In this document: positions 1 to 64,000 of the stretch, piece by piece
How positions within the stretch are numbered: position 1 is the first letter of the stretch
Layout of the letters: each line of letters starts with the position of its first letter
Virus genome (UHGV): UHGV-0092003
Origin: a virus
DNA length: 64,000 nt
Reading direction: 5' to 3' (one strand)
The notes under the pieces: generated by a model
What the model saw: only the letters and a program-made list of their open reading frames with translations
Told to the model about the DNA's origin: nothing
Databases searched by the model: none
Made by a program: the position numbers and the translations under genes

Positions 1-126
1 ATCATGAACCACAGTCTTGACGGCATTGATCGCGTTTATAACAAACACGACTACTTGGATCGAATGGCGGAGGCGATGGCTGCGTACTCTGAATTCTTAA
101 CAAACACATGCAGAATCAACCACTAA
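1..126 (+). CDS. 3' end of a gene entering from upstream of the window (hypothetical protein)
   Basis: Frame 1 stays open from base 1 to TAA at 124-126. The start is off-window. Confidence 0.3.
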   Translation: MMNHSLDGIDRVYNKHDYLDRMAEAMAAYSEFLTNTCRINH

Positions 127-421
127 TGCCTATCTTTTTCTTCAGAGCCTCGTTTTCATCTTTGATTTTTTTAACAAATTCATAGACTTCAGGAATCCTC
201 TCAGACAAATACATCATCATAAATTCATCTGGTGGGGCGCCGACTGCTCGTGCAAAAGGTATAACCTTGTCAACTGACAAATGGGCGCGGCCAGATTTGA
301 TGAGTGAGATGTTGTTAGCATTCTCAAATCCAATTTCTTTCGCGACCTGGGCTTGAGTTTTCCCGCTAGTCATCATTGCCGCTGTCATGAACGGGCGGTA
401 GCGGCCTTTAGGCTCTTGCAT
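116..421 (-). CDS. XRE/Cro-CI family helix-turn-helix transcriptional regulator
   Basis: 101 aa. HTH signature QAQVAKEIGFENANNISLIKSGR. Sits alone on the minus strand, divergent from the cobT-like operon across an AT-rich 580 bp intergenic region. Confidence 0.6.
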   Translation of the reverse strand: MQEPKGRYRPFMTAAMMTSGKTQAQVAKEIGFENANNISLIKSGRAHLSVDKVIPFARAVGAPPDEFMMMYLSERIPEVYEFVKKIKDENEALKKKIGISG

Positions 422-694
422 ATTCTGTTCTGCCTTGTATTGAATTATCAGTAGTAAGTAAGTAACTACATATTTATGTATTGCTCAAGACTAAACCACT
501 GCATCAAAAATGTAAACCCACGCCGCCAACTTTGAATTGCGGCAGGTTAAGAATCACAACAAAACACATATGTCAATAGGCACAAGGAGCAATATTAGTG
601 TAAAATTCTTGTAATTATTAAAAAAAAAGAGTAGTTTCTACAGGAATCATTTTAGGACATACTAATAAACAACAACCTATTTAACGGTATTAAC

Positions 695-913
695 ATGAAT
701 GCAATTTTGAACTGGATGTCATCAGCCGAGAAGCTATCCTCCACCACGGTCAATGATCAGGTAGGAGCTGATATCATTTGTGATCTAGGCGCGGAAGATA
801 AGTCATCCGAAGGCTCTGACGATGTTTTTTTTCATATTAATCATTTAAATAAGGAATTCGTTTTAATTCAGAGATTGTCAAGCTACACCCTCATTTGTAC
901 TCATATCGCCTAA
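695..913 (+). CDS. hypothetical small protein (doubtful)
   Basis: 72 aa ORF inside the AT-rich divergent promoter region. No recognisable motif and weak RBS. Confidence 0.2.
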   Translation: MNAILNWMSSAEKLSSTTVNDQVGADIICDLGAEDKSSEGSDDVFFHINHLNKEFVLIQRLSSYTLICTHIA

Positions 914-1001
914 TATCTCACCCCTTTCTTTTTGGCTTTATACTTTCATTGATTATGATTATCATATCCATAAATAGTAAGCACTTATTTATGGGTATGG
1001 T

Positions 1002-3014
1002 ATGAAAAAAACTTCGGTCAAAGACATCACTAAGTTTCGAGAAGCGATTAAAAATGTCGTTTCTATGCTTGTCGCACGCAACATCCCCGTCATAGAGCGT
1101 GGAGATAAGGCATATGTTGAATACGACAAAGCCGGCAATCCACTACGCATCTGTATACCATCAATACCCGACGACGCCAGCGACAAGTTCCTGATGGCGA
1201 TACGCGGATTCATCGATCACGAGGTCGCTCACGTCCTTTTCACAGACAGTACGAAAGCCACCAGCTTCGTCTGGAACGCTGTAGAAGACACCTTCATTGA
1301 GCGAAAAATGGGGGAGATGTTCAAAGGCTCCAGAGCAAACCTCATCAACACACAAAAGCATGTAATCGATACGGTTTTCATTCCTAAAGAAATGGAGGCC
1401 ATTGCTGAAAAGCTGGGCGATCAGACCCGTATGTTTATGGAGTTCTATCTGGTTCCCGTGCTGCGTGCCTGGAATGATCAAACACCGTTCATCGACTACA
1501 TGGAAGACCGCTGGGAACGCGTTAAAGAGCCGGTATCAATCCTGATTAAACATGGCGTCGATAAGATGATCCCCAAAATAAGCAGCACGAGCGACAGTGT
1601 GGCTGTGGCCGCGCTAATTGTCCGACTGCTGGTCGACAAGCCAATGGAAAGCAAAGAACCTGACGGTTCAGATAGCAAAGAAAAAGGAAAAGGGAAATCG
1701 TCAAGCGAACCGTCCGAAGACGATTGTGGTAGTGGCAGCGATCTGCCCTGGCATGATGAGTCTGACGAGCAAGAACACTCAGACGCACCTGGAGATGGGG
1801 AGGAAAAGGGTTCCCCGGAATCATCCGAGAGCGAAGGAAGTGAAGCTTCATCGGCCGATGCAGGAAATGGCGGTTCTGCTGAATCCGAAGAAGACAAAAA
1901 GTCAGATGGTATCGGGGACGAACCGAGCGATGCAGAAAGCGGAACAGGGGATATACCAAAACCAACGAAAGGCGATCTAGAAAAGCTGGAGTCGACCAAA
2001 CTACCAAAAGGCGCCATGGATATGTCTATGGAAGGGGCAATGAAGATGATTATTTCCAGTGAATCCGAACTGTCGACAGGCTATCGTCCGTATGAGCGCA
2101 CCTACGACTTTATGGGAAGGCTTGAGCACGCGTCGGAGTTCTTCAGAAACGTTCTCGCCACTTCGCCGAAAGGGTTCCACATGTACGGTGACGCTGATAA
2201 CTACATGGTGTTCCCGAAGCATGAGGATGTCTTCAATAAGAAGATTAAACCTTTGATTGGCGATGATATCGTCGCGACACTCGCGAAAGATCTTGAGCGA
2301 ACGATAGCCAGTCAGAACCGTAATCAGTTTGTCCCAGGCCAGCGTCGCGGCCGGCTGCATGGCCCAAGTCTGTATCGCCTGTCCGTCGATGATGACCGAG
2401 TTTTTCGCAAGCTGGAGACCAAACGCGCGGTCAACTCATGCGTGCAGATTGTTATTGATATGTCTGGCTCCATGAGAGGGCAAAAAATCAAGACAGCTTG
2501 TGCAGCAGCCTACACACTGGCGGATGCATTGGCGCGTATCAACGTGAAAACGATGATAACCGGCTTCACAACATCTTCTCTGGCGATGCCTGGGAAGTCC
2601 GAGTTTAACCGCTCTGAAGCGCTTTTCCTGCCAATTATCAAGGGGTGGGAGACGCCGATATCCAGCAAACAAACGATATGCAATCTTGGCGCTCTCGCAG
2701 GTACGATGATACTGGCTGAAAATATCGATGGGGAAAGCATACTGGCCTTGCTTCAACATTTCTCTGGCCGTCAGGAAGATCGCAAGATCATGATTGTGCT
2801 CAGCGACGGAAGCCCAGCAGCTCAAGGGCACGGTTTGTCTGGGCACCTGAAAATGGTCACAAAACAGATTGAGCAGGATACCGATATCCATCTTCTGGGG
2901 ATCGGGATTTTGACAGACTCTCCGCGTCGCTTCTACCGCGACAACATCTGTCTGAACGATGTTGGTGATTTAGCCGAAACGCTCATCAAACAAATGCAAC
3001 GCCTGCTTTCGTAG
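1002..3014 (+). CDS. cobT: CobT-like protein with C-terminal von Willebrand factor A domain and central poly-acidic region
   Basis: 670 aa. vWA MIDAS motif VIDMSGSMRG plus IMIVLSDGSP. A long Ser/Glu/Asp-rich acidic linker sits mid-protein. It is paired with a CobS-like AAA ATPase, the architecture of phage/bacterial CobT. Confidence 0.6.
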   Translation: MKKTSVKDITKFREAIKNVVSMLVARNIPVIERGDKAYVEYDKAGNPLRICIPSIPDDASDKFLMAIRGFIDHEVAHVLFTDSTKATSFVWNAVEDTFIERKMGEMFKGSRANLINTQKHVIDTVFIPKEMEAIAEKLGDQTRMFMEFYLVPVLRAWNDQTPFIDYMEDRWERVKEPVSILIKHGVDKMIPKISSTSDSVAVAALIVRLLVDKPMESKEPDGSDSKEKGKGKSSSEPSEDDCGSGSDLPWHDESDEQEHSDAPGDGEEKGSPESSESEGSEASSADAGNGGSAESEEDKKSDGIGDEPSDAESGTGDIPKPTKGDLEKLESTKLPKGAMDMSMEGAMKMIISSESELSTGYRPYERTYDFMGRLEHASEFFRNVLATSPKGFHMYGDADNYMVFPKHEDVFNKKIKPLIGDDIVATLAKDLERTIASQNRNQFVPGQRRGRLHGPSLYRLSVDDDRVFRKLETKRAVNSCVQIVIDMSGSMRGQKIKTACAAAYTLADALARINVKTMITGFTTSSLAMPGKSEFNRSEALFLPIIKGWETPISSKQTICNLGALAGTMILAENIDGESILALLQHFSGRQEDRKIMIVLSDGSPAAQGHGLSGHLKMVTKQIEQDTDIHLLGIGILTDSPRRFYRDNICLNDVGDLAETLIKQMQRLLS

Positions 3015-3111
3015 CCTTTTTTTTGGCAAAGATGATAAGTAAATACTTATTTCTTTGCCTGTTATATATAAGTATCATTAGCGCATCAGAACTACTTCAA
3101 AAGGAAAACAC

Positions 3112-4362
3112 ATGTCGGTCGAATTGCAGAACAAAACAGTCGCTGAAGAAGAGAAACCTCGCGAGAACGAAGAGCAGCCTATTTCGTGCAAATGGTGTGG
3201 CGGCGAGACCCATCATGTCGGGTCTCATTTTATTGGGAAAAAATGCTCTGGTATCCCGAAAGAACACGAAGGCAAGACGCCTAATGAATTGATGAAAATC
3301 TACGTTGCTGCATTCCCTGAAGCACCGACCATGTCTGCCGCTGCAGCCAAACGTCTGAAAGAACATCAGGCCAAAAAGAAAGAAGAACCGGCTGCAGTTC
3401 ACGTTGGGTATGCCGGCTTCGAAGACTATATGGTCGAAAAGGTCGCAGTACATGAAATACTCGGTCTCGATGCTGACTTACTGAAGACGGCATCTGGCGA
3501 GCCTCTGCGCATCACCGTAAACATCAATAAGCCATTCCCGGAGTTTGTGCCAAAAGCAAACCCTGACTATGTGTTCGGCGACATCGAGCTGCTTAAAGAC
3601 GTGCTTATGATGATCGAGATGCGTATCCCTGGATATCTGTGGGGTCACGCAGGAACCGGCAAGAGTACGCTGCCAACTCAGCTTTGCGCTCGACTAAACC
3701 GGCCGATCATCCGTGCGCAGCACACCGCGTCCACTGAAGAGTCGCACATCTGCGGCCAGATTCTTGTGCGTGGTGGTGCAACTTATTTCGAGCCAGGTCT
3801 TCTGGCAAGTGCAATGCGTAACGGGTGGGTTTATCTGGCCGATGAATATGATTTCGCATTCCCGCAAATCCTTGGCGTTTACCAGCCAGTGCTGGAAGGT
3901 GAACCACTGATCATCAAAGAAGCAACCCCGGAGTGGCGCTACGTCGAACCGCATAAACGATTCGCTTTCATCGGAACCGGCAACACCAATGGTTCCGGTG
4001 ATGAAACTGGATTGTACCAGGGTACGAATATCCAGAACGCAGCGAACTTCTCTCGTTTCGGTATCGTCTCACACGTCAAGTACATGGATAGGTCTCATGA
4101 GTCCGCGATGCTTGAGAAAATGGGTTTACCGAAAGTGTACGCGACCATGCTTATCGATTTCGCAACCAGAATCCGTAGTGGGTATGAGGCAGGAAATATC
4201 AGCCAACCCATCGGGCCGCGTGAACTTCGCAATGCAGCATTGATCGGAATGGCGCACAAAAACTTCAAGAAAGGCGTCACGAAGTCTTTCATTAACAAGC
4301 TGCCTTCCACCAGCGCGGTATCCGCAACCGAGATAGCGCAGCGCGTCTTCGGTGATGAATAA
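3112..4362 (+). CDS. cobS: CobS-like AAA+ ATPase (MoxR-type)
   Basis: 416 aa. Walker A GHAGTGKST and Walker B VYLADEYDF. N-terminal CxxC-x-H (CKWCGGETHH). Preceded by the conserved AAAGGAAAACACATG initiation region. Confidence 0.65.
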   Translation: MSVELQNKTVAEEEKPRENEEQPISCKWCGGETHHVGSHFIGKKCSGIPKEHEGKTPNELMKIYVAAFPEAPTMSAAAAKRLKEHQAKKKEEPAAVHVGYAGFEDYMVEKVAVHEILGLDADLLKTASGEPLRITVNINKPFPEFVPKANPDYVFGDIELLKDVLMMIEMRIPGYLWGHAGTGKSTLPTQLCARLNRPIIRAQHTASTEESHICGQILVRGGATYFEPGLLASAMRNGWVYLADEYDFAFPQILGVYQPVLEGEPLIIKEATPEWRYVEPHKRFAFIGTGNTNGSGDETGLYQGTNIQNAANFSRFGIVSHVKYMDRSHESAMLEKMGLPKVYATMLIDFATRIRSGYEAGNISQPIGPRELRNAALIGMAHKNFKKGVTKSFINKLPSTSAVSATEIAQRVFGDE

Positions 4363-4543
4363 AGGTTGTTTTGGTTCAGCATTGACAGCCTCAGAAAAAA
4401 GCGAGATCTGCGCCCGGTGTGGTGACAGATCTCGCTGTCATGATGAAGCCCGCAAAAATATTGAGGCTATGTTTGGAAAGTTTGTCGGATTCCCGATTGA
4501 CAGCATTAAAAATAAAAAAAGAACTACGAAGGAAAGCACATGA
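4352..4543 (+). CDS. small Cys-rich ORF (uncertain)
   Basis: 63 aa with CARCGDRSRC. It overlaps a perfect 10-bp-stem hairpin (4408-4442). May be non-coding. Confidence 0.2.
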   Translation: MMNKGCFGSALTASEKSEICARCGDRSRCHDEARKNIEAMFGKFVGFPIDSIKNKKRTTKEST

Positions 4544-6912
4544 AGGCATTAATGGTACGCACCGATTTTTCTCTTGGTGAGTCGGCGTTGAAAGCAAGCC
4601 GCGTCGTCGCGGTCGCGAAGGAGTTGGGTTACTCGGCCATTATTAGTGCCGACACAATGAATCTGGCGTCCATCATCCCATTGCAGCAGTCGGCCGGCGA
4701 CGACATGGCTGTTATTTGCGGAGTCCGTTTGGTTATTAGTGACAATCCTTTTTATGAAGCAGCTGTTAGAAAAGCCAAAGAGGAAGGCACTGAGATCCCG
4801 GTATGCAAGCTTGGGCGCCCGTACAGCTTCACCGCGCTGATAAAGAACGATGAGGGGTATAAAGATCTGTGTGAACTGATGACGTTGGGCAACCGCCGCG
4901 AGCAGTTTCACTTTTTCCCGCGCATCTCGCTGGAGCAGCTGGCCGAAACGTATTCAAAGGGCAACATCCTTCTGCTGACGTCTGATCGCGATAGCATATT
5001 TCATCGGCAGGACTTCGTTAAAATCCTGACTACATTGCTGGCGGCTGGTGGTCGTGACAACTTCTACAGCGTCGTGTATCCGATTCCTACGCCTCTCTAC
5101 GATCAGTTGAACATGAAGGCGATGAAGGTGGCTAATGCGCTTAAAATCGCCCCTGTTGCGTTCTATCCAGCTTATTACGAGAAAGAAGAGGATGCAGACC
5201 TGCGCGACATTGCGCACATGGTAATCAATAACATCAAAACGGATCAGCCATATCGTTTTCACATCCCACACCAGCGCGACAACTCAATCCAGAACCGCAA
5301 GCATTTGTTGGTTCGCTTGATGGAGTTCTCGAAACGCATGGGAGTAGAGGGAATCAGCTCTGCAATGGTTAACGAGACTCAGGACGAAATCATTGCGGCG
5401 TGCAGCTGGCGCTGGCATGAGATGCCAGTCAGTCTGCCAGTTATGGCGGAAGATGAAGGTGATACGTTGACGCGCATGGCGGCGGAAGGTTTGAAGCGTC
5501 GGTTAACAACGCTTGAATTTGGCTGGAAGCCACCAGCGGAGCAGTACCCTGTCTACATCAACCGTCTACGTTATGAGTTGAGTGTTTTGAAAAAGTTGGG
5601 GTTCTGCGGCTACTTCCTGATGGTTGAAAATCTACTGTCATGGGCGCGTAAACAGGATATCCCGGTCGGGCCAGGTCGTGGATCGTCAGCCGGTTCACTT
5701 GTTGCGTGGGCGATTGGGATCACCAACATCGACCCGCTACGCCACGGTCTCCTGTTTGAGCGTTTCATCAACCCTGAACGTCTGGACTTGCCTGACGCGG
5801 ATCTGGACTTCAGTCAGGCGCAACGACCTCGCGTACTTGAATATCTCGAAGAGCACTACGGCGAAAAATACGTGGCCGGCATTCCTAACTTCTCTTATCT
5901 GGGTATGGCGTCGGCACTCCGAGACACAGCACGTATCTACGGCGTGTCAACGGAAGATATGGCGGTATCTAAGCAGCTGAAGCCATTCGATGATGAGGGA
6001 TTAACTCTCGAAGAGACGCGCGAGCAGCTGGGCGCCCTCGACAAATACGCGAAAGCAAACCCGGAAGCATTCGACGCCGCGTGCAAACTCCAGTCACTGA
6101 TGCGCAGCTATGGCAAGCACGCCGCGGGTGTCATCGTTTCTGGCGTACCACTGACTGAGCGAACACCAGTCGAATTACGCAACGGGGTGCGCTGTATCGC
6201 GTTTGACAAGCGTTTCTGTGAATCAATGGGGCTTATCAAGCTGGACGTGTTAGGGCTGGCTACGCTCGATTTACTGGCTCTCGCTAAACGCTACATCAAA
6301 GAGAACGAGGGGATCGACGTTAACCTCGACGCAATCCCTCTCGATGATAAACGCGTCCTTGAGGGTATGGCGTTGGGTGAAACAACTGGCGTGTTCCAGT
6401 TCGAGTCTGGCGGCATGAGAAACCTGCTTAAAAACCTTGGAAGCGGCATCAAACCAATGTCGTTTGAAATGGCCGTCGCAACTACCGCGCTATATCGCCC
6501 AGGCCCAATGCAGTCCGGCATGATGGATACCTACGTCAGCGTTGCGCGTGGTTATGAGGACGCTCACTCACTTCACCCAAGCCTTGACGAATTGACCAAA
6601 GAAACCAACGGGGTTTTGGTCTATCAGGAACAAATCATGAAAGCGTCGCAGATCCTCGCCGGCTTCTCTCTGTCGGAAGCAGATATGGTAAGGAAGGCGA
6701 TTGGTAAAAAAGACATCGAGAAGATGAAAAAGATTGGCGCCGACTTTTCAGATCGTGCGCAGCTTGGTTGGTTGGAAGTCCAGACTGACGACGGCCAGAT
6801 TGTCACTGTTCATCGCGCCGCGCTTCATCCGTGCTCTGATGGCAAGAAACGCACTGTCGAGCAAGCCATGGAAGATGATGCCGACATTATTGAATTTGAC
6901 ACCTCTAAATAA
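4540..6912 (+). CDS. dnaE: DNA polymerase III alpha (DnaE-type), N-terminal portion: PHP plus palm/fingers
   Basis: 790 aa. Canonical DnaE motif GYFLMVENLLSWARKQDIPVGPGRGSSAGSLVAWAIGITNIDPL. The PHP-like N-terminus continues to AIGKKDIEKMKK, which matches E. coli DnaE AMGKKKPEEMAK. Ends in TAATAA. Confidence 0.85.
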   Translation: MKALMVRTDFSLGESALKASRVVAVAKELGYSAIISADTMNLASIIPLQQSAGDDMAVICGVRLVISDNPFYEAAVRKAKEEGTEIPVCKLGRPYSFTALIKNDEGYKDLCELMTLGNRREQFHFFPRISLEQLAETYSKGNILLLTSDRDSIFHRQDFVKILTTLLAAGGRDNFYSVVYPIPTPLYDQLNMKAMKVANALKIAPVAFYPAYYEKEEDADLRDIAHMVINNIKTDQPYRFHIPHQRDNSIQNRKHLLVRLMEFSKRMGVEGISSAMVNETQDEIIAACSWRWHEMPVSLPVMAEDEGDTLTRMAAEGLKRRLTTLEFGWKPPAEQYPVYINRLRYELSVLKKLGFCGYFLMVENLLSWARKQDIPVGPGRGSSAGSLVAWAIGITNIDPLRHGLLFERFINPERLDLPDADLDFSQAQRPRVLEYLEEHYGEKYVAGIPNFSYLGMASALRDTARIYGVSTEDMAVSKQLKPFDDEGLTLEETREQLGALDKYAKANPEAFDAACKLQSLMRSYGKHAAGVIVSGVPLTERTPVELRNGVRCIAFDKRFCESMGLIKLDVLGLATLDLLALAKRYIKENEGIDVNLDAIPLDDKRVLEGMALGETTGVFQFESGGMRNLLKNLGSGIKPMSFEMAVATTALYRPGPMQSGMMDTYVSVARGYEDAHSLHPSLDELTKETNGVLVYQEQIMKASQILAGFSLSEADMVRKAIGKKDIEKMKKIGADFSDRAQLGWLEVQTDDGQIVTVHRAALHPCSDGKKRTVEQAMEDDADIIEFDTSK

Positions 6913-6928
6913 TAAGTAAAATGTGAAA

Positions 6929-6982
6929 ACAAGTTGTTTTTTAGCTTCTGAAAACAACTTGTTTAATAACAAAGGGAAACAC
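6929..6982 (+). promoter_or_regulatory. two tandem dyad promoter elements inside the dnaE split junction
   Basis: AAAACAAGTTGTTTT and GAAAACAACTTGTTTAA, followed by AAAGGGAAACACATG. Confidence 0.5.
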
Positions 6983-8143
6983 ATGAAGATTACTAAAATC
7001 ATCTCAGAGAAGCCCGGACTCAGCGAATCAAAAGCAAAAGAGGTATGGGATGCTTTCGAGAAATTCGGGTCGTATGGCTTTAACAAATCACACGCAGTGG
7101 CCTATACCGCAATCAGCTACCAGGCAATGTATCTGAAGACTCACCATCCGGCTGCATTCTTCGCCGCCGCACTGACAATTCAGGACGATGAAAAGCATCG
7201 TGCAGTTGTAAAGGATGCGCTGGCACGCGGCGTTATCGTGATGCCACCAGACATCAACCTCTCAACTGACCGCATCGAAATAGTCGAAATGAAGGATGGT
7301 CGGACGGCGTTATATGCCCCCTTCTCAGCTGTCAAAGGTTGTTCTGAAAAAGGCAGCTTAGCCATTATGCGTGCTCGCGAGCGTGTAGGTGGTAAGTTTG
7401 AGTCGCGAGCACAATTTAAGGAAGCGATAGAAGCCAGACTCTGCAATATCCGGGTTCAGGAGGCTCTGGAAGCCGTTGGCGCGTTTGCCAGTATTGAGCC
7501 TGGCAGCGAACCAGCGATGGCGGAATCCCGCCGCAAGGCTCAATCAGAGCTGATGGGAAGCCTCATTATCGATGCGGTAAAAGTGAGTCGCCCGTTCGAG
7601 ATGAATCCGAAACGCCAGGCTGAAGTGTCAATGTTGATGGAAGAGCTGCGTAAAGAGGTCGGGGTGGGCGAAGATCTCGTTACCCCGCATATCGGCGTAT
7701 CGCCAAAAATAATGATTATCCTCGACACAGCAAACGGCAACGATATCAGGACGGGGATCTTCATGGAGAACGGCTACGAAGATTTTAAGGCGAAAATGCT
7801 CGTTAATGGCGATCTGCGCATGAGCGAGGTGTACGTTACCGGCGTCATTAAGCAGGATAAGAAGTTGCCACTGTCCCGCGACGCAGAGAACACCTACATC
7901 GAGTTTATGAAGAAAGAGCTTGAGCTGGTTAAACCAACCTACGTCCTGACGTGTGGTCGCCTGTCGGCCAGTCTCTTCAACGACAAAACCAAGGCAACGG
8001 ATTTGGTCGGACGTAAGGAATACTTTGGCGCAATGGACTTGACCGTATTTTACGGATTCAATCCGGGTATACTTCACTTCAGACCGGAAGAAGGCGAGAA
8101 ACTGGAACTTATTATGGAAGACATTAAGGAGGCATTGTCATGA
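6983..8143 (+). CDS. dnaE: DNA polymerase III alpha (DnaE-type), C-terminal portion
   Basis: Starts at ATG 6983 with its own AAAGGGAAACACATG RBS; the track ORF begins 60 nt earlier. YGFNKSHAVAYTAISYQAMYLKTHHPAAFFAAAL matches DnaE [33 protein letters not shown]. It continues the colinear alignment interrupted at 6912. Confidence 0.8.
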   Translation: MKITKIISEKPGLSESKAKEVWDAFEKFGSYGFNKSHAVAYTAISYQAMYLKTHHPAAFFAAALTIQDDEKHRAVVKDALARGVIVMPPDINLSTDRIEIVEMKDGRTALYAPFSAVKGCSEKGSLAIMRARERVGGKFESRAQFKEAIEARLCNIRVQEALEAVGAFASIEPGSEPAMAESRRKAQSELMGSLIIDAVKVSRPFEMNPKRQAEVSMLMEELRKEVGVGEDLVTPHIGVSPKIMIILDTANGNDIRTGIFMENGYEDFKAKMLVNGDLRMSEVYVTGVIKQDKKLPLSRDAENTYIEFMKKELELVKPTYVLTCGRLSASLFNDKTKATDLVGRKEYFGAMDLTVFYGFNPGILHFRPEEGEKLELIMEDIKEALS

Positions 8144-8562
8144 GCGAGGTTACGGTGTCACAGGAGTTTATCGATAAGGCCATTATCGCCCTAAATAAGT
8201 CAGCATTCTGGGAGTTCGCAGACTGTCCCGTCACCATTCGTCTCGCTATGCGGCAGGCGGAGCTTGATGGGCGCCGGGCGAATAGCGCAGCACGTAGCGC
8301 AGCAAAGATGATTCTGAAGCGCGTGCGCGACCCGATGGTTCGAGATTATGTCGCCGTGATAGCTAAATCAAGCAATGTCGAAAAACATCTTGCTGAGTTT
8401 GAGGCTTATCGAGACCGACTGATATCAAAGGTTGCGGAGGAATTTGTCGAGGTAGATAAAGCGGCCAGCGTCAAAGACTACCGTCTCCAGCGTGCTCAGC
8501 GCATAGCTATTACTGGACGCGGAGTCGGAAAAAGAACGCTGGCAGAAATGTACGCAGCCTAA
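8140..8562 (+). CDS. hypothetical protein
   Basis: 140 aa. ATGA overlap with the upstream gene. No recognisable motif. Confidence 0.5.
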   Translation: MSEVTVSQEFIDKAIIALNKSAFWEFADCPVTIRLAMRQAELDGRRANSAARSAAKMILKRVRDPMVRDYVAVIAKSSNVEKHLAEFEAYRDRLISKVAEEFVEVDKAASVKDYRLQRAQRIAITGRGVGKRTLAEMYAA

Positions 8563-8607
8563 TTGTTCGTGTTAATATTCAAGCTCAAAGATAAGTAAGG
8601 ATTTACT

Positions 8608-8772
8608 ATGGATTTAACCATTCCAATGTTCGTTTTGGCCTACTTAATCGCTGGCATCGGTTTCGCGAAAATCTGGTCTGAAGCGGCGAGTTGCTGTGAT
8701 GTTGAGCTGAAGATAATCGGCTGCATCTTCTGGCCGATTGGGCTGTTTATTAGTGCTTTCTGGAGCTGGTAA
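8608..8772 (+). CDS. small hydrophobic membrane protein (54 aa, below the ORF-track cutoff)
   Basis: MDLTIPMFVLAYLIAGIGFAKIWSEAASCCDVELKIIGCIFWPIGLFISAFWSW. SD AAGGA sits inside the ATAAGTAAGGATTTACT palindrome. TAATG overlap with the next gene. Confidence 0.35.
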   Translation: MDLTIPMFVLAYLIAGIGFAKIWSEAASCCDVELKIIGCIFWPIGLFISAFWSW

Positions 8773-9212
8773 TGGACAAGGCGATCATCAAAGAAGTGAT
8801 GGATGACATCAGGCTTGATACGCATGATTTGGACGCGGTCTGGCGTCGTCAGCCGGAGCTTGTCGCCATTTATGGTTTTAAACAGGTTGAGGCTGAAAGC
8901 GCTGCGAATGCTGCGAAGCGGGATTTGGAATCTATCGAGGCGCGACTCTATTCGACGACGCGTGCCGGTCTGAGTTTCGACGGTGTGAAGATCAGCGAAT
9001 CGACCATTGAAGCCAAAATAAAGTCGGCTCCGGCGTATCTTTCGGCTCGCCAAAAGTACGATGACGCGAAGTACCTCGCTGAGTTTTACAAGCAGGTTGT
9101 TAACGCGCTCGGACACCGTCGAGACATGATCGTTCAGGCGTCTAAAAAGGCAATTTCCGAATACGAAAGAACAGGTGTTGAACGATTCAACGCCCCTAAA
9201 AATGTATCTTGA
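8772..9212 (+). CDS. hypothetical protein
   Basis: 146 aa. Same strand and translationally coupled with the neighbouring small ORF. The antisense ORF 8640-9116 was rejected. Confidence 0.5.
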   Translation: MDKAIIKEVMDDIRLDTHDLDAVWRRQPELVAIYGFKQVEAESAANAAKRDLESIEARLYSTTRAGLSFDGVKISESTIEAKIKSAPAYLSARQKYDDAKYLAEFYKQVVNALGHRRDMIVQASKKAISEYERTGVERFNAPKNVS

Positions 9213-9278
9213 TAATAAGTGATCGCTTATCTATCATAACCAAGTGCAATAAAAGCCATTAACAATAAAGGAAAACAC

Positions 9279-10256
9279 ATGTCCGCTTTAATGAACCTTC
9301 TGAAGAAAAGCCAAGAAGTTGCGAAAAACGCACGCGGCAATCGCGGAAACGATCTGCAAAAGATGCAACCAGGCGAAAACTACGTTCGTATCATCCTGAA
9401 CAAAGACGACCCTGACAATATTCCATTCTCTCACAAGTACGGCATTCACTATGCCAAAACTAAAGGCGAAGATGGGAAGGACGTATACAGCGCTCACCTG
9501 TGCTTCCAGCATACCCATGATAAGCCGTGCGAAATGTGCGAAATGGTTATGGAAGCTAAAGCGAAGTACAAAGGCAACAAAGCCATGGAAAAAGTCATCG
9601 ACGATATGCGCGCCTCTCCGCGTATGGCTGTTGTCGGCATGTGGTCTCAGAAAGAAGACTTCAGCGACACCGATAAGACTTCTCTCATCGATATGCCTAT
9701 GTCCGTGTTTGACGACCTGATGGACGCCATTATGCAGGATATGAACGATGAGATCGGCGAACCGCTGAGCCGCGAAAAAGGTTACGCGTATCAAATTACT
9801 CGTACCGGCTCTGGTCTGGATACTGACTACAAAATCAAGCCGATGCGTAAAAACAAAACAGCAGTTCCGGCTAAGTTCTGGGATAACCAACCGTCTCTGG
9901 AACAGTTTGTAAACCAGACCGATCCGACAAAACTGATGGCGACCTCCAAAATGATTGCTCGCGCGACCGGTATCGCACTGCCAGCGTCAATGGGTTCAAG
10001 CGCCGGTGCTCTGCCAACCCCAACCGGCAAAGCAGCTGCATCTCTTCCGGGCATGTCCATTACCGGCGTAGATGATTCAACTGTTGAAGCCTCTTTGCTG
10101 GATAAAGAAGTTGAATACGCAAAAGAAGCCGTATTCGAGCCAGAAGAGAAAGAAGTGAAAGAGGTAAAAGAAGCGCCAGCAAGCGAGCCAGTAGCTGAGC
10201 CGGAAAACGAAGATCTGGATGACATTTACGCGCAACTTAACGCGCTTTCTATGTAA
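9279..10256 (+). CDS. gp32-like single-stranded DNA-binding protein (putative)
   Basis: 325 aa. H-x12-C-x9-C-x2-C zinc motif (HLCFQHTHDKPCEMCEM) like T4 gp32. Strongly acidic C-terminal tail ending EDLDDIYAQLNALSM. Sits in the replication-gene block. Confidence 0.5.
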   Translation: MSALMNLLKKSQEVAKNARGNRGNDLQKMQPGENYVRIILNKDDPDNIPFSHKYGIHYAKTKGEDGKDVYSAHLCFQHTHDKPCEMCEMVMEAKAKYKGNKAMEKVIDDMRASPRMAVVGMWSQKEDFSDTDKTSLIDMPMSVFDDLMDAIMQDMNDEIGEPLSREKGYAYQITRTGSGLDTDYKIKPMRKNKTAVPAKFWDNQPSLEQFVNQTDPTKLMATSKMIARATGIALPASMGSSAGALPTPTGKAAASLPGMSITGVDDSTVEASLLDKEVEYAKEAVFEPEEKEVKEVKEAPASEPVAEPENEDLDDIYAQLNALSM

Positions 10257-10272
10257 GCCAGCCGTTGATTTT

Positions 10273-10300
10273 AAAGGCGTCTTCGGACGCCTTATTTATT
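10273..10300 (+). terminator. rho-independent terminator
   Basis: AAAGGCGTC-TTCG-GACGCCTT hairpin followed by ATTTATT. Confidence 0.6.
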
Positions 10301-10301
10301 C

Positions 10302-11279
10302 GTGGAGAACAATGCCGTGAACATTTTAATAATCGACGGAAATAGCCTCGGTTACTACCACCAGCAGCAACCCAAAAAACTTCATAGCGGCGATATGGAG
10401 ACTCAGGCAGTGTTTGGTTTTATCACCAATATGCGCCGCTATGCTTCGCTTCTGAAGGCTCGCCCTATCGTCCTGTGGGATGGCTTCAGTGACAAGCGTC
10501 GCGCGTTTTACCCGGACTACAAAGCCAACCGTGACGACAACGCAGAAATGAAGCAGATGAAAGAAGGTTTTGCCACACAAAAGCCTTTCATCAAAAAAGC
10601 AATCACCGCGCTTGGCGTCGACCAGATCACCGCAATCGACGGCGAAGCTGACGATTTGGCCGGCATTCTGAAGAAGCGCTATGTTGCGTCGAAAGACGTC
10701 GAACATATCTATCTGTTAACCGCGGACTCCGACTGGATTCAGCTGGTTGACGAAAAGGTAACGTGGGTCAGTCTGCGCGAGGACGCTAAGAATAAGCGCA
10801 TCAATATCGAGGCGTTTTCCGAGTTAACCGGCTACCCAACACCACGCGGCTATCTGGAAGGCAAAGCGCTGCAGGGTGATAAGTCGGACAACATTCAGCA
10901 AGTCGGCGGTATTGGCGATAAAGGCGCGATGGATCTGATTAACGAGTATGGCTCCATTGTTACGCTGGTTAAGGGGATTTGCGATGGCTCTATTGTCATG
11001 GACAAAGGTCGCAACAAAACGGCAGTGAATAACCTGGCGAAGAACGCTTTCAATGAGAAAACCGGCTGTCGGATGCTGGAGGCGTTTATGCGGAATATTA
11101 AGTTGATGGATCTCATCGACACCAAATTCGCCCCGGAGAAGCTGGAAATTATTCGCGGTGAGCAAAGTCTGGAAGCATTTAAGCAAATCTGTATGCAGTT
11201 AAATTTCCAGTCAATCCTCAGCGATCTGGATGTTTTTGTCGTGCCGTTCGTTAAGCGCTGCGGGTTGGTGGCTGAATGA
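10302..11279 (+). CDS. 5'-3' exonuclease / flap endonuclease (FEN, T5 D15 / T4 RNase H family)
   Basis: GTG start. 325 aa. Motifs ILIIDGNSLGYY, LWDGFSDKRRAFYPDYKANR, GEADDL. Helix-3-turn-helix region GIGDKGAMDLI. Confidence 0.85.
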   Translation: MENNAVNILIIDGNSLGYYHQQQPKKLHSGDMETQAVFGFITNMRRYASLLKARPIVLWDGFSDKRRAFYPDYKANRDDNAEMKQMKEGFATQKPFIKKAITALGVDQITAIDGEADDLAGILKKRYVASKDVEHIYLLTADSDWIQLVDEKVTWVSLREDAKNKRINIEAFSELTGYPTPRGYLEGKALQGDKSDNIQQVGGIGDKGAMDLINEYGSIVTLVKGICDGSIVMDKGRNKTAVNNLAKNAFNEKTGCRMLEAFMRNIKLMDLIDTKFAPEKLEIIRGEQSLEAFKQICMQLNFQSILSDLDVFVVPFVKRCGLVAE

Positions 11280-11536
11280 TTGCGTCAATTATTACTGGAA
11301 AATCCACTACGCCGACCGCGCTGGCGAAGGAGTTAGTCTTCACCTATGGCGAGTATGTTGTGTCTGATTTTAACGCGTGCATCATCGGTCACAAAATCGC
11401 TCTGACAGCGCGTGAAGTAGATATCGTGAAAGGCCATATTCTCACCATCATTGAGCGATCCGCAAAAATGATGAACTGCGACACCATCACATTTAACCGT
11501 GAACAAGCCGAAAAAGAAATCGGCTTAACTAAATAA
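11276..11536 (+). CDS. hypothetical protein
   Basis: 86 aa. ATGA overlap with the FEN gene. Confidence 0.45.
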   Translation: MIASIITGKSTTPTALAKELVFTYGEYVVSDFNACIIGHKIALTAREVDIVKGHILTIIERSAKMMNCDTITFNREQAEKEIGLTK

Positions 11537-11552
11537 AACCAAAGGAAAACAC

Positions 11553-12620
11553 ATGAAAAAGTCACCATTAGCAGTAGCCATGAAAAAGCGTATCGGCGGA
11601 AATGATGAGATCCAAAAAGTCGAGCAATGGCTGGATACCGGTTTCCCCCCGTTAAACGAAGCCGTTTCTGGTGATCTGGAAGGCGGGCTTCCTTGTGGGC
11701 GTATTGTGGAGATTTTTGGGCCTCCGTCTGCAGGCAAAACTTTCCTCGCAACCCGCGCGATGATTGCTGCGCAGAAAGTTGGTGGTATTGCGGTATTCCT
11801 CGATCATGAAAACAGTTTTGACGTTGGTCTGGCAGAAGTTATGGGACTTCAGTCTGATGAAGATGAAGGTAATTGGGTTTACAAGCAGCCAGACACCTTT
11901 GAGGATGCTATCGACTTGACCGGGCAAATCCTGTCTCTGGTTCGCAAGGAGAATCTGATCCCAGCTGAAGCGCCCATCGTCATTGTTTATGACTCACTGG
12001 CCTCCATGGTTCCGCGCCAGAAGTTCGAAAAGTTCGAGAAGATGGCAGATGGCACGGCCAAAGAGAAAGACGAGCTGAATATGAACGACAATACGGCACT
12101 GGCTCGCGCGACTTCGGCAAATCTCCCAACGCTGGCTAAGTGGGCGCAGAAGTACAATGCCTGCCTCATTTTCCTGAACCAAGTGCGTACAAAAATGGGC
12201 GTCATGTTCGGAGACCCTACCACTTCCCCAGGCGGCGACTCCCCAAAATTCTACGCTTCCGTCCGCATCAAGCTGGGTGGCGGTCAGTTGAAAGAAGGTG
12301 GCGATCGCGTTGGTCAGCTGGTTAAAGCAGAGTGCGTAAAAAACAAGGTGGCGCCACCGTTCCAGAAATGCGAGTGGAACTTCTACTTCGACCCTGCGCG
12401 TGGTCTGGACGTCGTAGAATCGCTTGTAGAGTACATGCTTGAAAAGGGCTACATTCCGAAGACGTCCACAGGCCGCATCGAGATTGGCGACAAGAAGTAC
12501 ACCAAGTCGCAGATCGTCGATATGTACCGCGAGAAGGAATTAAGCGAAATCGTGAAGGCGATTAAGTCGATTCAGGCGAAGATGAAGTCGAAAGATGAAC
12601 CTGAAGTCGCTGAAGCCTGA
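11553..12620 (+). CDS. recA: RecA-like recombinase
   Basis: 355 aa. GRIVEIFGPPSAGKTFLATRAMIAAQKVGGIAVFLDHENSFD is colinear with RecA [42 protein letters not shown]. Walker B IVIVYDSLASM. Confidence 0.8.
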   Translation: MKKSPLAVAMKKRIGGNDEIQKVEQWLDTGFPPLNEAVSGDLEGGLPCGRIVEIFGPPSAGKTFLATRAMIAAQKVGGIAVFLDHENSFDVGLAEVMGLQSDEDEGNWVYKQPDTFEDAIDLTGQILSLVRKENLIPAEAPIVIVYDSLASMVPRQKFEKFEKMADGTAKEKDELNMNDNTALARATSANLPTLAKWAQKYNACLIFLNQVRTKMGVMFGDPTTSPGGDSPKFYASVRIKLGGGQLKEGGDRVGQLVKAECVKNKVAPPFQKCEWNFYFDPARGLDVVESLVEYMLEKGYIPKTSTGRIEIGDKKYTKSQIVDMYREKELSEIVKAIKSIQAKMKSKDEPEVAEA

Positions 12621-12771
12621 TCCAGTCATCTAGCCCAAACTTGAATTAGCAATCTCCCGGCGCAGAGCTTAACGTCATGCACCAGTCAGCTCTGTGCCGA
12701 AACGGGACTCCTGATATGATAAACTAACCAGGCGCGTCTCGCTTCGTTGCGCAATCAGAATCACCTACTTT

Positions 12772-12800
12772 TCACCCGCTCATACGAGCGGTTTTTTTTA
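12772..12800 (+). terminator. rho-independent terminator
   Basis: CCGCTC-ATAC-GAGCGG followed by TTTTTTTT. Confidence 0.6.
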
Positions 12801-13091
12801 TGCAAAGATTCGGTCTTGACGAACACAGCGAAGAAGACATCATTTGATACCTTCATGCTATGCCATATATTGACTCTGCCAATGACTTCATCATAGATTG
12901 TCAAGGTGGTGAATCCCCCTGAGCGGTGGGGCGACCAGTCAGTTACAGTGATCTGTAAATGCAGCGCGAGCCATGTCGGCTGGGACATGCTCACCGGGAG
13001 GCACCCGGCACCACAAGCGTTACTAAGCAAATTCGTAGCAGAATTAACCCCTTGTTAACCCTGTTATGTTTAACAAATCCAATTTCAACCC

Positions 13092-13128
13092 GCCCCCCCT
13101 TGTGCGGGTTTTTTTTTAACTCAAACTG
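13092..13128 (+). terminator. rho-independent terminator (plus-strand polarity)
   Basis: CCCGC-(C-rich loop)-GCGGG followed by TTTTTTTTT. Confidence 0.55.
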
Positions 13129-13129
13129 C

Positions 13130-13855
13130 TTAGCGGTCTTCCTTGCTCCCCTTTCTGACGCCAACTTTAGAGAAATGGCCATACATTGCGCCAAGGCTGG
13201 CAAATGGAAATTTTTCGCCCATTTGTGCCCGAATATCCTTACCTGTATATTCGCCAGATGCCCACATATCAGTACATGCAGCTTTAAGTTGAACACGGGG
13301 ATCTACCGGTTTCGGTTTAAGGGGCTTCTTACGAGGTTTTCTCGGATGCTCAGGTATGATGCCATTTTTCTTAAACCAGCGTCTAAGTGCGCCGACGTTT
13401 TTCATACCTAACTCGGGAGAGAGTTCATCAAAGATTTGTCGGGTTGTGTGCTGGCCGGCTTTCCTTAACTCCACGGCTCTTTCTCTCAAAATTGCTCGCG
13501 GATTATTCGGAGCGTCGGGCGACTCGGAGTTTCTTATGTATCCATTTTGCCGGAACCAGAAAAGAAGAGATCCCTTGCGCTGTATACCCAGACGGCCTTT
13601 AAACATTTCAAGTAATTCGGGAGCGCTATACAGACCTGAAATCCATAGCGCGGCAGCTTCATGCCTGTTTTCATTGATTTTTTCTTTGGACTTGGAGCCT
13701 CGGATCTTGCCTTGTGATGAAAGCCAATGAACGAGTTCAGCTGAAGAACTCATGCCCATTCGTTTTCCTAACACCATAAGGATCATGTCAGCATCAAAGG
13801 CCCCACTCTCCCATAGCTCAATGGCTTTTAACCCAGCCAACTCTCTGTCTGTCAT
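13130..13855 (-). CDS. tandem helix-turn-helix DNA-binding protein (four ~55-aa repeats)
   Basis: 241 aa. Internal repeats, each ending in a basic tail (e.g. RRWFKKNGIIPEHPRKPRKK). A lone minus-strand gene inside a + strand block. Confidence 0.45.
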   Translation of the reverse strand: MTDRELAGLKAIELWESGAFDADMILMVLGKRMGMSSSAELVHWLSSQGKIRGSKSKEKINENRHEAAALWISGLYSAPELLEMFKGRLGIQRKGSLLFWFRQNGYIRNSESPDAPNNPRAILRERAVELRKAGQHTTRQIFDELSPELGMKNVGALRRWFKKNGIIPEHPRKPRKKPLKPKPVDPRVQLKAACTDMWASGEYTGKDIRAQMGEKFPFASLGAMYGHFSKVGVRKGSKEDR

Positions 13856-13977
13856 TCGTCTTCCAGGCCGCTAAAAAGAACATGTTATGCAGGATAAAAG
13901 CAGGGTTCAATATGTTTCGCTTGATGATAAGTAAGCACTTATTTATTATGTATAAGCTTTTCAACAAGAGAAAACAC

Positions 13978-14181
13978 ATGACCACAAAACTGTATTTAAA
14001 AATCTGCGCACTGATCTCGTTTGCGATGTCGATGGCAGGGTTAGTCATCCCCTATCTCGTGTCTCAAAAGAGCGACGTTGCTGTCCTGATTGGCTTCGTG
14101 CTGATGTTCACAACCCCCTTCGCTTCCTATAAAGCGGCTAAAAGCATTATCCATCAACTAATTACAGGAAAAACAAAATGA
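13978..14181 (+). CDS. small membrane protein (68 aa)
   Basis: True start at the conserved AGAGAAAACACATG. Two hydrophobic helices. ATGA overlap with the SPFH gene. The track ORF start at 13882 is likely too far upstream. Confidence 0.45.
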   Translation: MTTKLYLKICALISFAMSMAGLVIPYLVSQKSDVAVLIGFVLMFTTPFASYKAAKSIIHQLITGKTK

Positions 14182-15005
14182 AAAAGGGAATTATCGCACT
14201 GGCTGTCGTAGCGGCCATGACCATGTTAACAGGCTGCGAGTACGTTAAGCCTGGTGAAGTGGGTATCAAGGTCAACAAATTAGGTGACGACAAAGGTGTT
14301 GGGGAAGTTGTTGGCGTTGGCCGTCAATGGATTGGCTGGAATACCACTCTGTACACCTTCCCTACCTTCAAGCAGATGAAGTCGTATGAAGACGCCTTCA
14401 ACTTCCAAATGAGCGATGGTACAGCGATCGGCTATCACATTGGTGTAACTTACAAAGTAGACCCGACCAAAGTCACCACCATCTTCCAGACCTACCGTAA
14501 AGGCGTCGACGATATCACCGAAACCGATCTGAAACAGAAGATCGCAGACGTACTGATTAAACAGGCCAGTCACATGACCACTGACCGCTTTATCGACGGC
14601 GGCAAAACTGAACTTTTGGATAATTCACTGAAAGCTATTCAGACCGAAATGGGGCCGGTTGGAATTCAGGTTCTCAGTCTGTCTTGGATGGGTAAACCGG
14701 AGTACCCGCCGAGCGTTATCGAGTCCATTAACGCCAAAGTAACGGCAAACCAGACCACGCTGCAACGTGAGCAGCAGGTTAAGCAAAAAGAAGCTGAAGC
14801 AAACATGGTTCGCGCCCAGGCAGCGGGTGAAGCTGACGCCAAGGAAACTCTGGCTAAGGCTGATGCTGAATCTATCCGCATCCGCGGTGATGCTCTCCGC
14901 CAGAACCCGGAGGTTATGCAGCTGGAAGCCATCAACAAATGGAACGGCACACTGCCGCAGTACATGACCAACGGCGCGAATACCCCATTCATTACCGTTA
15001 AGTAA
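14178..15005 (+). CDS. SPFH/band-7 (HflC/prohibitin-like) lipoprotein
   Basis: 275 aa. Signal peptide plus lipobox LTGC. SPFH core. C-terminal Ala/Glu/Lys coiled coil (QREQQVKQKEAEANMVRAQAAGEADAKE). Confidence 0.7.
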   Translation: MKKGIIALAVVAAMTMLTGCEYVKPGEVGIKVNKLGDDKGVGEVVGVGRQWIGWNTTLYTFPTFKQMKSYEDAFNFQMSDGTAIGYHIGVTYKVDPTKVTTIFQTYRKGVDDITETDLKQKIADVLIKQASHMTTDRFIDGGKTELLDNSLKAIQTEMGPVGIQVLSLSWMGKPEYPPSVIESINAKVTANQTTLQREQQVKQKEAEANMVRAQAAGEADAKETLAKADAESIRIRGDALRQNPEVMQLEAINKWNGTLPQYMTNGANTPFITVK

Positions 15006-15093
15006 TTCAGTAATCAAAAGGCGTCATTTTTGGCGCCTTTCTCTTCTCAGTAAAATATCAAACATAAGAAAACAACTTGTTTAAGGAGTGAAA

Positions 15094-15351
15094 ATGGATA
15101 ATTCCTGGGTCGATAAAAATCTAACCTCTATCTCGGTTTCAGATATCACAAAGCCGCTAACCGGCCGCATCGCTCGCGTCGATTACTGGTGGCTTGAGAA
15201 AGATGGCCAAGTCTTCAAAACGAAACACAGCAATGCCTTCCAGTGCAACAAAGACCGCCGTGTCATTGATACGGTTTATGCACAAATGATTCGCGACGAT
15301 GGGTTTTCAGTAATCAATATCCCTGTTGCTTACGTGGAGCCAAGACTATGA
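15094..15351 (+). CDS. hypothetical protein
   Basis: Preceded by CATAAGAAAACAACTTGTTTAAGGAG, which contains both the dyad and the SD. ATG 15094 is preferred over GTG 15088. Confidence 0.5.
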   Translation: MDNSWVDKNLTSISVSDITKPLTGRIARVDYWWLEKDGQVFKTKHSNAFQCNKDRRVIDTVYAQMIRDDGFSVINIPVAYVEPRL

Positions 15352-16088
15352 CGGTAACTAGACAAAAGCCTGAAGTGAGCAGCGGCACAGCGTTCAAAAA
15401 TCGAGACATGGTAACGCATCCGGCATTTGGTCTGGTTCGAGTTGGTCGTGTCAATTCATCCGGCACCAATCTGTTCGACTCTGACATCGATCACCGCGAG
15501 TTAATTGAATTAACGTTCCATACAGCGGCCATTGAGCAGGATGGATACAGCAATCGCGTCACTAAAGGAGAAGACCGCAGCCCTCTTCTGGTAGCTCGAC
15601 TCAGCGCGGCGCAGTGGGCAGCGATGGTATCCAGCTTCGGCGTTGGCGAGGGTGTTCCATGCACTCTGTCTAAGATCCGCGATGGAAAGCTCGTTCACCT
15701 TCCTGAAATAGAGAAGTCTGAAACGATGCACGAGCGTTTCTCTAATGATATCGCGGCGCGAGTACGCAAAGACATCACCAGGATCGAAGCAATTACCGAC
15801 AAACTCGGTTCACTGATCGCCAGCGGGAAAATTGGCAAACGCGATTTGCGCGACATCTACGACTCCCTATCCAGCGCAGTCAACAACCTGCCAGGCAACA
15901 TGGCATTCGGCGCTGAGCTAACCCAAGAAGCGGTCGACAAAATAGTGGCTTCCGGGAAAGCGGAAGTTGAAGCGTATATCGCCGGCGCTGCGATGCGTCT
16001 GGGACTTGAGCAAATGGTCACAACCGGCCCAGAACTCAACATCAACGAGGATATTTTGAAAATGCTGGAGAGTAAGAATGGCGCCTAA
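15348..16088 (+). CDS. hypothetical protein
   Basis: 246 aa. ATGA-coupled to the upstream gene. Confidence 0.5.
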   Translation: MTVTRQKPEVSSGTAFKNRDMVTHPAFGLVRVGRVNSSGTNLFDSDIDHRELIELTFHTAAIEQDGYSNRVTKGEDRSPLLVARLSAAQWAAMVSSFGVGEGVPCTLSKIRDGKLVHLPEIEKSETMHERFSNDIAARVRKDITRIEAITDKLGSLIASGKIGKRDLRDIYDSLSSAVNNLPGNMAFGAELTQEAVDKIVASGKAEVEAYIAGAAMRLGLEQMVTTGPELNINEDILKMLESKNGA

Positions 16089-16389
16089 TTACGGACAAAT
16101 TTTTGAATGTCTGAAGTCTATGTATGAGGTTGAAAGCGACGATTCGGTCTGGGAAATCCTCAATCAAAGCGATGACCCTGTTGAAGAGATCGCGAAGGCT
16201 CTGAAGCTATTGGGGAATCCGAACGTCGGGCTGGAGTGGGATGCTGATGGTGAGCCTAACTTTTACACCCTACTCCGAAACGGAAAATGGTTCGCCAAGG
16301 TTCAGCTCAACGGCGAGATGAGTACCAGCCAGCAAGAAGCCTTTTTAAGCACGTTTGCCACTAAACACGAGAGGAAGCCAAATGCGTAA
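16078..16389 (+). CDS. hypothetical acidic protein
   Basis: 103 aa. Overlaps both neighbours. Confidence 0.5.
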   Translation: MAPNYGQIFECLKSMYEVESDDSVWEILNQSDDPVEEIAKALKLLGNPNVGLEWDADGEPNFYTLLRNGKWFAKVQLNGEMSTSQQEAFLSTFATKHERKPNA

Positions 16390-16534
16390 CAAATACCCAG
16401 GCTGCTGCTACTACTGCAAGAATTGGGTCGCCAAAGGTGAAGGTCATTTTGAGCGCTTCGCTGGTCGATTCCGCGTTATTCACGCCGATTGTGTGCTGAA
16501 ACAACGCCAGGCGAAATCCGCGGCCGCTGCGTGA
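16382..16534 (+). CDS. small zinc-ribbon-like protein (50 aa, below the track cutoff)
   Basis: MRNKYPGCCYYCKNWV...HADCVLKQ, i.e. CxxC...HxxC. Start overlaps the stop of the upstream gene. Confidence 0.3.
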   Translation: MRNKYPGCCYYCKNWVAKGEGHFERFAGRFRVIHADCVLKQRQAKSAAAA

Positions 16535-16579
16535 TGCAGCTCTTACCTAAAAGAATGTTGTAACTATATAAGGCAAAAC

Positions 16580-16777
16580 ATGATCACTATCGAATGCACA
16601 GGTACACGTCCGGGCATCAACTGGTTCACTCCGGGCAAAAAATACTCTGGATATGCTGACGCAGACGGACAAGCCATCCATACGAAAGACGACTTCGGTC
16701 GCGATACGTTCGTCTTTTTTGCTGCGTCCCTTCATGGCACATTCATAGAGGTAAAAAACAGTGACATTACAGCGTAA
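16580..16777 (+). CDS. hypothetical protein
   Basis: 65 aa. Preferred over the antisense 16547-16813 ORF because of strand continuity. Confidence 0.3.
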   Translation: MITIECTGTRPGINWFTPGKKYSGYADADGQAIHTKDDFGRDTFVFFAASLHGTFIEVKNSDITA

Positions 16778-16878
16778 TAGGTAAGTAGAAAGATAATTCT
16801 GTGACCGTGTCACTTATTTTTGCAACCTCATTTAGACACATAAGATAACAACTTGTTTATTACAACAAAGGAAAGCAC

Positions 16879-17151
16879 ATGAAGGCTTTATTACAAGTTT
16901 GCGCATCACTTAATACGTCATATTCACCTTATTCTATTTTAGACGTGCCTGACGGAACGAGCGATGATGACTTGCATGTAATCGCTAGTCAGATCCTGCC
17001 ATCGCTTTATGGTGACGAAAATACCGTTACGGTTGACGAGGATGGTGTTTGCTGGAGTAACGGTGAATGCTGGTATATCGAGGACTTGCGCTTTATTAGC
17101 GAGGAAGACGCGACACATTTGACCCGCATCCTTGGGCTTTCCACGATCTAA
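16879..17151 (+). CDS. hypothetical acidic protein
   Basis: Preceded by the CATAAGATAACAACTTGTTTA dyad plus CAAAGGAAAGCACATG. Confidence 0.5.
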   Translation: MKALLQVCASLNTSYSPYSILDVPDGTSDDDLHVIASQILPSLYGDENTVTVDEDGVCWSNGECWYIEDLRFISEEDATHLTRILGLSTI

Positions 17152-17185
17152 ATAATAAGTAGACATTTATCTATCAAGGTGTATT

Positions 17186-17338
17186 ATGCCGTTCCTGTAT
17201 TTAGCAACATCAGTTTTTTTGCTCTTTGACAGCGTATTCGTTGGCAGTTTCAGAAAAGCCTTAGCACCGGTCAATGGCCGGATTGTAGATGTTTTGGTGG
17301 GCGTGTTTCTGGCTATCACTTTAGGGAAGTTCTTCTAA
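17186..17338 (+). CDS. small membrane protein (50 aa)
   Basis: MPFLYLATSVFLLFDSVFVGSF...LAITLGKFF. Below the track cutoff. Followed directly by the next ATG. Confidence 0.3.
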   Translation: MPFLYLATSVFLLFDSVFVGSFRKALAPVNGRIVDVLVGVFLAITLGKFF

Positions 17339-17340
17339 TC

Positions 17341-17679
17341 ATGAAAACGATTTTTGCAGCTACCCTGACTATCCTGACTTTGCTACCGAATGTAGGCAAC
17401 TCAGCCGTGATGAAATGCCAGATGAACATTATGCGCATAGAGAATGGCGAAATGTCCGGCGCTCCGCATCGTATTGCAGAGGCGATCCTGACAGCTGACT
17501 CCCGTCAATTCTATGCCGTGGTCGGTGAGCGAATAATCAGCTCGCCTATACTATCGGAGAACAAAGGTAATTTGGCCGCTTACCATTCTGGCGCCGCTTA
17601 CTTTATGCGAAAAGACTCCTTCGGCGTGATCTACGACGACTTTGGTTATGTGTTTGATGAATGTGAAAAGGTGGCATGA
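17341..17679 (+). CDS. secreted hypothetical protein
   Basis: 112 aa. N-terminal signal peptide MKTIFAATLTILTLLPNVGNSA. Confidence 0.5.
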   Translation: MKTIFAATLTILTLLPNVGNSAVMKCQMNIMRIENGEMSGAPHRIAEAILTADSRQFYAVVGERIISSPILSENKGNLAAYHSGAAYFMRKDSFGVIYDDFGYVFDECEKVA

Positions 17680-17894
17680 TGAATAACATTGCTAACAGTA
17701 TTGAAATTGAAAAAATCAGACCATATTGGCGTGCCAAGGGCTTTACCCGCCCGGACGACTTCTCAACCAGGTTAGAGCGAAACGACTGTCAGATTGTGTA
17801 TCGCTACCGCTCGTGGCAGATGATTGAAAATGGTGAGACGAAGGCGAAGGCTAAATCACATCGTCTCTACAATCTTCTCTCATCGATCACCTGA
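17676..17894 (+). CDS. hypothetical protein
   Basis: 72 aa. ATGA overlap with the upstream gene. Confidence 0.45.
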   Translation: MMNNIANSIEIEKIRPYWRAKGFTRPDDFSTRLERNDCQIVYRYRSWQMIENGETKAKAKSHRLYNLLSSIT

Positions 17895-17908
17895 CATTAG
17901 ATAAATTG

Positions 17909-17961
17909 TTAGTGGTTACTAACCCTTTGATATCAACGTCTCACAGGTTAGTAACCACTAG
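17909..17961. repeat. 16-bp inverted repeat with nested GGTTAnTAACC palindromes
   Basis: TTAGTGGTTACTAACC ... GGTTAGTAACCACTAG. 15 of 16 positions are complementary. The ~20 bp spacer is not T-rich. Confidence 0.7.
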
Positions 17962-17995
17962 GGGGCTAAATGAAACCCTCTCAAAATGACTCCTG

Positions 17996-18257
17996 ATCGA
18001 AGTCACCGCTGGCGGCATAGTGTACCGCTGACAGCATATCAATTACCGCTGGTAACATACATTGAGCCGCTGACAGCATATCTACAACCGCTGACAGCAT
18101 ACGAAATAAAAAAGCCCTCTATTCGAGGGCTTAAATTTGGTGTGAATAAACGATTCCAGACCTTCCTAATCACCGCTGACAGCATATCTAATAGTCAAAT
18201 CACCGCTGGCAGCATACCATTTGCCGTTCACAGCATATATTGCACCGCTCAGAGCAT
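17996..18257. repeat. iteron array (incA-like), ~9 copies of CCGCTGACAGCATA(T/C) in two sub-clusters
   Basis: Copies at about 17996, 18015, 18037, 18058, 18079, 18171, 18201, 18221, 18243. Spacing is ~21-22 bp. A hairpin (AGCCCTC/GAGGGCT, 18108-18135) separates the sub-clusters. Confidence 0.8.
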
Positions 18258-18258
18258 A

Positions 18259-19371
18259 TCAAAGCAACTTCAGACCGTTACTAAGTATCTCAATTAGCTT
18301 TATATTCTCAGGCGTCAAATCCGCAGAAAGTTCAGCTATCTTCTTGATCATGTTTTGTTTTACGACTTCCAGCTCGCCGTTCTCTTGTGGCCCTTCCACT
18401 TGCTCTGCAGGCTTCTCAGGCTTCGGCGGTTTCTCTTCACCAATGACTTTAAGTTTCGGGTTGCGTCCATGAATCTGAATAAATACAGAGCGACCACGCT
18501 TCACCTCTGAGTAATCGAGGTAGCCAAGCTCTTTAAGAGACTTCAGACCGTTTCGAATGGTCTGATTTTGGGAGCTGATGCTTGCGCTATTCAGATTCAA
18601 CCTCGCACGCAAACGAGCCAGAGATATTGGTGCCGGCCGCGCCGGAAGACTTTCAATGAAGGTGTATAGCGCCTGGGCGGTTTCTTTACGTGGAAGTTTG
18701 TTGATGACCTTCAGCTGGAGAAGAACTTTGTGGTCAAACCGGTATAGCTCTGACAGCTTTGGCTCGGCGTGAAATATGATGGTGTCATTTTTCTCATTGT
18801 AATCCACGCTATTCACCAGATGAACCATGAGCAGAGATATCTTGTTCGAGCCGTCCACGTTCTTCTCTTCGTATGTGCGCTGGAACGAAAGCGTTGTGCG
18901 CATTATCTTCAGCAGGCTGTTTGTAATCCTGTCTCGCAGCGTCTTGCGTATCTGGGAAGATGGATACCCGCAGAACTTGGCAAACTTCGTGATGCTTAGC
19001 TCAACGCGCCCACTGGCCTCCCCATACTCGGCAAGTGATCGGACGACACCAACCCACGTCTTGAAGTCGTGATCCATATCGAGACGTGGCCCGGTTATTT
19101 TGATATCGGAATAACCCTCAGATCTCGCAACCTCCAGTTGCACCAGTTCTTTTGAGGCGTCTATCTGGTTGGAGTTATTTCGTTTACTATTCTTCGTGCC
19201 TTTGAGCGTGGGAACGAACAATCCAAGTCTCATCAACGCAATGGGTTGTACGGTATTGTTGCTGTTCGGGGTGAGGTCGCCTGTGAATAACGCCGGAACA
19301 CTTTCGTCGATCGCGTCATCATCATCGATTAACGGTATGTTTTCTTTCTTCTTTTTTTTGCCTGTGGACAT
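18259..19371 (-). CDS. repA: iteron-binding replication initiator (RepA-like), putative
   Basis: 370 aa minus-strand gene. Flanked on both sides by arrays of the same 15-mer, as in the P1/F replicon layout. N-terminal poly-Lys/acidic region. Product assigned by context only. Confidence 0.55.
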   Translation of the reverse strand: MSTGKKKKKENIPLIDDDDAIDESVPALFTGDLTPNSNNTVQPIALMRLGLFVPTLKGTKNSKRNNSNQIDASKELVQLEVARSEGYSDIKITGPRLDMDHDFKTWVGVVRSLAEYGEASGRVELSITKFAKFCGYPSSQIRKTLRDRITNSLLKIMRTTLSFQRTYEEKNVDGSNKISLLMVHLVNSVDYNEKNDTIIFHAEPKLSELYRFDHKVLLQLKVINKLPRKETAQALYTFIESLPARPAPISLARLRARLNLNSASISSQNQTIRNGLKSLKELGYLDYSEVKRGRSVFIQIHGRNPKLKVIGEEKPPKPEKPAEQVEGPQENGELEVVKQNMIKKIAELSADLTPENIKLIEILSNGLKLL

Positions 19372-19389
19372 GTGGACACCTCATTGCTT

Positions 19390-19494
19390 AAACCGCTGGT
19401 AGCATACTTCATTTGCCGTTAGCAGCATACACAAAACAGTCCACAGCATATCGCACGCCGCTCGCAGCATATATTTTTCCGCTGACAGCATACG
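19390..19494. repeat. iteron array (incC/origin-like), 5 copies of the same 15-mer family
   Basis: ACCGCTGGTAGCATAC, GCCGTTAGCAGCATAC, CACAGCATAT, CCGCTCGCAGCATAT, CCGCTGACAGCATAC. Lies immediately upstream of the rep start codon. Confidence 0.8.
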
Positions 19495-19529
19495 CCAATG
19501 GTCTTTCAGAGCAGGCGTGGCGCGGGTTG

Positions 19530-19620
19530 CGAGGATCGGGGATCTCTTTTGATCTCATATATGATCTATATAGGGATCTTATTATTGGGATCTATCCAGT
19601 TGATATGTGGATAACTTTTC
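19530..19620. other. oriC-like DNA unwinding element: six GATC-initiated 13-mer-like repeats plus a consensus DnaA box
   Basis: GATC at 19534, 19541, 19551, 19563, 19575, 19589 (GATCTCTTTTGAT, GATCTCATATATG, GATCTATATAGGG, GATCTTATTATTG, GATCTATCC). TGTGGATAA at 19606-19614 is a perfect TTATCCACA on the opposite strand. Confidence 0.7.
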
Positions 19621-19687
19621 AAGGCATTTTAGTACGTGAGCCTTGTTTTTGGTTTAATGTGATAAAAAATACAAGGCCAAGCATCAA

Positions 19688-20335
19688 ATGAATATCAAAC
19701 AGTCGCGTTACATCAGAAGACTTGAAGATGGGACTTACACCATCAAGCCTGACTCTAAACTGGTTGCTTCCAGGGACATGTGTGAGGTTTGCGGCATCAA
19801 AACCGCCTGCCCGATCTACAAGACTCGGGCATCACTGCTGGAACAGGGAGCGTCATTTGAAATCAATACATGCAAACGATACGTCCCGCTCATCTCCTTC
19901 AGAAAACCTTATCTTGGTTTAAAGGAGGCATACTTCAACACAATGCGCAGCGGCGTAACCTGGGTCAACCGCGTTAGTGAAAATTCTATTGTTTGCCTGG
20001 TTGGTGCTGAGAACGGTGAGATCATACGCTTTGCGCGCGTCGCAAAGGTGTTCTCTGGCCCCGTCGACAAAATGCTCAAGATAAACGCCAGGTTCAACCA
20101 TCTATGTCTCGGCGGAAAAACTCAGGACGAGGTAAAAACTGTTATCCAAAAGTCATACGGCCACTTCCTGAAAGAAGACAGCTTGCTGACGGTAATCTAC
20201 CTGAAGAGTCTAAAGCACGAGCACGATTGGGAATATCACACCGAAGAAGAAATTCGAATGATGGAGGACGTCACCCCGCCAGATAACGTCGTGAGTCTCG
20301 ATGAGTTAAGACGTAGATTCGAAGAGAAGATTTAA
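19688..20335 (+). CDS. hypothetical protein with CxxC...CP zinc-finger-like motif
   Basis: 215 aa. CEVCGIKTACP. Immediately adjacent to the origin. Confidence 0.5.
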   Translation: MNIKQSRYIRRLEDGTYTIKPDSKLVASRDMCEVCGIKTACPIYKTRASLLEQGASFEINTCKRYVPLISFRKPYLGLKEAYFNTMRSGVTWVNRVSENSIVCLVGAENGEIIRFARVAKVFSGPVDKMLKINARFNHLCLGGKTQDEVKTVIQKSYGHFLKEDSLLTVIYLKSLKHEHDWEYHTEEEIRMMEDVTPPDNVVSLDELRRRFEEKI

Positions 20336-20557
20336 CCGCGCATATTCAGCCCCTCCGCTATTCTGAGGGGCCTTCTCTCTAACCCCCAACTCGCCCAAAG
20401 TAACCACTAAATCTCTCAGGGGAGCGTTTTAGGGGCTTTCTTATTGTGTATCTTCAAAAAAACAACGGCATACATTGCACATCTTAAAAATTCACTTATT
20501 ATCGTAATACAATTACAATTTGTTTCTAATGTACATGTATGCACATAGGTATAAACA

Positions 20558-20938
20558 ATGGAAGATAAAGAAATAGAGTTTTATCGTAATGGTAATGTGA
20601 GTATCACTAACGCTCGTTTTATGGTAGGCAGCACGACTTACGCTATGCATGGTGTTACGTCAGTAAAGCGCGGAGAAAAGATTCCATCCAAGGTTGGCCC
20701 AATTATTACTGGCATCATTGGTATCTTAATGATTTTCTTAGCAGCTACGCTGATGTTTAAAGCAATCGGTGTACTGGTCGTTCTCTTTGCCATCTTCTGG
20801 TTCAAGGGCCTCAAAACAGAATATCTTGTCTTTTTAAATAGCGCTTCTGGTGAGTCCCAAGCCTTAACCAGTACGGATAAAAGCTACATCGATAGCGTTA
20901 TCCACCACCTCAACGAAGCTATTATCCACAGAGGTTAA
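20558..20938 (+). CDS. small inner-membrane protein (two TM helices), moron-like
   Basis: 126 aa. Sits in an AT-rich island with its own AT-rich promoter region (20400-20557). Preceded by a terminator hairpin GCCCCTC/GAGGGGC at ~20349-20385. Confidence 0.5.
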   Translation: MEDKEIEFYRNGNVSITNARFMVGSTTYAMHGVTSVKRGEKIPSKVGPIITGIIGILMIFLAATLMFKAIGVLVVLFAIFWFKGLKTEYLVFLNSASGESQALTSTDKSYIDSVIHHLNEAIIHRG

Positions 20939-21146
20939 AATTCAAACTGGGTAGCCAATAGACTACCCACCTCCTTGCCATACCTCCCCCTCTCAAAAGA
21001 TATAGCATAGCCTATCGCACTTCGGTATCATGCTCTTAGATAAATAAGTGGTTACTTATTGTTGGTGTTTAATATGCACCTGATGAAGTCGCTTGGTGGC
21101 CTGTTAACCCACTCTATCATCGAATAAAACAACAACAGGAAAACAC

Positions 21147-22232
21147 ATGAAAACGATATACGGTGTGATTTCAGACCCACACTATCATAGCTGGTCTGCG
21201 TTCTCGACAATCAGCGTCAGCGGTCTGAATTCTCGTTTAAAAATTCAGCTCGATGCAACCATCGAGGCGGCAAAAGCGATCAAAGCTTCTGGCGCAAAAT
21301 ACATGTTTGTTGCTGGCGACACATTCCATACGCGCGGCTCAATCACCCCTTCCGTGCTCCACTTCGTCACTGAAACGTACAAAACCATTGTTAACGAAAT
21401 CGGTCTGGAAGTCTGGATGCTGGCCGGCAACCACGACCTGGAAACCAATGACTCAGTATTTTCGGCAAATGCGGCGGCATCATTGCAGTCGATTGGCGTA
21501 AATATCGTCTGTGGCCCGGCACAGAGCGTGAAAATTGATGATGTAACAGTCCACTTTATCAGCTGGCGTAACAGTCATGCCGAATTGCTGGCGGATATGA
21601 AATCTCTTCGTGAGAAAGCTGGCCCAGGCATTCACGACATTGTGATCCACACAGGCATCAACAAAGCCATACCGACAATGCCAGACGTAGGGATTGAGGC
21701 AAACGATCTGAAGGAACTCGGTTTTCGTCTTGTGCTCTCCGGCCACTATCACAATCACAAAGAGATAATTCCCGGCGTCGTGTCAGTCGGTGCGTTAACT
21801 CACCAGAATTGGGGCGACGTTGGTACGTTGGCCGGGTTCATGTTGGTTCAGGAAGACGGTTCATTCACGCAGCACGAAACATCGGCACCGAAGTTTGTAT
21901 CTCTGGAAGGCGATGTGACTGAAGACGATATTCGCGGCAATTATGTTCGCTATCGCGCAGTCATTCAGAACGACGCTGAGGCAGTGCAAATAAAAGAGCA
22001 ACTGGCGACGCTGGGTGCCGCGGGCGTTGTGACAAATCTCATCAAAAAAGCGTCGATGATGGCTGGAACTGCAAGCACCGAATCCACCAGCAAAATCGAC
22101 AGTCTCTCTGAATCAATCAGTGCCTACTGCAAGGTTGTCCACGATACGGATGGCGGCTTCGATCTGGCTAAGCTCGACTCACTATGCAACGAAATCCTAT
22201 TAGAAGCGGAAAGCGCGGGGACGTCTGAATGA
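21147..22232 (+). CDS. sbcD: SbcD/Mre11-like nuclease (calcineurin-like phosphoesterase)
   Basis: 361 aa. Motifs DPH, GDTFH, GNHD, GHYH in canonical order. Confidence 0.85.
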   Translation: MKTIYGVISDPHYHSWSAFSTISVSGLNSRLKIQLDATIEAAKAIKASGAKYMFVAGDTFHTRGSITPSVLHFVTETYKTIVNEIGLEVWMLAGNHDLETNDSVFSANAAASLQSIGVNIVCGPAQSVKIDDVTVHFISWRNSHAELLADMKSLREKAGPGIHDIVIHTGINKAIPTMPDVGIEANDLKELGFRLVLSGHYHNHKEIIPGVVSVGALTHQNWGDVGTLAGFMLVQEDGSFTQHETSAPKFVSLEGDVTEDDIRGNYVRYRAVIQNDAEAVQIKEQLATLGAAGVVTNLIKKASMMAGTASTESTSKIDSLSESISAYCKVVHDTDGGFDLAKLDSLCNEILLEAESAGTSE

Positions 22233-24145
22233 AATTCCTAAATCTGAAAGTTGAAAACTTTATGGTCATTGCCGAGGCGAGTGTCGATCTGGACAATCGC
22301 GGTCTGGTGCTGATTCAGGGCATTAACGCCGCTGACTCCAGTGCCGCGAGTAATGGCGCCGGCAAATCCACGCTGATGAATGCTTTGATGTGGTGTTTGT
22401 ACGGGGAGACTGCCACTGGATATAAGGGTGATGACGTTCTGAACTCAACGACGCCAAAGAACTGCCGCGTTTCCGTGACCATTGAAGACGAAGGTAAGCA
22501 ATATGCGGTAATTCGTCACCGCGCTCACAAAGAATTCAAAAATCGTCTCATTGTCCGCAGTGAAGACGGTGATTTGACCAAAGGCAAGGACACGCTGACT
22601 CAGGAACTGGTTGAGCGGCTGATCGGCTCTTCGAAAGAAGTATTCATGGCATCCATCTATGCCAGTCAGGAAGCTATGCCGGATTTGCCAGGCATGACGG
22701 ATAAAAATTTGAAGGCGATTGTTGAAGAAGCCGCTGGCATCGACCGTCTGACAAAGGCTTATGCTATCGCCCGCGACAGAGCTAATGCGATGAGCGCTCG
22801 ACTCGACAGAGCCAACGCTCAGGCTGAAAGCACAGTATCGCTTATCACTTCAACAGAGACGGAGATTGAGACCAGTACAGCCGCTGCCGAGGCGTGGGAG
22901 AGAGCACGTTCCGTTAGGCTCGATGAAGCACGAGCCGAAGCGACTCTGATCGAAGTCAAGGTAACGGAGGCCAGCATGGAAATGGCCGACATCCCGGCCA
23001 CCATCAACAAAATTGAGAACCAAATCACGGATGAAAAGAAAAAGCTTTCCGGTAGGGCTGAGCATGATAAGAAAGTTCAGGCAGCGAACACAATGGTGGC
23101 TGATGCAGCGGCGGAGATCCGAGCGACTGAATCAGCTCGCGACAGAGCCATTAGCGCAGCAAAAAAAGCCAAGCTGAATGCGGATAATGTCAATTCAAGC
23201 GTAGGCAAACCATGCTCGACGTGCGGCAAGCCATACACCAGCGATGATCTGTCTCATGTTCACGATAACTACGTCGGCGAAGTCCGCAAGTATGTAGACG
23301 AAGCTAAATCACTAACAGCGGATTTAGCGGCCAAAACTGAGCGTCACGATAAAATCGTCGTGCTGCGTGATCGTCTTGTTGCGTCGACCCCCGACGTCTC
23401 CGCAATCACTGAGCGCATTTCTGAGCTTACCCGCAGTCTGGGTAACGTAAAGTCACGGCAAGTCGAAATAAAAGCGGCAGAGAGCGCTCTGGCTCGCGCA
23501 AACGCACAAGTTAAAGCGATCTCAGAAGAAGCCAACCCTCACAATGCAGCTATTTCCCGTCATCGCGAAAATCTGGCAATGCACAAAGAAAAGCTGAAAG
23601 AGATCCGACGCGAAATCGAAGGGATGAAAGATCAGGCACTGCTGCTTGAGAAGGCGCGTCAGGTTTACTCTCCGGCCGGAGTTCGTTCACATATTCTGAC
23701 GGCGGTAACACCATTCCTGAACGATAAAACGGCGGAATATCTGAGCACGATGTCGGACGGCAACATCTCTGCCATCTGGTCGACGATGGATACCACGAAG
23801 AAAGGAGAGATCCGCGACAAATTCAACATTGCCGTTGAGAAGACCGGATTCAGTAAAGACTTCCGCGGTCTGTCCGGTGGTGAAAAGCGGAAAGTGCGTC
23901 TGGCTTGTGCGCTGGCTCTTCAGGATATGGTCGCGAACCGGGCCAGCAAAAGCATTCAGTTGTTTATCGGCGATGAGATCGATGATGCACTGGATTCGGC
24001 GGGACTTGAGCGTCTGATGGGGATTCTGGAAGCGAAGGCGCGTGAGCGTGGTACGGTGATGATCGTCTCGCACAAGGAGATGAAGTCGTGGTTCCGCGAA
24101 ACGGTGACGCTGGAAGTCAAAGAGGGCCGCAGCTATGTCGTTTAA
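22229..24145 (+). CDS. sbcC: SbcC/Rad50-like SMC ATPase
   Basis: 638 aa. Walker A NGAGKST. Long coiled coil with central CxxC zinc hook (KPCSTCGKPY). ABC signature LSGGEKRKVRLA. Walker B FIGDEIDDALD. Confidence 0.85.
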   Translation: MKFLNLKVENFMVIAEASVDLDNRGLVLIQGINAADSSAASNGAGKSTLMNALMWCLYGETATGYKGDDVLNSTTPKNCRVSVTIEDEGKQYAVIRHRAHKEFKNRLIVRSEDGDLTKGKDTLTQELVERLIGSSKEVFMASIYASQEAMPDLPGMTDKNLKAIVEEAAGIDRLTKAYAIARDRANAMSARLDRANAQAESTVSLITSTETEIETSTAAAEAWERARSVRLDEARAEATLIEVKVTEASMEMADIPATINKIENQITDEKKKLSGRAEHDKKVQAANTMVADAAAEIRATESARDRAISAAKKAKLNADNVNSSVGKPCSTCGKPYTSDDLSHVHDNYVGEVRKYVDEAKSLTADLAAKTERHDKIVVLRDRLVASTPDVSAITERISELTRSLGNVKSRQVEIKAAESALARANAQVKAISEEANPHNAAISRHRENLAMHKEKLKEIRREIEGMKDQALLLEKARQVYSPAGVRSHILTAVTPFLNDKTAEYLSTMSDGNISAIWSTMDTTKKGEIRDKFNIAVEKTGFSKDFRGLSGGEKRKVRLACALALQDMVANRASKSIQLFIGDEIDDALDSAGLERLMGILEAKARERGTVMIVSHKEMKSWFRETVTLEVKEGRSYVV

Positions 24146-24833
24146 TCCGACAGGCAATCAGTTTGGTCAGATCGTTACCTGCGTTGCTGCAGCGCGGGTA
24201 ATGGCTATGCGTTTTGGCGGTATTGTAGACTTCGGTTCTTTCACTAGCCATTACAAAGACAAGCTGACACACCAGCGCATTGTCGAGACAAGCGAAGCTC
24301 TGTTTGACGCTCAATGGATAGGCGATTCATCGCTTGTTTACATGGGGAATGTATTTGGTGTCGATCATATGGGCGACAGCATTATCATTTCGAGCAAGGA
24401 GGACACTGATATTGTCTTTAACCCGGTGAAGTCTGTCAAAATGTCTGGCCGTATCCAGCATATGAGCGCAAGGATGGCTGTTCGCCGCGTTCAGAATGAC
24501 ATGGCTCGATTTGGGCAACGACATAAATCAAAGGCATTTTCGAAGGTGGAGATGCCGGTAACGCTGATTAGCGATGGTGTTTTGCACTTCGGCATATGCT
24601 TCGATGACAAAGTTGAAACAGGTTTCATCGTGTCGACTACTGACCCAGGTGACGCAAATGAGAGCCTTCAGTACGCCAGTGAAACTATGAAAAAACTGGC
24701 CGTTTGTATCACTGAAATGTGGCCCGATATCATTGCCGGCTTCTCAGAAATTCGGGCATCGGACTACGAACTTGATGAATTTAGCGAGGTGAGAGAGCTT
24801 CGAAAAGCTAACCCCATTTGGGGAACGTGGTAA
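24135..24833 (+). CDS. hypothetical protein
   Basis: 232 aa. Overlaps the sbcC stop. Confidence 0.5.
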   Translation: MSFNPTGNQFGQIVTCVAAARVMAMRFGGIVDFGSFTSHYKDKLTHQRIVETSEALFDAQWIGDSSLVYMGNVFGVDHMGDSIIISSKEDTDIVFNPVKSVKMSGRIQHMSARMAVRRVQNDMARFGQRHKSKAFSKVEMPVTLISDGVLHFGICFDDKVETGFIVSTTDPGDANESLQYASETMKKLAVCITEMWPDIIAGFSEIRASDYELDEFSEVRELRKANPIWGTW

Positions 24834-24849
24834 CAACAAAGGAAAGCAC

Positions 24850-25422
24850 ATGAGTAATAAAATTATTAAATTCGCCGGGTTTGATCCAAGTCTTCGCAAC
24901 TTTGGGATCGTCACTGGCTCATTAAACCTCGATACGTCAGAAGTGTCCGATGTGTCAATAAAACTGATTGAAACAGAGGCTACTTCAGCAAAAAAAACTG
25001 TTCGAACCAATAGCGATGATCTGCGTCGGGCGAACGAAATATGGCGAGGCATTAAGCCAATCGTTGATAGCGTAAATATCGTGTTTGCAGAGCTGCCTGT
25101 GGGTAGCCAGTCTTCCCGCGCCCAAACGTCATACGGCCTGTGTCTCGGCGTTCTGGCGTGTATCGATAAACCCATTATTCAGTTGACACCAAATGACATC
25201 AAAATGCATATCGGCGGAAAAAAAGACACCTCCAAAAACACCATCATTGAATGGGCGGTATCTAAGCACCCGGATGCTGGCTGGTTTACGAAGAAGGTTA
25301 AAGGTGAAGTGAGTATTGTCAGCAAAAACGAACATCCGGCCGACGCATTGGCTGCGGTTTATACCGGACTGGAGACGGATCAATACCGTCAAGCTGTCTC
25401 TATGATGAGAGCATTCTTTTAA
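24850..25422 (+). CDS. RuvC-like Holliday junction resolvase (RNase H fold), putative
   Basis: 190 aa. GFDPSLRNFGIVTG matches GIDPGSRVTGYGV. FAELPVG matches AIEQVF. HPADALAAVY matches DAADALAIAI. Confidence 0.6.
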   Translation: MSNKIIKFAGFDPSLRNFGIVTGSLNLDTSEVSDVSIKLIETEATSAKKTVRTNSDDLRRANEIWRGIKPIVDSVNIVFAELPVGSQSSRAQTSYGLCLGVLACIDKPIIQLTPNDIKMHIGGKKDTSKNTIIEWAVSKHPDAGWFTKKVKGEVSIVSKNEHPADALAAVYTGLETDQYRQAVSMMRAFF

Positions 25423-25461
25423 GTTAGCTTTATTGATAAGTAAGAATTTACTTATTACTAT

Positions 25462-25492
25462 AGGCCACTACATTTAGTGGCCTTTTTCTTTT
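25462..25492 (+). terminator. rho-independent terminator
   Basis: GGCCACTACATTTAGTGGCC followed by TTTTTCTTTT. Confidence 0.6.
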
Positions 25493-25502
25493 GGATAACA
25501 AC

Positions 25503-27830
25503 ATGATTCGAATCATCAAACGGAATGGCAGTGCCGAAGCACTGTCTGAAGAGAAGTATAACCGCGTCGTTATGTGGGCAACGGACGGTGTTGATGGCGT
25601 AAGCGCCTCTGCCGTCGCTATGGGAGCCGCAGCGAGTATCGTTGACGGCATGACGACAAGCCAAGTACACGACGCTCTAATCAAAGCTGCCGCCGATCTT
25701 ATCAGTGCCGACACACCTAACTACAGCCAGGTTGCTGCGCGTCTGAGTATTTTCAAAATTCGCAAAGATGCCCACGGCCAATACGAATACCCGGACTTCT
25801 ACGAACACATCCTGAAGAACGTTACTCGCGGCGTTTATGATGACGAAATCATGCATAAATACAGCTGCGAAGAGATCGACGAGCTGGGCGCGTACATGAA
25901 GCCTGAGCGTGACGACAACTTCGGTTATGCGGCCACGACCCAGCTGCGCGGCAAATATCTGGTACAACATCGAGTCAGCGGGGAAATCTATGAGTCACCT
26001 CAACATATCTACATGCTGGTGGGCATGTGTCTATATCAGGACTGGGCTGACGGTGATATGGGCAAAACACGGCTGGAAATGGTCAAAGGCTTTTACGATG
26101 TCACTAGTACATTCAAGCTGTCGTTACCTACTCCAATTATGGCCGGTGTCCGCACTCCTACTCGCCAGTTCTCAAGTTGCGTCCTGATCGAGTCCGGTGA
26201 TTCACTGAAGTCCATCAATGCAACGACCTCGGCCATTGTGGAGTACATCTCCCAGCGTGCCGGCATCGGCGTTAACTTCGGTTCTATTCGTGCGCTGGGT
26301 AGCCCTATTCGCAACGGTGAAGCGACCCATACAGGTGTTATTCCGTTCCTGAAGCTGTTCCAGGCGGCTGTTAAGTCCTGTTCTCAAGGTGGTGTCCGCG
26401 GTGGTGCGGCAACGGCTTATTATCCGCTATGGCATCTGGAGGCGAATAGTTTGCTGGTGCTGAAGAATAACCGTGGTGTCGAAAGTAACCGTGTTCGCCA
26501 CATGGACTACGGTGTTGAATTGAACCGCTTAATGTACCGTCGTTTGATCGAGGGTGGAGCTATCACGCTGTTTAGCCCTCATGATGTTCCCGGTCTTCTG
26601 AATGCCTTCTATGCTGACCAGGATGAGTTTGAGCGTCTATATGTTCAGTACGAAAATGACCCGTCAATCCGCAAAGAGTCTGTGCCTGCAGTGGAGCTAT
26701 TCTCTTCGCTTATGCAGGAACGAGCATCTACCGGCCGTATCTACATCGCCAACATCGACCATATGAATACGCATGGCGCTTTCGATGAGGCTGTGGCGCC
26801 TATTAAGCAATCTAACCTTTGCGCCGAAATTGCCCTGCCGACTAAGCCGCTGGCATTTACTGACGATCCGAACGGCGAAATCGCGCTGTGTACTCTGTCC
26901 GCATTCAATCTCGGCGCTCTTGAGTCTCTGGCAGATCTGGAAGAAGTAGCCTTCTACGCTGTCTCTGCGCTGGACTGTCTGCTTGATTATCAGGACTATC
27001 CGATGTTTGCAGCGGAAACACCAGCCAAGGCGCGTCGTAGTTTGGGGATTGGTGTAACCAACTTCGCTTACTGGCTGGCTAAGAACGGTGCAAAGTATTC
27101 CGGCGTTGATGGAAACAAACTGGTTCACGAAACATTTGAAGCGGTTCAGTTCTATTTGCTGAAGGCCAGTAACCTGCTTGCATCAGATAAGGGAGCGTGC
27201 GAATGGTTTAGCCAGACGAAATATGCGAAAGGTTTGCTGCCTATCGATCACTACCGCAAGCAGCTGGACGCCCCAGAACTGAATGCCAACCACCCTCTTC
27301 TTCTGGATTGGGATGGGTTGCGAAAAGATATTGAGCGATACGGTCTACGCAACTCCACTCTGTCCGCTCAAATGCCCTGTGAGACCTCCAGCCAAATTAC
27401 CAACTCTACCAATGGCATTGAGCCGCCGCGTGGCCCGGTATCCGTGAAGTCGTCCAAAGATGGTGTCGTGAAGATGGTCGTGCCGGAATTTTCTCGCATT
27501 GGCGACGCTTACGAGTACCTGTGGGACATCGCTGATAACTTTGGCTACCTGACCAAAGTGGCGATCATGCAGAAGTTCATCGATCAGTCTATTTCTGCCA
27601 ATACCAACTATGACCCGACGCGCTTCCCCAATGGCCGCGTGCCAATGCAAAAGATGCTGACTGATTTGCTGGATGCGTATCGCATGGGGGTGAAGACGCT
27701 TTATTACCACAACACCCGCGATGGCGCCGGCGCTCGCGAAGACGACAAGATCACACATCAGGCGCATCTTCCATCTTCGACCGAATTTGTCGAGGAAGAG
27801 GATGAGTGCGGCGGCGCTTGCAAAATCTGA
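25503..27830 (+). CDS. nrdA: class Ia ribonucleotide reductase alpha subunit (with ATP-cone)
   Basis: Near-colinear with E. coli NrdA along the whole length; many runs are identical, e.g. TRQFSSCVLIE and NLCLEIALPT-like segments, and the C-terminal CGGACKI. ATG 25503 is preferred over the track's TTG at 25491. Confidence 0.92.
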   Translation: MIRIIKRNGSAEALSEEKYNRVVMWATDGVDGVSASAVAMGAAASIVDGMTTSQVHDALIKAAADLISADTPNYSQVAARLSIFKIRKDAHGQYEYPDFYEHILKNVTRGVYDDEIMHKYSCEEIDELGAYMKPERDDNFGYAATTQLRGKYLVQHRVSGEIYESPQHIYMLVGMCLYQDWADGDMGKTRLEMVKGFYDVTSTFKLSLPTPIMAGVRTPTRQFSSCVLIESGDSLKSINATTSAIVEYISQRAGIGVNFGSIRALGSPIRNGEATHTGVIPFLKLFQAAVKSCSQGGVRGGAATAYYPLWHLEANSLLVLKNNRGVESNRVRHMDYGVELNRLMYRRLIEGGAITLFSPHDVPGLLNAFYADQDEFERLYVQYENDPSIRKESVPAVELFSSLMQERASTGRIYIANIDHMNTHGAFDEAVAPIKQSNLCAEIALPTKPLAFTDDPNGEIALCTLSAFNLGALESLADLEEVAFYAVSALDCLLDYQDYPMFAAETPAKARRSLGIGVTNFAYWLAKNGAKYSGVDGNKLVHETFEAVQFYLLKASNLLASDKGACEWFSQTKYAKGLLPIDHYRKQLDAPELNANHPLLLDWDGLRKDIERYGLRNSTLSAQMPCETSSQITNSTNGIEPPRGPVSVKSSKDGVVKMVVPEFSRIGDAYEYLWDIADNFGYLTKVAIMQKFIDQSISANTNYDPTRFPNGRVPMQKMLTDLLDAYRMGVKTLYYHNTRDGAGAREDDKITHQAHLPSSTEFVEEEDECGGACKI

Positions 27831-27924
27831 TAACCAGGTGGGCGAAAGCCCGCCTTTCTTCTCTGTTTGAGAGCCTGCTAAGCCCACATACCATTACGTT
27901 ACTGACAACTGAAGCGAATAAAAA

Positions 27925-28329
27925 ATGACTGTTTACGATCTGTCTGAGTTCGAAATCAACATCCGCCTGGCGAAGTTGATGAAATTGCAGGTTCAGGAAA
28001 TTGATGACAGCCGATCAACCGGCATGACGTCGTGGTATCACCACCAGATGCCGCATACAGTCTGGGTTACGGACGGCGAATCACCGTGGCGCCAGTTTTG
28101 CGCGACGCGTTCATGGGAAGACATTGGCCCGGTGATAAAAGATTTGCAGATCGCGCTTATTCCAGAAGCCCACGAAGGTCGTTTAGGCACTGAAGACTCT
28201 GAAATGTGGGGGGCAAACGTCTATTACTCTGGCGGCGAAGAGTTTACTACTCGATATGTCCAGCGACCTGAGCTGGCCGCGTCTATTGCCGCACTTGTCG
28301 CGTTAAGCGGCACTGAATTTATTAAATAA
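27925..28329 (+). CDS. hypothetical protein inserted between nrdA and nrdB
   Basis: 134 aa. No recognisable motif. Confidence 0.5.
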
Positions 28330-28342
28330 CAAAGGAAAACAC

Positions 28343-29485
28343 ATGTCATATTCAACCTTCCGTCTCGGCGCAAACGACGCGACGAAAGAACCAATGTTTC
28401 TCGGCAACTCCGTTAACGTTTCGCGCTACGACGTTCAAAAGTACCGTGAATTCGAAAAGCTGATTGAGAAACAGCTGTCATTCTTCTGGCGCCCGGAAGA
28501 GGTAGATATCTCGCAAGACCGAATCGACTACATGACGAAATTGGCCGATCATGAGCGGCATATCTTCACCAGTAACCTGCGCTACCAGACACTATTGGAC
28601 AGCGTTCAAGGCCGTAGCCCTAACGTTACGCTGCTGCCGCTGGCTTCCATCCCGGAGCTTGAAACGTGGATTGAAACCTGGGCCTTCTCCGAGACCATTC
28701 ACAGCCGCAGCTACACCCATATCATTCGAGGCATGGTTGATGATCCAAGCGAGATTTTCGACGGCATCGTAACTGATGAACAGATTATCAGCCGCGCATC
28801 GAGCGTATCGGCAGAGTACGACAAGCTTTATCAAATGGTCTGCGCTCGCGAGCATCTCGGGGAAGATGAATTTGAGCGTCTGTACGCGTCTGAGTTCGAC
28901 GGGAAGCCATACCCGATGCAACGCCAGCTGTTCCGCACCCTCGTATCTGTAAACGCGCTGGAAGCGATTCGTTTTTATGTCAGTTTTGCCTGCACGTTCG
29001 CGTTTGGCGAGCGAAAGCTGCTGGAAGGCAACGCGAAGATTATGCGACTGATTGCGCGTGACGAGGCGCTGCACTGCGAAGGCACTGAGCGCATGTTGCG
29101 AAATATGCGAAATGGTCGCGAAGGTTTGCTGTGGAAGCAGATCGCCGAAGAAGAAGAGCCGTTTGTCTACCAGACGATGCTCGACGTGGCCGAGCAGGAA
29201 ATGCGTTGGGCTGATTATCTGTTCAAAGACGGCTCGATGATTGGTCTGAATGCGAAGATCCTGAAACAGTACGTGAAGTACCGCACAAATCTGGCGATGA
29301 AGCGACTTCATCTCAACCCTCTGTTTGACGATGTCACTTTCGATCCGCTGCCGTGGATGAACAGCTGGCTGTTCACCGACAACGTTCAGGTGGCGCCGCA
29401 GGAAACGGAGATCCCTTCGTATCTGGTGGGGCAAATTGACGCAGCCGTTGATACATCAATGCTTGGCGGATTTGGCGATCTGTAA
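28343..29485 (+). CDS. nrdB: class Ia ribonucleotide reductase beta subunit
   Basis: 380 aa. Colinear with E. coli NrdB ([31 protein letters not shown], the Tyr radical region, C-terminal YLVGQID). Confidence 0.92.
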
Positions 29486-29559
29486 GCCTTTTAGTTTGTT
29501 TTTGTGACCTGGTTCGCTGGGTCACAATAATCACATCATTCAAATGCACGGAATTAAAA

Positions 29560-30426
29560 ATGTTAAAGAAAGTATTAGAGACATCTCGCCTGAAATCTGA
29601 AGCCAAAAATGGCAAAAAAATCGACACGCTTCACGAGATCTACCCAGGCGGCATCGACATTACGATGAAAATCGGCGAGATGGTGTCAGAGTTTCATGAA
29701 TTATTTCAGCATCCGATCGCGGTCGACGTCACGCCTGAGCTTTTAGAACTGCGGGCTGGTCTTATCCGTGAAGAGGCTGTAGACGAAGCTGCCGAAGCCG
29801 TTGAACGCCTGGACATGGATAAGGTTCTGGACGCTATGGCCGATGGTTTATACGTTGGTATTGGCACATTGATCAGCGTGCGTGGCGGTGTGGCTAACGC
29901 CATGGCCCACTTCACAAAAGAGCAGAGCGAAGACATTTACACCGGCTATGTTCATGCTCATAGCAAAAAGCCGCAGGAAGACATCATCCTCGGGCTATCT
30001 CAGTTTGGTGTGGCCGTAGAAGAGCTTGAAATTATTGCGGCCAAAATCCGATCTGGGTATGCGGATACCACCAGTCTGGCCGTGGACTTGCGTGGCGCAA
30101 TGAATCGCATCTACGTGGCGTCACAGATGGTTTATCACCTGGCGGATTTGATGAATGTCCCTGTTGTTGATCTGGTGGCCGAAGTCCATCGCAGTAATAT
30201 GACTAAGCTTTGGCCGGCTGACGCCGAACTGCGCATGAAGTTGGTTGCGAAGTGCAAATACGACAAAGATGACCTGGCATTCCGTGTTGCTGAAGGTCGG
30301 GATGGCATGATCGGGTATCGAATTTCTGATGGCAAGATCCTGAAATCGCCGACATATGACTCGGCGGACTTGTCCCGGTTTGTTGATATGGCAATGAACT
30401 CAATAATCGGGCGTCACTTTTTCTAA
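29560..30426 (+). CDS. all-alpha NTP pyrophosphohydrolase (MazG/HisE/dCTPase-like), putative
   Basis: 288 aa. EExxDEAAEAVERLDxxxxxDAMADGLYVGIGTL resembles the MazG EExxE...EELGDLLF metal-binding helices. Confidence 0.45.
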   Translation: MLKKVLETSRLKSEAKNGKKIDTLHEIYPGGIDITMKIGEMVSEFHELFQHPIAVDVTPELLELRAGLIREEAVDEAAEAVERLDMDKVLDAMADGLYVGIGTLISVRGGVANAMAHFTKEQSEDIYTGYVHAHSKKPQEDIILGLSQFGVAVEELEIIAAKIRSGYADTTSLAVDLRGAMNRIYVASQMVYHLADLMNVPVVDLVAEVHRSNMTKLWPADAELRMKLVAKCKYDKDDLAFRVAEGRDGMIGYRISDGKILKSPTYDSADLSRFVDMAMNSIIGRHFF

Positions 30427-30517
30427 AAAAGATGAATTATGCATTGATAAGTAAATACTTATTGATGTATATTCTTTCCCGCCTTGTATTATTTTGTTTT
30501 GCTTAAACACCACCCCG

Positions 30518-30558
30518 TAAGAACCTTAGCGGTCGGCCATTTGGTCGACCGTTTTTTT
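30518..30558 (+). terminator. rho-independent terminator
   Basis: GCGGTCGGCC-ATTT-GGTCGACCG followed by T9. Confidence 0.6.
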
Positions 30559-30621
30559 TTCTGCAATACCTCTTGTTGTTGTGTAAAATAAGTAAATCAT
30601 TACTTACCAACGAGAGACGAA

Positions 30622-31713
30622 ATGAACGAACTATTCGAAAACGGCCTTTTGACCGATTCATCCTACGCCTGTGTTCTCGCGGAAGCCGCCTCCTCCGACA
30701 TTAAGTCCGACAATCGCACTGGAACTCCTACTATTGGCACCTGCTATGTGAATTCACAGTATCCGCTCTGGGGCGCTGCCGTTCCGCTTATCTCCGCCAA
30801 AGCCGTCAATCTGAAGCCTCTACTTGTAGAGCTTGAGTGGTATTTGAAAGGAACCGGTGATGTCTCTTTTCTGCGCGAACACAACGTAAAAATCTGGGAT
30901 GCATGGGTAAAAGAAGACGGCACGCTTGGCCCGGTATATGGCAAGCAATGGCGTCGCTGGAACGATACCCGGATCGTCAATCGATATGAATTCGTTAAAA
31001 ACGGTCTGGACTATCGCAAGCGCGGCTACAAAGTCGAGGGTTATCTGGGCCACGAAGAAGATCGCGTCGTTCTCTCTCGTGAAATTGACCAGTTACAGCG
31101 CATCGTCGACAAGCTGCGAAGCAACCCGACTGATCGTCGCGTGATGATGAGCGCGTGGAATGTTGGAGAACTCGAAGACATGGCACTGCCGCCGTGCCAC
31201 TTCATGTACCACGTTTGGAGCCGCGAACTCGGCTTTGAAGAGCGTCTGCGCCAGGCCAATGCCATCGGTGAGGCTCATGCAAAATATCTCCACGAGTCAC
31301 GCTATACGGCTCTGCTGGCCGAGATTGAGCGCCGCGGCGAAGCCAGCGAAGAAATGCTGGACTCATTAAATATCCCCCGCCGTGCGCTCTGTTCGGCAAT
31401 GATTCAACGTAGCGTCGATGTGTTCGTCGGTATGCCATTCAATATCGCCGGCTACGGCATCCTGACGTCTCTGATTGCTCAGATCACCAACCACATGCCG
31501 ATGATGTTCTCTCACTTCGGTATGGACGTTCACGTCTACGAAAACCACATGGACGGTGTTAACGAGATGATGGATCGCGACATCCCGGAAAATTCAGACC
31601 CGGTCGTCATTTTTCCCGAGTCGTGGAAAGAGATTGATGACTTCCGCTGGCAGGACGTTCGCATCGAAGGTTACGCGCCGCATCCGTGGATCAAAGTGCC
31701 GGTGGCTGTTTGA
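30622..31713 (+). CDS. thyA: thymidylate synthase (ThyA type) with ~55-aa insertion
   Basis: RRVMMSAWNVGELEDMALPPCHFMYHVW, VDVFVGMPFNIAGYGILT, EGYAPHPWIKVPVAV are colinear with E. coli ThyA. Extra segment ELGFEERLRQANAIGEAHAKYLHESRYTALLAEIERRGEASEEML after the PCH active site. Has an N-terminal extension. Confidence 0.9.
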   Translation: MNELFENGLLTDSSYACVLAEAASSDIKSDNRTGTPTIGTCYVNSQYPLWGAAVPLISAKAVNLKPLLVELEWYLKGTGDVSFLREHNVKIWDAWVKEDGTLGPVYGKQWRRWNDTRIVNRYEFVKNGLDYRKRGYKVEGYLGHEEDRVVLSREIDQLQRIVDKLRSNPTDRRVMMSAWNVGELEDMALPPCHFMYHVWSRELGFEERLRQANAIGEAHAKYLHESRYTALLAEIERRGEASEEMLDSLNIPRRALCSAMIQRSVDVFVGMPFNIAGYGILTSLIAQITNHMPMMFSHFGMDVHVYENHMDGVNEMMDRDIPENSDPVVIFPESWKEIDDFRWQDVRIEGYAPHPWIKVPVAV

Positions 31714-31714
31714 T

Positions 31715-32128
31715 ATGGCTAAGGGAATGTTCGCGCTCGTGGAGCTGGATGACGTAGTCGCAGACAGCAGACACCGCGCCTCCGTAGACATTGAAAAAGA
31801 CCGCATCGACATGATGGCCGGTGACGAGCTGATTTACCCAACGAGCAGGATGCTGAAAGGCTTCTATCGCTCGGGTATTGAAATCGTGCTGGTCACAACC
31901 AAACGTCTTTTGAAAGAAGAGCGGGAAGTTACCCGGGCGTGGCTTTCCGCTCACGGCGTCAGTTACGACTATTTGGTTCAGGCCGAAAGCGTGGAGCATC
32001 TGGCTCGATGGATCAAAGACAACCAGCGGGAAAATATTTTTGTCATGGCGATTTGTGCTGGCAACAAGCTAATCAGCATGGCGAATAACCACCCGCACAA
32101 GCCTCATATTTACCAGGTTCAACGATGA
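31715..32128 (+). CDS. HAD-superfamily NT5C-like (deoxy)nucleotidase, putative
   Basis: 137 aa from ATG 31715. N-terminal LVELDDVVAD resembles the VDMDGVLAD motif I, but with Glu at the nucleophile position. Confidence 0.4.
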   Translation: MAKGMFALVELDDVVADSRHRASVDIEKDRIDMMAGDELIYPTSRMLKGFYRSGIEIVLVTTKRLLKEEREVTRAWLSAHGVSYDYLVQAESVEHLARWIKDNQRENIFVMAICAGNKLISMANNHPHKPHIYQVQR

Positions 32129-32607
32129 GAATGATAGCGGCCGTTGGCCGAAATTTTGAAATAGGCAGAGGAAATGATCTGCCTTGGAAATGCCCCGCAG
32201 AACTGAGTCTCTTCAGACAGTTGACGCATGGGTTCACCGTAATCATGGGCAGAAAAACAGCCGAGAGTCTGGGTAAGGCATTGCCGGGTCGACGCAACGT
32301 AATGCTGACACGTTCACCAGCTGTAGTGGCGCCTCAAGGCATCCAGAACGCCTCAGTCGAACGCTGTTTGCGCGAGTTCCCCAATGCGTGGGTTATCGGT
32401 GGCGCCGTCGTGTATGAGGTGATGCTTCCGCATGTGACGGAAATTTGGCTGAGCCATATCAATATTGAAGTGCCGGATGCAGACGCTTTCTTCCCGTTTG
32501 AAGCAATGCGTCAGATGGGTTTTGAAGCGGTTGATACGGTGAATGAATTTGCTGGTGATGAGAATTCACCATCGTTTAAACAAATTGTTTACAGGAAGTT
32601 GAAATGA
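32125..32607 (+). CDS. folA: dihydrofolate reductase
   Basis: 160 aa. MIAAVGRNFEIGRGNDLPWKCPAELSLFRQLTHGFTVIMGRKT matches E. coli FolA [46 protein letters not shown]. Confidence 0.88.
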   Translation: MRMIAAVGRNFEIGRGNDLPWKCPAELSLFRQLTHGFTVIMGRKTAESLGKALPGRRNVMLTRSPAVVAPQGIQNASVERCLREFPNAWVIGGAVVYEVMLPHVTEIWLSHINIEVPDADAFFPFEAMRQMGFEAVDTVNEFAGDENSPSFKQIVYRKLK

Positions 32608-33254
32608 AAATTGGCCTTTGTGGTGCGCAAGGAACGGGTAAAACGACGCTGGCGAAAGCTTACAGTGAAGTGTCAGGTATCCCATACATCGACGCTAAAG
32701 TCGGCGATTTTCTCAACGAGATAGGCGTAGATTTGTCACGAAGCGATATGCCGATTGTTGAACGGATGAAGGCGCAATTAATGGTGGCCGGCCACATCGC
32801 GAGCATAACTGAGGCGCCAGATCTCCACAAGACCGGGTTTATTATCGACCGCACGCCTATCGACGTCATGGCGTACACCCACGACATTGCCGTTCCACAC
32901 TACAAAAATGATGAGGTGCTGGAGCTGTATGCTCAGACGCATATGGTATGTCTGGACGCGGTCTCGGAGAATTTTAATCTGTGTCTCATGCTGCGCCCCG
33001 GTGTCCAGCTTTCCTCGCAAGACCATTACCGAAAGCAGAGAGCCTCACTGCAGCCGTTCTACGTTAACCACATCGATATGCTCATGGTTTCGATGATCAT
33101 GTCGTTTTCAACGAAAGTGGTTGCCAGCTCACTATCTCGATTTGCGTTTATGCAGGACGACGTTGTTGACCTGAGCCTCCGCGTCGATGCCCTGGAGGAC
33201 ATCGTGAGAAATATCGCTTTAAATTCTGTTACGAAGCGCGAGCCTTGTCATTGA
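32604..33254 (+). CDS. P-loop NTPase, putative (deoxy)nucleoside/nucleotide kinase
   Basis: 216 aa. Walker A GAQGTGKTT. DRTPIDVMAYT resembles the DRS lid motif of dNK-type kinases. Sits in the nucleotide-metabolism operon. Confidence 0.45.
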   Translation: MKIGLCGAQGTGKTTLAKAYSEVSGIPYIDAKVGDFLNEIGVDLSRSDMPIVERMKAQLMVAGHIASITEAPDLHKTGFIIDRTPIDVMAYTHDIAVPHYKNDEVLELYAQTHMVCLDAVSENFNLCLMLRPGVQLSSQDHYRKQRASLQPFYVNHIDMLMVSMIMSFSTKVVASSLSRFAFMQDDVVDLSLRVDALEDIVRNIALNSVTKREPCH

Positions 33255-33308
33255 TATTGATCCCCTGTTCGCATGAGTCAGAATAATAAAAAAAACAGAG
33301 GAAAGCAC

Positions 33309-33716
33309 ATGTATAGCGCTGCCGAAGAACTTGACAGAAAAGTTTCAGAAACCCTTGTGGACATAATCAAAAAGCAGACTGGCGGATTGATGACGACGAA
33401 TGAGGCGAAAGCAGCCATTCATTCGGTGTTCTGTTCTGTCATGGGTCTGGTAGGCCCGGATGTCGCCGAACTTCTAGAAGAGGCAATGAATACGATAGAG
33501 AAGGAGCGACCGTCGCCGTTCCCTCTCTATCTGAAAACTGCCAATGGCGTTTATATCTCGGTAACGCCAGACCCTATGATCAGGAGAGTTTTCGTCAGGG
33601 TTATGGCTGGTGAATATCGAACAATGAATTACGAGTGCGAAAGCGCAAGCAGCACGATTAAAAAGGCACTTGAAGTGGTGCAGTTACTTGTCAAACAGGG
33701 TGCAAAACGACTATGA
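33309..33716 (+). CDS. hypothetical protein
   Basis: 135 aa from the conserved ACAGAGGAAAGCACATG start. The track ORF begins 36 nt earlier. Confidence 0.5.
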   Translation: MYSAAEELDRKVSETLVDIIKKQTGGLMTTNEAKAAIHSVFCSVMGLVGPDVAELLEEAMNTIEKERPSPFPLYLKTANGVYISVTPDPMIRRVFVRVMAGEYRTMNYECESASSTIKKALEVVQLLVKQGAKRL

Positions 33717-34264
33717 CAGTTGCAACAGGTGTGGATATTGAGACCACTGGTCTCGATGTTTACTCAGGCCATAAAATTATTGAGATCGCTCTTGTCTCAT
33801 ATGAGTTAGAGACCTCGCGGAAAATTCATGAAGTGTCGCTGAGGTTCAACCCACGGCGCAGCATTGACGCGAAAGCCCAGGCAGTCCACCACATCTCGCT
33901 TGAGATGCTGGCCGACTGTCCACTGTTCGAAGATAAAGCCGCTGCGCTGGCTAAAGCATTGGCAGCGGCGGATGTGTGGGTCGCGCACAACGGTCGACAG
34001 TTCGATATCCCCTTCATCACCAAGCAAATGAGTGATTGCGGCGTAGAGCTACCGCAGCGTCCGCTGGTGGACACCATGGATGCGCGATGGGCATGTGAGA
34101 ACGGCAAGATCCCACGATTGCAGGAACTAGCCGTCGCCATGGGATTCGTCTATGACGAGGAAAAGGCGCATGGGGCGCTTTATGATACTGACCTCATGAT
34201 GAAGTGCTTCATGAAGGCTAGAAAAGACTACGGGTTCTTCCCCATCCCCGAATTGGTGATTTAG
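33713..34264 (+). CDS. DnaQ-like (Pol III epsilon family) 3'-5' proofreading exonuclease
   Basis: 183 aa. DEDDh motifs DIETTGL, HNGRQFDIPF, HGALYDTD. Confidence 0.8.
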   Translation: MTVATGVDIETTGLDVYSGHKIIEIALVSYELETSRKIHEVSLRFNPRRSIDAKAQAVHHISLEMLADCPLFEDKAAALAKALAAADVWVAHNGRQFDIPFITKQMSDCGVELPQRPLVDTMDARWACENGKIPRLQELAVAMGFVYDEEKAHGALYDTDLMMKCFMKARKDYGFFPIPELVI

Positions 34265-34366
34265 TTGATTGCTACCATTATTGGGTAATAGCAAACGTTT
34301 GCCTTCAGGTGCGGTTAATGTTTAATTACATTTACATGTAATTTCCGTGAAGTCTGCGAGTGGGTA

Positions 34367-34468
34367 TGAACTGGTTAGAGTTAGGGTTAAGTGTGCTAGG
34401 GCTTTTTGTCATCGCTGTGGCACTGTTCATCATGGACTGGAACTTCAGTTGCCGATACCGCGATTAAT
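34367..34468 (+). CDS. tiny hydrophobic peptide (33 aa), speculative
   Basis: MNWLELGLSVLGLFVIAVALFIMDWNFSCRYRD. Followed by terminator GCCGCC/GGCGGC plus TTTTCTT at 34488-34515. Confidence 0.2.
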
Positions 34469-34613
34469 CAGATCCTCCAACTCTTAAAAGCCGCCGCCTG
34501 GCGGCTTTTCTTATGCCTCAAAACAAGATGTTTACCTGATTGATTTATCTTTTATGCCTGCTGTCGCATGTCAAAATAACTTCATTGAAACGATTACAAC
34601 AAAGGAAAAACAC

Positions 34614-35405
34614 ATGAGCGCTACACATTCAACTAATAAAGAAAACAGCAACGCAGACCTGATCGCAATGCTGTCAGAGCTAGATGGCTTAAACCCCATT
34701 GAAGAGCACGAAGAGGTTGCAGGTGAAGTTGTTGAGGTGAAAAAACCTACGACCTACACAACTGATGATCTGTTCAGCGAACTCTTGCCGCTGGTCTCAT
34801 CTGAAAAGCCCGTCAGAAGTGAAGAAGAGGCGATACAGGAGCTTCTAAGTAATATTGATGATGAAATTAAGCCGATTGAGAAATCGATAGAAGTGGTTGA
34901 AGAGCCGGTTGAAGCTGTTGAAGCGCAAGTAGCTGAAGAACAGGCATCGGATACAAAGTCAGAACCTGAAAAGCCGAAACGCTCACCATCTTCAACCGGC
35001 GCTCGCAAAAAACGGTTCTCAATGGATCAACTTTCAGACGAAGTCATGGCTGAGCTAGGTTTTGAACGCAAAGCCTTCATGGATGCATATAATGCTTGTC
35101 CGGTAAAAGCGATGGACAAGGTGCAGAATTTTATGGCCTGGAGTCAGGGGTTGGCTGAGCTTAGCGTATATACCCAGATATCGGTCACTCATCTCATTAA
35201 CGCAGGCACCAGCGATACGGCAGGATTCCGTCTGGCTATGATGAGTAACCCAACTAAGCCATACCCTTCATCGACTGCATCAGCGCAGGCGGGGCAGATG
35301 ATGAGCATCCTTCCGGTGTTGGGGATGGCGATCAAAGATGGTAAAACGCTCACGTTGAATGAAGATTCCCCGCTGGTTAAGAAGTTCAAAAACGAGGCGA
35401 TGTAG
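34614..35405 (+). CDS. hypothetical protein with acidic N-terminal half
   Basis: 263 aa from the conserved CAAAGGAAAAACACATG start. Confidence 0.5.
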   Translation: MSATHSTNKENSNADLIAMLSELDGLNPIEEHEEVAGEVVEVKKPTTYTTDDLFSELLPLVSSEKPVRSEEEAIQELLSNIDDEIKPIEKSIEVVEEPVEAVEAQVAEEQASDTKSEPEKPKRSPSSTGARKKRFSMDQLSDEVMAELGFERKAFMDAYNACPVKAMDKVQNFMAWSQGLAELSVYTQISVTHLINAGTSDTAGFRLAMMSNPTKPYPSSTASAQAGQMMSILPVLGMAIKDGKTLTLNEDSPLVKKFKNEAM

Positions 35406-35758
35406 TGGATATCAAGCGGCTTTTCCAGATGAAGAGACCATGCCCTGACTGTCCTTTCCTGAAGAGCGGAGGTATAGAGCTTCATGAGGGACGTCTGGAA
35501 CAGATTAAAAATGACTTACTGACAGACGATCAGAGACCGTTTCAGTGCCATAAAACAACCTACTCAACAGGCGGAAGATATGACGACGACGGGGAGCGAT
35601 ATCTACCGTCAGGAAAGGAGGCTTACTGTGCCGGCGCAATGGCTTTCTTGTATGCCAACAGAAGAATGAATGTTCCGATGCGGCTTGGCATCATCTATGG
35701 CGCCCTGAATGTCGATGATTTAGAAGCCACAATCCCGTTAATAGACACCAGTGTCTAA
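35405..35758 (+). CDS. Cys/His zinc-binding-like hypothetical protein
   Basis: 117 aa. CPDCPF...CH...C. GTG start. Terminator GCCCCTCGTGGGC plus T6 at 35768-35795. Confidence 0.45.
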   Translation: MDIKRLFQMKRPCPDCPFLKSGGIELHEGRLEQIKNDLLTDDQRPFQCHKTTYSTGGRYDDDGERYLPSGKEAYCAGAMAFLYANRRMNVPMRLGIIYGALNVDDLEATIPLIDTSV

Positions 35759-35926
35759 AACGTTGCAGAAAAGCCCCTCGTGGGCTTTTTTGTCTAACTA
35801 GTACCATCGCACCACCAACACCAAGAAAATGCGATCCCTTCCTTTCTATGGCTGATCCCGATGTATTCGTCTTGTTAGTTCTCTCTAACTCTGTAAAATA
35901 AGTAAATGTTTACCTATTGGTGTGGT

Positions 35927-36559
35927 ATGAACGGATCTCAGAAAATTAAAAAACGTGAGCGCGACGGCAACTTGCGCGATCTCTGGAGAACGCCTCTGTG
36001 GTTATTTCGCGCCATTGAGGTTTATCTGGGAGTGAAGTTTCAGGTTGATGTCGCGTGCAACAAAGATAACGCGATCCTGCCTGATTTTATAGGCGTCGAG
36101 CGTGACGCGCTGAAGTCGAGCTGGGGAGAGCCTGGTACTGTGGCATTCCTGAACCCGCCCTATTCCAAAATCAAACCATGGATAGACGCCGCGGCGCGTG
36201 AACAAGCCAATGGCGTTACGACCGTCATGCTTGTCCCTCAGTCCCTCGACACTCAGTGGTATCTGGACGTTAAGCGCAGCGCGAATCAGACCGTGCTTAT
36301 TGTTGGCGGTCGCGTCGCTTTCATGGAGCCAGACACAGCGCTGGGATTGGTTGAAGTACGCGAGAATACTGGCGGCAGCATGTTGCTGGTCTTCCGGGGC
36401 TTCTGTGGCGCTGCTGGACACCAGACGACGGAGATCGACATCGGCGTGATGAAATTGTTGGGTGGCTATGATCCACTAACGGCGAAACGGAAGCCACGTA
36501 AGAAGCCTGTTAAGAAAGCATCTCCACCCCTTAATAAAAAGACTTTAAAAGCGCTTTAA
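35927..36559 (+). CDS. phage Dam-family N6-adenine DNA methyltransferase
   Basis: LWRTPLWLFRAIEVY and VAFLNPPYSKIKPWI (motif IV NPPY). The short overall architecture fits the small phage Dam family. ATG 35927 is preferred to the track start at 35906. Confidence 0.75.
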   Translation: MNGSQKIKKRERDGNLRDLWRTPLWLFRAIEVYLGVKFQVDVACNKDNAILPDFIGVERDALKSSWGEPGTVAFLNPPYSKIKPWIDAAAREQANGVTTVMLVPQSLDTQWYLDVKRSANQTVLIVGGRVAFMEPDTALGLVEVRENTGGSMLLVFRGFCGAAGHQTTEIDIGVMKLLGGYDPLTAKRKPRKKPVKKASPPLNKKTLKAL

Positions 36560-36575
36560 ATAATATACAGAGCCA

Positions 36576-36620
36576 GGCTTATTTAAGAGATTCAGGCACT
36601 TGCGTGCCTTAATCTCTCTT
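36576..36620 (+). terminator. nested-stem rho-independent terminator
   Basis: AAGAGATT-C-AGGCAC-TTGC-GTGCCT-T-AATCTCTC followed by TTTTG. Confidence 0.6.
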
Positions 36621-36715
36621 TTGTCTGGAGTGTATTCAAAAGAACCTCAAACACCAGCTTTGTAGCCTGTTTAATGGCTTTAAGATGGCTTTAACAAAAC
36701 GAAAAGGATCGCAAA

Positions 36716-36940
36716 ATGACTTATGAAACAAACATCGTCGCCCTGGCGGAGAACGAATTTCTGGACAACACTCGGAAGCTGATGGAGAAGCGAGATACGG
36801 CCTTTAGTCTTTATCAATGGGTCGTTGATAGTCTGCGTGAAGGTAAACACACTGAAGAGATTGGGATGCTGGTTGGCGACCTGATTAACTCAAACTTTGC
36901 TCTTGAAGTGCAGCTAAAGGGTCGTGCCGGCGCTCGGTAG
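36716..36940 (+). CDS. hypothetical protein
   Basis: 74 aa. Confidence 0.45.
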   Translation: MTYETNIVALAENEFLDNTRKLMEKRDTAFSLYQWVVDSLREGKHTEEIGMLVGDLINSNFALEVQLKGRAGAR

Positions 36941-36964
36941 TAAGTAACAATTTACTTATGCGAG

Positions 36965-37505
36965 TGTGATATGTATCATTGTCGGGCCACCAATGGTGGC
37001 CCAAAATTTATTAGCAGCCAAGCTAATACAAAATGGCAACGACACCAGTCTCTCGGTGAGAAACGGTCGGGATTGGTGGAGCAGTAAAGAACCTTGAGCA
37101 AACGCTCTTGGGAAGGCCCAGACGGGATTTGTAGCATAGGGTCTGTATTGCCGGTGTGGGCGCGAAGTGGTAACTCGCGTCGGTTGAGGGCAAAAGCTAC
37201 AGGGCTGTGAGACAGGGGGAGCGACTTAGATACCTGACTCACAGAATAAAAGCTCAACCATTAAATTCTAAGAGGAACCTATACGAGTAAGCCCTTTCCA
37301 CGAGAATGAGAGTGCTTACCAGTAGGGGGCGTTGCTGGACTTACACCTAACTTTTTCGATTAAAAAGACACTGATTCGACCGAACCGTTAAACAATATGG
37401 GTCGAAGTTTTTTTAACGAAATTGTTAGGATAAGTATGTCCAGCAGCCCCTACCGAGAGACATTAAAACATCAGCGAAACGGCGAAACAGAGAAGCGATA
37501 AAGCG
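36965..37505 (+). ncRNA. candidate structured non-coding RNA (unknown class)
   Basis: ~540 nt with no ORF. Starts after an ATAAGTAA-type palindrome and a GGGCCACC-AAT-GGTGGCCC hairpin. Several perfect stems: CTGTGAG/CTCACAG, CTTTTT/AAAAAG, TTCGACC/GGTCGAA. Long-range pairing of 37318-37340 with 37441-37462. Confidence 0.3.
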
Positions 37506-37523
37506 ACGAACTGGAAAGGCAAA

Positions 37524-38093
37524 ATGGCGAAGAAAACAACAAAACAAAAAGGCATCAAATACAACCGGCAGAAACATGTCTCTGACAAAAACATGGCGAC
37601 AAAATTTGACCCGCGCTTGAAAGAGGTTGTTCTGTATACGGACGGATCATGCCTGAAGAACCCAGGCGGTGCTGGTGGAGTTGCGGCCATCGTTCGTTTT
37701 GGCGAACACCATAAAACAGTTCAAGAAGGTTTTCGCTCCACAACCAATAACCGCATGGAAATGCTCGCTGCGATCCGAGGGTTGGATCTACTTAATCAAA
37801 AATGCAACGTGACGATCTACACGGATAGCCAGTACCTAATTAATGGCATTTCGCTGTGGATTAAAGGTTGGAAAAAGCGCGGCTGGAAGCTGGCGAACGG
37901 TGAGCGAGTTAAAAATGTGGATCTCTGGCAGGAATTGGATGCGGCGGTGTCCGGTCATCGTGTCCGTTGGTGTTGGGTCAAAGGCCATGATGGAAACCCA
38001 GACAATGAGCTATGCGACATGATGGCGCGATCGGCCGCTGAATCACCGACGATGGTTGATCGTATTTACGAATCAATTTCTGCCTATAATTGA
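37524..38093 (+). CDS. rnhA: ribonuclease HI
   Basis: 189 aa. VVLYTDGSCLKNPGGAGGVAAIV, NNRMEMLAAIRGL, IYTDSQYLINGI, WVKGHDGNPDNELCD. These carry the DEDD catalytic residues in canonical order. Confidence 0.85.
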   Translation: MAKKTTKQKGIKYNRQKHVSDKNMATKFDPRLKEVVLYTDGSCLKNPGGAGGVAAIVRFGEHHKTVQEGFRSTTNNRMEMLAAIRGLDLLNQKCNVTIYTDSQYLINGISLWIKGWKKRGWKLANGERVKNVDLWQELDAAVSGHRVRWCWVKGHDGNPDNELCDMMARSAAESPTMVDRIYESISAYN

Positions 38094-38242
38094 TAAGTAA
38101 GTGTTTACTTAACCTTTCGTTTGTTGTATGTTTGATTTGCAAGGATGATGGCGCGGTTAGCGCCTGTCTCAGGGATGAGACGACCTGAAGGCGGCTGAGT
38201 TTTCTCAGCCGCAACTATTTTAAGGCTCCGTTAAGAGGCTTT

Positions 38243-38719
38243 ATGATTAATTTCCTCTCTGATCTTTTTCGAAATAAGCGGTTTGAGCGAAATGTTAGCT
38301 CGACCCTCAGCTTGCTCGAAAGTCGCATCGAAAACCTCAATGAACGAATCCGAGTGCTGGAAAGTACAGTAGTGTCACAGGCAAATACTATCGCCTCTCT
38401 CACGAAGAGCAGTGACTCTACCCCGCGCCCAGACTCGTTCCCCGATAAAAGTATTGCCAATGGAAAACTACCAACGAAAAAGGCTGCAACCGCTGGCGTT
38501 TCTGGTTATCGTACTAGTTCTGATACCTCTCGCCATCGCGCCAGCTACGCAGATGATAGCGCCAGCTATCAGCAAGCCACGCCCAGCGCCGGCCACCACA
38601 ACTCAGGCCACCATCATCACCACCACGACTCCGGCCTGTGCCATAACAGTTTCGGAGACACTGGAGGGTATGACTCTGGATGCTCCGATTCGTCCTTTTC
38701 ATCAGGGTCTTGTGACTAA
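38243..38719 (+). CDS. hypothetical protein with N-terminal coiled coil and His-rich tract
   Basis: 158 aa. Contains HHNSGHHHHHHDSGLCH. Confidence 0.5.
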   Translation: MINFLSDLFRNKRFERNVSSTLSLLESRIENLNERIRVLESTVVSQANTIASLTKSSDSTPRPDSFPDKSIANGKLPTKKAATAGVSGYRTSSDTSRHRASYADDSASYQQATPSAGHHNSGHHHHHHDSGLCHNSFGDTGGYDSGCSDSSFSSGSCD

Positions 38720-38785
38720 GTTGCCGGCTTGATTGTAAATCAGTAAACAAATTGTTTGACAATATAAGAAAACAAAGGAAATCAC

Positions 38786-39211
38786 ATGTTTGGTATTTTT
38801 AAAAAGAAAGTTCGTAAAGCGGCCGTAGAAGTGAAGAAGATGGAAAACCGCGACGCCGTAGAAGCGACTGTCTGGGGCGCCTATGCGATCGCATATGCTG
38901 ACGGCACCTGTGACGCGAAAGAAATCAGCGTTCTGGAAAAAACCATCTCTGCCCTGCCCTCTTTCTCTCCGTTTGCTGGCGAGATCGCCCAGATGAGCGC
39001 CAATATTCGCTCTCGCTACGAAGCTTCCCCGCGTTCTGCTAACGCTGAAGCGATGCGCCAGCTGGCCGACGTTGCTGGCACAACCGATGCAGTTGACGTT
39101 CTGTGCCTGTGTCTGGATATCGCTGATAACGACGGTATCGATGAGAAAGAAGAGCAGATGCTGAAGAAAATCGCTCAGGCTCTGCAACTGTCCCTGGATC
39201 AGTACCTGTGA
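38786..39211 (+). CDS. TerB-like (tellurite-resistance TerB fold) protein
   Basis: 141 aa. Two acidic motifs AYADGTCDAKEISVLE and IADNDGIDEKEEQML, as in the TerB domain. Confidence 0.55.
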   Translation: MFGIFKKKVRKAAVEVKKMENRDAVEATVWGAYAIAYADGTCDAKEISVLEKTISALPSFSPFAGEIAQMSANIRSRYEASPRSANAEAMRQLADVAGTTDAVDVLCLCLDIADNDGIDEKEEQMLKKIAQALQLSLDQYL

Positions 39212-39366
39212 TGGCCCGCGTCAGCATCGCGCTGGCGCTATTGATGTTATCTGTGCTGGTGGACTTCACCAGCCGGATTATGTCTGTAGCTGCTGACGGA
39301 GTCCTTGTCATTACTGGGCTTGTGATTCTCATGCCGATACTGATTAAAGGCATAAAAGTTAAATAA
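39211..39366 (+). CDS. small membrane protein (51 aa, below the track cutoff)
   Basis: MARVSIALALLMLSVLVDFTSRIMSVAADGVLVITGLVILMPILIKGIKVK. TGATG overlap with the upstream gene. Followed by terminator GGGGCTTCGGCCCC plus T6 at 39366-39392. Confidence 0.35.
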   Translation: MARVSIALALLMLSVLVDFTSRIMSVAADGVLVITGLVILMPILIKGIKVK

Positions 39367-39397
39367 GGGGCTTCGGCCCCTTTTTTGAAGAGAAAGA

Positions 39398-40186
39398 ATG
39401 AAAGAATTAATTATCAAAACCTCTACGCCATCTATGACGAGTGCCGAGATCGCTGCGCTGGTGGGCAGTCGTCACGACAGTGTGAAAAGAACCATCGAGC
39501 GACTGGTTAAATCAGGCGTAATCACTTCTCCACCATTGGTGGAAAAGCCCACGGCAGGCCGTCCGGTGGCGGTTTATGTGTTTTCTGGTGAAGAAGGAAA
39601 GCGTGACACCTATGTCGTCGTTGCGCAGCTAAGCCCAGAGTTTACTGGTCTACTCGTTGACCGCTGGCAGGAGCTGGAGAACGCTGCAAAAGAGCCGCCA
39701 CTCCCGCGTACCTACAAAGAGGCGCTACTCCATCTGGTGGCCCAGGTAGAAGAGAACGAACGTCTGACTGAACAGAATGAAGCGCTGGATGAAGCGCTGA
39801 GCATCGCTCGCCCTAAAGCTATTCTCATGGATCGCTTAGCCGGAACGTCAGAGCAACTTTATGGTATCAACGAAGCTGGTCGCATTCTGGGTACGTCAGG
39901 GGCTGTTATGGCTTCCTGTATGGATATGGTTGGCAATGTCTTTGCTAAAAGAAAATACTCCACCACCCCGCGCCAGTTTGTGAAGCAATTCATTGATCGC
40001 GAGTACGGCCGCAACGTAACCAGCACCAGTGGCGGTCACATTCAGGCGAAGTTTACGTTTAAGGGACTTTGCTACGTTGCACTCCACCTCGTTAAACGCG
40101 GGATCATCACCGTAGACACCATTCCGTATCGCCCATGCCGCGACAGCGTCGAAGCCGCCATGGCAATGAAAAAGTCAGCAGCCTGA
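39398..40186 (+). CDS. Rha-family regulatory protein / antirepressor (Rha N-domain plus KilA-C/ANT C-domain)
   Basis: 262 aa. N-terminal MTSAEIAALVGSRHDSVKRTIERL is Rha-like. C-terminal YGINEAGRILGTSG resembles the ANT domain. Confidence 0.6.
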   Translation: MKELIIKTSTPSMTSAEIAALVGSRHDSVKRTIERLVKSGVITSPPLVEKPTAGRPVAVYVFSGEEGKRDTYVVVAQLSPEFTGLLVDRWQELENAAKEPPLPRTYKEALLHLVAQVEENERLTEQNEALDEALSIARPKAILMDRLAGTSEQLYGINEAGRILGTSGAVMASCMDMVGNVFAKRKYSTTPRQFVKQFIDREYGRNVTSTSGGHIQAKFTFKGLCYVALHLVKRGIITVDTIPYRPCRDSVEAAMAMKKSAA

Positions 40187-40233
40187 TTAAACATGGACTG
40201 GCGCCTTTCGAGTCAGTCCATAATTAACCACAT

Positions 40234-40271
40234 CAGAAAACAACTTGTTATCAAAACAAAAAGGAAAGCAC
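40234..40271 (+). promoter_or_regulatory. dyad element plus conserved initiation region
   Basis: CAGAAAACAACTTGTTATCAAAACAAAAAGGAAAGCACATG. Confidence 0.5.
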
Positions 40272-40706
40272 ATGTGCATTCGCTGTGAAGAACGTAAAGC
40301 AAAAAAAGAAGTAATCCTGAGCCACGCCAACGAAATCGCCGATCTTGCCATCTTAGTTGACGGTGGAGTCAAAGGAATCTCGGATGCGCTGCGAATTACA
40401 TCTCGTCTTGAGGCATTGAGTAGTGAAGATCTTCTTGAGCCTATGAGCTTGATCACTCTTATCGCCCACTTTGCCAGCCAGAACAAAGAGCTGGCGGCTG
40501 ACAACAAGCGTCTTCACGAGACTCTGAATTATATGGCGATGAGCGAAAAATCTGCGCCGTCGGACGGTAATAAAATGTCGAATGAAGAGGCGTTGCATGT
40601 CGTCGAAACCATCGTAAATACCTTCGAACTGGCTCAGGCACGAGCAATGGACGGGGCTAATGCCCAGATCCGCGAACTGAAGAATCGCTTTAGCATTAAC
40701 AAGTAA
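40272..40706 (+). CDS. hypothetical coiled-coil protein
   Basis: 144 aa from the conserved AAAAGGAAAGCACATG start. The track begins 27 nt earlier. Confidence 0.5.
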   Translation: MCIRCEERKAKKEVILSHANEIADLAILVDGGVKGISDALRITSRLEALSSEDLLEPMSLITLIAHFASQNKELAADNKRLHETLNYMAMSEKSAPSDGNKMSNEEALHVVETIVNTFELAQARAMDGANAQIRELKNRFSINK

Positions 40707-40749
40707 AAGTAGAGCGCAGCAGAAAGGCTGCGCTTTTCTGGAGCACGCT

Positions 40750-41067
40750 ATGAAATTACCGCTCATTCTCTTAGCCGTTTCTCTGGTCGGCTGCAGCGCT
40801 CGACCTGTTAACACAATCAAATTCCCTGATCGAGCATATCAATACGGTGTCTACGGCACTGTTCGTGTGCAATACGATGTCAGCAAAGACGGCCGCATAG
40901 AAAATATCGTGGTCAACGACGACGATGAAGGCTTTTTCACAAAGCAGATCGTCAATGACATGAAGCATTGGCGGCTTGAGAAAGGCCATCCGAAGAAAGC
41001 CCAGAAACTTATCGTAGCTTTCGAAAGAGATCGCGTTCGAGCTAAAGGTGGATTCCTTGAAAATTAA
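40750..41067 (+). CDS. lipoprotein with TonB-C-like fold (putative superinfection-exclusion type)
   Basis: 105 aa. Lipobox LVGCS. YGVYGTVRVQYDVSKDGRIENIVV resembles the TonB C-terminal domain. Confidence 0.45.
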   Translation: MKLPLILLAVSLVGCSARPVNTIKFPDRAYQYGVYGTVRVQYDVSKDGRIENIVVNDDDEGFFTKQIVNDMKHWRLEKGHPKKAQKLIVAFERDRVRAKGGFLEN

Positions 41068-41100
41068 ACTATCAAACCATGTTTTTACGGTGTGAGCTGA

Positions 41101-41262
41101 ATGATTAAAGAGCCTATAGCGAAACTACCACCTCACATTTACCGTGAACTGGTGTCCGAGTTGACGCAGACCGCAAAGCGGCACTGCGGAACCGGCTCAA
41201 TGAGAGAGGCGCTGAGTTACGTGCTTTCTCGCTACGTCGAGCCAGATCACTCGAAGAAATGA
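41101..41262 (+). CDS. small basic protein (53 aa), speculative
   Basis: MIKEPIAKLPPHIYRELVSELTQTAKRHCGTGSMREALSYVLSRYVEPDHSKK. Followed by bidirectional terminator GGGGCGAAAGCCCC flanked by A- and T-runs (41263-41292). Confidence 0.3.
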   Translation: MIKEPIAKLPPHIYRELVSELTQTAKRHCGTGSMREALSYVLSRYVEPDHSKK

Positions 41263-41284
41263 ATAAGGGGCGAAAGCCCCTTTT

Positions 41285-41935
41285 TTAATAGCCTTGGAAG
41301 TATGCGTAGGGGATTTTTAACCCCCCTCTTCCACCAAACGATTGAGAGAATGTGTTTTGGTATCGTGACACGTATTTCACTTGGATCTGAGAGCCAGTCC
41401 ATTTGATGAGAAGGCCAGAGTAACCCGTGACCTCACCATCATCCGAAATATTGCCAGGCACCATATTCATCAAAATCCATGGGTTAAATCCTGGAGAAAA
41501 GGATACTACCTGATTATCGACAGGTGAGTTTGCTGGCAGATCGATAAATCCTCTGATACGAGGCACACGGCCGGCACTTTTTGCACTCCATATCAGATCG
41601 CCGTTACCATTCATCACATCAAGATATCCGCTCTCAACGCCAAGGTTTCGAGTTGTTCTAATGATCTGACCGCTGCCGTTCTGGAAGCTGAAGGCTCCAG
41701 GCATGGCAAATGCACCAGCGTTTAGACGAAACCAGTATAGATAGCCTGGCACTGGTGTGTCTGCTGGTTTTAAGAAACCAAATGGATATGACCCGCCGAA
41801 CGGGTTATCGATTTTGTAGTACCCGTTATCTGTCAGGCCATCGATGTTTCTGATATCAGAAAAAAGCGTTGTCTTGTTGTCTGAGTCTATTTGTAGCGCC
41901 CCTGCGTCGTTATAGACCTCAAATCCGTAACTCAT
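41285..41935 (-). CDS. hypothetical beta-rich protein (paralog A)
   Basis: 216 aa. N-terminus MSYGFEVYNDAGALQIDSDN is paralogous to the next gene. Confidence 0.5.
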   Translation of the reverse strand: MSYGFEVYNDAGALQIDSDNKTTLFSDIRNIDGLTDNGYYKIDNPFGGSYPFGFLKPADTPVPGYLYWFRLNAGAFAMPGAFSFQNGSGQIIRTTRNLGVESGYLDVMNGNGDLIWSAKSAGRVPRIRGFIDLPANSPVDNQVVSFSPGFNPWILMNMVPGNISDDGEVTGYSGLLIKWTGSQIQVKYVSRYQNTFSQSFGGRGGLKIPYAYFQGY

Positions 41936-41944
41936 GTCTCATCC

Positions 41945-42241
41945 CTAAGCATATCGATACACTTCTACTGTGAATGTCTGGGATGTATTGGCGCCAGACA
42001 GCGTAAATAGGGTGAACGAATTGTCGTTTACTGCGCAAAACGCCTCGTTAAAGGAGCTTCCGTAAGAACCAGCAACGATTACTGCATAGGCGTTGCCTTG
42101 GTTTATGCCTGAAACGCCTACAGTGGCTGAATTACCACCACCCGTTGATACATTGTAGGTTCCTATGTACCTGCAGTTATAGTCACTGGTGTCGACGACT
42201 AGATTTCCATTCTCATCCCAGCATTGAAGCCCGAATCCCAT
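41945..42241 (-). CDS. hypothetical protein (paralog B)
   Basis: 98 aa. N-terminus MGFGLQCWDENGNLVVDTSDY. Confidence 0.5.
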   Translation of the reverse strand: MGFGLQCWDENGNLVVDTSDYNCRYIGTYNVSTGGGNSATVGVSGINQGNAYAVIVAGSYGSSFNEAFCAVNDNSFTLFTLSGANTSQTFTVEVYRYA

Positions 42242-42302
42242 AGCTAAGTCCTTTGCAATGGCCCGGTTTCAGTTCCTTAATTTTACAGCCTAATGAAATT
42301 GC

Positions 42303-42365
42303 TAAACAACTTGTTTTCTGCCTTTTCTAATGTGTGATAATAATTGCAATCAGAAAACAACGGAA
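42303..42365 (+). promoter_or_regulatory. dyad promoter (full type)
   Basis: CTAAACAACTTGTTTTCTGCC-N-TGTGATAATAA-N-AGAAAACAAC. Confidence 0.55.
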
Positions 42366-42373
42366 TATGACAA

Positions 42374-42634
42374 ATGATTTTCAGACAGAGACATTATCTG
42401 TTCATTCGCGAACACAATAAGCATTCTCGCTTCGAGGGGCGCAACGACGCTACATGGGGGCGTGATTACTCTTATCGTATCGCGCAGAGCGGTCTGGACT
42501 CACTGTCGAAGTATGGGTATGGCCTGATATCGCAGCACGAATCGAAAACTGGTGAGGCGGTATATTACGATCGCAACCTGAATATTCTGACCGACGAACA
42601 GATTAAGGCTGCTCTCAGAGGGGAATTAGCATGA
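42374..42634 (+). CDS. hypothetical protein
   Basis: 86 aa. Preceded by the dyad promoter. Confidence 0.45.
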   Translation: MIFRQRHYLFIREHNKHSRFEGRNDATWGRDYSYRIAQSGLDSLSKYGYGLISQHESKTGEAVYYDRNLNILTDEQIKAALRGELA

Positions 42635-43269
42635 ATATCATCGACAAGGCTCAAATGTTCGCGGCCGGCGCCCACGCTGGTGTAGGCCAGAAGCGCAAAT
42701 ATACCGGTGAGGATTACATCACTCACCCGATTGCAGTGGCCGAGATTGTTCGCAACAACGGCGGAACTGACGAAATGATCGCAGCGGCAATGCTCCACGA
42801 CACCATCGAGGATACACAGGTCACGTTCGGTCACATCTTCAGTATGTTCGGGGACCGCGTTGCTGAAATGGTCGATGCGCTGAGCAACAAGGCCAAGCCA
42901 GAAGACGGCAGTCGTGAGACGCGATTCTTTATCAACGTCCGTGCGCTACGTGAGCGACTCGACATGCAGAGCCGCGTCATTAAGCTGGCTGACCTGATTC
43001 ACAACACTCAGTCAATTACGAAGTACGATCAGAAATTCGCGGCGCAATACCTGGCTGAAAAGGCGTTCATGTTGAGCGTGATATTCAGAGGTGTCGAGAT
43101 TGGTGCGTCTGATGAAGAGATTGAGTCCAGAGTCGGCGACCACCCTCTTTTGGTTGAAGCGGAAAAGATTGTCGCCACAGCGCTTTCCCGACTTCCCGAT
43201 GAGTTGTTCTTCAAGTCAGATCGAATTAATGCCGGTCTGATGGAGAAATGGAAGTCGATGGAAGCCTGA
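42631..43269 (+). CDS. HD-domain small alarmone hydrolase (SpoT/Mesh1-like (p)ppGpp hydrolase), putative
   Basis: 212 aa. YITHPIAVAEIV...AAAMLHDTIEDTQVTFGHIFSMFGDRVAEMVDALS matches the SpoT hydrolase HD motif. Terminator AGACCGC/GCGGTCT plus T6 at 43270-43305. Confidence 0.6.
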   Translation: MNIIDKAQMFAAGAHAGVGQKRKYTGEDYITHPIAVAEIVRNNGGTDEMIAAAMLHDTIEDTQVTFGHIFSMFGDRVAEMVDALSNKAKPEDGSRETRFFINVRALRERLDMQSRVIKLADLIHNTQSITKYDQKFAAQYLAEKAFMLSVIFRGVEIGASDEEIESRVGDHPLLVEAEKIVATALSRLPDELFFKSDRINAGLMEKWKSMEA

Positions 43270-43314
43270 CACCACCACAGAAGACCGCCGATGCGGTCTT
43301 TTTTATTCATGCCT

Positions 43315-43391
43315 CAAACAAATTGTTTAATACCTTATCTGGTCTGAGATAATAACCAACATTAGAAAACAATTTGTTTGAGGATCGCCCA
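43315..43391 (+). promoter_or_regulatory. dyad promoter (full type)
   Basis: CAAACAAATTGTTTAA-N-TGAGATAATAA-N-AGAAAACAATTTGTTTG. Confidence 0.55.
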
Positions 43392-45065
43392 ATGTCAACA
43401 GCCATCTCTATCATTGAAAACACAGCCAACGCCGTAGACTTCCGCAAGGAAATGAACGTCATTCATGACATCGTGGGAGAGTGCGAAAGAGAGATCGCCC
43501 TGATGAATCAGGTGCATGATTTTGTTTACTCAGGTGAGCGCGTGTCGATGATTAACCGCCTGCAGGTGCTGAGTCGTCGCCCGAATGATGAGAATCTCCG
43601 AAACGTACCGCAGCTTAACTCCGTTAACCTGGATTTCGTTAAGCAAAACATTTGGGCCGAATACTGGCGCAAGGTGACGGATATGACTGGCGCCCTTCTC
43701 ATCATGCCAGCAGAGCGCCGCGACCAGTGGCGCAGCCAGTTCACTTTAGGTTTGCAAAAGGTGGCGAAGAGAGACCGCGGTGGATTCGAGCGTCAGGTTG
43801 AAGAGTTCGTCGGCGTTCCTGAATTCACGGCCGACACAGTTATCCCAACGATGACCTCGTTACTTAATGATCGCCACAAGTATCTGGCCGAGCGCGTCTA
43901 TGGGCTGTTCAAGGCATTAAGTCCAACGCACAAGACCAACAAAACATACGGCTTCAGTGAAAAGCTAATCATCTCCTACTGCGTGACCGATTTTTGGAAT
44001 AGCAGCGTTAGCCTGAACTATCACAAAGCTGATGTTATCGACGACCTGCGCGTCATGTTGCACTTCTTTGCACATAAAGAGTTCATCACCCTTAATAGTT
44101 GTTCTGAGATGCTCTCGGCGGCGTACAGAGCGCACAACTGTGAAACCGGTCAGTGGATGAATGTCGACGGCAACTTAATGCGTGTGAAGATTTTCAAAAA
44201 CGGCAATGCTCACTTTGAAATCCACCCGGATGTCGCGTGGAAGTTAAACGAGGTGCTGGCCTACAGTTTGCCTGCAGCGATTCCGGCACCATGTCGCAAG
44301 GCGCCAACGACAAAGGCGCCAAAAGAGTTTGGTTACATCCAAAAAACCGTGTCGACGAAAACGCGAATGGTGATCCGCGACCGGCGACACAATAGTGCCA
44401 ATGAGACCTGGTACTTTTCCGACTCATCGTTACAGAAGACAGAGAAGCAAGACCTTGAACGCACTCTGAGCTTTATCGGCGGAGTGAAGGTGGGCGGCAG
44501 CTGGAAGTTTCCGTATGAACCGTCCACTACGTTCGACAGCATCGTTAGCTTGGGTGTTATTCCAGAGGTGAAATCGCACCAGTTTTACCCAACGCCGGCA
44601 TCGATAGCGCAGTACGTCGCGCAGATACTGAAATGCCAGCCAACTGATCAGATATTAGACCCGGACGCCGGCCGCGGTGATTTGGTGGCGTTTCTCGATG
44701 TGCCTGAAGAGAACATAACGAGCGTGGAAATCTCACCGCTGTTTTGCGACATCCTCGGGGCCAAGGGATTTAACGTCTACAACAAGGATTTTCTGGCCTG
44801 GTCGAAGGAATTCATTACTGCCCCTGGCTACGACAAAATTGCAATCAATCCGCCATATTCCGAAGGAAGAGCCAAAGAACATACGCTGGCGGCTCTGAAC
44901 CATCTTAACGAAAAAGGAATTATGGCCGCAGTGCTTCCAGCCGGGTACAAGCCGGAAGAGTGGATTGGTAGTGAGTTCGTTTGCGCCAAATCAGGTCGTG
45001 AGTTCGCTGGCGAGTTTGAGGATACCGGCATCACAGTAGCAGTTTTCGTTTTCAGAAGAGCATAG
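43392..45065 (+). CDS. fusion protein: ~400-aa unknown N-terminal domain plus C-terminal NPPY-type amino-methyltransferase
   Basis: C-terminal motifs in order: FYPTP (X), LDPDAGRGDL (I), SVEIS (II), YNKDFL (III), INPPYS (IV). Start ATG 43392 is preferred over the track's TTG at 43374. Confidence 0.65.
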   Translation: MSTAISIIENTANAVDFRKEMNVIHDIVGECEREIALMNQVHDFVYSGERVSMINRLQVLSRRPNDENLRNVPQLNSVNLDFVKQNIWAEYWRKVTDMTGALLIMPAERRDQWRSQFTLGLQKVAKRDRGGFERQVEEFVGVPEFTADTVIPTMTSLLNDRHKYLAERVYGLFKALSPTHKTNKTYGFSEKLIISYCVTDFWNSSVSLNYHKADVIDDLRVMLHFFAHKEFITLNSCSEMLSAAYRAHNCETGQWMNVDGNLMRVKIFKNGNAHFEIHPDVAWKLNEVLAYSLPAAIPAPCRKAPTTKAPKEFGYIQKTVSTKTRMVIRDRRHNSANETWYFSDSSLQKTEKQDLERTLSFIGGVKVGGSWKFPYEPSTTFDSIVSLGVIPEVKSHQFYPTPASIAQYVAQILKCQPTDQILDPDAGRGDLVAFLDVPEENITSVEISPLFCDILGAKGFNVYNKDFLAWSKEFITAPGYDKIAINPPYSEGRAKEHTLAALNHLNEKGIMAAVLPAGYKPEEWIGSEFVCAKSGREFAGEFEDTGITVAVFVFRRA

Positions 45066-45077
45066 GATGAGGTTGTA

Positions 45078-45257
45078 ATGTTTGAGATAACACTGAAGGA
45101 ATATAACGCCATCCCAAAAGACTACAGGGGCGTGTGGTCTACGGAGCGAACCGACTGGCCCGATTGGGAGAAAGTCAGAGATCAGTACATGGGCAAGCGA
45201 ACGCTCATGCGGGCCGGTGGTTTACTGATTGAAGATCTTCACTTTCGTATTGTTTAG
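45078..45257 (+). CDS. small protein (59 aa, just below the track cutoff)
   Basis: MFEITLKEYNAIPKDYRGVWSTERTDWPDWEKVRDQYMGKRTLMRAGGLLIEDLHFRIV. SD AGGATGAGG. Confidence 0.3.
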   Translation: MFEITLKEYNAIPKDYRGVWSTERTDWPDWEKVRDQYMGKRTLMRAGGLLIEDLHFRIV

Positions 45258-45298
45258 AATGAAACGGCTTGTAAAAAATCCACTAATCAGAGACTGAA

Positions 45299-45910
45299 AT
45301 GAAAATAAAAAATTTTGGCATCGTTGCAATACTTTTTCTGGCTTCAGGTTGTAATGATGTTGCCGTTAAACCATATGAGATGGTGCTCAACAAAACACCA
45401 TCTCAGGTGGATATGGCAGGTTATACGATGGTTGATCAGGACGGGAAGGCAACGGACAAACCAGTCAAAGCCAAGGATCGTTTTTCTCAGTATCTATACG
45501 CACCATCAGAATACGTAGGCAAAGTCCTCAAGGAAGAGAAAGACCCAGATTTAGTCATCTTTAACACATTAGACGGGAAAATTGCGTACTCCATCGTCAA
45601 TGTGAGTGTGGATAAGATGAAGACGGTGCAGGACGTGCTGAAAAGTAAATATGGCCCGGCTCTGGCGACTCGCGCTGGCGTGAGAGATAAAGCCGCTTTC
45701 GAGTCAAGTCCAGGCTTCTGTAAAGCGTACAATTCAGAAGCAGGGTTAGAACAGAACCACTGCCCTATGGACTATTACGAAATTTACGGCACTGTAGATG
45801 AGGCATATGTGCTGGTTAAGGCTAAAAGCATCTACGCTAACGGCCCTGTGAAGTTGATGGTGGCAGGAATAACCAGAGACGCAAAAAACTACTTGGACAG
45901 CATTAAGTAA
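45299..45910 (+). CDS. lipoprotein, hypothetical
   Basis: 203 aa. Signal plus lipobox LASGC. Confidence 0.5.
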   Translation: MKIKNFGIVAILFLASGCNDVAVKPYEMVLNKTPSQVDMAGYTMVDQDGKATDKPVKAKDRFSQYLYAPSEYVGKVLKEEKDPDLVIFNTLDGKIAYSIVNVSVDKMKTVQDVLKSKYGPALATRAGVRDKAAFESSPGFCKAYNSEAGLEQNHCPMDYYEIYGTVDEAYVLVKAKSIYANGPVKLMVAGITRDAKNYLDSIK

Positions 45911-45915
45911 TCACC

Positions 45916-45983
45916 TTAAACAATTTGTTTTCTACCTTTTCTGGTTTGTGATAATAACGCCAACCAGAAAAGGAGAACCCAGC
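45916..45983 (+). promoter_or_regulatory. dyad promoter (full type)
   Basis: TTAAACAATTTGTTTTCTACC-N-TGTGATAATAA. Confidence 0.55.
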
Positions 45984-46211
45984 ATGACCCCTTCCCATAC
46001 ATACCTGACAGTCAGCTTGACCCACCCAGAAAAAGTCACCTCAGAGAACCTCGCGGATTTGTATCGTGATTGGATGAACAACTACCTTTCCGTCGCCGCG
46101 TTCGCAGAGGATTACGGCATCACAGTGCCACAGGCGGAGATGACCATCGCAAAAGGGCGCATGGTTCACGAAGCAGCCGCCGAGTGGCTGAAAGAGTTCA
46201 ACAAAGTCTAA
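45984..46211 (+). CDS. hypothetical protein
   Basis: 75 aa from ATG 45984 with SD AGGAGAA. Upstream dyad promoter. Confidence 0.45.
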   Translation: MTPSHTYLTVSLTHPEKVTSENLADLYRDWMNNYLSVAAFAEDYGITVPQAEMTIAKGRMVHEAAAEWLKEFNKV

Positions 46212-46281
46212 AACAACTTGTTTTCTGCCTATAGCAAGTTGAGATAATAAAACCATTAAGAAAACAACAAAGAGAAAACAC
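46208..46281 (+). promoter_or_regulatory. dyad promoter (full type)
   Basis: TAAAACAACTTGTTTTCTGCC-N-GAGATAATAA-N-AGAAAACAAC. Confidence 0.55.
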
Positions 46282-46602
46282 ATGAGCCTGAATATTACTG
46301 AATCATACAAAGTCGCCGTTATCAGCACCGCTCACGTTACCCAAGCGGACTCCGAGATACTGCCTCAAATCAGCTTTGACCCCATCACTGATCGCGGCTA
46401 CAACTGGATTCATGGCACTGAGTATGGCTGGATTGTCCGTGCGGGAAGAGCTGGGGGTGAGTGGAAGGCAAGACTTCGCGCTGAAGGGATAACATGGCCT
46501 ACAATCGAAAATATTGAAAAAGTCATTGATGCTGGTTTTGAGGTGGTGCATTTTGACCGTGACGCGGACACTGTTGATGGATTACAGACCTGGGAGTGGT
46601 AA
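46282..46602 (+). CDS. hypothetical protein
   Basis: 106 aa. Conserved GAGAAAACACATG start. Confidence 0.5.
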   Translation: MSLNITESYKVAVISTAHVTQADSEILPQISFDPITDRGYNWIHGTEYGWIVRAGRAGGEWKARLRAEGITWPTIENIEKVIDAGFEVVHFDRDADTVDGLQTWEW

Positions 46603-47007
46603 ATGAGTGTTACAAAAAGAAAGATAGCAATGAGTTCTGAATTTGTATTATTGGCTATGTGCTGCTTTGCAGTTTCGGGATGTATCAGTAAGAACCAAGA
46701 CGCACAATCTGCAGGTTATCGACACTCGACATACGTAGGATGCAGTGCAAAATTCGGCAACGCCCCTTTGATACCAAACATGGCAACCATTGTTGACCAG
46801 GGGGATAGCTTTATTGTTCAGGGGAGCGCCGGAGATTTCTATAGTGGAAGCTTAGTGTTGCGTAATGACCAGCTAATCTCCAGCGAACCTGCAGGTGGTT
46901 TAGTTTTCTCTAAGGGAGTAGGTGACTATTCAAAAATGTACCTAGTTCATATCATAAAAGATAATAAACTCACAGTTTTCGACTGCCGCTCTGCGCTTGT
47001 AAAGTAA
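46603..47007 (+). CDS. lipoprotein, hypothetical
   Basis: 134 aa. Lipobox VSGC. Confidence 0.5.
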   Translation: MSVTKRKIAMSSEFVLLAMCCFAVSGCISKNQDAQSAGYRHSTYVGCSAKFGNAPLIPNMATIVDQGDSFIVQGSAGDFYSGSLVLRNDQLISSEPAGGLVFSKGVGDYSKMYLVHIIKDNKLTVFDCRSALVK

Positions 47008-47039
47008 TGACCTTTCACTGACATAAATGATCAACCTCT

Positions 47040-48520
47040 CGCAGTTTGTATAAGAAGAGGTTGATCATCACTTTCCCACCTTATCAACCACTCGCCAACC
47101 CGCTACACCGCTACAAACAAGGCAATAACGCACATAAGAAAACAATTTGTTTGCAGATCAACGTAACGTCAAACGAAAACCCATTTTTGCCCTCATTTTT
47201 TGACATTTGAGAACAGCCACTCTTACACCCGCCAGATACACCACCAGAACGCACAGGTTTCGTTTAAACAAGAAAACCCACACCAACACATCACCACAAA
47301 TCAGAGTCGCTTAGAACGCGTTATAGAGCGTTTACGATGATTAGCCGTTCAACGCGAAATTGAGGAAAAGAACCACCAACAACACATTCAGGCAAAACCC
47401 TCCATAATAACGGAAAGAACGTAACCGGCATACCACCAACCAAAGGAGACGAGGCTCAAAAATCACAAGAACACCGCTCGACTTATCTCAGACATTTGGA
47501 TACCCGCCTACCATTCACAGGCACCGAAACACCACTCAGTTTTCATCAGGCACACCAGAGAAGCGACAGAACGGAAATCCCATACCCGCCATCCATCGAT
47601 AACAACGTAACCTCAAATCCCCAGAATTGCGGAAACCAGACAGCACAAGGCTTAAAGACACATTCACCCAGATAACAACTTGTTTAAACGCACAAGGAAA
47701 CAACCAGCCGCGTACCTGCCATCTCCCAGAGTAAAACGGCGAAACAATCACTTCGCCTATATGGCATTACCCAAGGTAGAACGAATCCCGGATAAGAGAA
47801 CAACCCAGAAGAAAACCACCAGGAAAGAACAACAGCACCAGAGAGAACGACATAAAGAAATCCCGAAGAGAAGAACACTCCCAGATACACATTCACCATA
47901 GAAACGATAGAAAGACTCAGAACGAAATTGGGAATAAGAAAGAGACAGTTTGGGAAGGTCATTTACCGTTTTGGGAAGGTAGCGTTTAGAGGCTCTGGAG
48001 GTATGGGATTGAGACGTTATGGGGGTGAAGAGATTTGGGCGTTTGGGCGTTTGTGAGAGAAGCGTTTGGGCGTTTGTGTAAGAGGGGGAGGAAAAAAGGT
48101 CGCGCTTCCGTTTTCGCATAAATTCAAGCGGTAGTTTCGCAGCCCTGCAAAAAAAACGTCCGCGCCGCCGCTCAAGCCTACGGTTCAGAAACGGGTCGGT
48201 TACCTTCTATGCCGGCCATTAGGGAAAAGGCTGTATACCGAAACGGCGCGGGGAACGGGGAGGTTGCCGTATAGAGACGGTTATCAGCGAGAAGGTTGGC
48301 CGAGGTGCGAAGGAGAATGGCAAGGCTGGTGGTGTGAGGCGACCCAGGCATAGGCTCGTATAAATACGGTCACACCACCAGCGAGCTTCATTCTGCCATG
48401 TAGTTGACGGGCGTCAATATTTTCTGTTCGGTCATTGTATCTCATCACCCTTTTGAAAGTGCTTTTTCGCCTTGGTGTTGTTGCGATAATAAGTCACATA
48501 AGAAAACAACGGAGTAAAGC
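47040..48520. other. 1.5-kb non-coding region with extreme strand compositional skew and internal tandem repeats
   Basis: 47200-47930 is A+C-rich on the + strand. 47940-48110 is G+T-rich with GCGTTTGGGCGTTTGTG-type tandem repeats. Two orphan copies of the dyad promoter (47131-47156, 47669-47707) have no following ORF. The track ORFs here are low-complexity. Confidence 0.6.
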
Positions 48521-48522
48521 AC

Positions 48523-48759
48523 ATGTTAAAAAATACAGAAGTTAAAATGCCTGATTTATTCAACTACTGGACTGTTGATACGGTTGCTGAGTGCATCGAC
48601 GGCGTGGGTGAGGAGCTGTACCGCAAACTGTGGTCGTTTATCACTCCAGAGACGGACGGTGAGAACGCGCCGCTGGCGAAAGTAGCCTGGGAGACGTTTA
48701 CGGACGAAGAGAAGGCGAAACTTGCCGCTGCTGTCGCTAAAGAGTTCCCGGAGGACTAA
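48523..48759 (+). CDS. hypothetical acidic protein
   Basis: 78 aa. Conserved AAAGCACATG start. Confidence 0.5.
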   Translation: MLKNTEVKMPDLFNYWTVDTVAECIDGVGEELYRKLWSFITPETDGENAPLAKVAWETFTDEEKAKLAAAVAKEFPED

Positions 48760-49127
48760 TGAGTTTGGAAATTAAACCCCTGCTGGAACCAACGAAGGCT
48801 GTGATGGGTGCCTGTAACGATATGCGGTTCGTCTTTCCGTTCACCGGCAATCTGACGGCGGAGAAGAAGACTGAGATGGCCCGGAAACTGTGTAGCTGGT
48901 GGAACAGCGACGCCGGCTGGGAAGCGCTGAAGAAGAACGGCCGCTTTAGAACGGACATTCGCCTTGATATGGCTAACAGCCTTGGTTTCTTCGATCGCTT
49001 CTGTGGCCGCTACAAATCCGTTGAGGCGAAGACTGTGGTTTTGACGACCGGCGCGGAGATGGTGAGTTATGCCGGCGATAACTGTGGTGGGAGTATCGAG
49101 CCGCACAACTTCGTGATAATCGAGTAA
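48759..49127 (+). CDS. hypothetical protein
   Basis: 122 aa. TAATG overlap with the upstream gene. Terminator at 49130-49160. Confidence 0.5.
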   Translation: MSLEIKPLLEPTKAVMGACNDMRFVFPFTGNLTAEKKTEMARKLCSWWNSDAGWEALKKNGRFRTDIRLDMANSLGFFDRFCGRYKSVEAKTVVLTTGAEMVSYAGDNCGGSIEPHNFVIIE

Positions 49128-49213
49128 GCCAGGCCACCAGCTGCGGTGGCTTTTATTCAATAGCTCCCTACGGCGTATTAATCCAATTTCTCACCGTGTT
49201 TGTTTTCTTAACG

Positions 49214-49288
49214 CCTTAAACAAGTTGTTTTCTGCCTGATGCAAACAGTCATAATGACGCTATCGAAACAAACAACGGAATAAACAAA
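49214..49288 (+). promoter_or_regulatory. dyad promoter (full type)
   Basis: TTGTTTTCTTAACGCCTTAAACAAGTTGTTTTCTGCC. The upstream ~30 bp is duplicated at 49730. Confidence 0.55.
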
Positions 49289-49651
49289 ATGGAAAATCGC
49301 TTTCACTACTTCACCACTCGCAACGCGGAAAAGACTTCTTTCACTGCGATCATCACTGAGCCTGTAGATGGGCAAAACGAGTTCTATGTAGCTCCAGACT
49401 TGTCTAACGTGCTGGCGATGGTTAACACGTATGGAGACGGGGATTTTGGAACCGTACACGTACACAATGCGGAAAAGCTCGCGCTGGTAGATTTTGACAC
49501 CAGTTATGAATATTTAGCCAAAGACGCCGTCAAAATGTCTAAAGGGTACGACAATGGCGCATCTGGTGACTTTGCTTACAAGATGTCGGATGACGCTCGA
49601 TTGGTTGAGGGTGAGGATGTGACTTTCTACATGGATTTAGATCGAGTTTGA
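49289..49651 (+). CDS. hypothetical protein
   Basis: 120 aa. Dyad promoter upstream. Confidence 0.5.
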   Translation: MENRFHYFTTRNAEKTSFTAIITEPVDGQNEFYVAPDLSNVLAMVNTYGDGDFGTVHVHNAEKLALVDFDTSYEYLAKDAVKMSKGYDNGASGDFAYKMSDDARLVEGEDVTFYMDLDRV

Positions 49652-49729
49652 CAGGAAGGATGGCGGAGTAATCCGCTATCTTTGCAGTCCACCAGCCCTG
49701 CGGCGCGTTTCCCCACTCCCATACCTTCT

Positions 49730-49818
49730 TGTTTTCTTAACGCCTTAAACAATTTGTTTTCACCCTTTGTCACGCTGCTAATATGTATCTCAACGAAACA
49801 CGAAACGAGATTTACATC
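49730..49818 (+). promoter_or_regulatory. dyad promoter (full type, duplicate of 49200)
   Basis: CTTGTTTTCTTAACGCCTTAAACAATTTGTTTTCACCC-N-GCTAATATGTAT. Confidence 0.55.
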
Positions 49819-50148
49819 ATGAACAACACTGAGCGCCTGTTATCTTCTTACTACGCAAAGCAACGCAACGAGTTCAAAGAGAAACGTAAGACGAACCTGT
49901 CCAGCGTCACTCTTCTGGATATCGTCGCAAACGGAACTGCGATCCGCGTATTCAAAGAGAGCACCGCCAGTTTTGATAATGGAGTGTCTCGCCGCGTTGT
50001 CGTTAGTGTGCGCCGCAGCAAGCTGAAGTCTGGCTGGGCTGCTGTGCAGAAGATTTTCCCTATTTCGCAGCTTGAGACAGCCATTGTGTACGCAAACAAA
50101 ATGGCTCAGAAAGAGATTTCAAGAGAGTCCCTTGCTGCTATCGCATAA
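49819..50148 (+). CDS. hypothetical protein
   Basis: 109 aa from ATG 49819. Terminator GCCCC/GGGGC plus T6 at 50180-50210. Confidence 0.45.
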   Translation: MNNTERLLSSYYAKQRNEFKEKRKTNLSSVTLLDIVANGTAIRVFKESTASFDNGVSRRVVVSVRRSKLKSGWAAVQKIFPISQLETAIVYANKMAQKEISRESLAAIA

Positions 50149-50273
50149 TCATGTGCTTAGTAGTCGCAGAATTGTCTACAGCCCCTTCTTCCTTTTGGGG
50201 CTTTTTTGCGTTTGTATTGTAAGTGTTTACTTACCGGTATATATTTACCTTGCTCAACAACATGGAGGTAGCA

Positions 50274-50726
50274 ATGAGCCTTAAACGTACCGATCTGGTA
50301 TACGACCTGTTTTACGCATCCAGCACTGACCCGATGACCGCCGATCGCATCGCAACGCTGACCATTCAGCTGCGCGACGAAGCCGGCGTGACTCAACTGT
50401 CAACCCAACTGACTCGCACCGTTCTGCGTTCCAATAAGCAGAAAGTCTATGCCGTAGGTCAGCAGATGATTAACGACGGCGGCGACCCGCTGCTGGTGGC
50501 CGCGGAAGCATATTTCCGTAAAGACACCGCAACGTTGACCGAAGGGCTGATTTCTGACGTTCTGGACTTCATCGAAGGCAATCTCGGCGCCGGCAGCACC
50601 TGGATGGGTGTTTACGGTATGAAGATTTACTCCGGCGAAGCTCTGACCGAACTTCTGCCTGAAAACGTTCTGAAAGCCGACGGCACCGAAACCGACTCAG
50701 CGGCAACCGGCGCAACCACCGCCTAA
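50274..50726 (+). CDS. hypothetical protein
   Basis: 150 aa from ATG 50274 (SD GGAGGT). Terminator AGCCACG/CGTGGCT plus T6 at 50745-50775. Confidence 0.5.
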   Translation: MSLKRTDLVYDLFYASSTDPMTADRIATLTIQLRDEAGVTQLSTQLTRTVLRSNKQKVYAVGQQMINDGGDPLLVAAEAYFRKDTATLTEGLISDVLDFIEGNLGAGSTWMGVYGMKIYSGEALTELLPENVLKADGTETDSAATGATTA

Positions 50727-50881
50727 CGGCTATAACGCCTGTCAAAGCCACGCTAAGCCGTGGCTTTTTTCTTTGATACCCTTCGAACACCACCAGGCTA
50801 CCGCACGGCTAAAACACCCCTCAATCACCCTCCGGCTGCAGTCAGGCTACAGGCCAAGTCACCGTCATTGTTTCCTTGTCG

Positions 50882-50958
50882 CCTAAAACAACTTGTTTAC
50901 TGCCTTTTCGTCACTGCGATAATTCATCTCATCAAAACAAAACAACAAAGGAAAGCAC
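50882..50958 (+). promoter_or_regulatory. dyad promoter (full type)
   Basis: CCTAAAACAACTTGTTTACTGCC-N-TGCGATAATTC-N-AAAACAAAACAACAAAGGAAAGCACATG. Confidence 0.55.
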
Positions 50959-51441
50959 ATGAACCAGTTACTGACCGTTGATACTCGCTTTGGCACCTCC
51001 ACCGCGCTGTTTAACACTATCCATAAACGTCTTATCACTGTTATGCACGGCGATGAGGACGTAACGACCAGATTGTTAGAATGGGAAAGGAATTCATTAC
51101 AGCAGGATCTGGCAAATGGCTTCGGTTACACGCAAACCTTTAAAGCCGCTCGCGTCGTCTCAACCGGATTCGGAACGTTTATTTTCCCACTGCGCGGGAG
51201 AGACTGTGAAAGCCGCCGTTTCGAAATGGCTGTGCAGATCGCAGGATGGTTGGCCGAAACACGACCGCATCAGGATTCAGCCTACCAGACAAGCGCCGCC
51301 GTTCGGGCTGTTGAAAATAGTGAGCGGTACACCAACGTCGTCTATAAAGCCGGTCACGATCAGTTTAGTGTCGTCATAAACGGTAACACGTTAGGGAAAA
51401 CGCGTATCAAGTCAGACATTATCGTGCTGGAAGGTAAGTAA
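50959..51441 (+). CDS. hypothetical protein
   Basis: 160 aa. Dyad promoter plus AAAGGAAAGCACATG. Terminator GGGAGA/TCTCCC plus TTTTC at 51452-51480. Confidence 0.5.
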   Translation: MNQLLTVDTRFGTSTALFNTIHKRLITVMHGDEDVTTRLLEWERNSLQQDLANGFGYTQTFKAARVVSTGFGTFIFPLRGRDCESRRFEMAVQIAGWLAETRPHQDSAYQTSAAVRAVENSERYTNVVYKAGHDQFSVVINGNTLGKTRIKSDIIVLEGK

Positions 51442-51920
51442 AGCAGAATGAGAAGGGGAGACGATGTTCTCCCTTTTCACCGTTTAAGTGGCGCCGCAGG
51501 GAAACGGGCAAAAAGCCTATTAAGGTGAAAATTTCGGGAAACGGCTGGGTTTGCATATACAGCGGCGAAAATGTGTAGAGGTGTCCCTACGGACTACCCA
51601 GAAGGCCACGCCAAGGCGTCGTTTTTAAGGGGTGGGGTGAGAATGCGACGGGCCATCTTTAACGCTAAATGGCTTTAACGCTAAATGGCTGGATAGCCAG
51701 CTTTTGACCAGCGCCCACGGAAAGGAATATACAGCAAGCCAGAAGGGATCGGTTAAAACGCCTCGCAAAACATGGAATAACACTAAAACGCTCTGTATCG
51801 CGTTCTAAGCGCTTTTTTACGTTGGTAATACGATTGCTTGTCTGGCGTCTTAAAAAGCGCTTATAATCGATTTGGCGCGTTCTGTTTTATGTCATCGCTG
51901 TTATTGTTTAGCGTATAACG

Positions 51921-52050
51921 CAAAAAGCGCCATCATGGGCGCTTTTATTATGGCTGGAATGCTCGGATCACTGGAAACGCAAAAAGCGCCCATGATGGGC
52001 GCTGGTGGCTGTATAGCGGAAACGAAAAAAGCGCCCATCATGGGCGCTTG
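51921..52050. repeat. three tandem copies of a GC-rich perfect palindrome (AGCGCCCAT-N-ATGGGCGCT) with A/T flanks; bidirectional terminator-like
   Basis: Copies at ~51925-51945, 51985-52005, 52027-52047. Each is preceded by AAAAA and the first is followed by TTTTATT. The third abuts the stop of minus-strand gene 52054-52707. Confidence 0.65.
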
Positions 52051-52053
52051 ATG

Positions 52054-52707
52054 TTACTTGTTGAAGCTGGTGGCGATATGATTAAACAAATCATTTTTAA
52101 CAAATTTGAATTTTGCCATGCCAAATTCAGATTTTCCGCCATCTTTGATCGCTTCCACAATTCCCAAATCACGGAAGAGTTTAATCAATTGATTTGCTTG
52201 CGTATATGTTGCATCTGGCTTCATCTCGTTCTCTTGTTTAGCTTTATTCATGATTTTGAAAACGTCGCCATTGCTAAACGTCGTCGGATCTTTCTTGATA
52301 AGCTCAATCATTGCGAAAACGCGTGAGTTAGTAGAAAGCGCGCTATTGAATGAACATTTACCAGAAGCCATCGACGCCATCAGATAAGCCAGCTTTTCGA
52401 GCGCATAGCTATTCGCTAATGTTTCACGGAAAAACAGCTCTGGATCTTTTTTAGCAATCTTAATGGAGAAGTAGAAAACGCCACACTGTTTATCATCGCG
52501 CATCGCTTCCAGAATGTTGTTATCAAAGTAAGCGCTTTTTGTTTGCGCAGCACGTAGATCCGCTTTATCTTTTTTGGTATCCATGCCAGCACTTAAACGC
52601 TCGTTAAATTTGATTGCCAGCGCTTCAGCGTTTGCGCTCAATTCTTTTGAAACAACGATTGCAGCGCTCAGGACGTCAGATTTTTTGAGATTGTTAAGAG
52701 TAGTCAT
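52054..52707 (-). CDS. hypothetical protein in an AT-rich minus-strand island
   Basis: 217 aa. Lower GC than surrounding genes. Own AT-rich upstream region 52708-52970. Confidence 0.5.
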   Translation of the reverse strand: MTTLNNLKKSDVLSAAIVVSKELSANAEALAIKFNERLSAGMDTKKDKADLRAAQTKSAYFDNNILEAMRDDKQCGVFYFSIKIAKKDPELFFRETLANSYALEKLAYLMASMASGKCSFNSALSTNSRVFAMIELIKKDPTTFSNGDVFKIMNKAKQENEMKPDATYTQANQLIKLFRDLGIVEAIKDGGKSEFGMAKFKFVKNDLFNHIATSFNK

Positions 52708-53007
52708 TTTATTTTCCTTTATTTAAATTGATTGGCTTTCGCCAGATTCGAAACGTTTATTTGTTTACGTCGTTTCGTTGAGTTCCATTATCGATATATA
52801 AAAATTTTACGCAAGCTTTTTTTTTGATGAATTGCAAAAAAGTAAAGTCTTAGAAAAAAACGCACATAGCTGGAAGGTGTTCCCTAAATAAATAACCAAA
52901 CGAGGCTTTTACCCTTATATATTACGAGAGGCTAGGGAGGTGGGGTTTAATTAATTAAGGGGAGGTGATACATAAAAAAATACCGACACTTGGTCGGCAT
53001 TATTACC

Positions 53008-53556
53008 TTATATTTCTTGATTAAGGGGAATGATTCGGTCAACCCAATCATAGAAAATCTGGACGACTCTGCCGTCCGACAACCTTATACCTGCTGACTG
53101 CTCATTCATGCCGGTGGACACGCCATCCAAGACTCGGTTGTCTGAGAGATAGACCCTTATAGGCTTTCCCTGCTGGTGGGCGTATCGGATAACTTGAAAG
53201 AAATCTTTCCCCGAACGCACAAAGCCACCATCCTCAAAATCCCCGCGCTTCAGTGTCGTTTGACCCTTATAGGCTGTATCGACTTCAGAGGCGGCAATAT
53301 GCTCTGCCGAGATGATGTAATCGACGGGTATGATGACGCGATTAGCCTTATGGTCGTCGGTTAATGGGCTGAGATAGATACGATGGGACTTGATGTCAAA
53401 TCCAGTAACAAGCATCGAGAAAACCAGCTCGTTCGCTGTAACCACCCTTACAGGTAATTTTCTGCGTTGCGCGTTCTTGAAATAATCCATCGTTGTGTTT
53501 AGGTTTCTTTCTTTCTCAGCGTCTATGCCGTAAGTGAAGTCTGCAGGTGCGTTCAT
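53008..53556 (-). CDS. hypothetical protein
   Basis: 182 aa. Minus-strand terminator at ~52975-53005 (hairpin CCGAC/GTCGG then T8 on the minus strand). Confidence 0.5.
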   Translation of the reverse strand: MNAPADFTYGIDAEKERNLNTTMDYFKNAQRRKLPVRVVTANELVFSMLVTGFDIKSHRIYLSPLTDDHKANRVIIPVDYIISAEHIAASEVDTAYKGQTTLKRGDFEDGGFVRSGKDFFQVIRYAHQQGKPIRVYLSDNRVLDGVSTGMNEQSAGIRLSDGRVVQIFYDWVDRIIPLNQEI

Positions 53557-53621
53557 GATATTAACCAGACATTAGAATTAAAATAAAAAGTACGCCCACC
53601 ATGAGCGTACTATTTAATATT

Positions 53622-53972
53622 TTATTTTTGTGTGTTTTCCATCGCCATCTTTTTTAATATTCTTAAATCATCATCATTCATTTCTGAATTTAGAAATACC
53701 TGAACAATGTCGTTTCTAATCTTGTCACCGAAAATATCAGCTAAATCTTTACTAAAGTGTTCGACGTTAAGGTTTTCAAGCAGGAGGTTGATGATGCATG
53801 TTTTTGACAGCTTTATATTTTCTGCGCGTAGCAAGTGTTGAATTTTAAGAAGCTTACCATCAGCCTTTGCAGAAAGTTTGAGATGGCAGTTTACTGGTCT
53901 ATCAGTCACTGCCTCCTGGCGCCCACGATCTGAGTCGGTTTTGGATGGTTGATGTTGCATTTGCTCTTTCAT
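53622..53972 (-). CDS. hypothetical protein
   Basis: 116 aa. Hairpin AGTACGC/GCGTACT with A/T flanks between it and the downstream gene (53560-53620). Confidence 0.45.
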   Translation of the reverse strand: MKEQMQHQPSKTDSDRGRQEAVTDRPVNCHLKLSAKADGKLLKIQHLLRAENIKLSKTCIINLLLENLNVEHFSKDLADIFGDKIRNDIVQVFLNSEMNDDDLRILKKMAMENTQK

Positions 53973-54016
53973 AAACTTTACCCTAAAGGAGCCGGCTCAA
54001 AGACCGGCCACACACT

Positions 54017-55594
54017 TTACGATTCAAGAATCGAGAAGTCGAATTTCCCGTCTATATCTAAAATGCCTTCAGAAAAACCAGGCGTAGTGGAAATGATGTG
54101 TTTTCTCTCGTAAGAGTGAGACATCAGATGTTTGTTGGACGTATCCAGAAAATCGGCAATGAAACATACGTTCGCTTTCCCCTTTTTCTTTCGTAGACCA
54201 CGACCCACGCGTTGTCGAAGTTCAACTTCAGCCTTGCCACCACCGGCTATGATGACCGCGCCTACGCTTGGCACATCTACGCCGACGTCCAGAATTGTCG
54301 AGCCGATAAGAACGTCGATTTTCCCCGCTGCCAGTTCTGCCAGTTTTGCGGAACGAGTTGCGGCAGATGACTTGCCGTTGATAAAGCTCGAAACCAGCCC
54401 ACGCTCTTCCAACATAGTCTTTAGAATCTGCCCATGCCGTTCATGTCTAACCAGCGTCATGCAGCTCAGATTGTGGCGCTTAAACTCTTCAGCAGTATCC
54501 ACGATAGCTCGGTTTCTGGCGAGATTATACGTGATACCTAACTGATAAGCTTTTTGGTATGCGGTCGACATACTAACGCGGAAGTTGACATGTTTGCCTG
54601 TTAATTCCTTGTTTAGAAGCTCGATATCTGGAACGTACCCGATTTTACGATAAAGGAAAACTGGTTTTGCTAAAATACCCTTATCAATCAGATATTTTTC
54701 AGACACTTTGATTTCTATTCGACCAGATACAGCCATCAGACGCATGTTATCTTCGGTACTGTCCTTCATGAAAGGCGTCGCGGTTAGCGCAAGACGATAG
54801 TCTGCGTTTTTGCAGAGTCTGGCGATTTCATAAAAACTCTCACCCGACGCCTCATGAGCTTCCTCAAGGATTAGAAGCGAGACCTTAGACAGCATTTGTT
54901 TCATCAGTTCACGTCGACGTAGATGAAATTCTCGTTTCTCTTTCGACAGATCGCTACCAGGCTCGCTCAGGAAGCTGGATAGCGTCTGGACAGTCGCCAC
55001 GTTAATAAATCGAGAGAACTTCAGCTCGCCGGAACCAATGATACCGACCTTTTCGTTTTTGAGCCACGGCTCACCATGGGCAGCTCGATAATCGATGGAC
55101 TCCTGGAAATTGTCAGCCATCTGGAACATTAGCATCGAGCGAGTGGTGATAAACAGCGTCATCCTGCCGATCCTTGCTGCGGCTTTGCACGCGATTTGCG
55201 ATTTGCCGCCACCGGTGGCAACCTGAGCAATCATTCCACCAAATCGAACCAGGCGCTCACAAGTCTCGTCCTGATAGGCGTAATCAGGATTGTATGGGAA
55301 TGGGCTTACGACGGGGTTTGGGTTGCCTAGAGGTTTGGTCAGTTCTTTTCGAACCAGAGCACATTTGATGCCAGACCGGCCAAGATCTGCAGCAACGGCA
55401 CGAGCGAACCCGGCCGGAAATACACCGTTGGCCCAGCTGAACATTGAGCTTTGACCATCCCAGCCACTTCCGCCGCCGCCGTATCTTCCGCCGTCTACTT
55501 CATAGCTGAGCATTTTCTGTATTTTCAATTTCACATCGTCATTTGCTCCCTTGACGATGGCATTGACTGCGTCAAACACGATTCTGACTGTCAT
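54017..55594 (-). CDS. SF2 DEAH-box DNA helicase (UvsW-like role plausible)
   Basis: 525 aa. Motif I ATGGGKSQIA. Motif II LILEEAHEASG. Motif III LTATPF. Motif VI QRVGRGLRKKKG. Confidence 0.8.
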   Translation of the reverse strand: MTVRIVFDAVNAIVKGANDDVKLKIQKMLSYEVDGGRYGGGGSGWDGQSSMFSWANGVFPAGFARAVAADLGRSGIKCALVRKELTKPLGNPNPVVSPFPYNPDYAYQDETCERLVRFGGMIAQVATGGGKSQIACKAAARIGRMTLFITTRSMLMFQMADNFQESIDYRAAHGEPWLKNEKVGIIGSGELKFSRFINVATVQTLSSFLSEPGSDLSKEKREFHLRRRELMKQMLSKVSLLILEEAHEASGESFYEIARLCKNADYRLALTATPFMKDSTEDNMRLMAVSGRIEIKVSEKYLIDKGILAKPVFLYRKIGYVPDIELLNKELTGKHVNFRVSMSTAYQKAYQLGITYNLARNRAIVDTAEEFKRHNLSCMTLVRHERHGQILKTMLEERGLVSSFINGKSSAATRSAKLAELAAGKIDVLIGSTILDVGVDVPSVGAVIIAGGGKAEVELRQRVGRGLRKKKGKANVCFIADFLDTSNKHLMSHSYERKHIISTTPGFSEGILDIDGKFDFSILES

Positions 55595-55659
55595 TTTTTG
55601 ATTTCCTTCGTGCCTTATTTGTGTTAATTGGGTATTCTATGTAAGTAATCATTTACTAA

Positions 55660-56373
55660 ATGGATTGTATCAAAAATATGGACGTTAAAATCAGTATTTT
55701 GACGGTGGAGACAGCGCAGTTACGGCCGAATCCCTGGAATACGAATGTCGTTGGCGCTCGAAACTTCGACAAGCTGAAAAACTCAATCGACCGGCTTGGC
55801 TTTTTTAAGCCGATTCTGGTTCGTGAGTTGCTGGACGGCACTTACGAAATTCTCGGTGGGGAGCACCGCTGGCGTGCCGCTATTGAGCAGGGTATGGCAA
55901 CCGTTCCAGTCACCTCCGTTGGCGTGATTGATGACAACACCGCCAAGCAGATGTCACTGGTTGATAATGAGCGTTACGGTGAAGATGATGCCGTCGAGCT
56001 GCAGCGCCTTATTGAAAGTATTCAGGCTGAAATTGACTATTCGCTGGCAGATATTGCCCCGTATGACGAGGAAATGACTGAAACGCTGGCGCGTGAGTCC
56101 AGTATCGACCTGGAAGAGCTGGGTCTGTTGGGCGAAGAGGAAGATCACGTCGTTGAGCCGGACACTCGCGAGAAGAAGGAGCGTCTTGGCGTTGAACACC
56201 AGACTATGCGCTTCAAGGTTTCGTTTGACACGGCAGAGAGCGTGACGGAAGTCATCAAAACTATCATCCGGGAGCAGGGGATTAAAACCGGCAGCGAAAT
56301 GGAAGACGCTGGCGAAGCTCTGGTGTGGCTCACTCAATATTACAAGGACGTGACCGATGAAAAAGTCGTTTGA
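55660..56373 (+). CDS. ParB N-terminal (ParB/Srx nuclease-like) domain protein 1
   Basis: 237 aa. LRPNPWNTN...FFKPILVREL.DGTYEILGGEHRWRAAIEQG. Acidic C-terminal half. Confidence 0.65.
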   Translation: MDCIKNMDVKISILTVETAQLRPNPWNTNVVGARNFDKLKNSIDRLGFFKPILVRELLDGTYEILGGEHRWRAAIEQGMATVPVTSVGVIDDNTAKQMSLVDNERYGEDDAVELQRLIESIQAEIDYSLADIAPYDEEMTETLARESSIDLEELGLLGEEEDHVVEPDTREKKERLGVEHQTMRFKVSFDTAESVTEVIKTIIREQGIKTGSEMEDAGEALVWLTQYYKDVTDEKVV

Positions 56374-57031
56374 AATTCAGTATCTCGATCCGCGTACTCT
56401 CATCCCGTATGAGAAAAACGCCAAAAAGCACGATGAGCGCCAGATTAAAGACCTGGCTGCAGCCATCATTAGTCGTGGATTTGACCAGCCAATCACCGTT
56501 GACAAGCATCGTGTAATCATTACCGGCCATGGTCGTCGTGAAGCGGCTCTGGTGGCTGGTTTGGCTCTTGTGCCTGTCATTGTTCGTGACGATCTGACAG
56601 AAAGCGCTGTGCGAGCGAAACGTCTCGAAGACAACCGCTTAGCCAGTATCGATTATGACGCTATTCGTATGCAGGAAGAGCTAAACGAACTACTTCAGGA
56701 CGAAGACGTTGAGATCTACGGCTTTGACGAGCGTGAGTTGAAGGTTTTCATCGAAGACCTGACCGAAAAAATGGCTGACGATACGTTGATCGACGACCTG
56801 AATGAAGAGGCTGAGCGCCAGCGAGAAGAGCATAAAGCGATAACGGAAGAAGTCGCCGGTGGCAGAACTCGCATCATCGACATTCTGGGGTTCAAAGATG
56901 TGCCGACCAGCAGTGCGATCGCCGTTGGTGATTTGTTGGCTCACATGGAAGAGAAAACCGGTCTGATGGGAGAAGCCGCTTTTATTGCCTTTGCGGAGAA
57001 GATTTCCGAAGAGGTGGCCGAGTATGAGTAA
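56357..57031 (+). CDS. ParB N-terminal domain protein 2
   Basis: 224 aa. LIPYEKNAKKH...GFDQPITVDKHRVIITGHGRREAALVAGL. Acidic coiled-coil C-terminus. Confidence 0.65.
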   Translation: MKKSFEIQYLDPRTLIPYEKNAKKHDERQIKDLAAAIISRGFDQPITVDKHRVIITGHGRREAALVAGLALVPVIVRDDLTESAVRAKRLEDNRLASIDYDAIRMQEELNELLQDEDVEIYGFDERELKVFIEDLTEKMADDTLIDDLNEEAERQREEHKAITEEVAGGRTRIIDILGFKDVPTSSAIAVGDLLAHMEEKTGLMGEAAFIAFAEKISEEVAEYE

Positions 57032-57665
57032 GTACGTCATCAACGTCTCTTTCAACACGCGGGTCAATAAGACGATCCGCACGCTGGAGATCGCCGAATC
57101 TTTCGGACTTGGTTTGGACGAAAAGGCGTGGACGCTTTATGACAATCTGGAACTGGACATCGAACGCGGTGACGTAGTTTACGTGACCGGTCAGTCCGGT
57201 TCCGGCAAATCCGTTGTTCTTCGTGAATTGCAGCGCCTGATGGCTGATGCCGGCCAGCGAGTTGCGTCAATTGACGACTTCGTCTTCGCAGATGACACCA
57301 ACGTTATTGATCAGCTAGGGAAGACCACCAGCGACGCGCTGGGGCTGCTTTCTATGGCTGGGCTGAATGACGCCTATCTGTTTGTCAGAAAGCCGTCAGA
57401 GATGTCTGACGGCCAGAAGTATCGTCTCAAAATCGCCAAGTTAATCGAATCCGGCGCAGATGTCTGGGTTGCCGATGAATTTGGCGCGGTTTTGGATCGA
57501 GTGACTGCCCAGGTTGTTGCCTCCAATCTGCAGCGTGCCGCTCGCGCTGTCGGCGCGACGGTCATTGTTGCGACAACGCATGAAGACCTTAAAAATGCAC
57601 TGCGACCATCAGTGCAGATCACCAAACACTATAAAGAGCGTGTGAAGGTGGATTATGAGCATTGA
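57024..57665 (+). CDS. stand-alone ABC-type ATPase
   Basis: 213 aa from ATG 57024 (ATGAGTAA overlap). Walker A GQSGSGKS. Signature-like SDGQKYRLKIA. Walker B VWVADEFGAVLD. H-loop ATTHED. Confidence 0.6.
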   Translation: MSKYVINVSFNTRVNKTIRTLEIAESFGLGLDEKAWTLYDNLELDIERGDVVYVTGQSGSGKSVVLRELQRLMADAGQRVASIDDFVFADDTNVIDQLGKTTSDALGLLSMAGLNDAYLFVRKPSEMSDGQKYRLKIAKLIESGADVWVADEFGAVLDRVTAQVVASNLQRAARAVGATVIVATTHEDLKNALRPSVQITKHYKERVKVDYEH

Positions 57666-58212
57666 TAACAAGGTTTTCCCGATTTATGAGGGCGCCCAGC
57701 TGAGGCGCCGTTTTACCACTGAAGAAGAGTGGAAAGACTGGCTGCGTGCGCATGGTGCATATGGTTTCCGTGTGGCCCCGTATTACAGTCGCTGCGTTGT
57801 GGTATTTGGTGCAGATCGTTATGTCGAGACGATGAAGCAGCTGTACGGCGTCGACGATAGCGAGTTTATCGGTGATGCTGGTGGTTGGGTAACGGACATG
57901 GGTTACTTCGAAGCAGACCGCTCGGTTCACGGCGTTTTTCTTCCTGACGTCCGGGACGAAAAAACGTTATGGCATGAGGCTCTGCATGTTGCTATGTCGA
58001 CCGCAGAATCGCACGGCGTTCATTTGGTCGATCAGGAGGCCATTACCTATCTGCAGGGGTACATCGCCGAGAAGCTGGATGCTGCATTCAGTCAATTCAA
58101 AGCTGATAAAAAAGCAGGTGGCTTACCTCCAGTAGAATCCATTGTGACCCGAGATCCGCGCTCCATCCGTCGCGGAGTTTATGGCTGTGTTAAGAAGGTG
58201 GTGAAGAGATGA
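57655..58212 (+). CDS. HExxH motif protein (putative zinc metallopeptidase-like)
   Basis: 185 aa. Contains TLWHEALHVAMS. Confidence 0.4.
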   Translation: MSIDNKVFPIYEGAQLRRRFTTEEEWKDWLRAHGAYGFRVAPYYSRCVVVFGADRYVETMKQLYGVDDSEFIGDAGGWVTDMGYFEADRSVHGVFLPDVRDEKTLWHEALHVAMSTAESHGVHLVDQEAITYLQGYIAEKLDAAFSQFKADKKAGGLPPVESIVTRDPRSIRRGVYGCVKKVVKR

Positions 58213-59099
58213 CCGACATCATTATCAAACGCCACCGGCCTGAAGAGTTCCCGCGCCATCTGGACTTCATGGAACGTATCGTTGTGAAGAAAGGTACGGT
58301 AGATGACTGGAATACGCTTAAAGGTTTGCACTACAAAACTGACGGTAAGCCTTTTGCCCCATCATATTACCGGGCTGAGCTGGACGGGCGTCTCATTGGT
58401 GTTCTCGTTATGGCGTATCCGAAACTTCTACTGGCGCCGCGTCATCGCATGTTCCCGGACATTAAGCCGACATCGAATACGCGTGAAGCGAATCAGATTT
58501 GGGGCAAACGTGTGAATCAGGAGTTCGCCGTTGTCAGCCGTCTGGTGGCCGACACGCAATATCGTGGTCTTGGATTATCGTATCGCTTTATGAACATGGT
58601 TTGTCGTATGCACGATAAGCCTATCCTCGAAATTCAGTCATCCATGAGCAAGTACAACCCGTTCGCTATGAAAGCAGGGTTTAAGTTCATCAAGCCAGAA
58701 AGACCAAAGTCCTACGAAAGCGCTCTGAAAGTCTTCCAGCGCCATTTCAGAGCTGACCCTGGTGATAACGAGTCTGTGGTGAAAGAGCTGCTGAGAATGG
58801 CGGAGGGGCGCAGGAAACGCGCATTGCATGATCTGGTTGCGAACTACCACAAAAATTCGTCGCTGGCGAAAGCTGGACGTAACCGCGGGACGACTGTTCA
58901 GGACATTGCAGACACACTGACGGACGAAGCGAGCATTGTGAAGCTTCTGAAGGATATTCACACGCTGAGTTTCACCAGTCCGCTCTATGGAGTGTATCGG
59001 AACCCGGATTTTGGACGTCAGCTGCCTGACGCTCTGCCACTTCTCGCATTTGATAACCAGCCGCTGGATGCGCCGCTGGATTTAACGAAAATTTTGTAA
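58209..59099 (+). CDS. GNAT-fold acetyltransferase-like protein
   Basis: 296 aa. VSRLVADTQYRGLGLSYRFMNMV resembles GNAT motif A (R/Q-x-x-G-x-G/A). Confidence 0.45.
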   Translation: MTDIIIKRHRPEEFPRHLDFMERIVVKKGTVDDWNTLKGLHYKTDGKPFAPSYYRAELDGRLIGVLVMAYPKLLLAPRHRMFPDIKPTSNTREANQIWGKRVNQEFAVVSRLVADTQYRGLGLSYRFMNMVCRMHDKPILEIQSSMSKYNPFAMKAGFKFIKPERPKSYESALKVFQRHFRADPGDNESVVKELLRMAEGRRKRALHDLVANYHKNSSLAKAGRNRGTTVQDIADTLTDEASIVKLLKDIHTLSFTSPLYGVYRNPDFGRQLPDALPLLAFDNQPLDAPLDLTKIL

Positions 59100-59108
59100 G
59101 GACACACT

Positions 59109-59375
59109 ATGAACCTGACTTCTAAACAAAAAGACGTCATCAAAACCTTGAATCTCGGCTATGAGCGTGGACATCTTCTCGATCTGGACGAGCTGCTGGA
59201 GATTTTGCCCTATCGCACAACGAAACAGAGCATTCAGTTTTCGCTGCGTGCGCTGATCAAGAAAGGTCTGGTTGAAAAGCACGACTGCCGGCCGCGGGGC
59301 GAAACGCTGCATCAACGTCGCACGCTGGGGTTGACTATTCTTGGCCGAGCAAAAGCCAAAATGCTGCTGGCGTAG
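59109..59375 (+). CDS. winged-helix DNA-binding protein, hypothetical
   Basis: 88 aa. Basic C-terminus. Confidence 0.4.
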   Translation: MNLTSKQKDVIKTLNLGYERGHLLDLDELLEILPYRTTKQSIQFSLRALIKKGLVEKHDCRPRGETLHQRRTLGLTILGRAKAKMLLA

Positions 59376-59487
59376 TCAAGTGCCTGATTCTGTATGTTTT
59401 TAAAAGAAGAACTTCAGAATATATAAATATATTAAGAGCCAGGCATTGTTTTTTGTGTTTTTTGGTTGTTTTTTAAACTTAAACAGA

Positions 59488-59545
59488 CCAGAAAACAAAT
59501 TGTTTTAAGGCGTCAGGAAGATGCCGAGTGGTAGTAGAGGGAACT
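59488..59545 (+). promoter_or_regulatory. dyad element upstream of terS
   Basis: CCAGAAAACAAATTGTTTTAAGGCG. Confidence 0.45.
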
Positions 59546-60133
59546 ATGACAGAATCCGCAAAAAAAACGCGCCTGTCTCCGGCGCAATGGGCAGAAATTG
59601 AGGTTAAGTGGCGCTCAGGCGAATACACCTTATCGATGCTCGAAGAAGAGTACGGAACTCGCTCTGAGACGTTCTCGCGGTACTTCAAAAAGAAGGGTAT
59701 CGCTAAAGGCTCAGACAGTGTCGGGGAGATGATCCGCGAATCACTGAAGTCGGATGCCGAAATTCGTGCGCGTGCGCGTGCGCAAAAAGTGGAAAGCAGG
59801 AAAGAGGAGTACGACAAGTGGGCTATCTGGCTGAGCGGTCTCACCATTAATCAGATCGCCACCGCCAAGAAGGAAGGCCGCTCACTTAGTTTAGTTGAAG
59901 ACGATATTAAGTCCCTCCAGCGTGCTGCCGCTGTCGTTCAGAAGTGCTTCGACGTGTCGAGCCGCGCTCTCGGTCTGGAAAAAGATGACGTTATTACTGA
60001 CGAAATCCCGAATCTTGTTTTCGGCGAGCTGACTCCGGCCCAAGTAGATGAGCTTAAAAAAATGGACGAGGACAACCTTGTCGATGAAGAGGATCTGTTC
60101 CTTCCAGATGTAGAAGACGAGGGGGAGGAATAA
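59546..60133 (+). CDS. terminase small subunit (putative)
   Basis: ATG 59546 with SD GAGGG. N-terminal HTH-like region (LSPAQWAEIEVKWRSGEYTLSMLEEEYG). Acidic C-terminus. Immediately upstream of TerL with TAATG overlap. Confidence 0.55.
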   Translation: MTESAKKTRLSPAQWAEIEVKWRSGEYTLSMLEEEYGTRSETFSRYFKKKGIAKGSDSVGEMIRESLKSDAEIRARARAQKVESRKEEYDKWAIWLSGLTINQIATAKKEGRSLSLVEDDIKSLQRAAAVVQKCFDVSSRALGLEKDDVITDEIPNLVFGELTPAQVDELKKMDEDNLVDEEDLFLPDVEDEGEE

Positions 60134-61389
60134 TGGCTATTCCATCATCCCTGAGTCTGGTTCAGTTGCATTCGGGGCAGATGAAGGTCTTCAAGTCTCC
60201 ACATCGTTTTAAGGTTGTTTGTGCCGGTCGACGCTGGGGTAAGTCTCGTCTGTCGATCTCCAAAATTATAAAAGCCGCCGCTGCCAATCGTAAGCAGCGC
60301 GTCTGGTATGTTGCGCCGACATACCAGATGGCACGTCAAATCCTGTGGGATGACCTGCAGGAAGTGCTGCCGCGTAAATGGATCGCGAAGAAGAACGACA
60401 CCACGATGACTATCGTCCTAAAAAACGGTAGTGAAATTGCACTGAAGGGCGCTGATAAGCCTGATACGCTGCGTGGTGTTGCGTTGAACTTTGTCGTGCT
60501 CGACGAGTTTCAGGATATGAAGCCCGATACCTGGTACAAGGTACTTCGTCCGACACTTTCGTCTACTCGCGGCGGGGCGCTTATCATCGGAACACCAAAG
60601 GGATTCTCAGAGTTCCATAAACTTTGGATGATAGGCCAGAACCCGGAGATGCAAGCGAAAGGTTTGTGGAAGAGCTGGCAGTTTGTGACCGCGGATTCTC
60701 CGTTTGTTCCAGACAGTGAGATCGAGGCGGCGAAGAATGATATGGACCCTAAATCGTTCGCGCAGGAGTACCTTGCGTCGTTCGAAAACATGTCTGGGCG
60801 CGTATATTACCCGTTCGATCGCAACGTGCATGTCAGGCCGCTACAGTTCAATCCGCGTTTGCCAATCTGGGTTGGTCAGGACTTCAACATCGACCCAATG
60901 TCCTCGGTGATCCTGCAGCCGCAGCCGAACGGTGAAGTATGGGCTATTGATGAGGTTGTTCTGTTTTCGTCGAATACCTCAGAAGTGTGTGATGAGCTGG
61001 AGAGACGTTACTGGCGTCAGAAAAGCCAGGTCACGATTTTCCCTGACCCGGCCGGCGCATATCGACAGCACGCTCGCGGTGAGTCTGATGTGGACATCTT
61101 CAAGGAGAAGGGGTTCATGCGAGTGGATCACCCGAAGAAGCACCCACCGATTGCCGACCGCGTGAACGCAGTAAACAGGTTGCTGCTGACCGCTTCAGGT
61201 GACGTTCGTCTGTACATTGATCCGAAGTGTAAGCATTTGATTGAGTCACTTGAGAAGGTGATTTACAAACCTGGCGGTCGAGATATTGATAAAACAGGGA
61301 ACGTCGAGCACAGTGCCGATGCTCTGGGTTATCCAATTCATCGTCGCTTCCCGGTTAAAACTCGTGTTATTCTTGGCGGATCTAGATAA
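60133..61389 (+). CDS. terminase large subunit
   Basis: 418 aa. Walker A VVCAGRRWGKS. Walker B NFVVLDEFQDM. C-terminal RNase-H-like nuclease region with conserved Asp (GQDFNIDPMS, FPDPAG). Confidence 0.8.
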   Translation: MAIPSSLSLVQLHSGQMKVFKSPHRFKVVCAGRRWGKSRLSISKIIKAAAANRKQRVWYVAPTYQMARQILWDDLQEVLPRKWIAKKNDTTMTIVLKNGSEIALKGADKPDTLRGVALNFVVLDEFQDMKPDTWYKVLRPTLSSTRGGALIIGTPKGFSEFHKLWMIGQNPEMQAKGLWKSWQFVTADSPFVPDSEIEAAKNDMDPKSFAQEYLASFENMSGRVYYPFDRNVHVRPLQFNPRLPIWVGQDFNIDPMSSVILQPQPNGEVWAIDEVVLFSSNTSEVCDELERRYWRQKSQVTIFPDPAGAYRQHARGESDVDIFKEKGFMRVDHPKKHPPIADRVNAVNRLLLTASGDVRLYIDPKCKHLIESLEKVIYKPGGRDIDKTGNVEHSADALGYPIHRRFPVKTRVILGGSR

Positions 61390-61420
61390 GTAAGTATTTA
61401 CTAACATAGGAATATGACAA

Positions 61421-62995
61421 ATGGAATTGTCGAACAAAATGATTCAGGATCTGGTGAATCGCCGCCATCCTGATTATGAGCTACGAAAAGCTCATTGGGA
61501 CTTTATCGCAGCCACCTACGCCGGTGGCCGCACTTGGTTTAAAGATAACATCTTCCGCTACTTTAAGGAGGGTGATGCCGAGTTCAAGGAGCGTCTGGAA
61601 CGCGCTTACCGGTTTAACCATACCCGCGAAGTCGTGAATCTGATTAATAAATATCTGTTCAAAGAGGACATTCAGCGCTGCGAGGATGATGCCCCGCCGT
61701 CAGTGAAGGAGTTCTGGAAGCGAGCAACCCGTCAGAATATGAACATTGATGATTTTATGGTTGAAGTAGACCTCCAGTCTTCAATTTATGGCCGTATCTG
61801 GGTGGTTGTTGATAGCACCGTATCGGGCGACATCGAGTCGAAAGAAGACCAGAAAAAGTCTGATGGCCGCGCCTATGCATATTGGGTTTCACCTCAGCAG
61901 ATGCTGGACTGTGCTTGGGATGAAGAGGGGAATCTGAGTTGGATTCTGATCTGCGAAGTGAGCCGCGACGACGCTGACCCCTTCACCTCATCGGGTAAAG
62001 AGTTCCTGCGTTACCGTCTATGGACGAAAGACCACTGGTATCTTTTCCGCGAAGATCGCAAGGGGCAGCGGTCAGGTAGTAGAACGAAAGTTGTTTTGGA
62101 AGATACTGGAGAGCACGGTCTCGGCATGGTTCCTGTCTTCCCTGTTGACTGTATGGGTCAGAGCGAATCGCCGTACTTCAGTCCATCACTGATTGACGAT
62201 ATTGCCTATCTCGACCGGGCTGTTGCCAACTATCTGTCTAACCTTGATGCCATCATTCAGGATCAGACATTTTCGCAACTGGCTATCCCGGTTCAATCTC
62301 TCTTGCCTGGTGACGCTGACCACAAGAAGGTTCTTGAGTTTGGCACGAAACGCGTTTTCACCTATGACGGTGAAAATGGCGCCCAGCCTTTCTATCTGTC
62401 GCCAGACCCAAAACAGGCGAGCATGATCATTTCGACCGTCCAGCAGATCATCAACGAGATTTATCACTCTGTTGGTGTTGCTGGAGAGCGCACGAAGCAG
62501 GACAACGCAAAGGGTATCGACAACTCCAGCGGCGCAGCCAAACTGTATGACTTCCAGCGAGTAAATAGTCTACTCATCAATAAATCGAGTCGCCTGCAGC
62601 GAGCCGAAGAAATGTTGATGACGCTGGTAACTGCATGGATGGGTGAGAAGATGCCAGAGGGCGAAGAATTGGTCACGTACCCGGAGAGTTTCGACATCCG
62701 TGGACTGGTTGATGAATTCGAAGTCGCGAGCAACCTGAAAGATCTTGAAGCGCCAGATTCTGTCCGTCGTTATCAGATGGAAATCCTTATCGATAAAATC
62801 TTCCCGAATCTTTCCAAAGACAAAATGAAGGATATTGAGAAAGATTTATTGCAATTTCCTCCAAAAAATGACGCCTTGGCACTTGAAAGTAAGTTAGCAC
62901 TTACTTATGATAAAGGTACGGCCCGAGAAAATGGGCAAGAAAAATCCCAAGGAACCGGGAAACCATCACCCAAGAAACCGGGTAATGACGAATAA
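61421..62995 (+). CDS. portal protein (putative)
   Basis: 524 aa. Position directly after TerL and typical size. Basic C-terminal tail. Confidence 0.55.
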   Translation: MELSNKMIQDLVNRRHPDYELRKAHWDFIAATYAGGRTWFKDNIFRYFKEGDAEFKERLERAYRFNHTREVVNLINKYLFKEDIQRCEDDAPPSVKEFWKRATRQNMNIDDFMVEVDLQSSIYGRIWVVVDSTVSGDIESKEDQKKSDGRAYAYWVSPQQMLDCAWDEEGNLSWILICEVSRDDADPFTSSGKEFLRYRLWTKDHWYLFREDRKGQRSGSRTKVVLEDTGEHGLGMVPVFPVDCMGQSESPYFSPSLIDDIAYLDRAVANYLSNLDAIIQDQTFSQLAIPVQSLLPGDADHKKVLEFGTKRVFTYDGENGAQPFYLSPDPKQASMIISTVQQIINEIYHSVGVAGERTKQDNAKGIDNSSGAAKLYDFQRVNSLLINKSSRLQRAEEMLMTLVTAWMGEKMPEGEELVTYPESFDIRGLVDEFEVASNLKDLEAPDSVRRYQMEILIDKIFPNLSKDKMKDIEKDLLQFPPKNDALALESKLALTYDKGTARENGQEKSQGTGKPSPKKPGNDE

Positions 62996-63007
62996 AAGGA
63001 TTTACGA

Positions 63008-63892
63008 ATGAAATTATGGCAGTGGATGCAGCTGACCAATACCCATCGCGGGTATATGGATGTTGCAGGTAAAGAAGAGTTAGGTGGCGGCGGTGGCGAA
63101 GCATCTGTCGAAGACAAGGGCGCCGCACCGGAAGACAAAGGCGATAAGAGCGAAACTACAGCTGACGATCTGCAAGGTCTGAGCGCTGAAGAGCTGATCG
63201 CTAAGGTTCGTGAAGAACGTAAAAACGCCGCGTCTCTGCTGAAAGAGAGCATGAAGCGCAAGAGTAACGAGCAAACTCTGAAAGAAAAACTGGCTAAGTA
63301 CGGCGATATCGCACCGGAGCGTGCGCTTGAGCTGGTTCAAGCCGAGTCCGCTGCTCAAAAGGCTCGCGAAGACGCTGAGCGTCAGGAGCTTGAGCGCCGC
63401 GGTGAATTTGACGCTGTGAAAAAGCAGATGATCGAAGCACACGGAAAAGACCTGGAAGGTCGCGACGCTCGTATTGCTGAACTCGAAGCTGAAATCGCAG
63501 GTATGAAGAACAAGTTGGTTGAGAAAACCATCGGTACTTCGTTTGGGGAGTCCCAATTCCTGCGTGAAAAAGTCCTGATGACTCCGGCAAAAGCCCGCGT
63601 TATTTACGGCTCTCACTTCGAAATTGGCGAAGACGGTCAGGTAGTTGGTTACGACAAACCAGCTGGCGCGAAAGATCGTGCGGTTCTGGTTGATGGTCAA
63701 GGCAACCCGCTGGCATTTGAGAGTGCGATTGAACGCATTCTGCGTGCTGACCCGGAGGCTGATGCTCTGTTGCGCAGTGAAGCGAAACAAGGCGCTCATT
63801 CCAAAACCACCACCAAACCGAAACTGAATACCGAAACCAAAAAGTCGACACTGGATAAGTTGACCGCTGGCATCGGTAAATTGAACAAGTAA
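63008..63892 (+). CDS. head scaffolding protein (putative)
   Basis: 294 aa. Ala/Glu/Lys/Arg-rich coiled coil. Follows the portal gene. Confidence 0.5.
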   Translation: MKLWQWMQLTNTHRGYMDVAGKEELGGGGGEASVEDKGAAPEDKGDKSETTADDLQGLSAEELIAKVREERKNAASLLKESMKRKSNEQTLKEKLAKYGDIAPERALELVQAESAAQKAREDAERQELERRGEFDAVKKQMIEAHGKDLEGRDARIAELEAEIAGMKNKLVEKTIGTSFGESQFLREKVLMTPAKARVIYGSHFEIGEDGQVVGYDKPAGAKDRAVLVDGQGNPLAFESAIERILRADPEADALLRSEAKQGAHSKTTTKPKLNTETKKSTLDKLTAGIGKLNK

Positions 63893-63920
63893 CAAACATC
63901 TTAATCATAAGGAAATGAAA

Positions 63921-64000
63921 GATGCCTTTACTGCGTGAAGAAGCTGAAAAGCTGAGTAATAACGAACTGGAGCAGGGCGTAATCGAGACGATTATCGACC
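63921..64000 (+). CDS. 5' end of the next head-module gene (partial)
   Basis: ATG at 63921 with SD AAGGAAA. Frame stays open to the window end. Confidence 0.3.

Follow-up and report, generated by a model that had tools for sequence, protein, structure and literature searches.

The segment between positions 18006 and 19614 of the window (the whole 64,000-nucleotide stretch of UHGV-0092003 that was analysed) is very probably the plasmid-maintenance replicon of a Klebsiella phage-plasmid of the SSU5 supercommunity, homologous to the oriR-repA-incA replicon of phage P1. Carrying this assignment are the anatomy of the sequence, the homology of both protein and origin to P1, the fact that relatives keep the layout, and the existence of plasmid-sized circular records, all of which were observed directly. 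All the elements lie within 17996-19640, the interval in which an earlier note on this DNA had placed a plasmid replicon, and are as follows.

18006-18102, minus strand: distal group of an incA-like array, five direct iterons (starts 18006, 18025, 18046, 18067, 18088)
18102-18132, minus strand: terminator-like hairpin, AAGCCCTC-GAATA-GAGGGCTT and then TTTTTTATTT on the repA strand
18173-18259, minus strand: proximal group of the incA-like array, four direct iterons (starts 18173, 18203, 18224, 18245)
18259-19371, minus strand: repA, a 370-aa initiator of the Rep_3 family, predicted to bind iterons
19363-19379, minus strand: pair of DnaA-box-like motifs, GTGTCCACA and ATGTCCACA, back to back, each matching TTATCCACA at 7 of 9 positions
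19393-19493, minus strand: origin iterons, the incC equivalent, five direct copies (starts 19393, 19416, 19437, 19458, 19479)
19494-19533, minus strand: GC-rich spacer (65% G+C) containing CGCGCCACGCCTG, homologous to the P1 oriR spacer
19534-19592, no strand assigned: GATC cluster, six sites as (A/G)GATC(C/A/T) repeats in A+T-rich DNA
19598-19614, minus strand: left DnaA boxes, one of them perfect (TTATCCACA, 19614-19606), the other degenerate and overlapping it (ATATCAACT, 19606-19598)

Iteron arrays on both sides of repA

The 370-aa gene on the minus strand has fourteen in-phase copies of RTATGCTGYNAGCGG around it, five on its upstream and nine on its downstream side. The earlier note had described arrays of a 15-mer in this arrangement, and mismatch scans and shuffles bear it out. 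Allowing up to two mismatches, the 15-mer CCGCTGACAGCATAY gave 10 matches, all on the plus strand and all within 18025-19493, against a mean of 0.15 in shuffled sequence, where none of 100 shuffles reached 10; with up to three mismatches, 13 of 16 matches fell inside the replicon region. By rising coordinate the origin iterons are spaced 23, 21, 21 and 21 bp apart. The middle copy has four mismatches yet stays in phase, and it is the most degenerate copy in relatives too.

All nine downstream iterons are direct repeats, for the most part at 21-bp spacing, and form groups of four and five with the terminator-like hairpin between them; their spacings are 19, 21, 21 and 21 bp, then 85 bp start to start (70 bp between copies), then 30, 21 and 21 bp. 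The distal group reads RTATGCTGYNAGCGG on the repA strand, in the orientation of the origin iterons, and is arranged identically on other contigs with an identical RepA, while the last iteron of the proximal group (start 18245) touches the repA stop codon. A 103-aa plus-strand ORF (17986-18297) crosses the iterons; it is in all likelihood an artefact that the 21-bp, or seven-codon, periodicity produces. An Rfam search of the replicon returned no RNA family.

Repeats on both sides of a module could also be attL/attR or other recombination sites around an integrated segment, rather than initiator-binding iterons. The element does encode a tyrosine recombinase, and the GenBank record of pJN2-26 labels two 20-bp repeats flanking its rep gene as attR and attL. 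The pJN2-26 features, however, coincide with that plasmid's own iteron arrays, and the window holds 14 copies, not two, in phase at 21 bp and in one orientation. The arrays also match the experimentally defined RepA iterons of P1 one-to-one, and they lie on both sides of a RepA homologue and next to a P1-like DnaA/GATC origin; moreover, the records are circular plasmids, which already implies that there is no host DNA beyond the repeats. We consequently rejected recombination sites as barely credible and treat the repeats as iterons. Because public records leave such iterons unannotated or, in pJN2-26, label two as attL/attR, the map given here should be useful for annotation.

The initiator

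Identity to P1 RepA settles what the protein is: tblastn against P1/P7 RepA gave 45.5% identity over residues 32-309 (E 2e-68). The Rep_3/RepA profile search that the earlier note had proposed was also positive, with matches to Pfam Rep3_N (3.6e-9; 37.6 bits against a cut-off of 22.4) and to phrog_775 (2.5e-130 over residues 30-309). An NCBIfam scan matched no family, and a PDB sequence search gave chance-level matches only (E at least 0.17). By tblastn, SSU5 RepA is 51% identical, and SSU5-like elements of Klebsiella and E. coli reach 77-79%; an alignment of six RepA proteins has 99 invariant columns. Relative to P1 RepA (286 aa), the 370-aa protein is extended by a Lys-rich N-terminus and by about 60 C-terminal residues, in which a Pro/Glu/Lys linker is followed by a conserved helix, LTPENIKLIEIL.

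Origin side and repA expression signals

The earlier note had seen, beyond the upstream array, a GATC-rich and AT-rich element with a DnaA box. The six GATC sites (19534, 19541, 19551, 19563, 19575 and 19589) do form the densest cluster of the 64-kb window, every other 70-bp stretch having fewer than four, and A+T content is 65% in 19534-19660 versus 51% window-wide. One of the three perfect DnaA boxes in the window lies next to the cluster, at 19606-19614. The cluster is predicted to be a Dam-methylated element for unwinding and SeqA sequestration; a Dam-family methyltransferase is encoded by the element itself (35906-36559).

On the other flank, the pair of DnaA-box-like motifs at 19363-19379 overlaps the repA start codon (ATG, 19371-19369), the Shine-Dalgarno sequence GAGGTG lying at 19382-19377. 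In alignments these start-codon motifs are kept in PhiR41_1 and pJN2-26 (TATCCACATGCCCACA), and in P1 and JK004 they fall on the right-hand DnaA-box region.

A consensus promoter scan of 17850-19750 found no sigma-70 promoter, and the positions homologous by alignment to P1 PrepA read TTGTGT-17-TGAAGT, which are weak matches. Since the gap between the last iteron and the ATG is only 21 nt, the repA promoter must overlap or precede the origin iterons, and it is expected to be sited inside the origin-iteron block (19393-19493).

Terminator, neighbouring genes and the role of the downstream array

The hairpin between the two downstream iteron groups has an eight-pair stem (18132 to 18112; five G-C pairs) with a T-run next to it, and the segment 18102-18132 is probably the repA terminator. 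A terminator scan of pJN2-26 found no equivalent of the 18112-18132 hairpin, which is thus not conserved across the subfamily.

The ORFs adjoining the downstream array are small and convergent. The large ORFs at 1002-8143 were considered as ParA/ParB and rejected, being CobT/AAA_5 and Pol III alpha (the latter at 4540-8143). ORFs with a ParB_N domain (55660-57031) lie beside packaging genes without an adjacent ParA, and the sole ParA-like gene seen is an ATPase in a related plasmid, outside the window.

It could be argued that the origin side works as proposed but that the nine downstream repeats, instead of controlling copy number, act mainly in another way, for instance as a centromere-like or partition site, or as a transcriptional roadblock or insulator against the convergent genes (17341-17894). 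The array is unlike P1 incA in being all direct, at two-turn spacing and interrupted by a terminator; no partition operon or parS adjoins it; and its copy number and spacing vary widely among relatives. Against this, the downstream repeats share the origin-iteron sequence, so that RepA bound to them is withdrawn from the origin, and the array starts at the stop codon, a position conserved with P1, whose incA is annotated as an incompatibility determinant. In other iteron replicons, extra arrays of origin-type iterons are elements of negative control and incompatibility. We regard a mainly different role as highly unlikely, and favour copy control as the function of the array.

Plasmid state and distribution

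The window is collinear with, and 95-100% identical to, a circular K. pneumoniae plasmid of 110,717 bp (NZ_CP057316.1) that carries portal, terminase, capsid, tape-measure and tail genes. Terminase large subunit and portal genes in the window itself agree with the earlier note's description of a phage genome. In PLSDB, 170 plasmids match the replicon, 27 of these over at least 80% of the 1.8-kb query; 167 of the 170 are non-mobilizable, and sizes are 108-116 kb among the 20 matches listed. No chromosomal match to the replicon was found in 5,426 complete E. coli genomes. Contigs with the exact RepA are mostly 50-200 kb long, but in three collection blocks the gene lies on contigs of 0.2-1 Mb, and cointegrated or integrated copies may exist, the 436-kb contig JAKFOA010000003.1 being a candidate.

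The circular record, the PLSDB matches and the absence of E. coli chromosomal matches uphold the earlier proposal of a plasmid prophage. One of its premises, that the window has no integrase, is unsafe, because the window begins inside a tyrosine-recombinase gene whose 3' end occupies positions 1-126; the conclusion stands on the other evidence. Judged from its sequence, the element is best classed as an SSU5-supercommunity phage-plasmid of Klebsiella. SSU5 has been isolated as a phage, and the PhiR41_1 record was deposited as a phage genome, but phage induction failed with the related Klebsiella element p2 of Kp1604 (PMC8969562), so the window's particular element is a putative phage.

The replicon might instead be an inactive relic in an element maintained by another system, for instance by the Pol III alpha, DnaB-like helicase and primase that it encodes, working from a different origin. 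The set of replication genes is indeed large (Pol III alpha in the window; a DnaB-like helicase, primase and ligase in a related record), and the lack of a repA promoter in the consensus scan points the same way. Yet the repA ORF is intact, with the exact 370-aa sequence in 428 collection blocks and the same 370-aa call on many public contigs, and iteron core, count and spacing are kept even where RepA identity has fallen to 77-81%, among others in a relative from a different family (Rosenbergiella). In NZ_CP057316.1, the closest plasmid, rep_cluster_2469 is the only replicon that MOB-suite types (best match), and this is the type of the window's lineage. The remaining replication genes are probably of the kind with which phages replicate lytically. 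A relic is very improbable, and the replicon is probably functional.

Proposed mechanism

By analogy with P1, from which the binding events, autorepression, copy control and dependence on Dam and SeqA are inferred, RepA monomers would bind the five direct iterons at 19393-19493, and host DnaA would bind at 19598-19614 and 19363-19379, the boxes to either side. After initiation, the six GATC sites, then hemimethylated, would be sequestered, blocking immediate re-firing, and origin-bound RepA would repress its own promoter. The nine downstream iterons (18006-18259) would keep copy number low through titration of RepA and through handcuffing with the origin iterons, and would also be an incompatibility determinant.

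A bolder proposal is that the changes in the SSU5 lineage (the RepA C-terminal tail of about 60 aa, the Lys-rich N-terminus, the DnaA-like motifs at the start codon, and the all-direct, split, two-turn array) amount to a mechanistically distinct copy control or to a coupling with the lysis-lysogeny decision, not to neutral drift of the P1 scheme, and, separately, that the iteron core common to this lineage and IncFIB(pKPHS1) elements makes the two Klebsiella phage-plasmid lineages mutually exclusive. We consider this proposal unlikely.

SSU5 lineage and IncFIB(pKPHS1) relatives

SSU5-supercommunity phage-plasmids, extrachromosomal circles of about 100-115 kb that combine plasmid replication genes with an SSU5-like tailed-phage module, comprise the SSU5/pHCM2, pKpn, pSLy3 and pMT1 groups (Pfeifer et al. 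2021, PMC7969092), and an SSU5-like element has been classed as a siphovirus (PMC9241755). Our literature search found no published iteron map for the SSU5, pKpn, pHCM2 or pMT1 replicons; a 2026 phage-plasmid preprint with many mentions of repA concerns an unrelated family.

Five origin iterons at 21/21/21/22-23 bp, then repA, then an array at the stop codon are common to the window, P1, JK004, PhiR41_1 and pJN2-26. The iteron itself differs by lineage, reading TGTG(T/C)GCTGGAGGGA in P1 and JK004, CTATCCACTGTAG in SSU5, and TATGCTGTCAGCGG in the window and the relatives with 77-81% RepA identity; initiator and iteron thus appear to change together. SSU5 shares the N- and C-terminal RepA extensions with the window but differs in its iteron, and its downstream array includes inverted copies. 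A flanking 215-aa ORF, divergent from the origin, is conserved in the supercommunity. The window's 72-aa flanking ORF has an apparent counterpart, matched by position alone, in a 'Cre-associated' 70-aa ORF of SSU5 and pJN2-26.

The Klebsiella phage-plasmid pJN2-26, which is 95% identical to the PlasmidFinder IncFIB(pKPHS1) target (PMC9241755), resembles the window in its iteron core, five-iteron origin, full-length extended RepA and flanking genes. Between its RepA and that of the window, identity is 77.3% by tblastn and 80% by alignment, and the downstream array of pJN2-26 is 4+4 rather than 4+5. At the DNA level, megablast of the replicon against a phage collection gave a 243-nt partial match only, the close relatives being filed as plasmids; with the GArcari phages, which have the same pJN2-26-type RepA, it gave 78.6% identity over only 13% of the query. 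The window's replicon is therefore a sister lineage of IncFIB(pKPHS1), outside a close rep-gene match to the PlasmidFinder target. Their common iterons lead us to predict cross-incompatibility with IncFIB(pKPHS1) elements.

The element type and its replicon have already been catalogued (PMC7969092, PMC9241755), and this is not a new kind of system. What the analysis adds, at the level of sequence, is confirmation that the Klebsiella element probably owes its maintenance as a plasmid to a P1-type iteron replicon. It should also help replicon typing, because a sister lineage of IncFIB(pKPHS1) may escape identity-based typing despite having the same iterons. Further, it delimits 1.7 kb as a candidate minimal replicon for use in Klebsiella vectors, and it yields predictions on the mutual incompatibility of phage-plasmid lineages able to carry resistance genes.

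Comparison with the P1/P7 replicon

The P1 reference was an annotated record giving RepA iterons, PrepA, Dam sites and a DnaA site, from which iteron orientation and spacing were extracted. The P1 oriR-repA-incA layout claimed in the earlier note holds for the initiator, the iteron counts, the parts of the origin and the start of the downstream array at the stop codon; it does not hold for the orientation and spacing of that array. In P1, nine downstream iterons are arranged as three direct and six inverted copies at 30-41 bp, whereas all nine are direct and mostly 21 bp apart in the window. With these differences in orientation and spacing, the handcuffing geometry of P1 is not simply transferable. 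P1 also has parAB-parS after the array; none follows the array of the window. The 3 direct + 6 inverted incA together with parAB-parS defines P1 itself, not the class of replicon, and varies among relatives. The carrier phages are likewise unrelated, that of the window being an SSU5-like element, and the iteron is RTATGCTGYNAGCGG in the window but GATGTGTGCTGGAGGGAAA in P1.

Part by part, the likenesses are as follows. P1/P7 (oriR/incC - repA - incA; IncY) has the same five origin and nine downstream iterons, belongs to a phage whose lysogenic state is likewise a plasmid, and has an incA copy 9 that abuts the repA stop. Its origin iterons are direct at 21/21/21/22 bp, compared with 21/21/21/23 in the window. 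The left DnaA boxes of the window align with the P1 tandem TTATCCACATTATCCACT, an annotated DnaA binding site; the GATC cluster, with six sites, corresponds in the alignment to the five Dam sites annotated in P1 oriR; and P1 too has a second DnaA-box region beside repA, which in the window overlaps the start codon. For the segment with DnaA boxes, GATC sites and GC-rich spacer, nucleotide identity with P1 oriR reaches about 80% across 104 nt (E 4e-19), versus 45% for the origin-iteron block. The part of the origin that serves host factors has therefore been conserved between the two replicons, while the initiator-specific part has diverged from P1.

Initiator protein

Profile searches bore out the proposal of the earlier note that the 370-aa minus-strand product, RepA, is a Rep protein. 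Residues 120-239 matched Rep3_N, which in Pfam represents the WH1 domain of iteron initiators (E = 3.6e-9; 37.6 bits, with the cut-off at 22.4), and residues 30-309 matched phrog_775 in PHROGs (2.5e-130), whose product label, 'replication helicase', is also borne by repA in the annotated P1 record. NCBIfam and PDB sequence searches returned nothing informative. By tblastn against phage records, RepA was 45.5% identical to P1 and P7 RepA (aa 32-309, E = 2e-68) and 51% identical to SSU5 RepA. Full-length identity in tblastn was 77-79% to PhiR41_1, pJN2-26, ST13-OXA48phi12.3 and vB_Kpn_1825-KPC53, which are SSU5-like elements of Klebsiella and E. coli.

Alignment of six RepA proteins showed a conserved P1-homologous core with 99 invariant columns. 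RepA proteins of the SSU5 lineage, including that of the window, have a Lys/Asp-rich N-terminal extension (codons 19280-19371) and a C-terminal tail of ~60 aa (codons 18259-18440), in which a linker rich in Pro, Glu and Lys leads to a conserved terminal helix, LTPENIKLIEIL. Both extensions are missing from P1 and JK004 RepA (286 aa).

Iteron arrays and origin

Features of the replicon (sequence read over 17500-20300; iterons from frame reading)
18006, 18025, 18046, 18067, 18088 and 18173, 18203, 18224, 18245: nine downstream iterons
18259..19371, minus strand: repA, 370 aa
19393, 19416, 19437, 19458, 19479: five upstream (origin) iterons
19494-19533: G+C spacer (65% G+C), beyond the upstream array
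19534-19592: cluster of six GATC sites, beyond the upstream array
19606-19614, minus strand: perfect DnaA box, beyond the upstream array

Repeat and motif counts located the iterons flanking the gene, the GATC-rich element and the DnaA box where the earlier note had placed them. Copies of CCGCTGACAGCATAY occur on both sides of the repA ORF; at ≤2 mismatches there were 10, all on the plus strand and all between 18025 and 19493, against a mean of 0.15 in shuffled sequence (0 of 100 shuffles reached 10), and relaxing the limit to ≤3 mismatches placed 13 of 16 window-wide matches in the replicon region. The unit on the repA strand is RTATGCTGYNAGCGG, followed in most copies by a pyrimidine, and most neighbours are spaced at 21 bp; the upstream copy at 19437 is degenerate, yet in phase with its neighbours. 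The GATC cluster is the sole place in the 64 kb with at least four GATC sites per 70 bp. Two back-to-back TGTCCACA motifs, each matching the DnaA box at 7/9 positions, overlap the repA ATG; they are conserved subfamily-wide, and their counterpart in the alignment is the right-hand DnaA-box region of P1 and JK004.

Only 21 nt, including the Shine-Dalgarno sequence GAGGTG, lie between the last iteron and the ATG, which leaves the iterons themselves, or the stretch before them, as the place for the repA promoter; a scan of the replicon region found no consensus promoter. The last iteron interval exceeds the others, measuring 22 bp in both P1 and JK004 and 23 bp in PhiR41_1, pJN2-26 and the window; it is located where P1 has its PrepA -10. 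Judged from position only, RepA may be autorepressing.

The downstream array is split 4+5 by a gap of 85 bp start-to-start (70 bp between the flanking copies), within which lies a hairpin and T-run of intrinsic-terminator type (18132-18102, repA strand). The repA transcript probably ends here, after the first four control iterons. A terminator scan of pJN2-26 found no equivalent hairpin. A 103-aa plus-strand ORF (17986-18297) runs through the 21-bp iterons and so encodes a seven-residue repeat, PLTAYxx. Most likely this ORF is spurious, a by-product of the 21-bp periodicity. The PhiR41_1 array likewise contains a small annotated 'hypothetical protein'.

Phage and plasmid status

Other features of the window
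1002-4362, plus strand: CobT-like VWA protein (670 aa) and AAA_5 ATPase (416 aa), beside the polymerase genes
4540-6912 and 6923-8143, plus strand: Pol III alpha homologue in two adjacent ORFs
35906-36559, plus strand: Dam-family N6-adenine methyltransferase (Pfam Dam, 4.7e-34)
55660-57031, plus strand: pair of neighbouring ParB_N-domain ORFs (237 and 224 aa), just ahead of the packaging genes
60133-61389: terminase large subunit
61421-62995: SPP1-type portal

The suggestion that the phage is a plasmid prophage now rests on database evidence. K. pneumoniae plasmid pRHB30-C05_4 (NZ_CP057316.1) matches the window collinearly at 95-100% identity; the record is circular, non-mobilizable and 110,717 bp long, has rep_cluster_2469 as its only typed replicon, and also encodes a major capsid protein, tape-measure and tail proteins, a DnaB-like helicase, primase, ligase and a small ParA-like ATPase. 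The 1.8-kb replicon matched 170 PLSDB plasmids (157 from Klebsiella; 24 at ≥95% identity), the 20 records listed being 108-116 kb, and in 5,426 complete E. coli genomes it gave two partial matches, both plasmid and none chromosomal. The exact RepA sequence occurred in 428 collection blocks, with longest contigs mostly of 50-200 kb; three blocks reached 0.2-1 Mb and none exceeded 1 Mb. A 436,234-bp contig (GCA_054180905.1 JAKFOA010000003.1) has identical RepA and iteron pattern, with repA at ~328-335 kb; cointegration, integration and misassembly are possible explanations.

Pfeifer et al. (PMC7969092) have described an SSU5 supercommunity of phage-plasmids, to which the element belongs. For its relative pJN2-26, a Klebsiella phage-plasmid, identity between the rep gene and the PlasmidFinder IncFIB(pKPHS1) target is 95% (PMC9241755); the replicon of the window forms a sister lineage to that replicon type.

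The element's own Dam-family methyltransferase may be relevant to the six origin GATC sites. The first Pol III alpha ORF has PHP, NTPase and finger domains, the second HHH_6 and a weak UDG-like match, and the PLSDB gene table for the related plasmid has no entry for this stretch; the split gene may be a pseudogene or a natural split. No ParA adjoins the ParB_N ORFs, and the only ParA-like ATPase seen (222 aa; AAA_31/MipZ/CbiA matches) lies outside the window in NZ_CP057316.1. Divergent from the origin is a 215-aa ORF (19688-20335, plus strand) that matches phrog_2105 and has several Cys pairs and no Pfam match; PhiR41_1, pJN2-26 and SSU5 have a 214-aa ORF likened to it by place relative to repA, whereas P1 has none. 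The sole Rfam match in the window was a full-length STnc100 gammaproteobacterial sRNA (12875-13071, plus strand; 74.8 bits, gathering score 47), and no tRNAs were found there.

Tyrosine recombinase

The earlier note had also drawn on the absence of any integrase from the window, a premise that proved unsound. Bases 1-126 (plus strand, frame 1) encode the last 41 codons of a gene, ending ...IMNHSLDGIDRVYNKHDYLDRMAEAMAAYSEFLTNTCRINH*. This fragment is 68% identical to the C-terminus of a 349-aa 'site-specific integrase' at the equivalent position in NZ_CP057316.1, which matches Pfam Phage_integrase (2e-9) and phrog_1; the element therefore does encode a tyrosine recombinase. The 68% identity, in a plasmid otherwise 97% identical, suggests allele replacement at this site. 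P1 too has a tyrosine recombinase, Cre, which resolves dimers and does not integrate, so that the presence of a recombinase is no argument against plasmid maintenance.

Variation among relatives

The iteron is TGTG(T/C)GCTGGAGGGA in P1 and JK004, CTATCCACTGTAG in SSU5, and TATGCTGTCAGCGG in the window and every relative with 77-81% identical RepA, among them 109- and 115-kb contigs from Klebsiella sp. BIGb0407 and Rosenbergiella. Across the family, initiator and iteron change together. Downstream arrays vary in number, grouping and spacing—5+4 in PhiR41_1, 4+4 in pJN2-26, fewer and more loosely spaced copies in two other close relatives (L019 and L020)—and contigs with identical RepA share an identical 5/4/5 iteron pattern.

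In pJN2-26 (MZ779062.1), 20-bp repeats at 1378-1397 and 2648-2667 are labelled attR and attL in GenBank. These features fall on the two iteron arrays around the rep gene, that of the origin and the incA-like one, and the labels are likely misannotations. That the repeats are att sites, that the replicon is a relic, or that the downstream array has a different role are readings that we consider improbable even when taken jointly.

Comparison with P1

The proposed oriR-repA-incA layout held part by part against the annotated P1 record, which gives, in repA-strand order, a DnaA site, five Dam sites, five RepA iterons (incC), repA, nine iterons (incA) and the par operon, with PrepA -35 and -10 between and within the last incC iterons. 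The window matches this record in its parts, in their order and in iteron numbers (5 and 9). In P1, incA copy 9 ends where the repA stop begins; the window's first downstream iteron is also at the stop codon. Outside the iterons, TTATCCACA-TATCAACTGGATAGATCCCAATAAT... in the window aligns with TTATCCACATTATCCACTGGATAGAT-CCAATAAT... in P1, and ...GATCCCCGATCCTCGCAACCCGCGCCACGCCTG with ...GATCCCTGATCGTTGCAGGCCGCGCCACGTCTG; this part of the origin is homologous in nucleotide sequence, with 79.8% identity over 104 nt by pairwise blastn (E = 4e-19), whereas the iteron block was only 45% identical in alignment. A six-way origin alignment (window, PhiR41_1, pJN2-26, SSU5, JK004, P1) showed the same modular conservation: the part predicted to meet host factors is conserved and the part predicted to meet the element's own initiator has diverged. 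P1 incA differs: three of its copies share the orientation of the origin iterons, six are inverted, and spacing is 30-41 bp, against nine direct copies, mostly at 21 bp, in the window. Nor does a partition operon adjoin the window's array; the adjoining ORFs are small, convergent and without assigned function.

The P1 scheme, taken from the annotated record and from the P1 literature of Abeles, Austin, Chattoraj and colleagues, is the best-supported model for this replicon, and would add binding, regulation and copy-number effects, by analogy, to the anatomy, homology and conservation observed. Bound to the five origin iterons, RepA monomers would act with DnaA at the flanking boxes to open the methylated GATC/A+T-rich repeats; hemimethylated GATCs would be sequestered once the origin had fired; and RepA would repress its own promoter. 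The downstream array would lower initiation in two ways, titration and origin pairing, and would also confer incompatibility.

The finding is correct and already known: the element type is catalogued, the replicon is typed and near-identical sequences have been deposited many times. A 2025 preprint places the SSU5 (IncFIB) replication gene already in typing tools (10.1101/2025.09.12.675607). Because no published iteron map of this subfamily turned up in our literature search, and public records leave the iterons unannotated or mislabelled, the fine anatomy of the replicon is a modest gain in annotation rather than a new kind of system.

Follow-up and report, generated by a model that had tools for sequence, protein, structure and literature searches.

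The window (the whole 64,000-nt stretch of viral DNA analysed here) contains a replication region which, read from right to left, consists of a DnaA box, an A+T-rich block carrying clustered GATC sites, a G+C-rich spacer, five iterons, the repA gene and nine further iterons. The repA gene (18259–19371, minus strand) is predicted to specify a 370-aa iteron-binding initiator with a Rep3_N winged-helix domain (PF01051, 3.6e-09), and near-identical plasmids annotate this rep gene as 'RepB family' or 'RepFIB replication protein A'. The last ~60 residues of the protein (residues ~310–370, encoded at 18259–18440) form a C-terminal extension that is proline- and glutamate-rich, then helical-looking. 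This extension is missing in the RepA of P1 (286 aa); the RepA of pKPHS1 aligns across it, while that of SSU5 (354 aa) also exceeds the P1 protein in length, its alignment ending at residue 308. Directly to the right of the origin lies an ORF (19688–20335) specifying a 215-aa product with a cysteine-rich N-terminus. This product gave no Pfam match, and neither it nor RepA matched any NCBIfam model. An ORF similar in size and position, compared without alignment, occupies the same place in SSU5-, pMT1- and E. coli pSCMY1-like elements.

The five direct iterons beside repA (19389–19495, plus strand) share the core CCGCTGACAGCATA and are spaced 21–23 bp start to start, the weakest being the fifth copy, at ~19433. 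They are predicted to act as the origin's counterpart of incC, bound by RepA, and the repA promoter, together with its autoregulation, is presumed to lie within them. Since a scan of positions 17900–19750 for the sigma-70 consensus returned no sites (3.2 were expected from shuffles), and therefore none in the iteron array, the promoter and the autoregulatory site were not located. Directly downstream of repA, nine iterons (18002–18261, plus strand) form an incA-like array, with a predicted role in copy-number control. All 14 iterons are in a single orientation, and none contains a GATC. On the minus strand, a terminator-like hairpin (18112–18132) was seen where a 64-bp gap separates downstream iterons five and six. 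To the left of the incA-like array lies a perfect 15-nt inverted repeat (17910–17924, TAGTGGTTACTAACC, and 17946–17960, GGTTAGTAACCACTA, with a 21-nt gap), a possible terminator or binding site for a protein. Two overlapping, weak DnaA-box-like 9-mers, TGTGGACAT and TGTGGACAC, with two mismatches each, span the start codon of repA (19363–19379, minus strand). They sit where P1 and P7 bear a second DnaA-box-like set, between repA and the iterons, and are only tentatively assigned to the origin.

The five origin iterons are separated from the GATC block by a G+C-rich spacer (19496–19533) containing the sequence GGCGTGGCGCGG; this spacer is kept in P1, P7 and pKPHS1. The G+C content of positions 19496–19540 is 64%, and the most stable 20-bp step of the origin region falls inside this spacer. 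The block that follows (19534–19605), A+T-rich and homologous to the Dam-site repeats of the P1 oriR, is presumed from that homology to be both a duplex-unwinding element and a SeqA target. It contains six phased GATC (Dam) sites, starting at 19534, 19541, 19551, 19563, 19575 and 19589, which together span 59 bp (19534–19592) with start-to-start distances of 7, 10, 12, 12 and 14 bp. On the plus strand, positions 19534–19614 read GATCGGG, followed by GATCTCTTTT, GATCTCATATAT, GATCTATATAGG, GATCTTATTATTGG, GATCTATCCAGTTGATA and TGTGGATAA. The latter (19606–19614) represents, on the minus strand, a DnaA box without mismatches, TTATCCACA; it begins 17 nt past the start of the last GATC and matches the perfect box at the outer end of the P1/P7 oriR. 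The A+T content of positions 19541–19605 is 69%. The GATC block is the 60-bp duplex of lowest stability within 19301–19700, and lies at the 99.5th percentile for low duplex stability across the whole window.

The clustering of GATC sites is well beyond chance. The whole window contains 267 of them (about one per 240 bp), and the runner-up 70-bp stretch for GATC density holds three. When 200 windows were simulated with a first-order Markov model, none contained six GATC within 60 bp (a single simulation reached five, the highest count), and the Poisson bound for a six-site cluster was ∼0.018 per window. The feature on which the original prediction was built, i.e. six GATC followed by a perfect DnaA box, is thus real and was recovered at the same coordinates. 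The general form given for the repeats was GATCTnTTnTT; five of the six sites read GATCT and the first reads GATCG. Only five repeats had been written out, the last of them shortened. Within the intergenic origin region (19372–19687), the box at 19606–19614 is the single DnaA-box site with at most one mismatch; a one-mismatch site is present at 19282, inside repA. Two other perfect DnaA boxes occur elsewhere in the window (20922–20930, plus strand, and 45607–45615, minus strand), which makes three per 64 kb against ∼0.5 expected (128,000 positions/4^9). No match to the IHF consensus WATCAANNNNTTR was found within 19200–19800. The GC skew calculated across the whole window showed no inflection at 19.5 kb, a result that is uninformative rather than contrary.

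The cluster had been proposed to mimic the unwinding element of E. coli oriC, its repeats closely resembling the oriC 13-mers. The layout is indeed alike: at the left end of oriC, GATCT-headed, A+T-rich repeats are followed by TGTGGATAA on the same strand, as in the window. In the MG1655 oriC, the GATC-headed repeats are found at 95, 111, 126 and 139, with the R1 box TGTGGATAA 13 nt past the last GATC, and the density of GATC is high, as it is in the window core. The repeats are, however, spaced 13–16 bp in oriC and 10–14 bp in the window, and the six 13-mers agree with the oriC consensus GATCTnTTnTTTT at 6–9 of the 11 specified positions, which is only a moderate resemblance. When positions 19530–19620 were locally aligned, the score was 77 against P1 and 25 against the MG1655 oriC, while shuffles gave 18.1 ± 2.5 (maximum 30); no significant similarity to oriC was therefore detected. 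Since this alignment is no better than those obtained with shuffles, the likeness lies in motif type and layout, not in sequence, and the relation between the core and oriC is one of analogy, not of family membership. That the P1 core resembles the 13-mers of oriC was already recognized in the 1990s.

These comparisons also bear on whether the segment might function on its own as an oriC-like origin, or be a part of a host oriC that was captured, fired by DnaA alone with no plasmid initiator. The repeats and the TGTGGATAA box do stand in the order and orientation seen at the left end of oriC, yet such an origin is extremely improbable. The alignment score against oriC stays below the shuffle maximum, and a single strong DnaA box is present, set against the twelve DnaA-binding sites described for oriC (PMC5716108), so that neither homology to oriC nor multiple DnaA boxes were found. 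oriC has numerous sites for DnaA and works without a Rep protein; in the window, one strong box is accompanied by RepA. Moreover, a RepA homologue and iterons always accompany the core, which is homologous to the oriR of P1.

This last relationship was evident in a sensitive blastn search with positions 19372–19690 as the query: a 103-bp segment (19512–19614) was 79.8% identical to the oriR of both P1 and P7 (E = 4e-13). The aligned stretch of P1/P7 is annotated as oriR, with Dam methylation sites 1–5 and a DnaA binding site, and the 'protein_bind DnaA' annotation of P7 falls on the position aligned with the 19606–19614 box. In BLASTP comparisons with the P1 and P7 initiators, RepA showed 49% identity across the full P1 protein, with an E value of 6e-90 against P7. 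The window thus holds all the parts of a P1-type origin: a RepA homologue, two iteron arrays, a homologous GATC core with its G+C-rich stretch, and the outer DnaA box. The modules are in the same order as in P1, where repA also lies on the opposite strand, and a base-by-base comparison with P1 showed the G+C-rich spacer, five of the six GATC and the terminal TGTGGATAA to be shared. The annotation of P7 lists five incC iterons in its origin and nine incA iterons past repA, numbers that equal those of the window. The segment is therefore very probably a P1-type oriR core, acting as the plasmid-prophage origin of a ∼110-kb Klebsiella phage-plasmid of the SSU5/pKPHS1 kind. It is neither a copy nor a new mimic of oriC, but a relative of the P1 origin.

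The differences from the P1 oriR are minor. P1 has five GATC where the window has six, with GGACCT at the place of the window's fifth site. It also bears two tandem DnaA boxes, whereas the window has one strong box; the upstream box of P1, AGTGGATAA, is degenerate in the window, where it reads AGTTGATAT (19597–19605). The iterons differ in sequence (CCCTCCAGCACACATC in P1, CCGCTGACAGCATA in the window), which makes a different RepA specificity likely. According to the P7 annotation, its iterons are in mixed orientations, whereas those of the window are uniform. The remaining genome is SSU5-like, not P1-like.

The closest relatives of the replicon were found among Klebsiella plasmids. The best 23 matches to positions 17900–19720 were plasmids of 107.7–115.6 kb from Klebsiella pneumoniae, K. 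oxytoca and K. quasipneumoniae, with 98.7–99.6% identity; all 23 were typed as non-mobilizable. These plasmids are members of the SSU5/pKPHS1 phage-plasmid group. Within the SSU5, pHCM2, pMT1 and pKPHS1 group, replicons are typed as 'IncFIB', 'IncpKPHS1' or rep_cluster_2469, and all have a six-GATC core, as does the window. RepA is 79% identical to the RepA of pKPHS1 and 51% identical to that of SSU5, and the iteron core of pKPHS1 is identical to that of the window (CCGCTGACAGCATA). The iterons of the branch containing SSU5, pMT1 and Kluyvera elements (five loci) are CCCCATAGTGGATAG-like, unlike those of the window. The distance from the core to repA also varies, being ∼600 bp in the SSU5/pMT1 branch, ∼260 bp in P1 and Pantoea replicons, and ∼165 bp in the window. 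A replicon typed 'IncFIB' proved to be another SSU5-like replicon. A 2026 preprint on phage-plasmid heteroresistance dealt with a CopA/CopT-regulated RepA, irrelevant to the replicon of the window. Relatives of these Klebsiella phage-plasmids have been reported to carry antibiotic-resistance genes (PMC9600943).

To determine how widely the core is conserved, public genomes and viral contigs were scanned with the pattern GATCNGGGATCTNNNNNGATCT, which fixes only the first three GATC. The scan, together with earlier database matches, provided 251 matches outside the window. At least five GATC within 75–80 bp were present in 178 of them, and in 160 of these 178 the compared DNA contained a RepA homologue (40–99% identity), always on the opposite strand and 163–667 bp from the core. 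In contrast, no RepA homologue accompanied any of the other 73 matches, in which only three or four GATC were present and which served as an internal negative control; these are chance matches in unrelated genomes, ∼70 of them in GC-rich ones. The linkage between core and RepA is therefore strict. Eighty unique A+T-rich cores were then compared. All six phased GATC were present in 50 of them and five in another 19, and across the set the distances between consecutive GATC were 10, then 10–12, 10–13 and 11–15 bp. The four variable spacers, however, showed 9–24 distinct sequences each. A DnaA box with at most one mismatch and in the same orientation was found just past the last GATC in 52 of the 80. 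Since the GATC positions are kept while the spacers vary, and the box is kept as well, the GATC sites and the DnaA box are under selection and tied to the RepA family.

The carriers include P1-like, SSU5-like and pKPHS1-like phage-plasmids, and pMT1 of Yersinia pestis. The core was also seen in 0.3–1 Mb Pantoea and Erwinia contigs and in 0.45–0.83 Mb plasmids, in an 828-kb plasmid of Enterobacter ludwigii and a 953-kb plasmid of Pseudomonas silvicola, and in a 14.6-kb plasmid of the stink-bug symbiont Candidatus Pantoea carbekii. The RepA homologues beside the six-GATC cores of these bacterial replicons showed 46–55% identity. Given its occurrence in replicons of Pantoea, Erwinia, Enterobacter and Pseudomonas, this origin type is not confined to phage-plasmids. 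From P1 to the SSU5-like phages to the Pantoea megaplasmids, the core is ∼80% identical, whereas RepA (46–55%) and the iterons have diverged. The GATC core, the G+C-rich spacer and the DnaA box may be a conserved module through which the replicon engages host factors. Were this so, selection on the module would come from the Dam, SeqA and DnaA of the host and not from the initiator of the plasmid.

The same survey helps in judging two other roles for the GATC cluster. The pac site of P1 holds clustered Dam sites, and clustered GATC regulate its cleavage; the phage-plasmid of the window encodes a Dam-family methyltransferase of its own. The cluster might then be a methylation-regulated packaging site, or some other element of the lytic cycle, and not a plasmid origin. 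The likelihood of this is close to negligible: the core aligns with the oriR of P1 and not with its pac, it keeps the same place and direction with respect to repA wherever it occurs, and it is present in replicons far above or below the size of a phage genome, namely the 0.3–1 Mb contigs, the 0.45–0.83 Mb plasmids and the 14.6-kb plasmid. Alternatively, the sites might mainly serve as a transcriptional switch for the divergent repA gene and ORF 19688–20335, methylation being incidental to initiation. The cluster does sit in the divergent intergenic region, and Dam and SeqA modulate transcription at other loci. A switch of this kind is nevertheless very unlikely, since iterons intervene between the cluster and repA, and the right-hand ORF is not kept beside the core in P1 or Pantoea replicons while the GATC phasing is. 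In addition, methylation is essential for replication itself at the homologous P1 origin (PMC2865523). An oriR core of the P1 type remains the preferred reading.

With this core as the origin, a mode of action can be proposed by homology with P1. RepA monomers would bind the five iterons at 19389–19495, and host DnaA would bind at 19606–19614, on the far side of the A+T-rich block. RepA and DnaA, probably together with HU, would then open the GATC block (19541–19605), allowing the host helicase to be loaded. Origin firing would need Dam methylation of the six GATC sites. After replication, the sites would be hemimethylated, and their spacing of about one turn (10–14 bp) would suit the cooperative binding of SeqA, delaying refiring. 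The nine downstream iterons (18002–18261) would limit the copy number, as incA does in P1, by titrating RepA or through "handcuffing", in which they would pair with the iterons of the origin. The anatomy of the sequence, its homology to the oriR and RepA of P1, the kept GATC positions and the linkage of the core to RepA are observed directly. The binding steps, the opening, the need for methylation and the sequestration are all properties that we infer from P1; the functional statements are carried over from a plasmid with different iterons and a RepA of only 49% identity. In P1-class origins, DnaA has an accessory role, and Park et al. are said to have mapped, in 1998, the opening of the P1 origin to the GATC repeats themselves. 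The P1 oriR uses the host's Dam in E. coli, and Klebsiella also possesses Dam.

Several published observations concern these steps. Methylation of the origin is essential for the replication of plasmids P1 and ColV-K30; the reason for this need is unexplained, and a role in initiator binding is unlikely because the iterons lack GATC (PMC2865523). P1 has two arrays of DnaA boxes, and the in vivo KMnO4 reactivity of its origin is lower without HU (PMC4980987). Brendler et al. reported that SeqA binds both the core of the P1 origin and the 13-mer region of oriC. Initiation dependent on DnaA and Dam, with probable SeqA sequestration, had been part of the original prediction. It is probably right, by homology with P1 only: from the P1 core homology and the P1 literature, a DnaA- and Dam-dependent, SeqA-bound, A+T-rich unwinding element would be expected. 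The prediction had, however, omitted the principal initiator, RepA, and its iterons, even though the repA–iteron unit lies within 40 bp of the GATC feature.

A further iteron-type origin that invites comparison is ori2 of Vibrio cholerae, initiated by RctB, which has a DnaA box, needs Dam methylation and is sequestered by SeqA (PMC2865523, PMC6090056). In ori2, the GATC lie inside the initiator sites, and methylation is required for RctB binding. The window and P1 differ from ori2 in that their iterons have no GATC, the sites being located in the A+T-rich block.

It had also been suggested that the phage's own Dam-like enzyme could keep the origin sites methylated. The gene is present: it encodes a Dam-family methyltransferase (PF05869, TIGR01712), its longest ORF (35906–36559) starting 21 nt upstream of the 35927 start first assigned, and the product shares 74% identity with its SSU5 counterpart and ∼36% with the methyltransferases encoded by Stx phages. 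That this enzyme maintains the methylation of the origin GATC is speculation, and it seems rather unlikely that it acts on the six-GATC core so as to tune the refiring of the origin. If it did, rapid remethylation upon induction would override SeqA sequestration, and the occasional replication of the plasmid would give way to rapid refiring.

The paper that defines IncpKPHS1 describes only four iterons, downstream of repA, and mentions neither DnaA nor GATC (PMC6735626); the core of the origin in this lineage therefore seems to be absent from that account. The present analysis extends that description, providing a confident, base-level annotation of the origin (core, spacer, iterons, repA and copy-control array) for a common family of ∼110-kb Klebsiella phage-plasmids, which may be used in building minireplicons, predicting incompatibility and interpreting copy-number mutants. 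It brings no new mechanism, since the link between GATC, DnaA, SeqA and Dam at such origins was established for P1 decades ago. The origin found here has the usual core of a type already known, and its detailed annotation is useful, if unsurprising.

The genes flanking the origin, i.e. the 215-aa ORF, a metallophosphoesterase gene and a gene for an SMC-like ATPase, are syntenic in the relatives. In the window, the latter two lie to the right of the origin (21147–24145) and encode a 361-aa metallophosphoesterase (PF00149) followed by a 638-aa protein. They can be read as a putative SbcCD/Mre11–Rad50-like pair. The metallophosphoesterase is annotated at the corresponding place in four relatives; the ATPase gene was seen in one near-identical plasmid alone, in which the 638-aa protein is labelled 'Chromosome partition protein Smc'.

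Follow-up and report, generated by a model that had tools for sequence, protein, structure and literature searches.

Large structured noncoding RNAs (ncRNAs) without a known function are, to our knowledge, uncommon, and the intensively studied Enterobacteriaceae have yielded almost none of them. ROOL and GOLLD, two large ornate RNAs with no known biochemical role, occur in phages and prophages of Firmicutes and other bacteria. The c4 RNA of P1 and the CI RNA of P4, of about 70–80 nt, arise by processing of a leader, and each has defined targets close by to which it is complementary. In this work, we analyzed a stretch of 64,000 nt from virus genome UHGV-0092003 (hereafter, the window), in which a preliminary description made from the letters alone had placed a highly structured candidate ncRNA of approximately 540 nt between a hypothetical gene and rnhA. 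The high degree of structure was confirmed by folding and covariation, whereas the length was not, since the element proper spans ~475 nt (36984–37458). It is very probably a real, independent structured RNA gene, with a predicted transcript of its own. We call it type A, and the RNAs in the same slot of related elements types B, B2, and C.

Host replicon and gene neighborhood

By gene content, the replicon belongs to the SSU5-like phage-plasmids; its host is Klebsiella. It encodes Pol III alpha, a gp32-like SSB, FEN, RecA-like and SbcCD-like proteins, RNR, ThyA, DHFR, Dam methylase, and RNase HI, together with TciA/TciB-like proteins and a Rha/Ant-type gene located 1.9 kb downstream of the RNA element. 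The Rep3 plasmid initiator is found at 18.3–19.4 kb, 18 kb from the element. The 583-nt interval between the stop codon of a 74-aa ORF and the RNase HI ATG (36941–37523) was, with its flanks, 99.7% identical to the K. pneumoniae plasmid pMB7868_2 (111.6 kb), and all 30 of its PLSDB matches were non-mobilizable Klebsiella plasmids of ~108–113 kb. Further type-A copies were present in gut metagenomes, and a DNA similarity search of phage and E. coli genome collections with the interval gave no match. The local order of methylase, 74-aa gene, long gap, and RNase HI is common to SSU5, Cyrano, ST13-OXA48phi12.3, and plasmids of Cronobacter, Citrobacter, and Kluyvera. In the window, the flanks of the element are as follows.

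36716–36940 (+): 74-aa gene (phrog_5343), directly 5′ of the element, encoding a predicted two-helix hairpin
36941–36958 (+): palindrome TAAGTAA-CAAT-TTACTTA, the right arm of which gives the –35-like TTTACT
36951–36979 (+): sigma-70-type promoter-like site, TTTACT (36951–36956), 17-nt spacer, TATCAT (36974–36979)
36984–37458 (+): structured ncRNA, type A, ~475 nt, recognized by fold, covariation, and conservation
37459–37523 (+): variable rnhA 5′UTR with CAGCGAAA repeats, outside the conserved element
37524–38093 (+): RNase HI gene (rnhA), a neighbor and not a component of the element

The linkage of the 74-aa gene with the RNA element holds in all lineages, and this gene is the only constant partner of the element. 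The AlphaFold model of its product is a two-helix hairpin (pLDDT 80), and searches for a Pfam family, a PADLOC match, or a Foldseek match in PDB returned nothing. The methyltransferase was the sole PADLOC match when the defense or anti-defense context was searched. As for rnhA, RefSeq places its start at 37593. The ATG at 37524 and the Lys-rich N-terminal extension that follows it are conserved in all lineages, and 37524 is therefore the likelier start. The 8-nt repeat CAGCGAAA at 37475–37510 in the rnhA 5′UTR occurs in one to three copies among close relatives.

The preliminary description let the element begin after a palindrome. This palindrome is present at 36941–36958, but it is not specific to the RNA, because the motif is repeated at about 17 gene junctions. 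The pattern ATAAGTAA-N4-TTACTTAT has 19 matches in the window (456–62906) versus 2.2 expected, with copies at, e.g., 975, 3037, 13929, 25438, 30590, 35900, 36942, 38095, 55643, and 61388. The copies are mostly located where two + strand genes meet. The motif contains stop codons in all three frames and is often only 10–30 nt from the next ATG; where a copy is imperfect, G·U is retained on the + strand (4 vs. 1). A promoter or operator specific to the window RNA was rejected as the function of the motif, given its recurrence and a position often too near the ATG for a promoter. The palindrome may instead be an intercistronic RNA hairpin, i.e., a processing or stabilizing site, or a dispersed operator. 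Directly after rnhA, another palindrome opens a stretch on the + strand (38095–38225) in which a promoter-like TTTACT-N17-TATGTT precedes three hairpins and then a strong terminator (38191–38212). The fold z of this stretch was –3.8. It may encode a small RNA (~90 nt) or, alternatively, act as a leader/attenuator for the ORF at 38243.

Fold, covariation, and strand of the element

The interval had been described as lacking an ORF. It contains only ORFs of 27–43 aa, none of them conserved among relatives, and a test for a type I toxin or small protein found no ORF common to type-A relatives and no encoded hydrophobic peptide. The minimum free energy of the + strand was –205 kcal/mol compared with –155 ± 6.8 kcal/mol in dinucleotide shuffles (z = –7.4). 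Covariation and an Rfam/Infernal scan had been named as checks on the candidate. For the former, relatives from viral contigs, metagenomes, genomes, and assembled runs were gathered by means of the 74-aa protein encoded upstream, giving a type-A alignment of 15 sequences, 14 of them distinct. The consensus fold of the distinct relatives has 157 pairs in 19 helices, and 97.2% of its cells are paired. Compensatory changes were observed in 15 pairs, versus 0–4 in slid controls, and none of 500 column shuffles reached the observed pair counts. In the main alignment the compensations fall in P1, H6, H10, H13, H17, H18, and H19. Further ones, in P1, H4, H5, H6, and H17, come from more divergent relatives, whose protein identity is 74%. 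Helices H4, H5, H9, H11, and H16 barely vary in the main alignment, where covariation is silent and speaks neither for nor against them.

The strand on which selection acts can be read from one-sided changes. Unselected transitions are expected to produce G·U and A·C equally. On the + strand, 235 G·U cells were counted against 11 A·C cells, and 30 columns alternate Watson–Crick with G·U compared with 5 that alternate with A·C. This excess indicates selection on the + strand RNA, and not on DNA palindromes or on a – strand transcript. Judged from the aligned sequences, selection maintains the fold at the level of the + strand RNA. Moreover, the core (37025–37322) is the best-conserved DNA of its 2.2-kb neighborhood, with a mean pairwise identity of 0.85–0.95, compared with 0.65–0.81 for the upstream genes and 0.72–0.91 for rnhA. 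The proposal of a novel phage-encoded structured RNA was thus borne out by the covariation and the G·U strand bias, and no Rfam family matched it.

These data also bear on the reading that the locus is not an RNA gene, but a DNA or ssDNA element (origin, pac, or ssi), a degenerate coding remnant, or an mRNA that encodes a small protein or a type I toxin. The – strand folds better than shuffles as well (z = –6.05), and a 44-aa ORF is annotated in the type-B counterpart. However, the compensations come with the strong bias for G·U over A·C on the + strand, no ORF is conserved (relatives have frameshifted or truncated forms of the type-B one, CYRAN_81, and type A has no equivalent), and a hydrophobic peptide is not encoded. 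We consider that such an element hardly comes into question. The structured RNA has the following anatomy.

36984–37002 (+): P1, 5′ clamp hairpin GGGCCACC-AAU-GGUGGCCC; two pairs compensated; variant GGGCUAU/AUAGCCC
37043–37078 (+): H4, hairpin, nearly invariant; one U-A to C-G compensation in L156/L159
37081–37151 (+): H5, multi-branch domain with sub-hairpins; compensations GAGC/GCUC and AGGCCC/GGGUCU
37152–37156 (+): H9 5′ strand, CGGUG; predicted to pair with 37451–37455; pairs invariant
37159–37181 (+): H10, hairpin with conserved loop UGGUA(A/G); three pairs compensated
37182–37259 (+): H11–H14 domain with CUGUGAG/CUCACAG (37205–37211/37238–37244) and a conserved G-rich loop; three pairs of helix 13 compensated
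37266–37326 (+): H15, small hairpin with a Shine–Dalgarno-like AAGAGGAA, and H16, hairpin; both nearly invariant
37327–37450 (+): H17–H19, long 3′ hairpin of 124 nt; four pairs of helices 17–19 compensated
37451–37455 (+): H9 3′ strand, UACCG; predicted partner of 37152–37156

A short variable hairpin lies between P1 and H4, and H9 is predicted to enclose the 3′ half of the RNA (H10, H11–H14, H15, H16, and H17–H19). Most of the helices originally picked out by eye belong to this fold, namely GGGCCACC/GGTGGCCC (36984–37002), CTGTGAG/CTCACAG in the H11–H14 domain, and TTCGACC/GGTCGAA (37375–37381/37400–37406). The long-range pairing also exists, at 37319–37340/37438–37455, although it had been placed 1–3 nt off. 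The local helix CTTTTT/AAAAAG, present in the sequence, was not recovered in the consensus fold, where these bases pair instead with CGAAAUU and the U7 run.

Promoter and 3′ end

Among relatives the –10 box is kept as TAT(C/G)AT and the spacer varies. The promoter matches the consensus at 9 of 12 positions, and its –35 lies inside the palindrome that recurs at junctions too short for promoters. The –10 box precedes the covarying hairpin P1 by ~7 nt, and the transcription start is predicted from the sequence near 36986, at the foot of P1. The ends of the RNA would be protected by P1 on the 5′ side and by the long 3′ hairpin on the other.

The apex of H17–H19 is the UUCGACC/GGUCGAA stem followed by U7 (37408–37414), which pairs with an upstream A-tract, and this stem and U7 (37375–37414) resemble a terminator. 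No canonical or strong terminator was found from 37458 to the rnhA ATG. The compensations in H17/H18, beyond the U-run, argue that at least some transcripts reach ~37458. With no terminator past this position, the 3′ end would arise either by termination at the internal stem and U7 (~37414) or, after read-through, by processing within the ~37-bp H17/H18 duplex. In copies bearing rnhA, the transcript may simply run on into this gene. Two recombinants, L007 and L015, show no difference from the window as far as alignment column 355 (~37329); past it, the entire 3′ hairpin is that of another lineage, and so are the downstream genes. The 3′ hairpin moves as a unit.

Search for known RNA families

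The whole window was scanned with Rfam 15 (4227 models, including RNase P, tmRNA, 6S, CsrB, C4, ROOL, GOLLD, OLE, HEARO, group I/II introns, and riboswitches). At gathering thresholds the only match was STnc100, a gammaproteobacterial sRNA, at 12875–13071 (+; 74.8 bits, E = 4e-14), just 3′ of the RecA-like gene. At E ≤ 10, the region 36850–37600 gave six chance-level matches, the best with 24 bits against a threshold of 90 bits, so that no family, and no known leader, matched the interval. ARAGORN found no tRNA or tmRNA gene in the whole window. The earlier failure to fit tmRNA, RNase P, 6S, or tRNA signatures thus agrees with both programs. Rfam likewise gave nothing on the type-B element, and the literature on ncRNAs or sRNAs of SSU5, pHCM2, or phage-plasmids held no description of the window RNA.

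Sister RNAs in the same slot

Elements of the SSU5/pHCM2/Cyrano type have an annotated gap of 437–583 nt in the same slot, which contains the type-B RNA. Among 5426 complete E. coli genomes, 232 carry type B, nearly always on a plasmid of ~110 kb, and no ncRNA is annotated there. Type B has an extended –10 box (TGnTAnAAT) and a 5′ hairpin that covaries, followed by ~400 nt of almost invariant core and by a hairpin with a U-run. Its identity is 0.88–0.99 in the core, 0.77–0.88 upstream, and 0.5–0.78 in rnhA. The fold has 99% of cells paired, and 10 pairs are compensated. Types B2 (L163) and C (L161 and L162) have islands of sequence in common with B, and strong covariation was seen across the three, with helix variants such as CCUAAG/CUUAGG, CAGAGA/UCUCUG, CUGUAA/UUACAG, and UUCAGA/UCUGAG. 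Beside the hairpin and U-run of type B, two copies of the direct repeat CUCACUUCGUUCG surround GAGGUGA and would permit mutually exclusive pairings. Across B, B2, and C (L003 2440–2880, L005 2370–2830, and L161–L163), an invariant CUGG...ACCAGCG pair suggests a pseudoknot with P2, and a (CACG)n tract follows the U-run. An additional Cyrano-type locus in a contig of SRR8137545 (L164), in which every C reads T, is probably an assembly of bisulfite-converted reads and not a natural variant; it was discarded.

The type-B/C layout is like that of the window RNA, i.e., a –10 box, a 5′ clamp hairpin, a multi-domain fold of ~450 nt, and a hairpin with a U-run. Both RNAs follow the homologous 74-aa gene, and both outlive the loss of rnhA.

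Expression data are available for type B through CYRAN_81, an annotated 44-aa "hypothetical protein" that lies wholly inside the element. The study of E. coli LF82 counted it among the morons, 12 times above the local background (PMC9928086). Its log2 FPKM was 6.8–10.35 over five conditions, highest in macrophages at 6 h (PMC9928086, Table 1/S1 Table), while under all five conditions the flanking CYRAN_80, the 74-aa gene, had 3.1–5.8 and RNase H 2.6–5.0 (PMC9928086). From these values, the type-B RNA is 8–40 times more abundant than either flanking gene. In lysogens it is expressed at about the level of the repressor gene. L004 and L025 have a broken CYRAN_81 reading frame, in L081 and L082 the frame is truncated, and type A has no equivalent. 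Since the ORF is broken in relatives, the LF82 signal indicates a discrete, abundant noncoding transcript.

Independence from rnhA

Similarity to the window stops near 37474 in L007, L008, L015, L019, L020, and L021. The element is kept, rnhA is absent, and a convergent ORF lies downstream in L007, L008, L015, L019, and L021. In the annotated records L007 and L008, it is a convergent 148-aa ORF that stands in the place of rnhA, a convergent 269-aa ORF follows the type-B element of L012, and other lineages have further different downstream neighbors. The position just 3′ of the RNA is thus a gene-replacement hotspot, and the RNase H neighbor is incidental to the element. The suspicion that its adjacency was coincidental is upheld, since relatives keep the element while other, convergent genes replace rnhA. 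The occupants by lineage are RNase HI, the convergent 148-aa protein (phrog_2320; L007 3812–4258, –), the convergent 269-aa Cys-rich protein (L012 2391–3200, –), which is HNH-like as judged by eye alone, and other small ORFs (e.g., L161 3030–3581 and L163 2864–3469).

This arrangement is relevant to the idea that the element is a cis-acting 5′ leader of rnhA and the genes beyond, acting as an attenuator, a riboswitch-like sensor, or in processive antitermination, with the stem and U7 as a regulated terminator. The element does lie directly upstream of rnhA and on its strand, with no strong terminator between 37458 and the ATG; it contains the terminator-like stem and U7 (37375–37414), and the type-B repeat allows mutually exclusive pairings by the hairpin and U-run. 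A leader, however, should always be upstream of and co-oriented with its gene, and the downstream gene is convergent beside intact elements of both types (L007 and L008 for type A, L012 for type B), on which ground the rnhA leader was rejected. Furthermore, the type-B RNA is 8–40 times as abundant as the RNase H mRNA, 475 nt far exceeds known leaders, and Rfam cis-regulatory families gave no match. We therefore regard a leader function of any of these kinds as unlikely.

The proximity of RNase HI also brings to mind a primer like ColE1 RNA II, or an R-loop origin transcript, for lytic replication, which RNase HI would process with the 74-aa protein as a Rop-like partner. A structured RNA of ~500 nt with G-rich tracts is indeed situated between the gene of a two-helix 74-aa protein and that of RNase HI, inside a cluster for replication and nucleotide metabolism (Pol III alpha, gp32-like SSB, FEN, RNR, and ThyA). 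Yet the phage rnhA is dispensable for the retention of the element, although host RNase HI could substitute for it. A simple scan of 36400–38400 found no promoter-like site on the – strand, P1 lacks a – strand T-run, GC skew does not switch at 37 kb, and the Rep3 initiator lies 18 kb away. In addition, the counterpart RNA reaches high levels in the non-replicating lysogenic state, and the resemblance to Rop is that of a generic helical hairpin with no PDB match. A primer function thus appears very improbable.

Relationship between types A and B/C

No match between type A and type B was found with nhmmer. Their global alignment scored only z = 2.3 above shuffles, and the local alignment was not significant against shuffles. 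The covariance model R1 (type-A H4–H5) gave a best in-element match of 7.5 bits (E = 3.3) on the B/C loci, and model R2 (the B/C central domain) gave no match in 36984–37460 of the window. These comparisons revealed neither alignable sequence nor a common covariance-model domain by which A and B/C would form one family. The 74-aa protein of L161 is 66% identical to that of the window and 52% to that of type B, and the RNA of this locus is of the B/C type, while in type-A relatives with 74% protein identity the core still closely resembles that of the window. The pairing of a window-like protein with a B/C RNA in L161 looks like replacement or extreme divergence of type A, and not like gradual drift. 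Accordingly, the expression in LF82 supports the window RNA only indirectly.

The flanking proteins are 50–66% identical between lineages, and the RNA is near-fixed within a lineage and unalignable between lineages. This discontinuity makes immunity or incompatibility the next most attractive role after a trans-acting RNA: an RNA like P1 c4 or P4 CI, made in lysogeny, would pair with phage transcripts (e.g., those of Rha/Ant) and keep lytic genes off. The expression of the type-B counterpart at about the repressor gene level in lysogens and the Rha/Ant-type gene 1.9 kb downstream are also in its favor. However, k-mer complementarity across the 64-kb window revealed no complement of ≥14 nt to the RNA, whereby a simple antisense regulator of window genes was also rejected. 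Moreover, the RNA is about six times as long as c4 or CI, the Rfam C4 model did not match, and the Rha gene itself has been replaced in L007 and L008. An immunity RNA is accordingly quite improbable.

Proposed role and significance

We propose that the element is a stand-alone, stable RNA gene of ~475 nt whose product acts in trans. Transcription would start near 36986, and the RNA would accumulate in the plasmid (lysogenic) state, where it could serve as a protein-binding scaffold or as part of an RNP, with the co-inherited 74-aa helical-hairpin protein as a possible partner. Its role would lie in maintenance or host interaction, and not in rnhA expression. A trans-acting RNA or RNP best fits the protected ends, the many invariant loops and junctions, the linkage with the 74-aa gene, and the abundance of the counterpart in lysogens. 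Taken as a blend of its parts, the whole explanation seems to us slightly on the probable side; for the trans-acting RNP or scaffold as the mode of action, our preference is a tentative one and falls short of even.

The type-A host elements, phage-plasmids of the pKpn/SSU5-like kind, are common in clinical Klebsiella, type B reaches ~4% of complete E. coli genomes, and neither RNA is annotated in Klebsiella or E. coli. Their hosts are genetically tractable. The annotation at this position should be an ncRNA, and not a "hypothetical protein" such as CYRAN_81 or an over-extended rnhA. The apparent swap of unrelated ornate RNAs in one slot hints that the function needs "some" large RNA, which would be unusual. 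It is conceivable, although we would not yet rely on it, that the slot after the 74-aa gene is reserved for a large ornate RNA and has recruited at least two structurally unrelated classes (A and B/C). If so, each RNA would be a new large class of the Enterobacteriaceae on the scale of OLE, ROOL, and GOLLD, and each would act as an RNP in plasmid-state carriage, with the type-B RNA induced inside macrophages.

Comparison with known systems

With P1 c4 and P4 CI, the window RNA has in common that it is borne by a phage-plasmid, that it would be made in lysogeny, and that its sequence is lineage-specific. It differs from them in its ~475 nt, in the lack of a detectable target, and in not matching the C4 model. 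Similar to ColE1 RNA II, it is a structured, predicted + strand transcript of ~500 nt in a replicon, and it adjoins the genes of RNase HI and of a small helical-hairpin protein, as in the RNA II/Rop system. Unlike RNA II, it shows no sequence similarity and no antisense promoter of the RNA I type, the Rep3 gene is 18 kb off, and rnhA is dispensable for the retention of the element. From ROOL, GOLLD, and OLE it is distinguished by the Rfam models, which give nothing against it at E ≤ 10, and by its occurrence in phage-plasmids of Enterobacteriaceae and not beside tRNA genes. What it has in common with these RNAs is that it exceeds 400 nt, is multi-domain, noncoding, and highly conserved, and is carried on a phage-type element. 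The type-A RNA is apparently an undescribed family of a known general kind, that of large conserved ncRNAs on phage-type elements.
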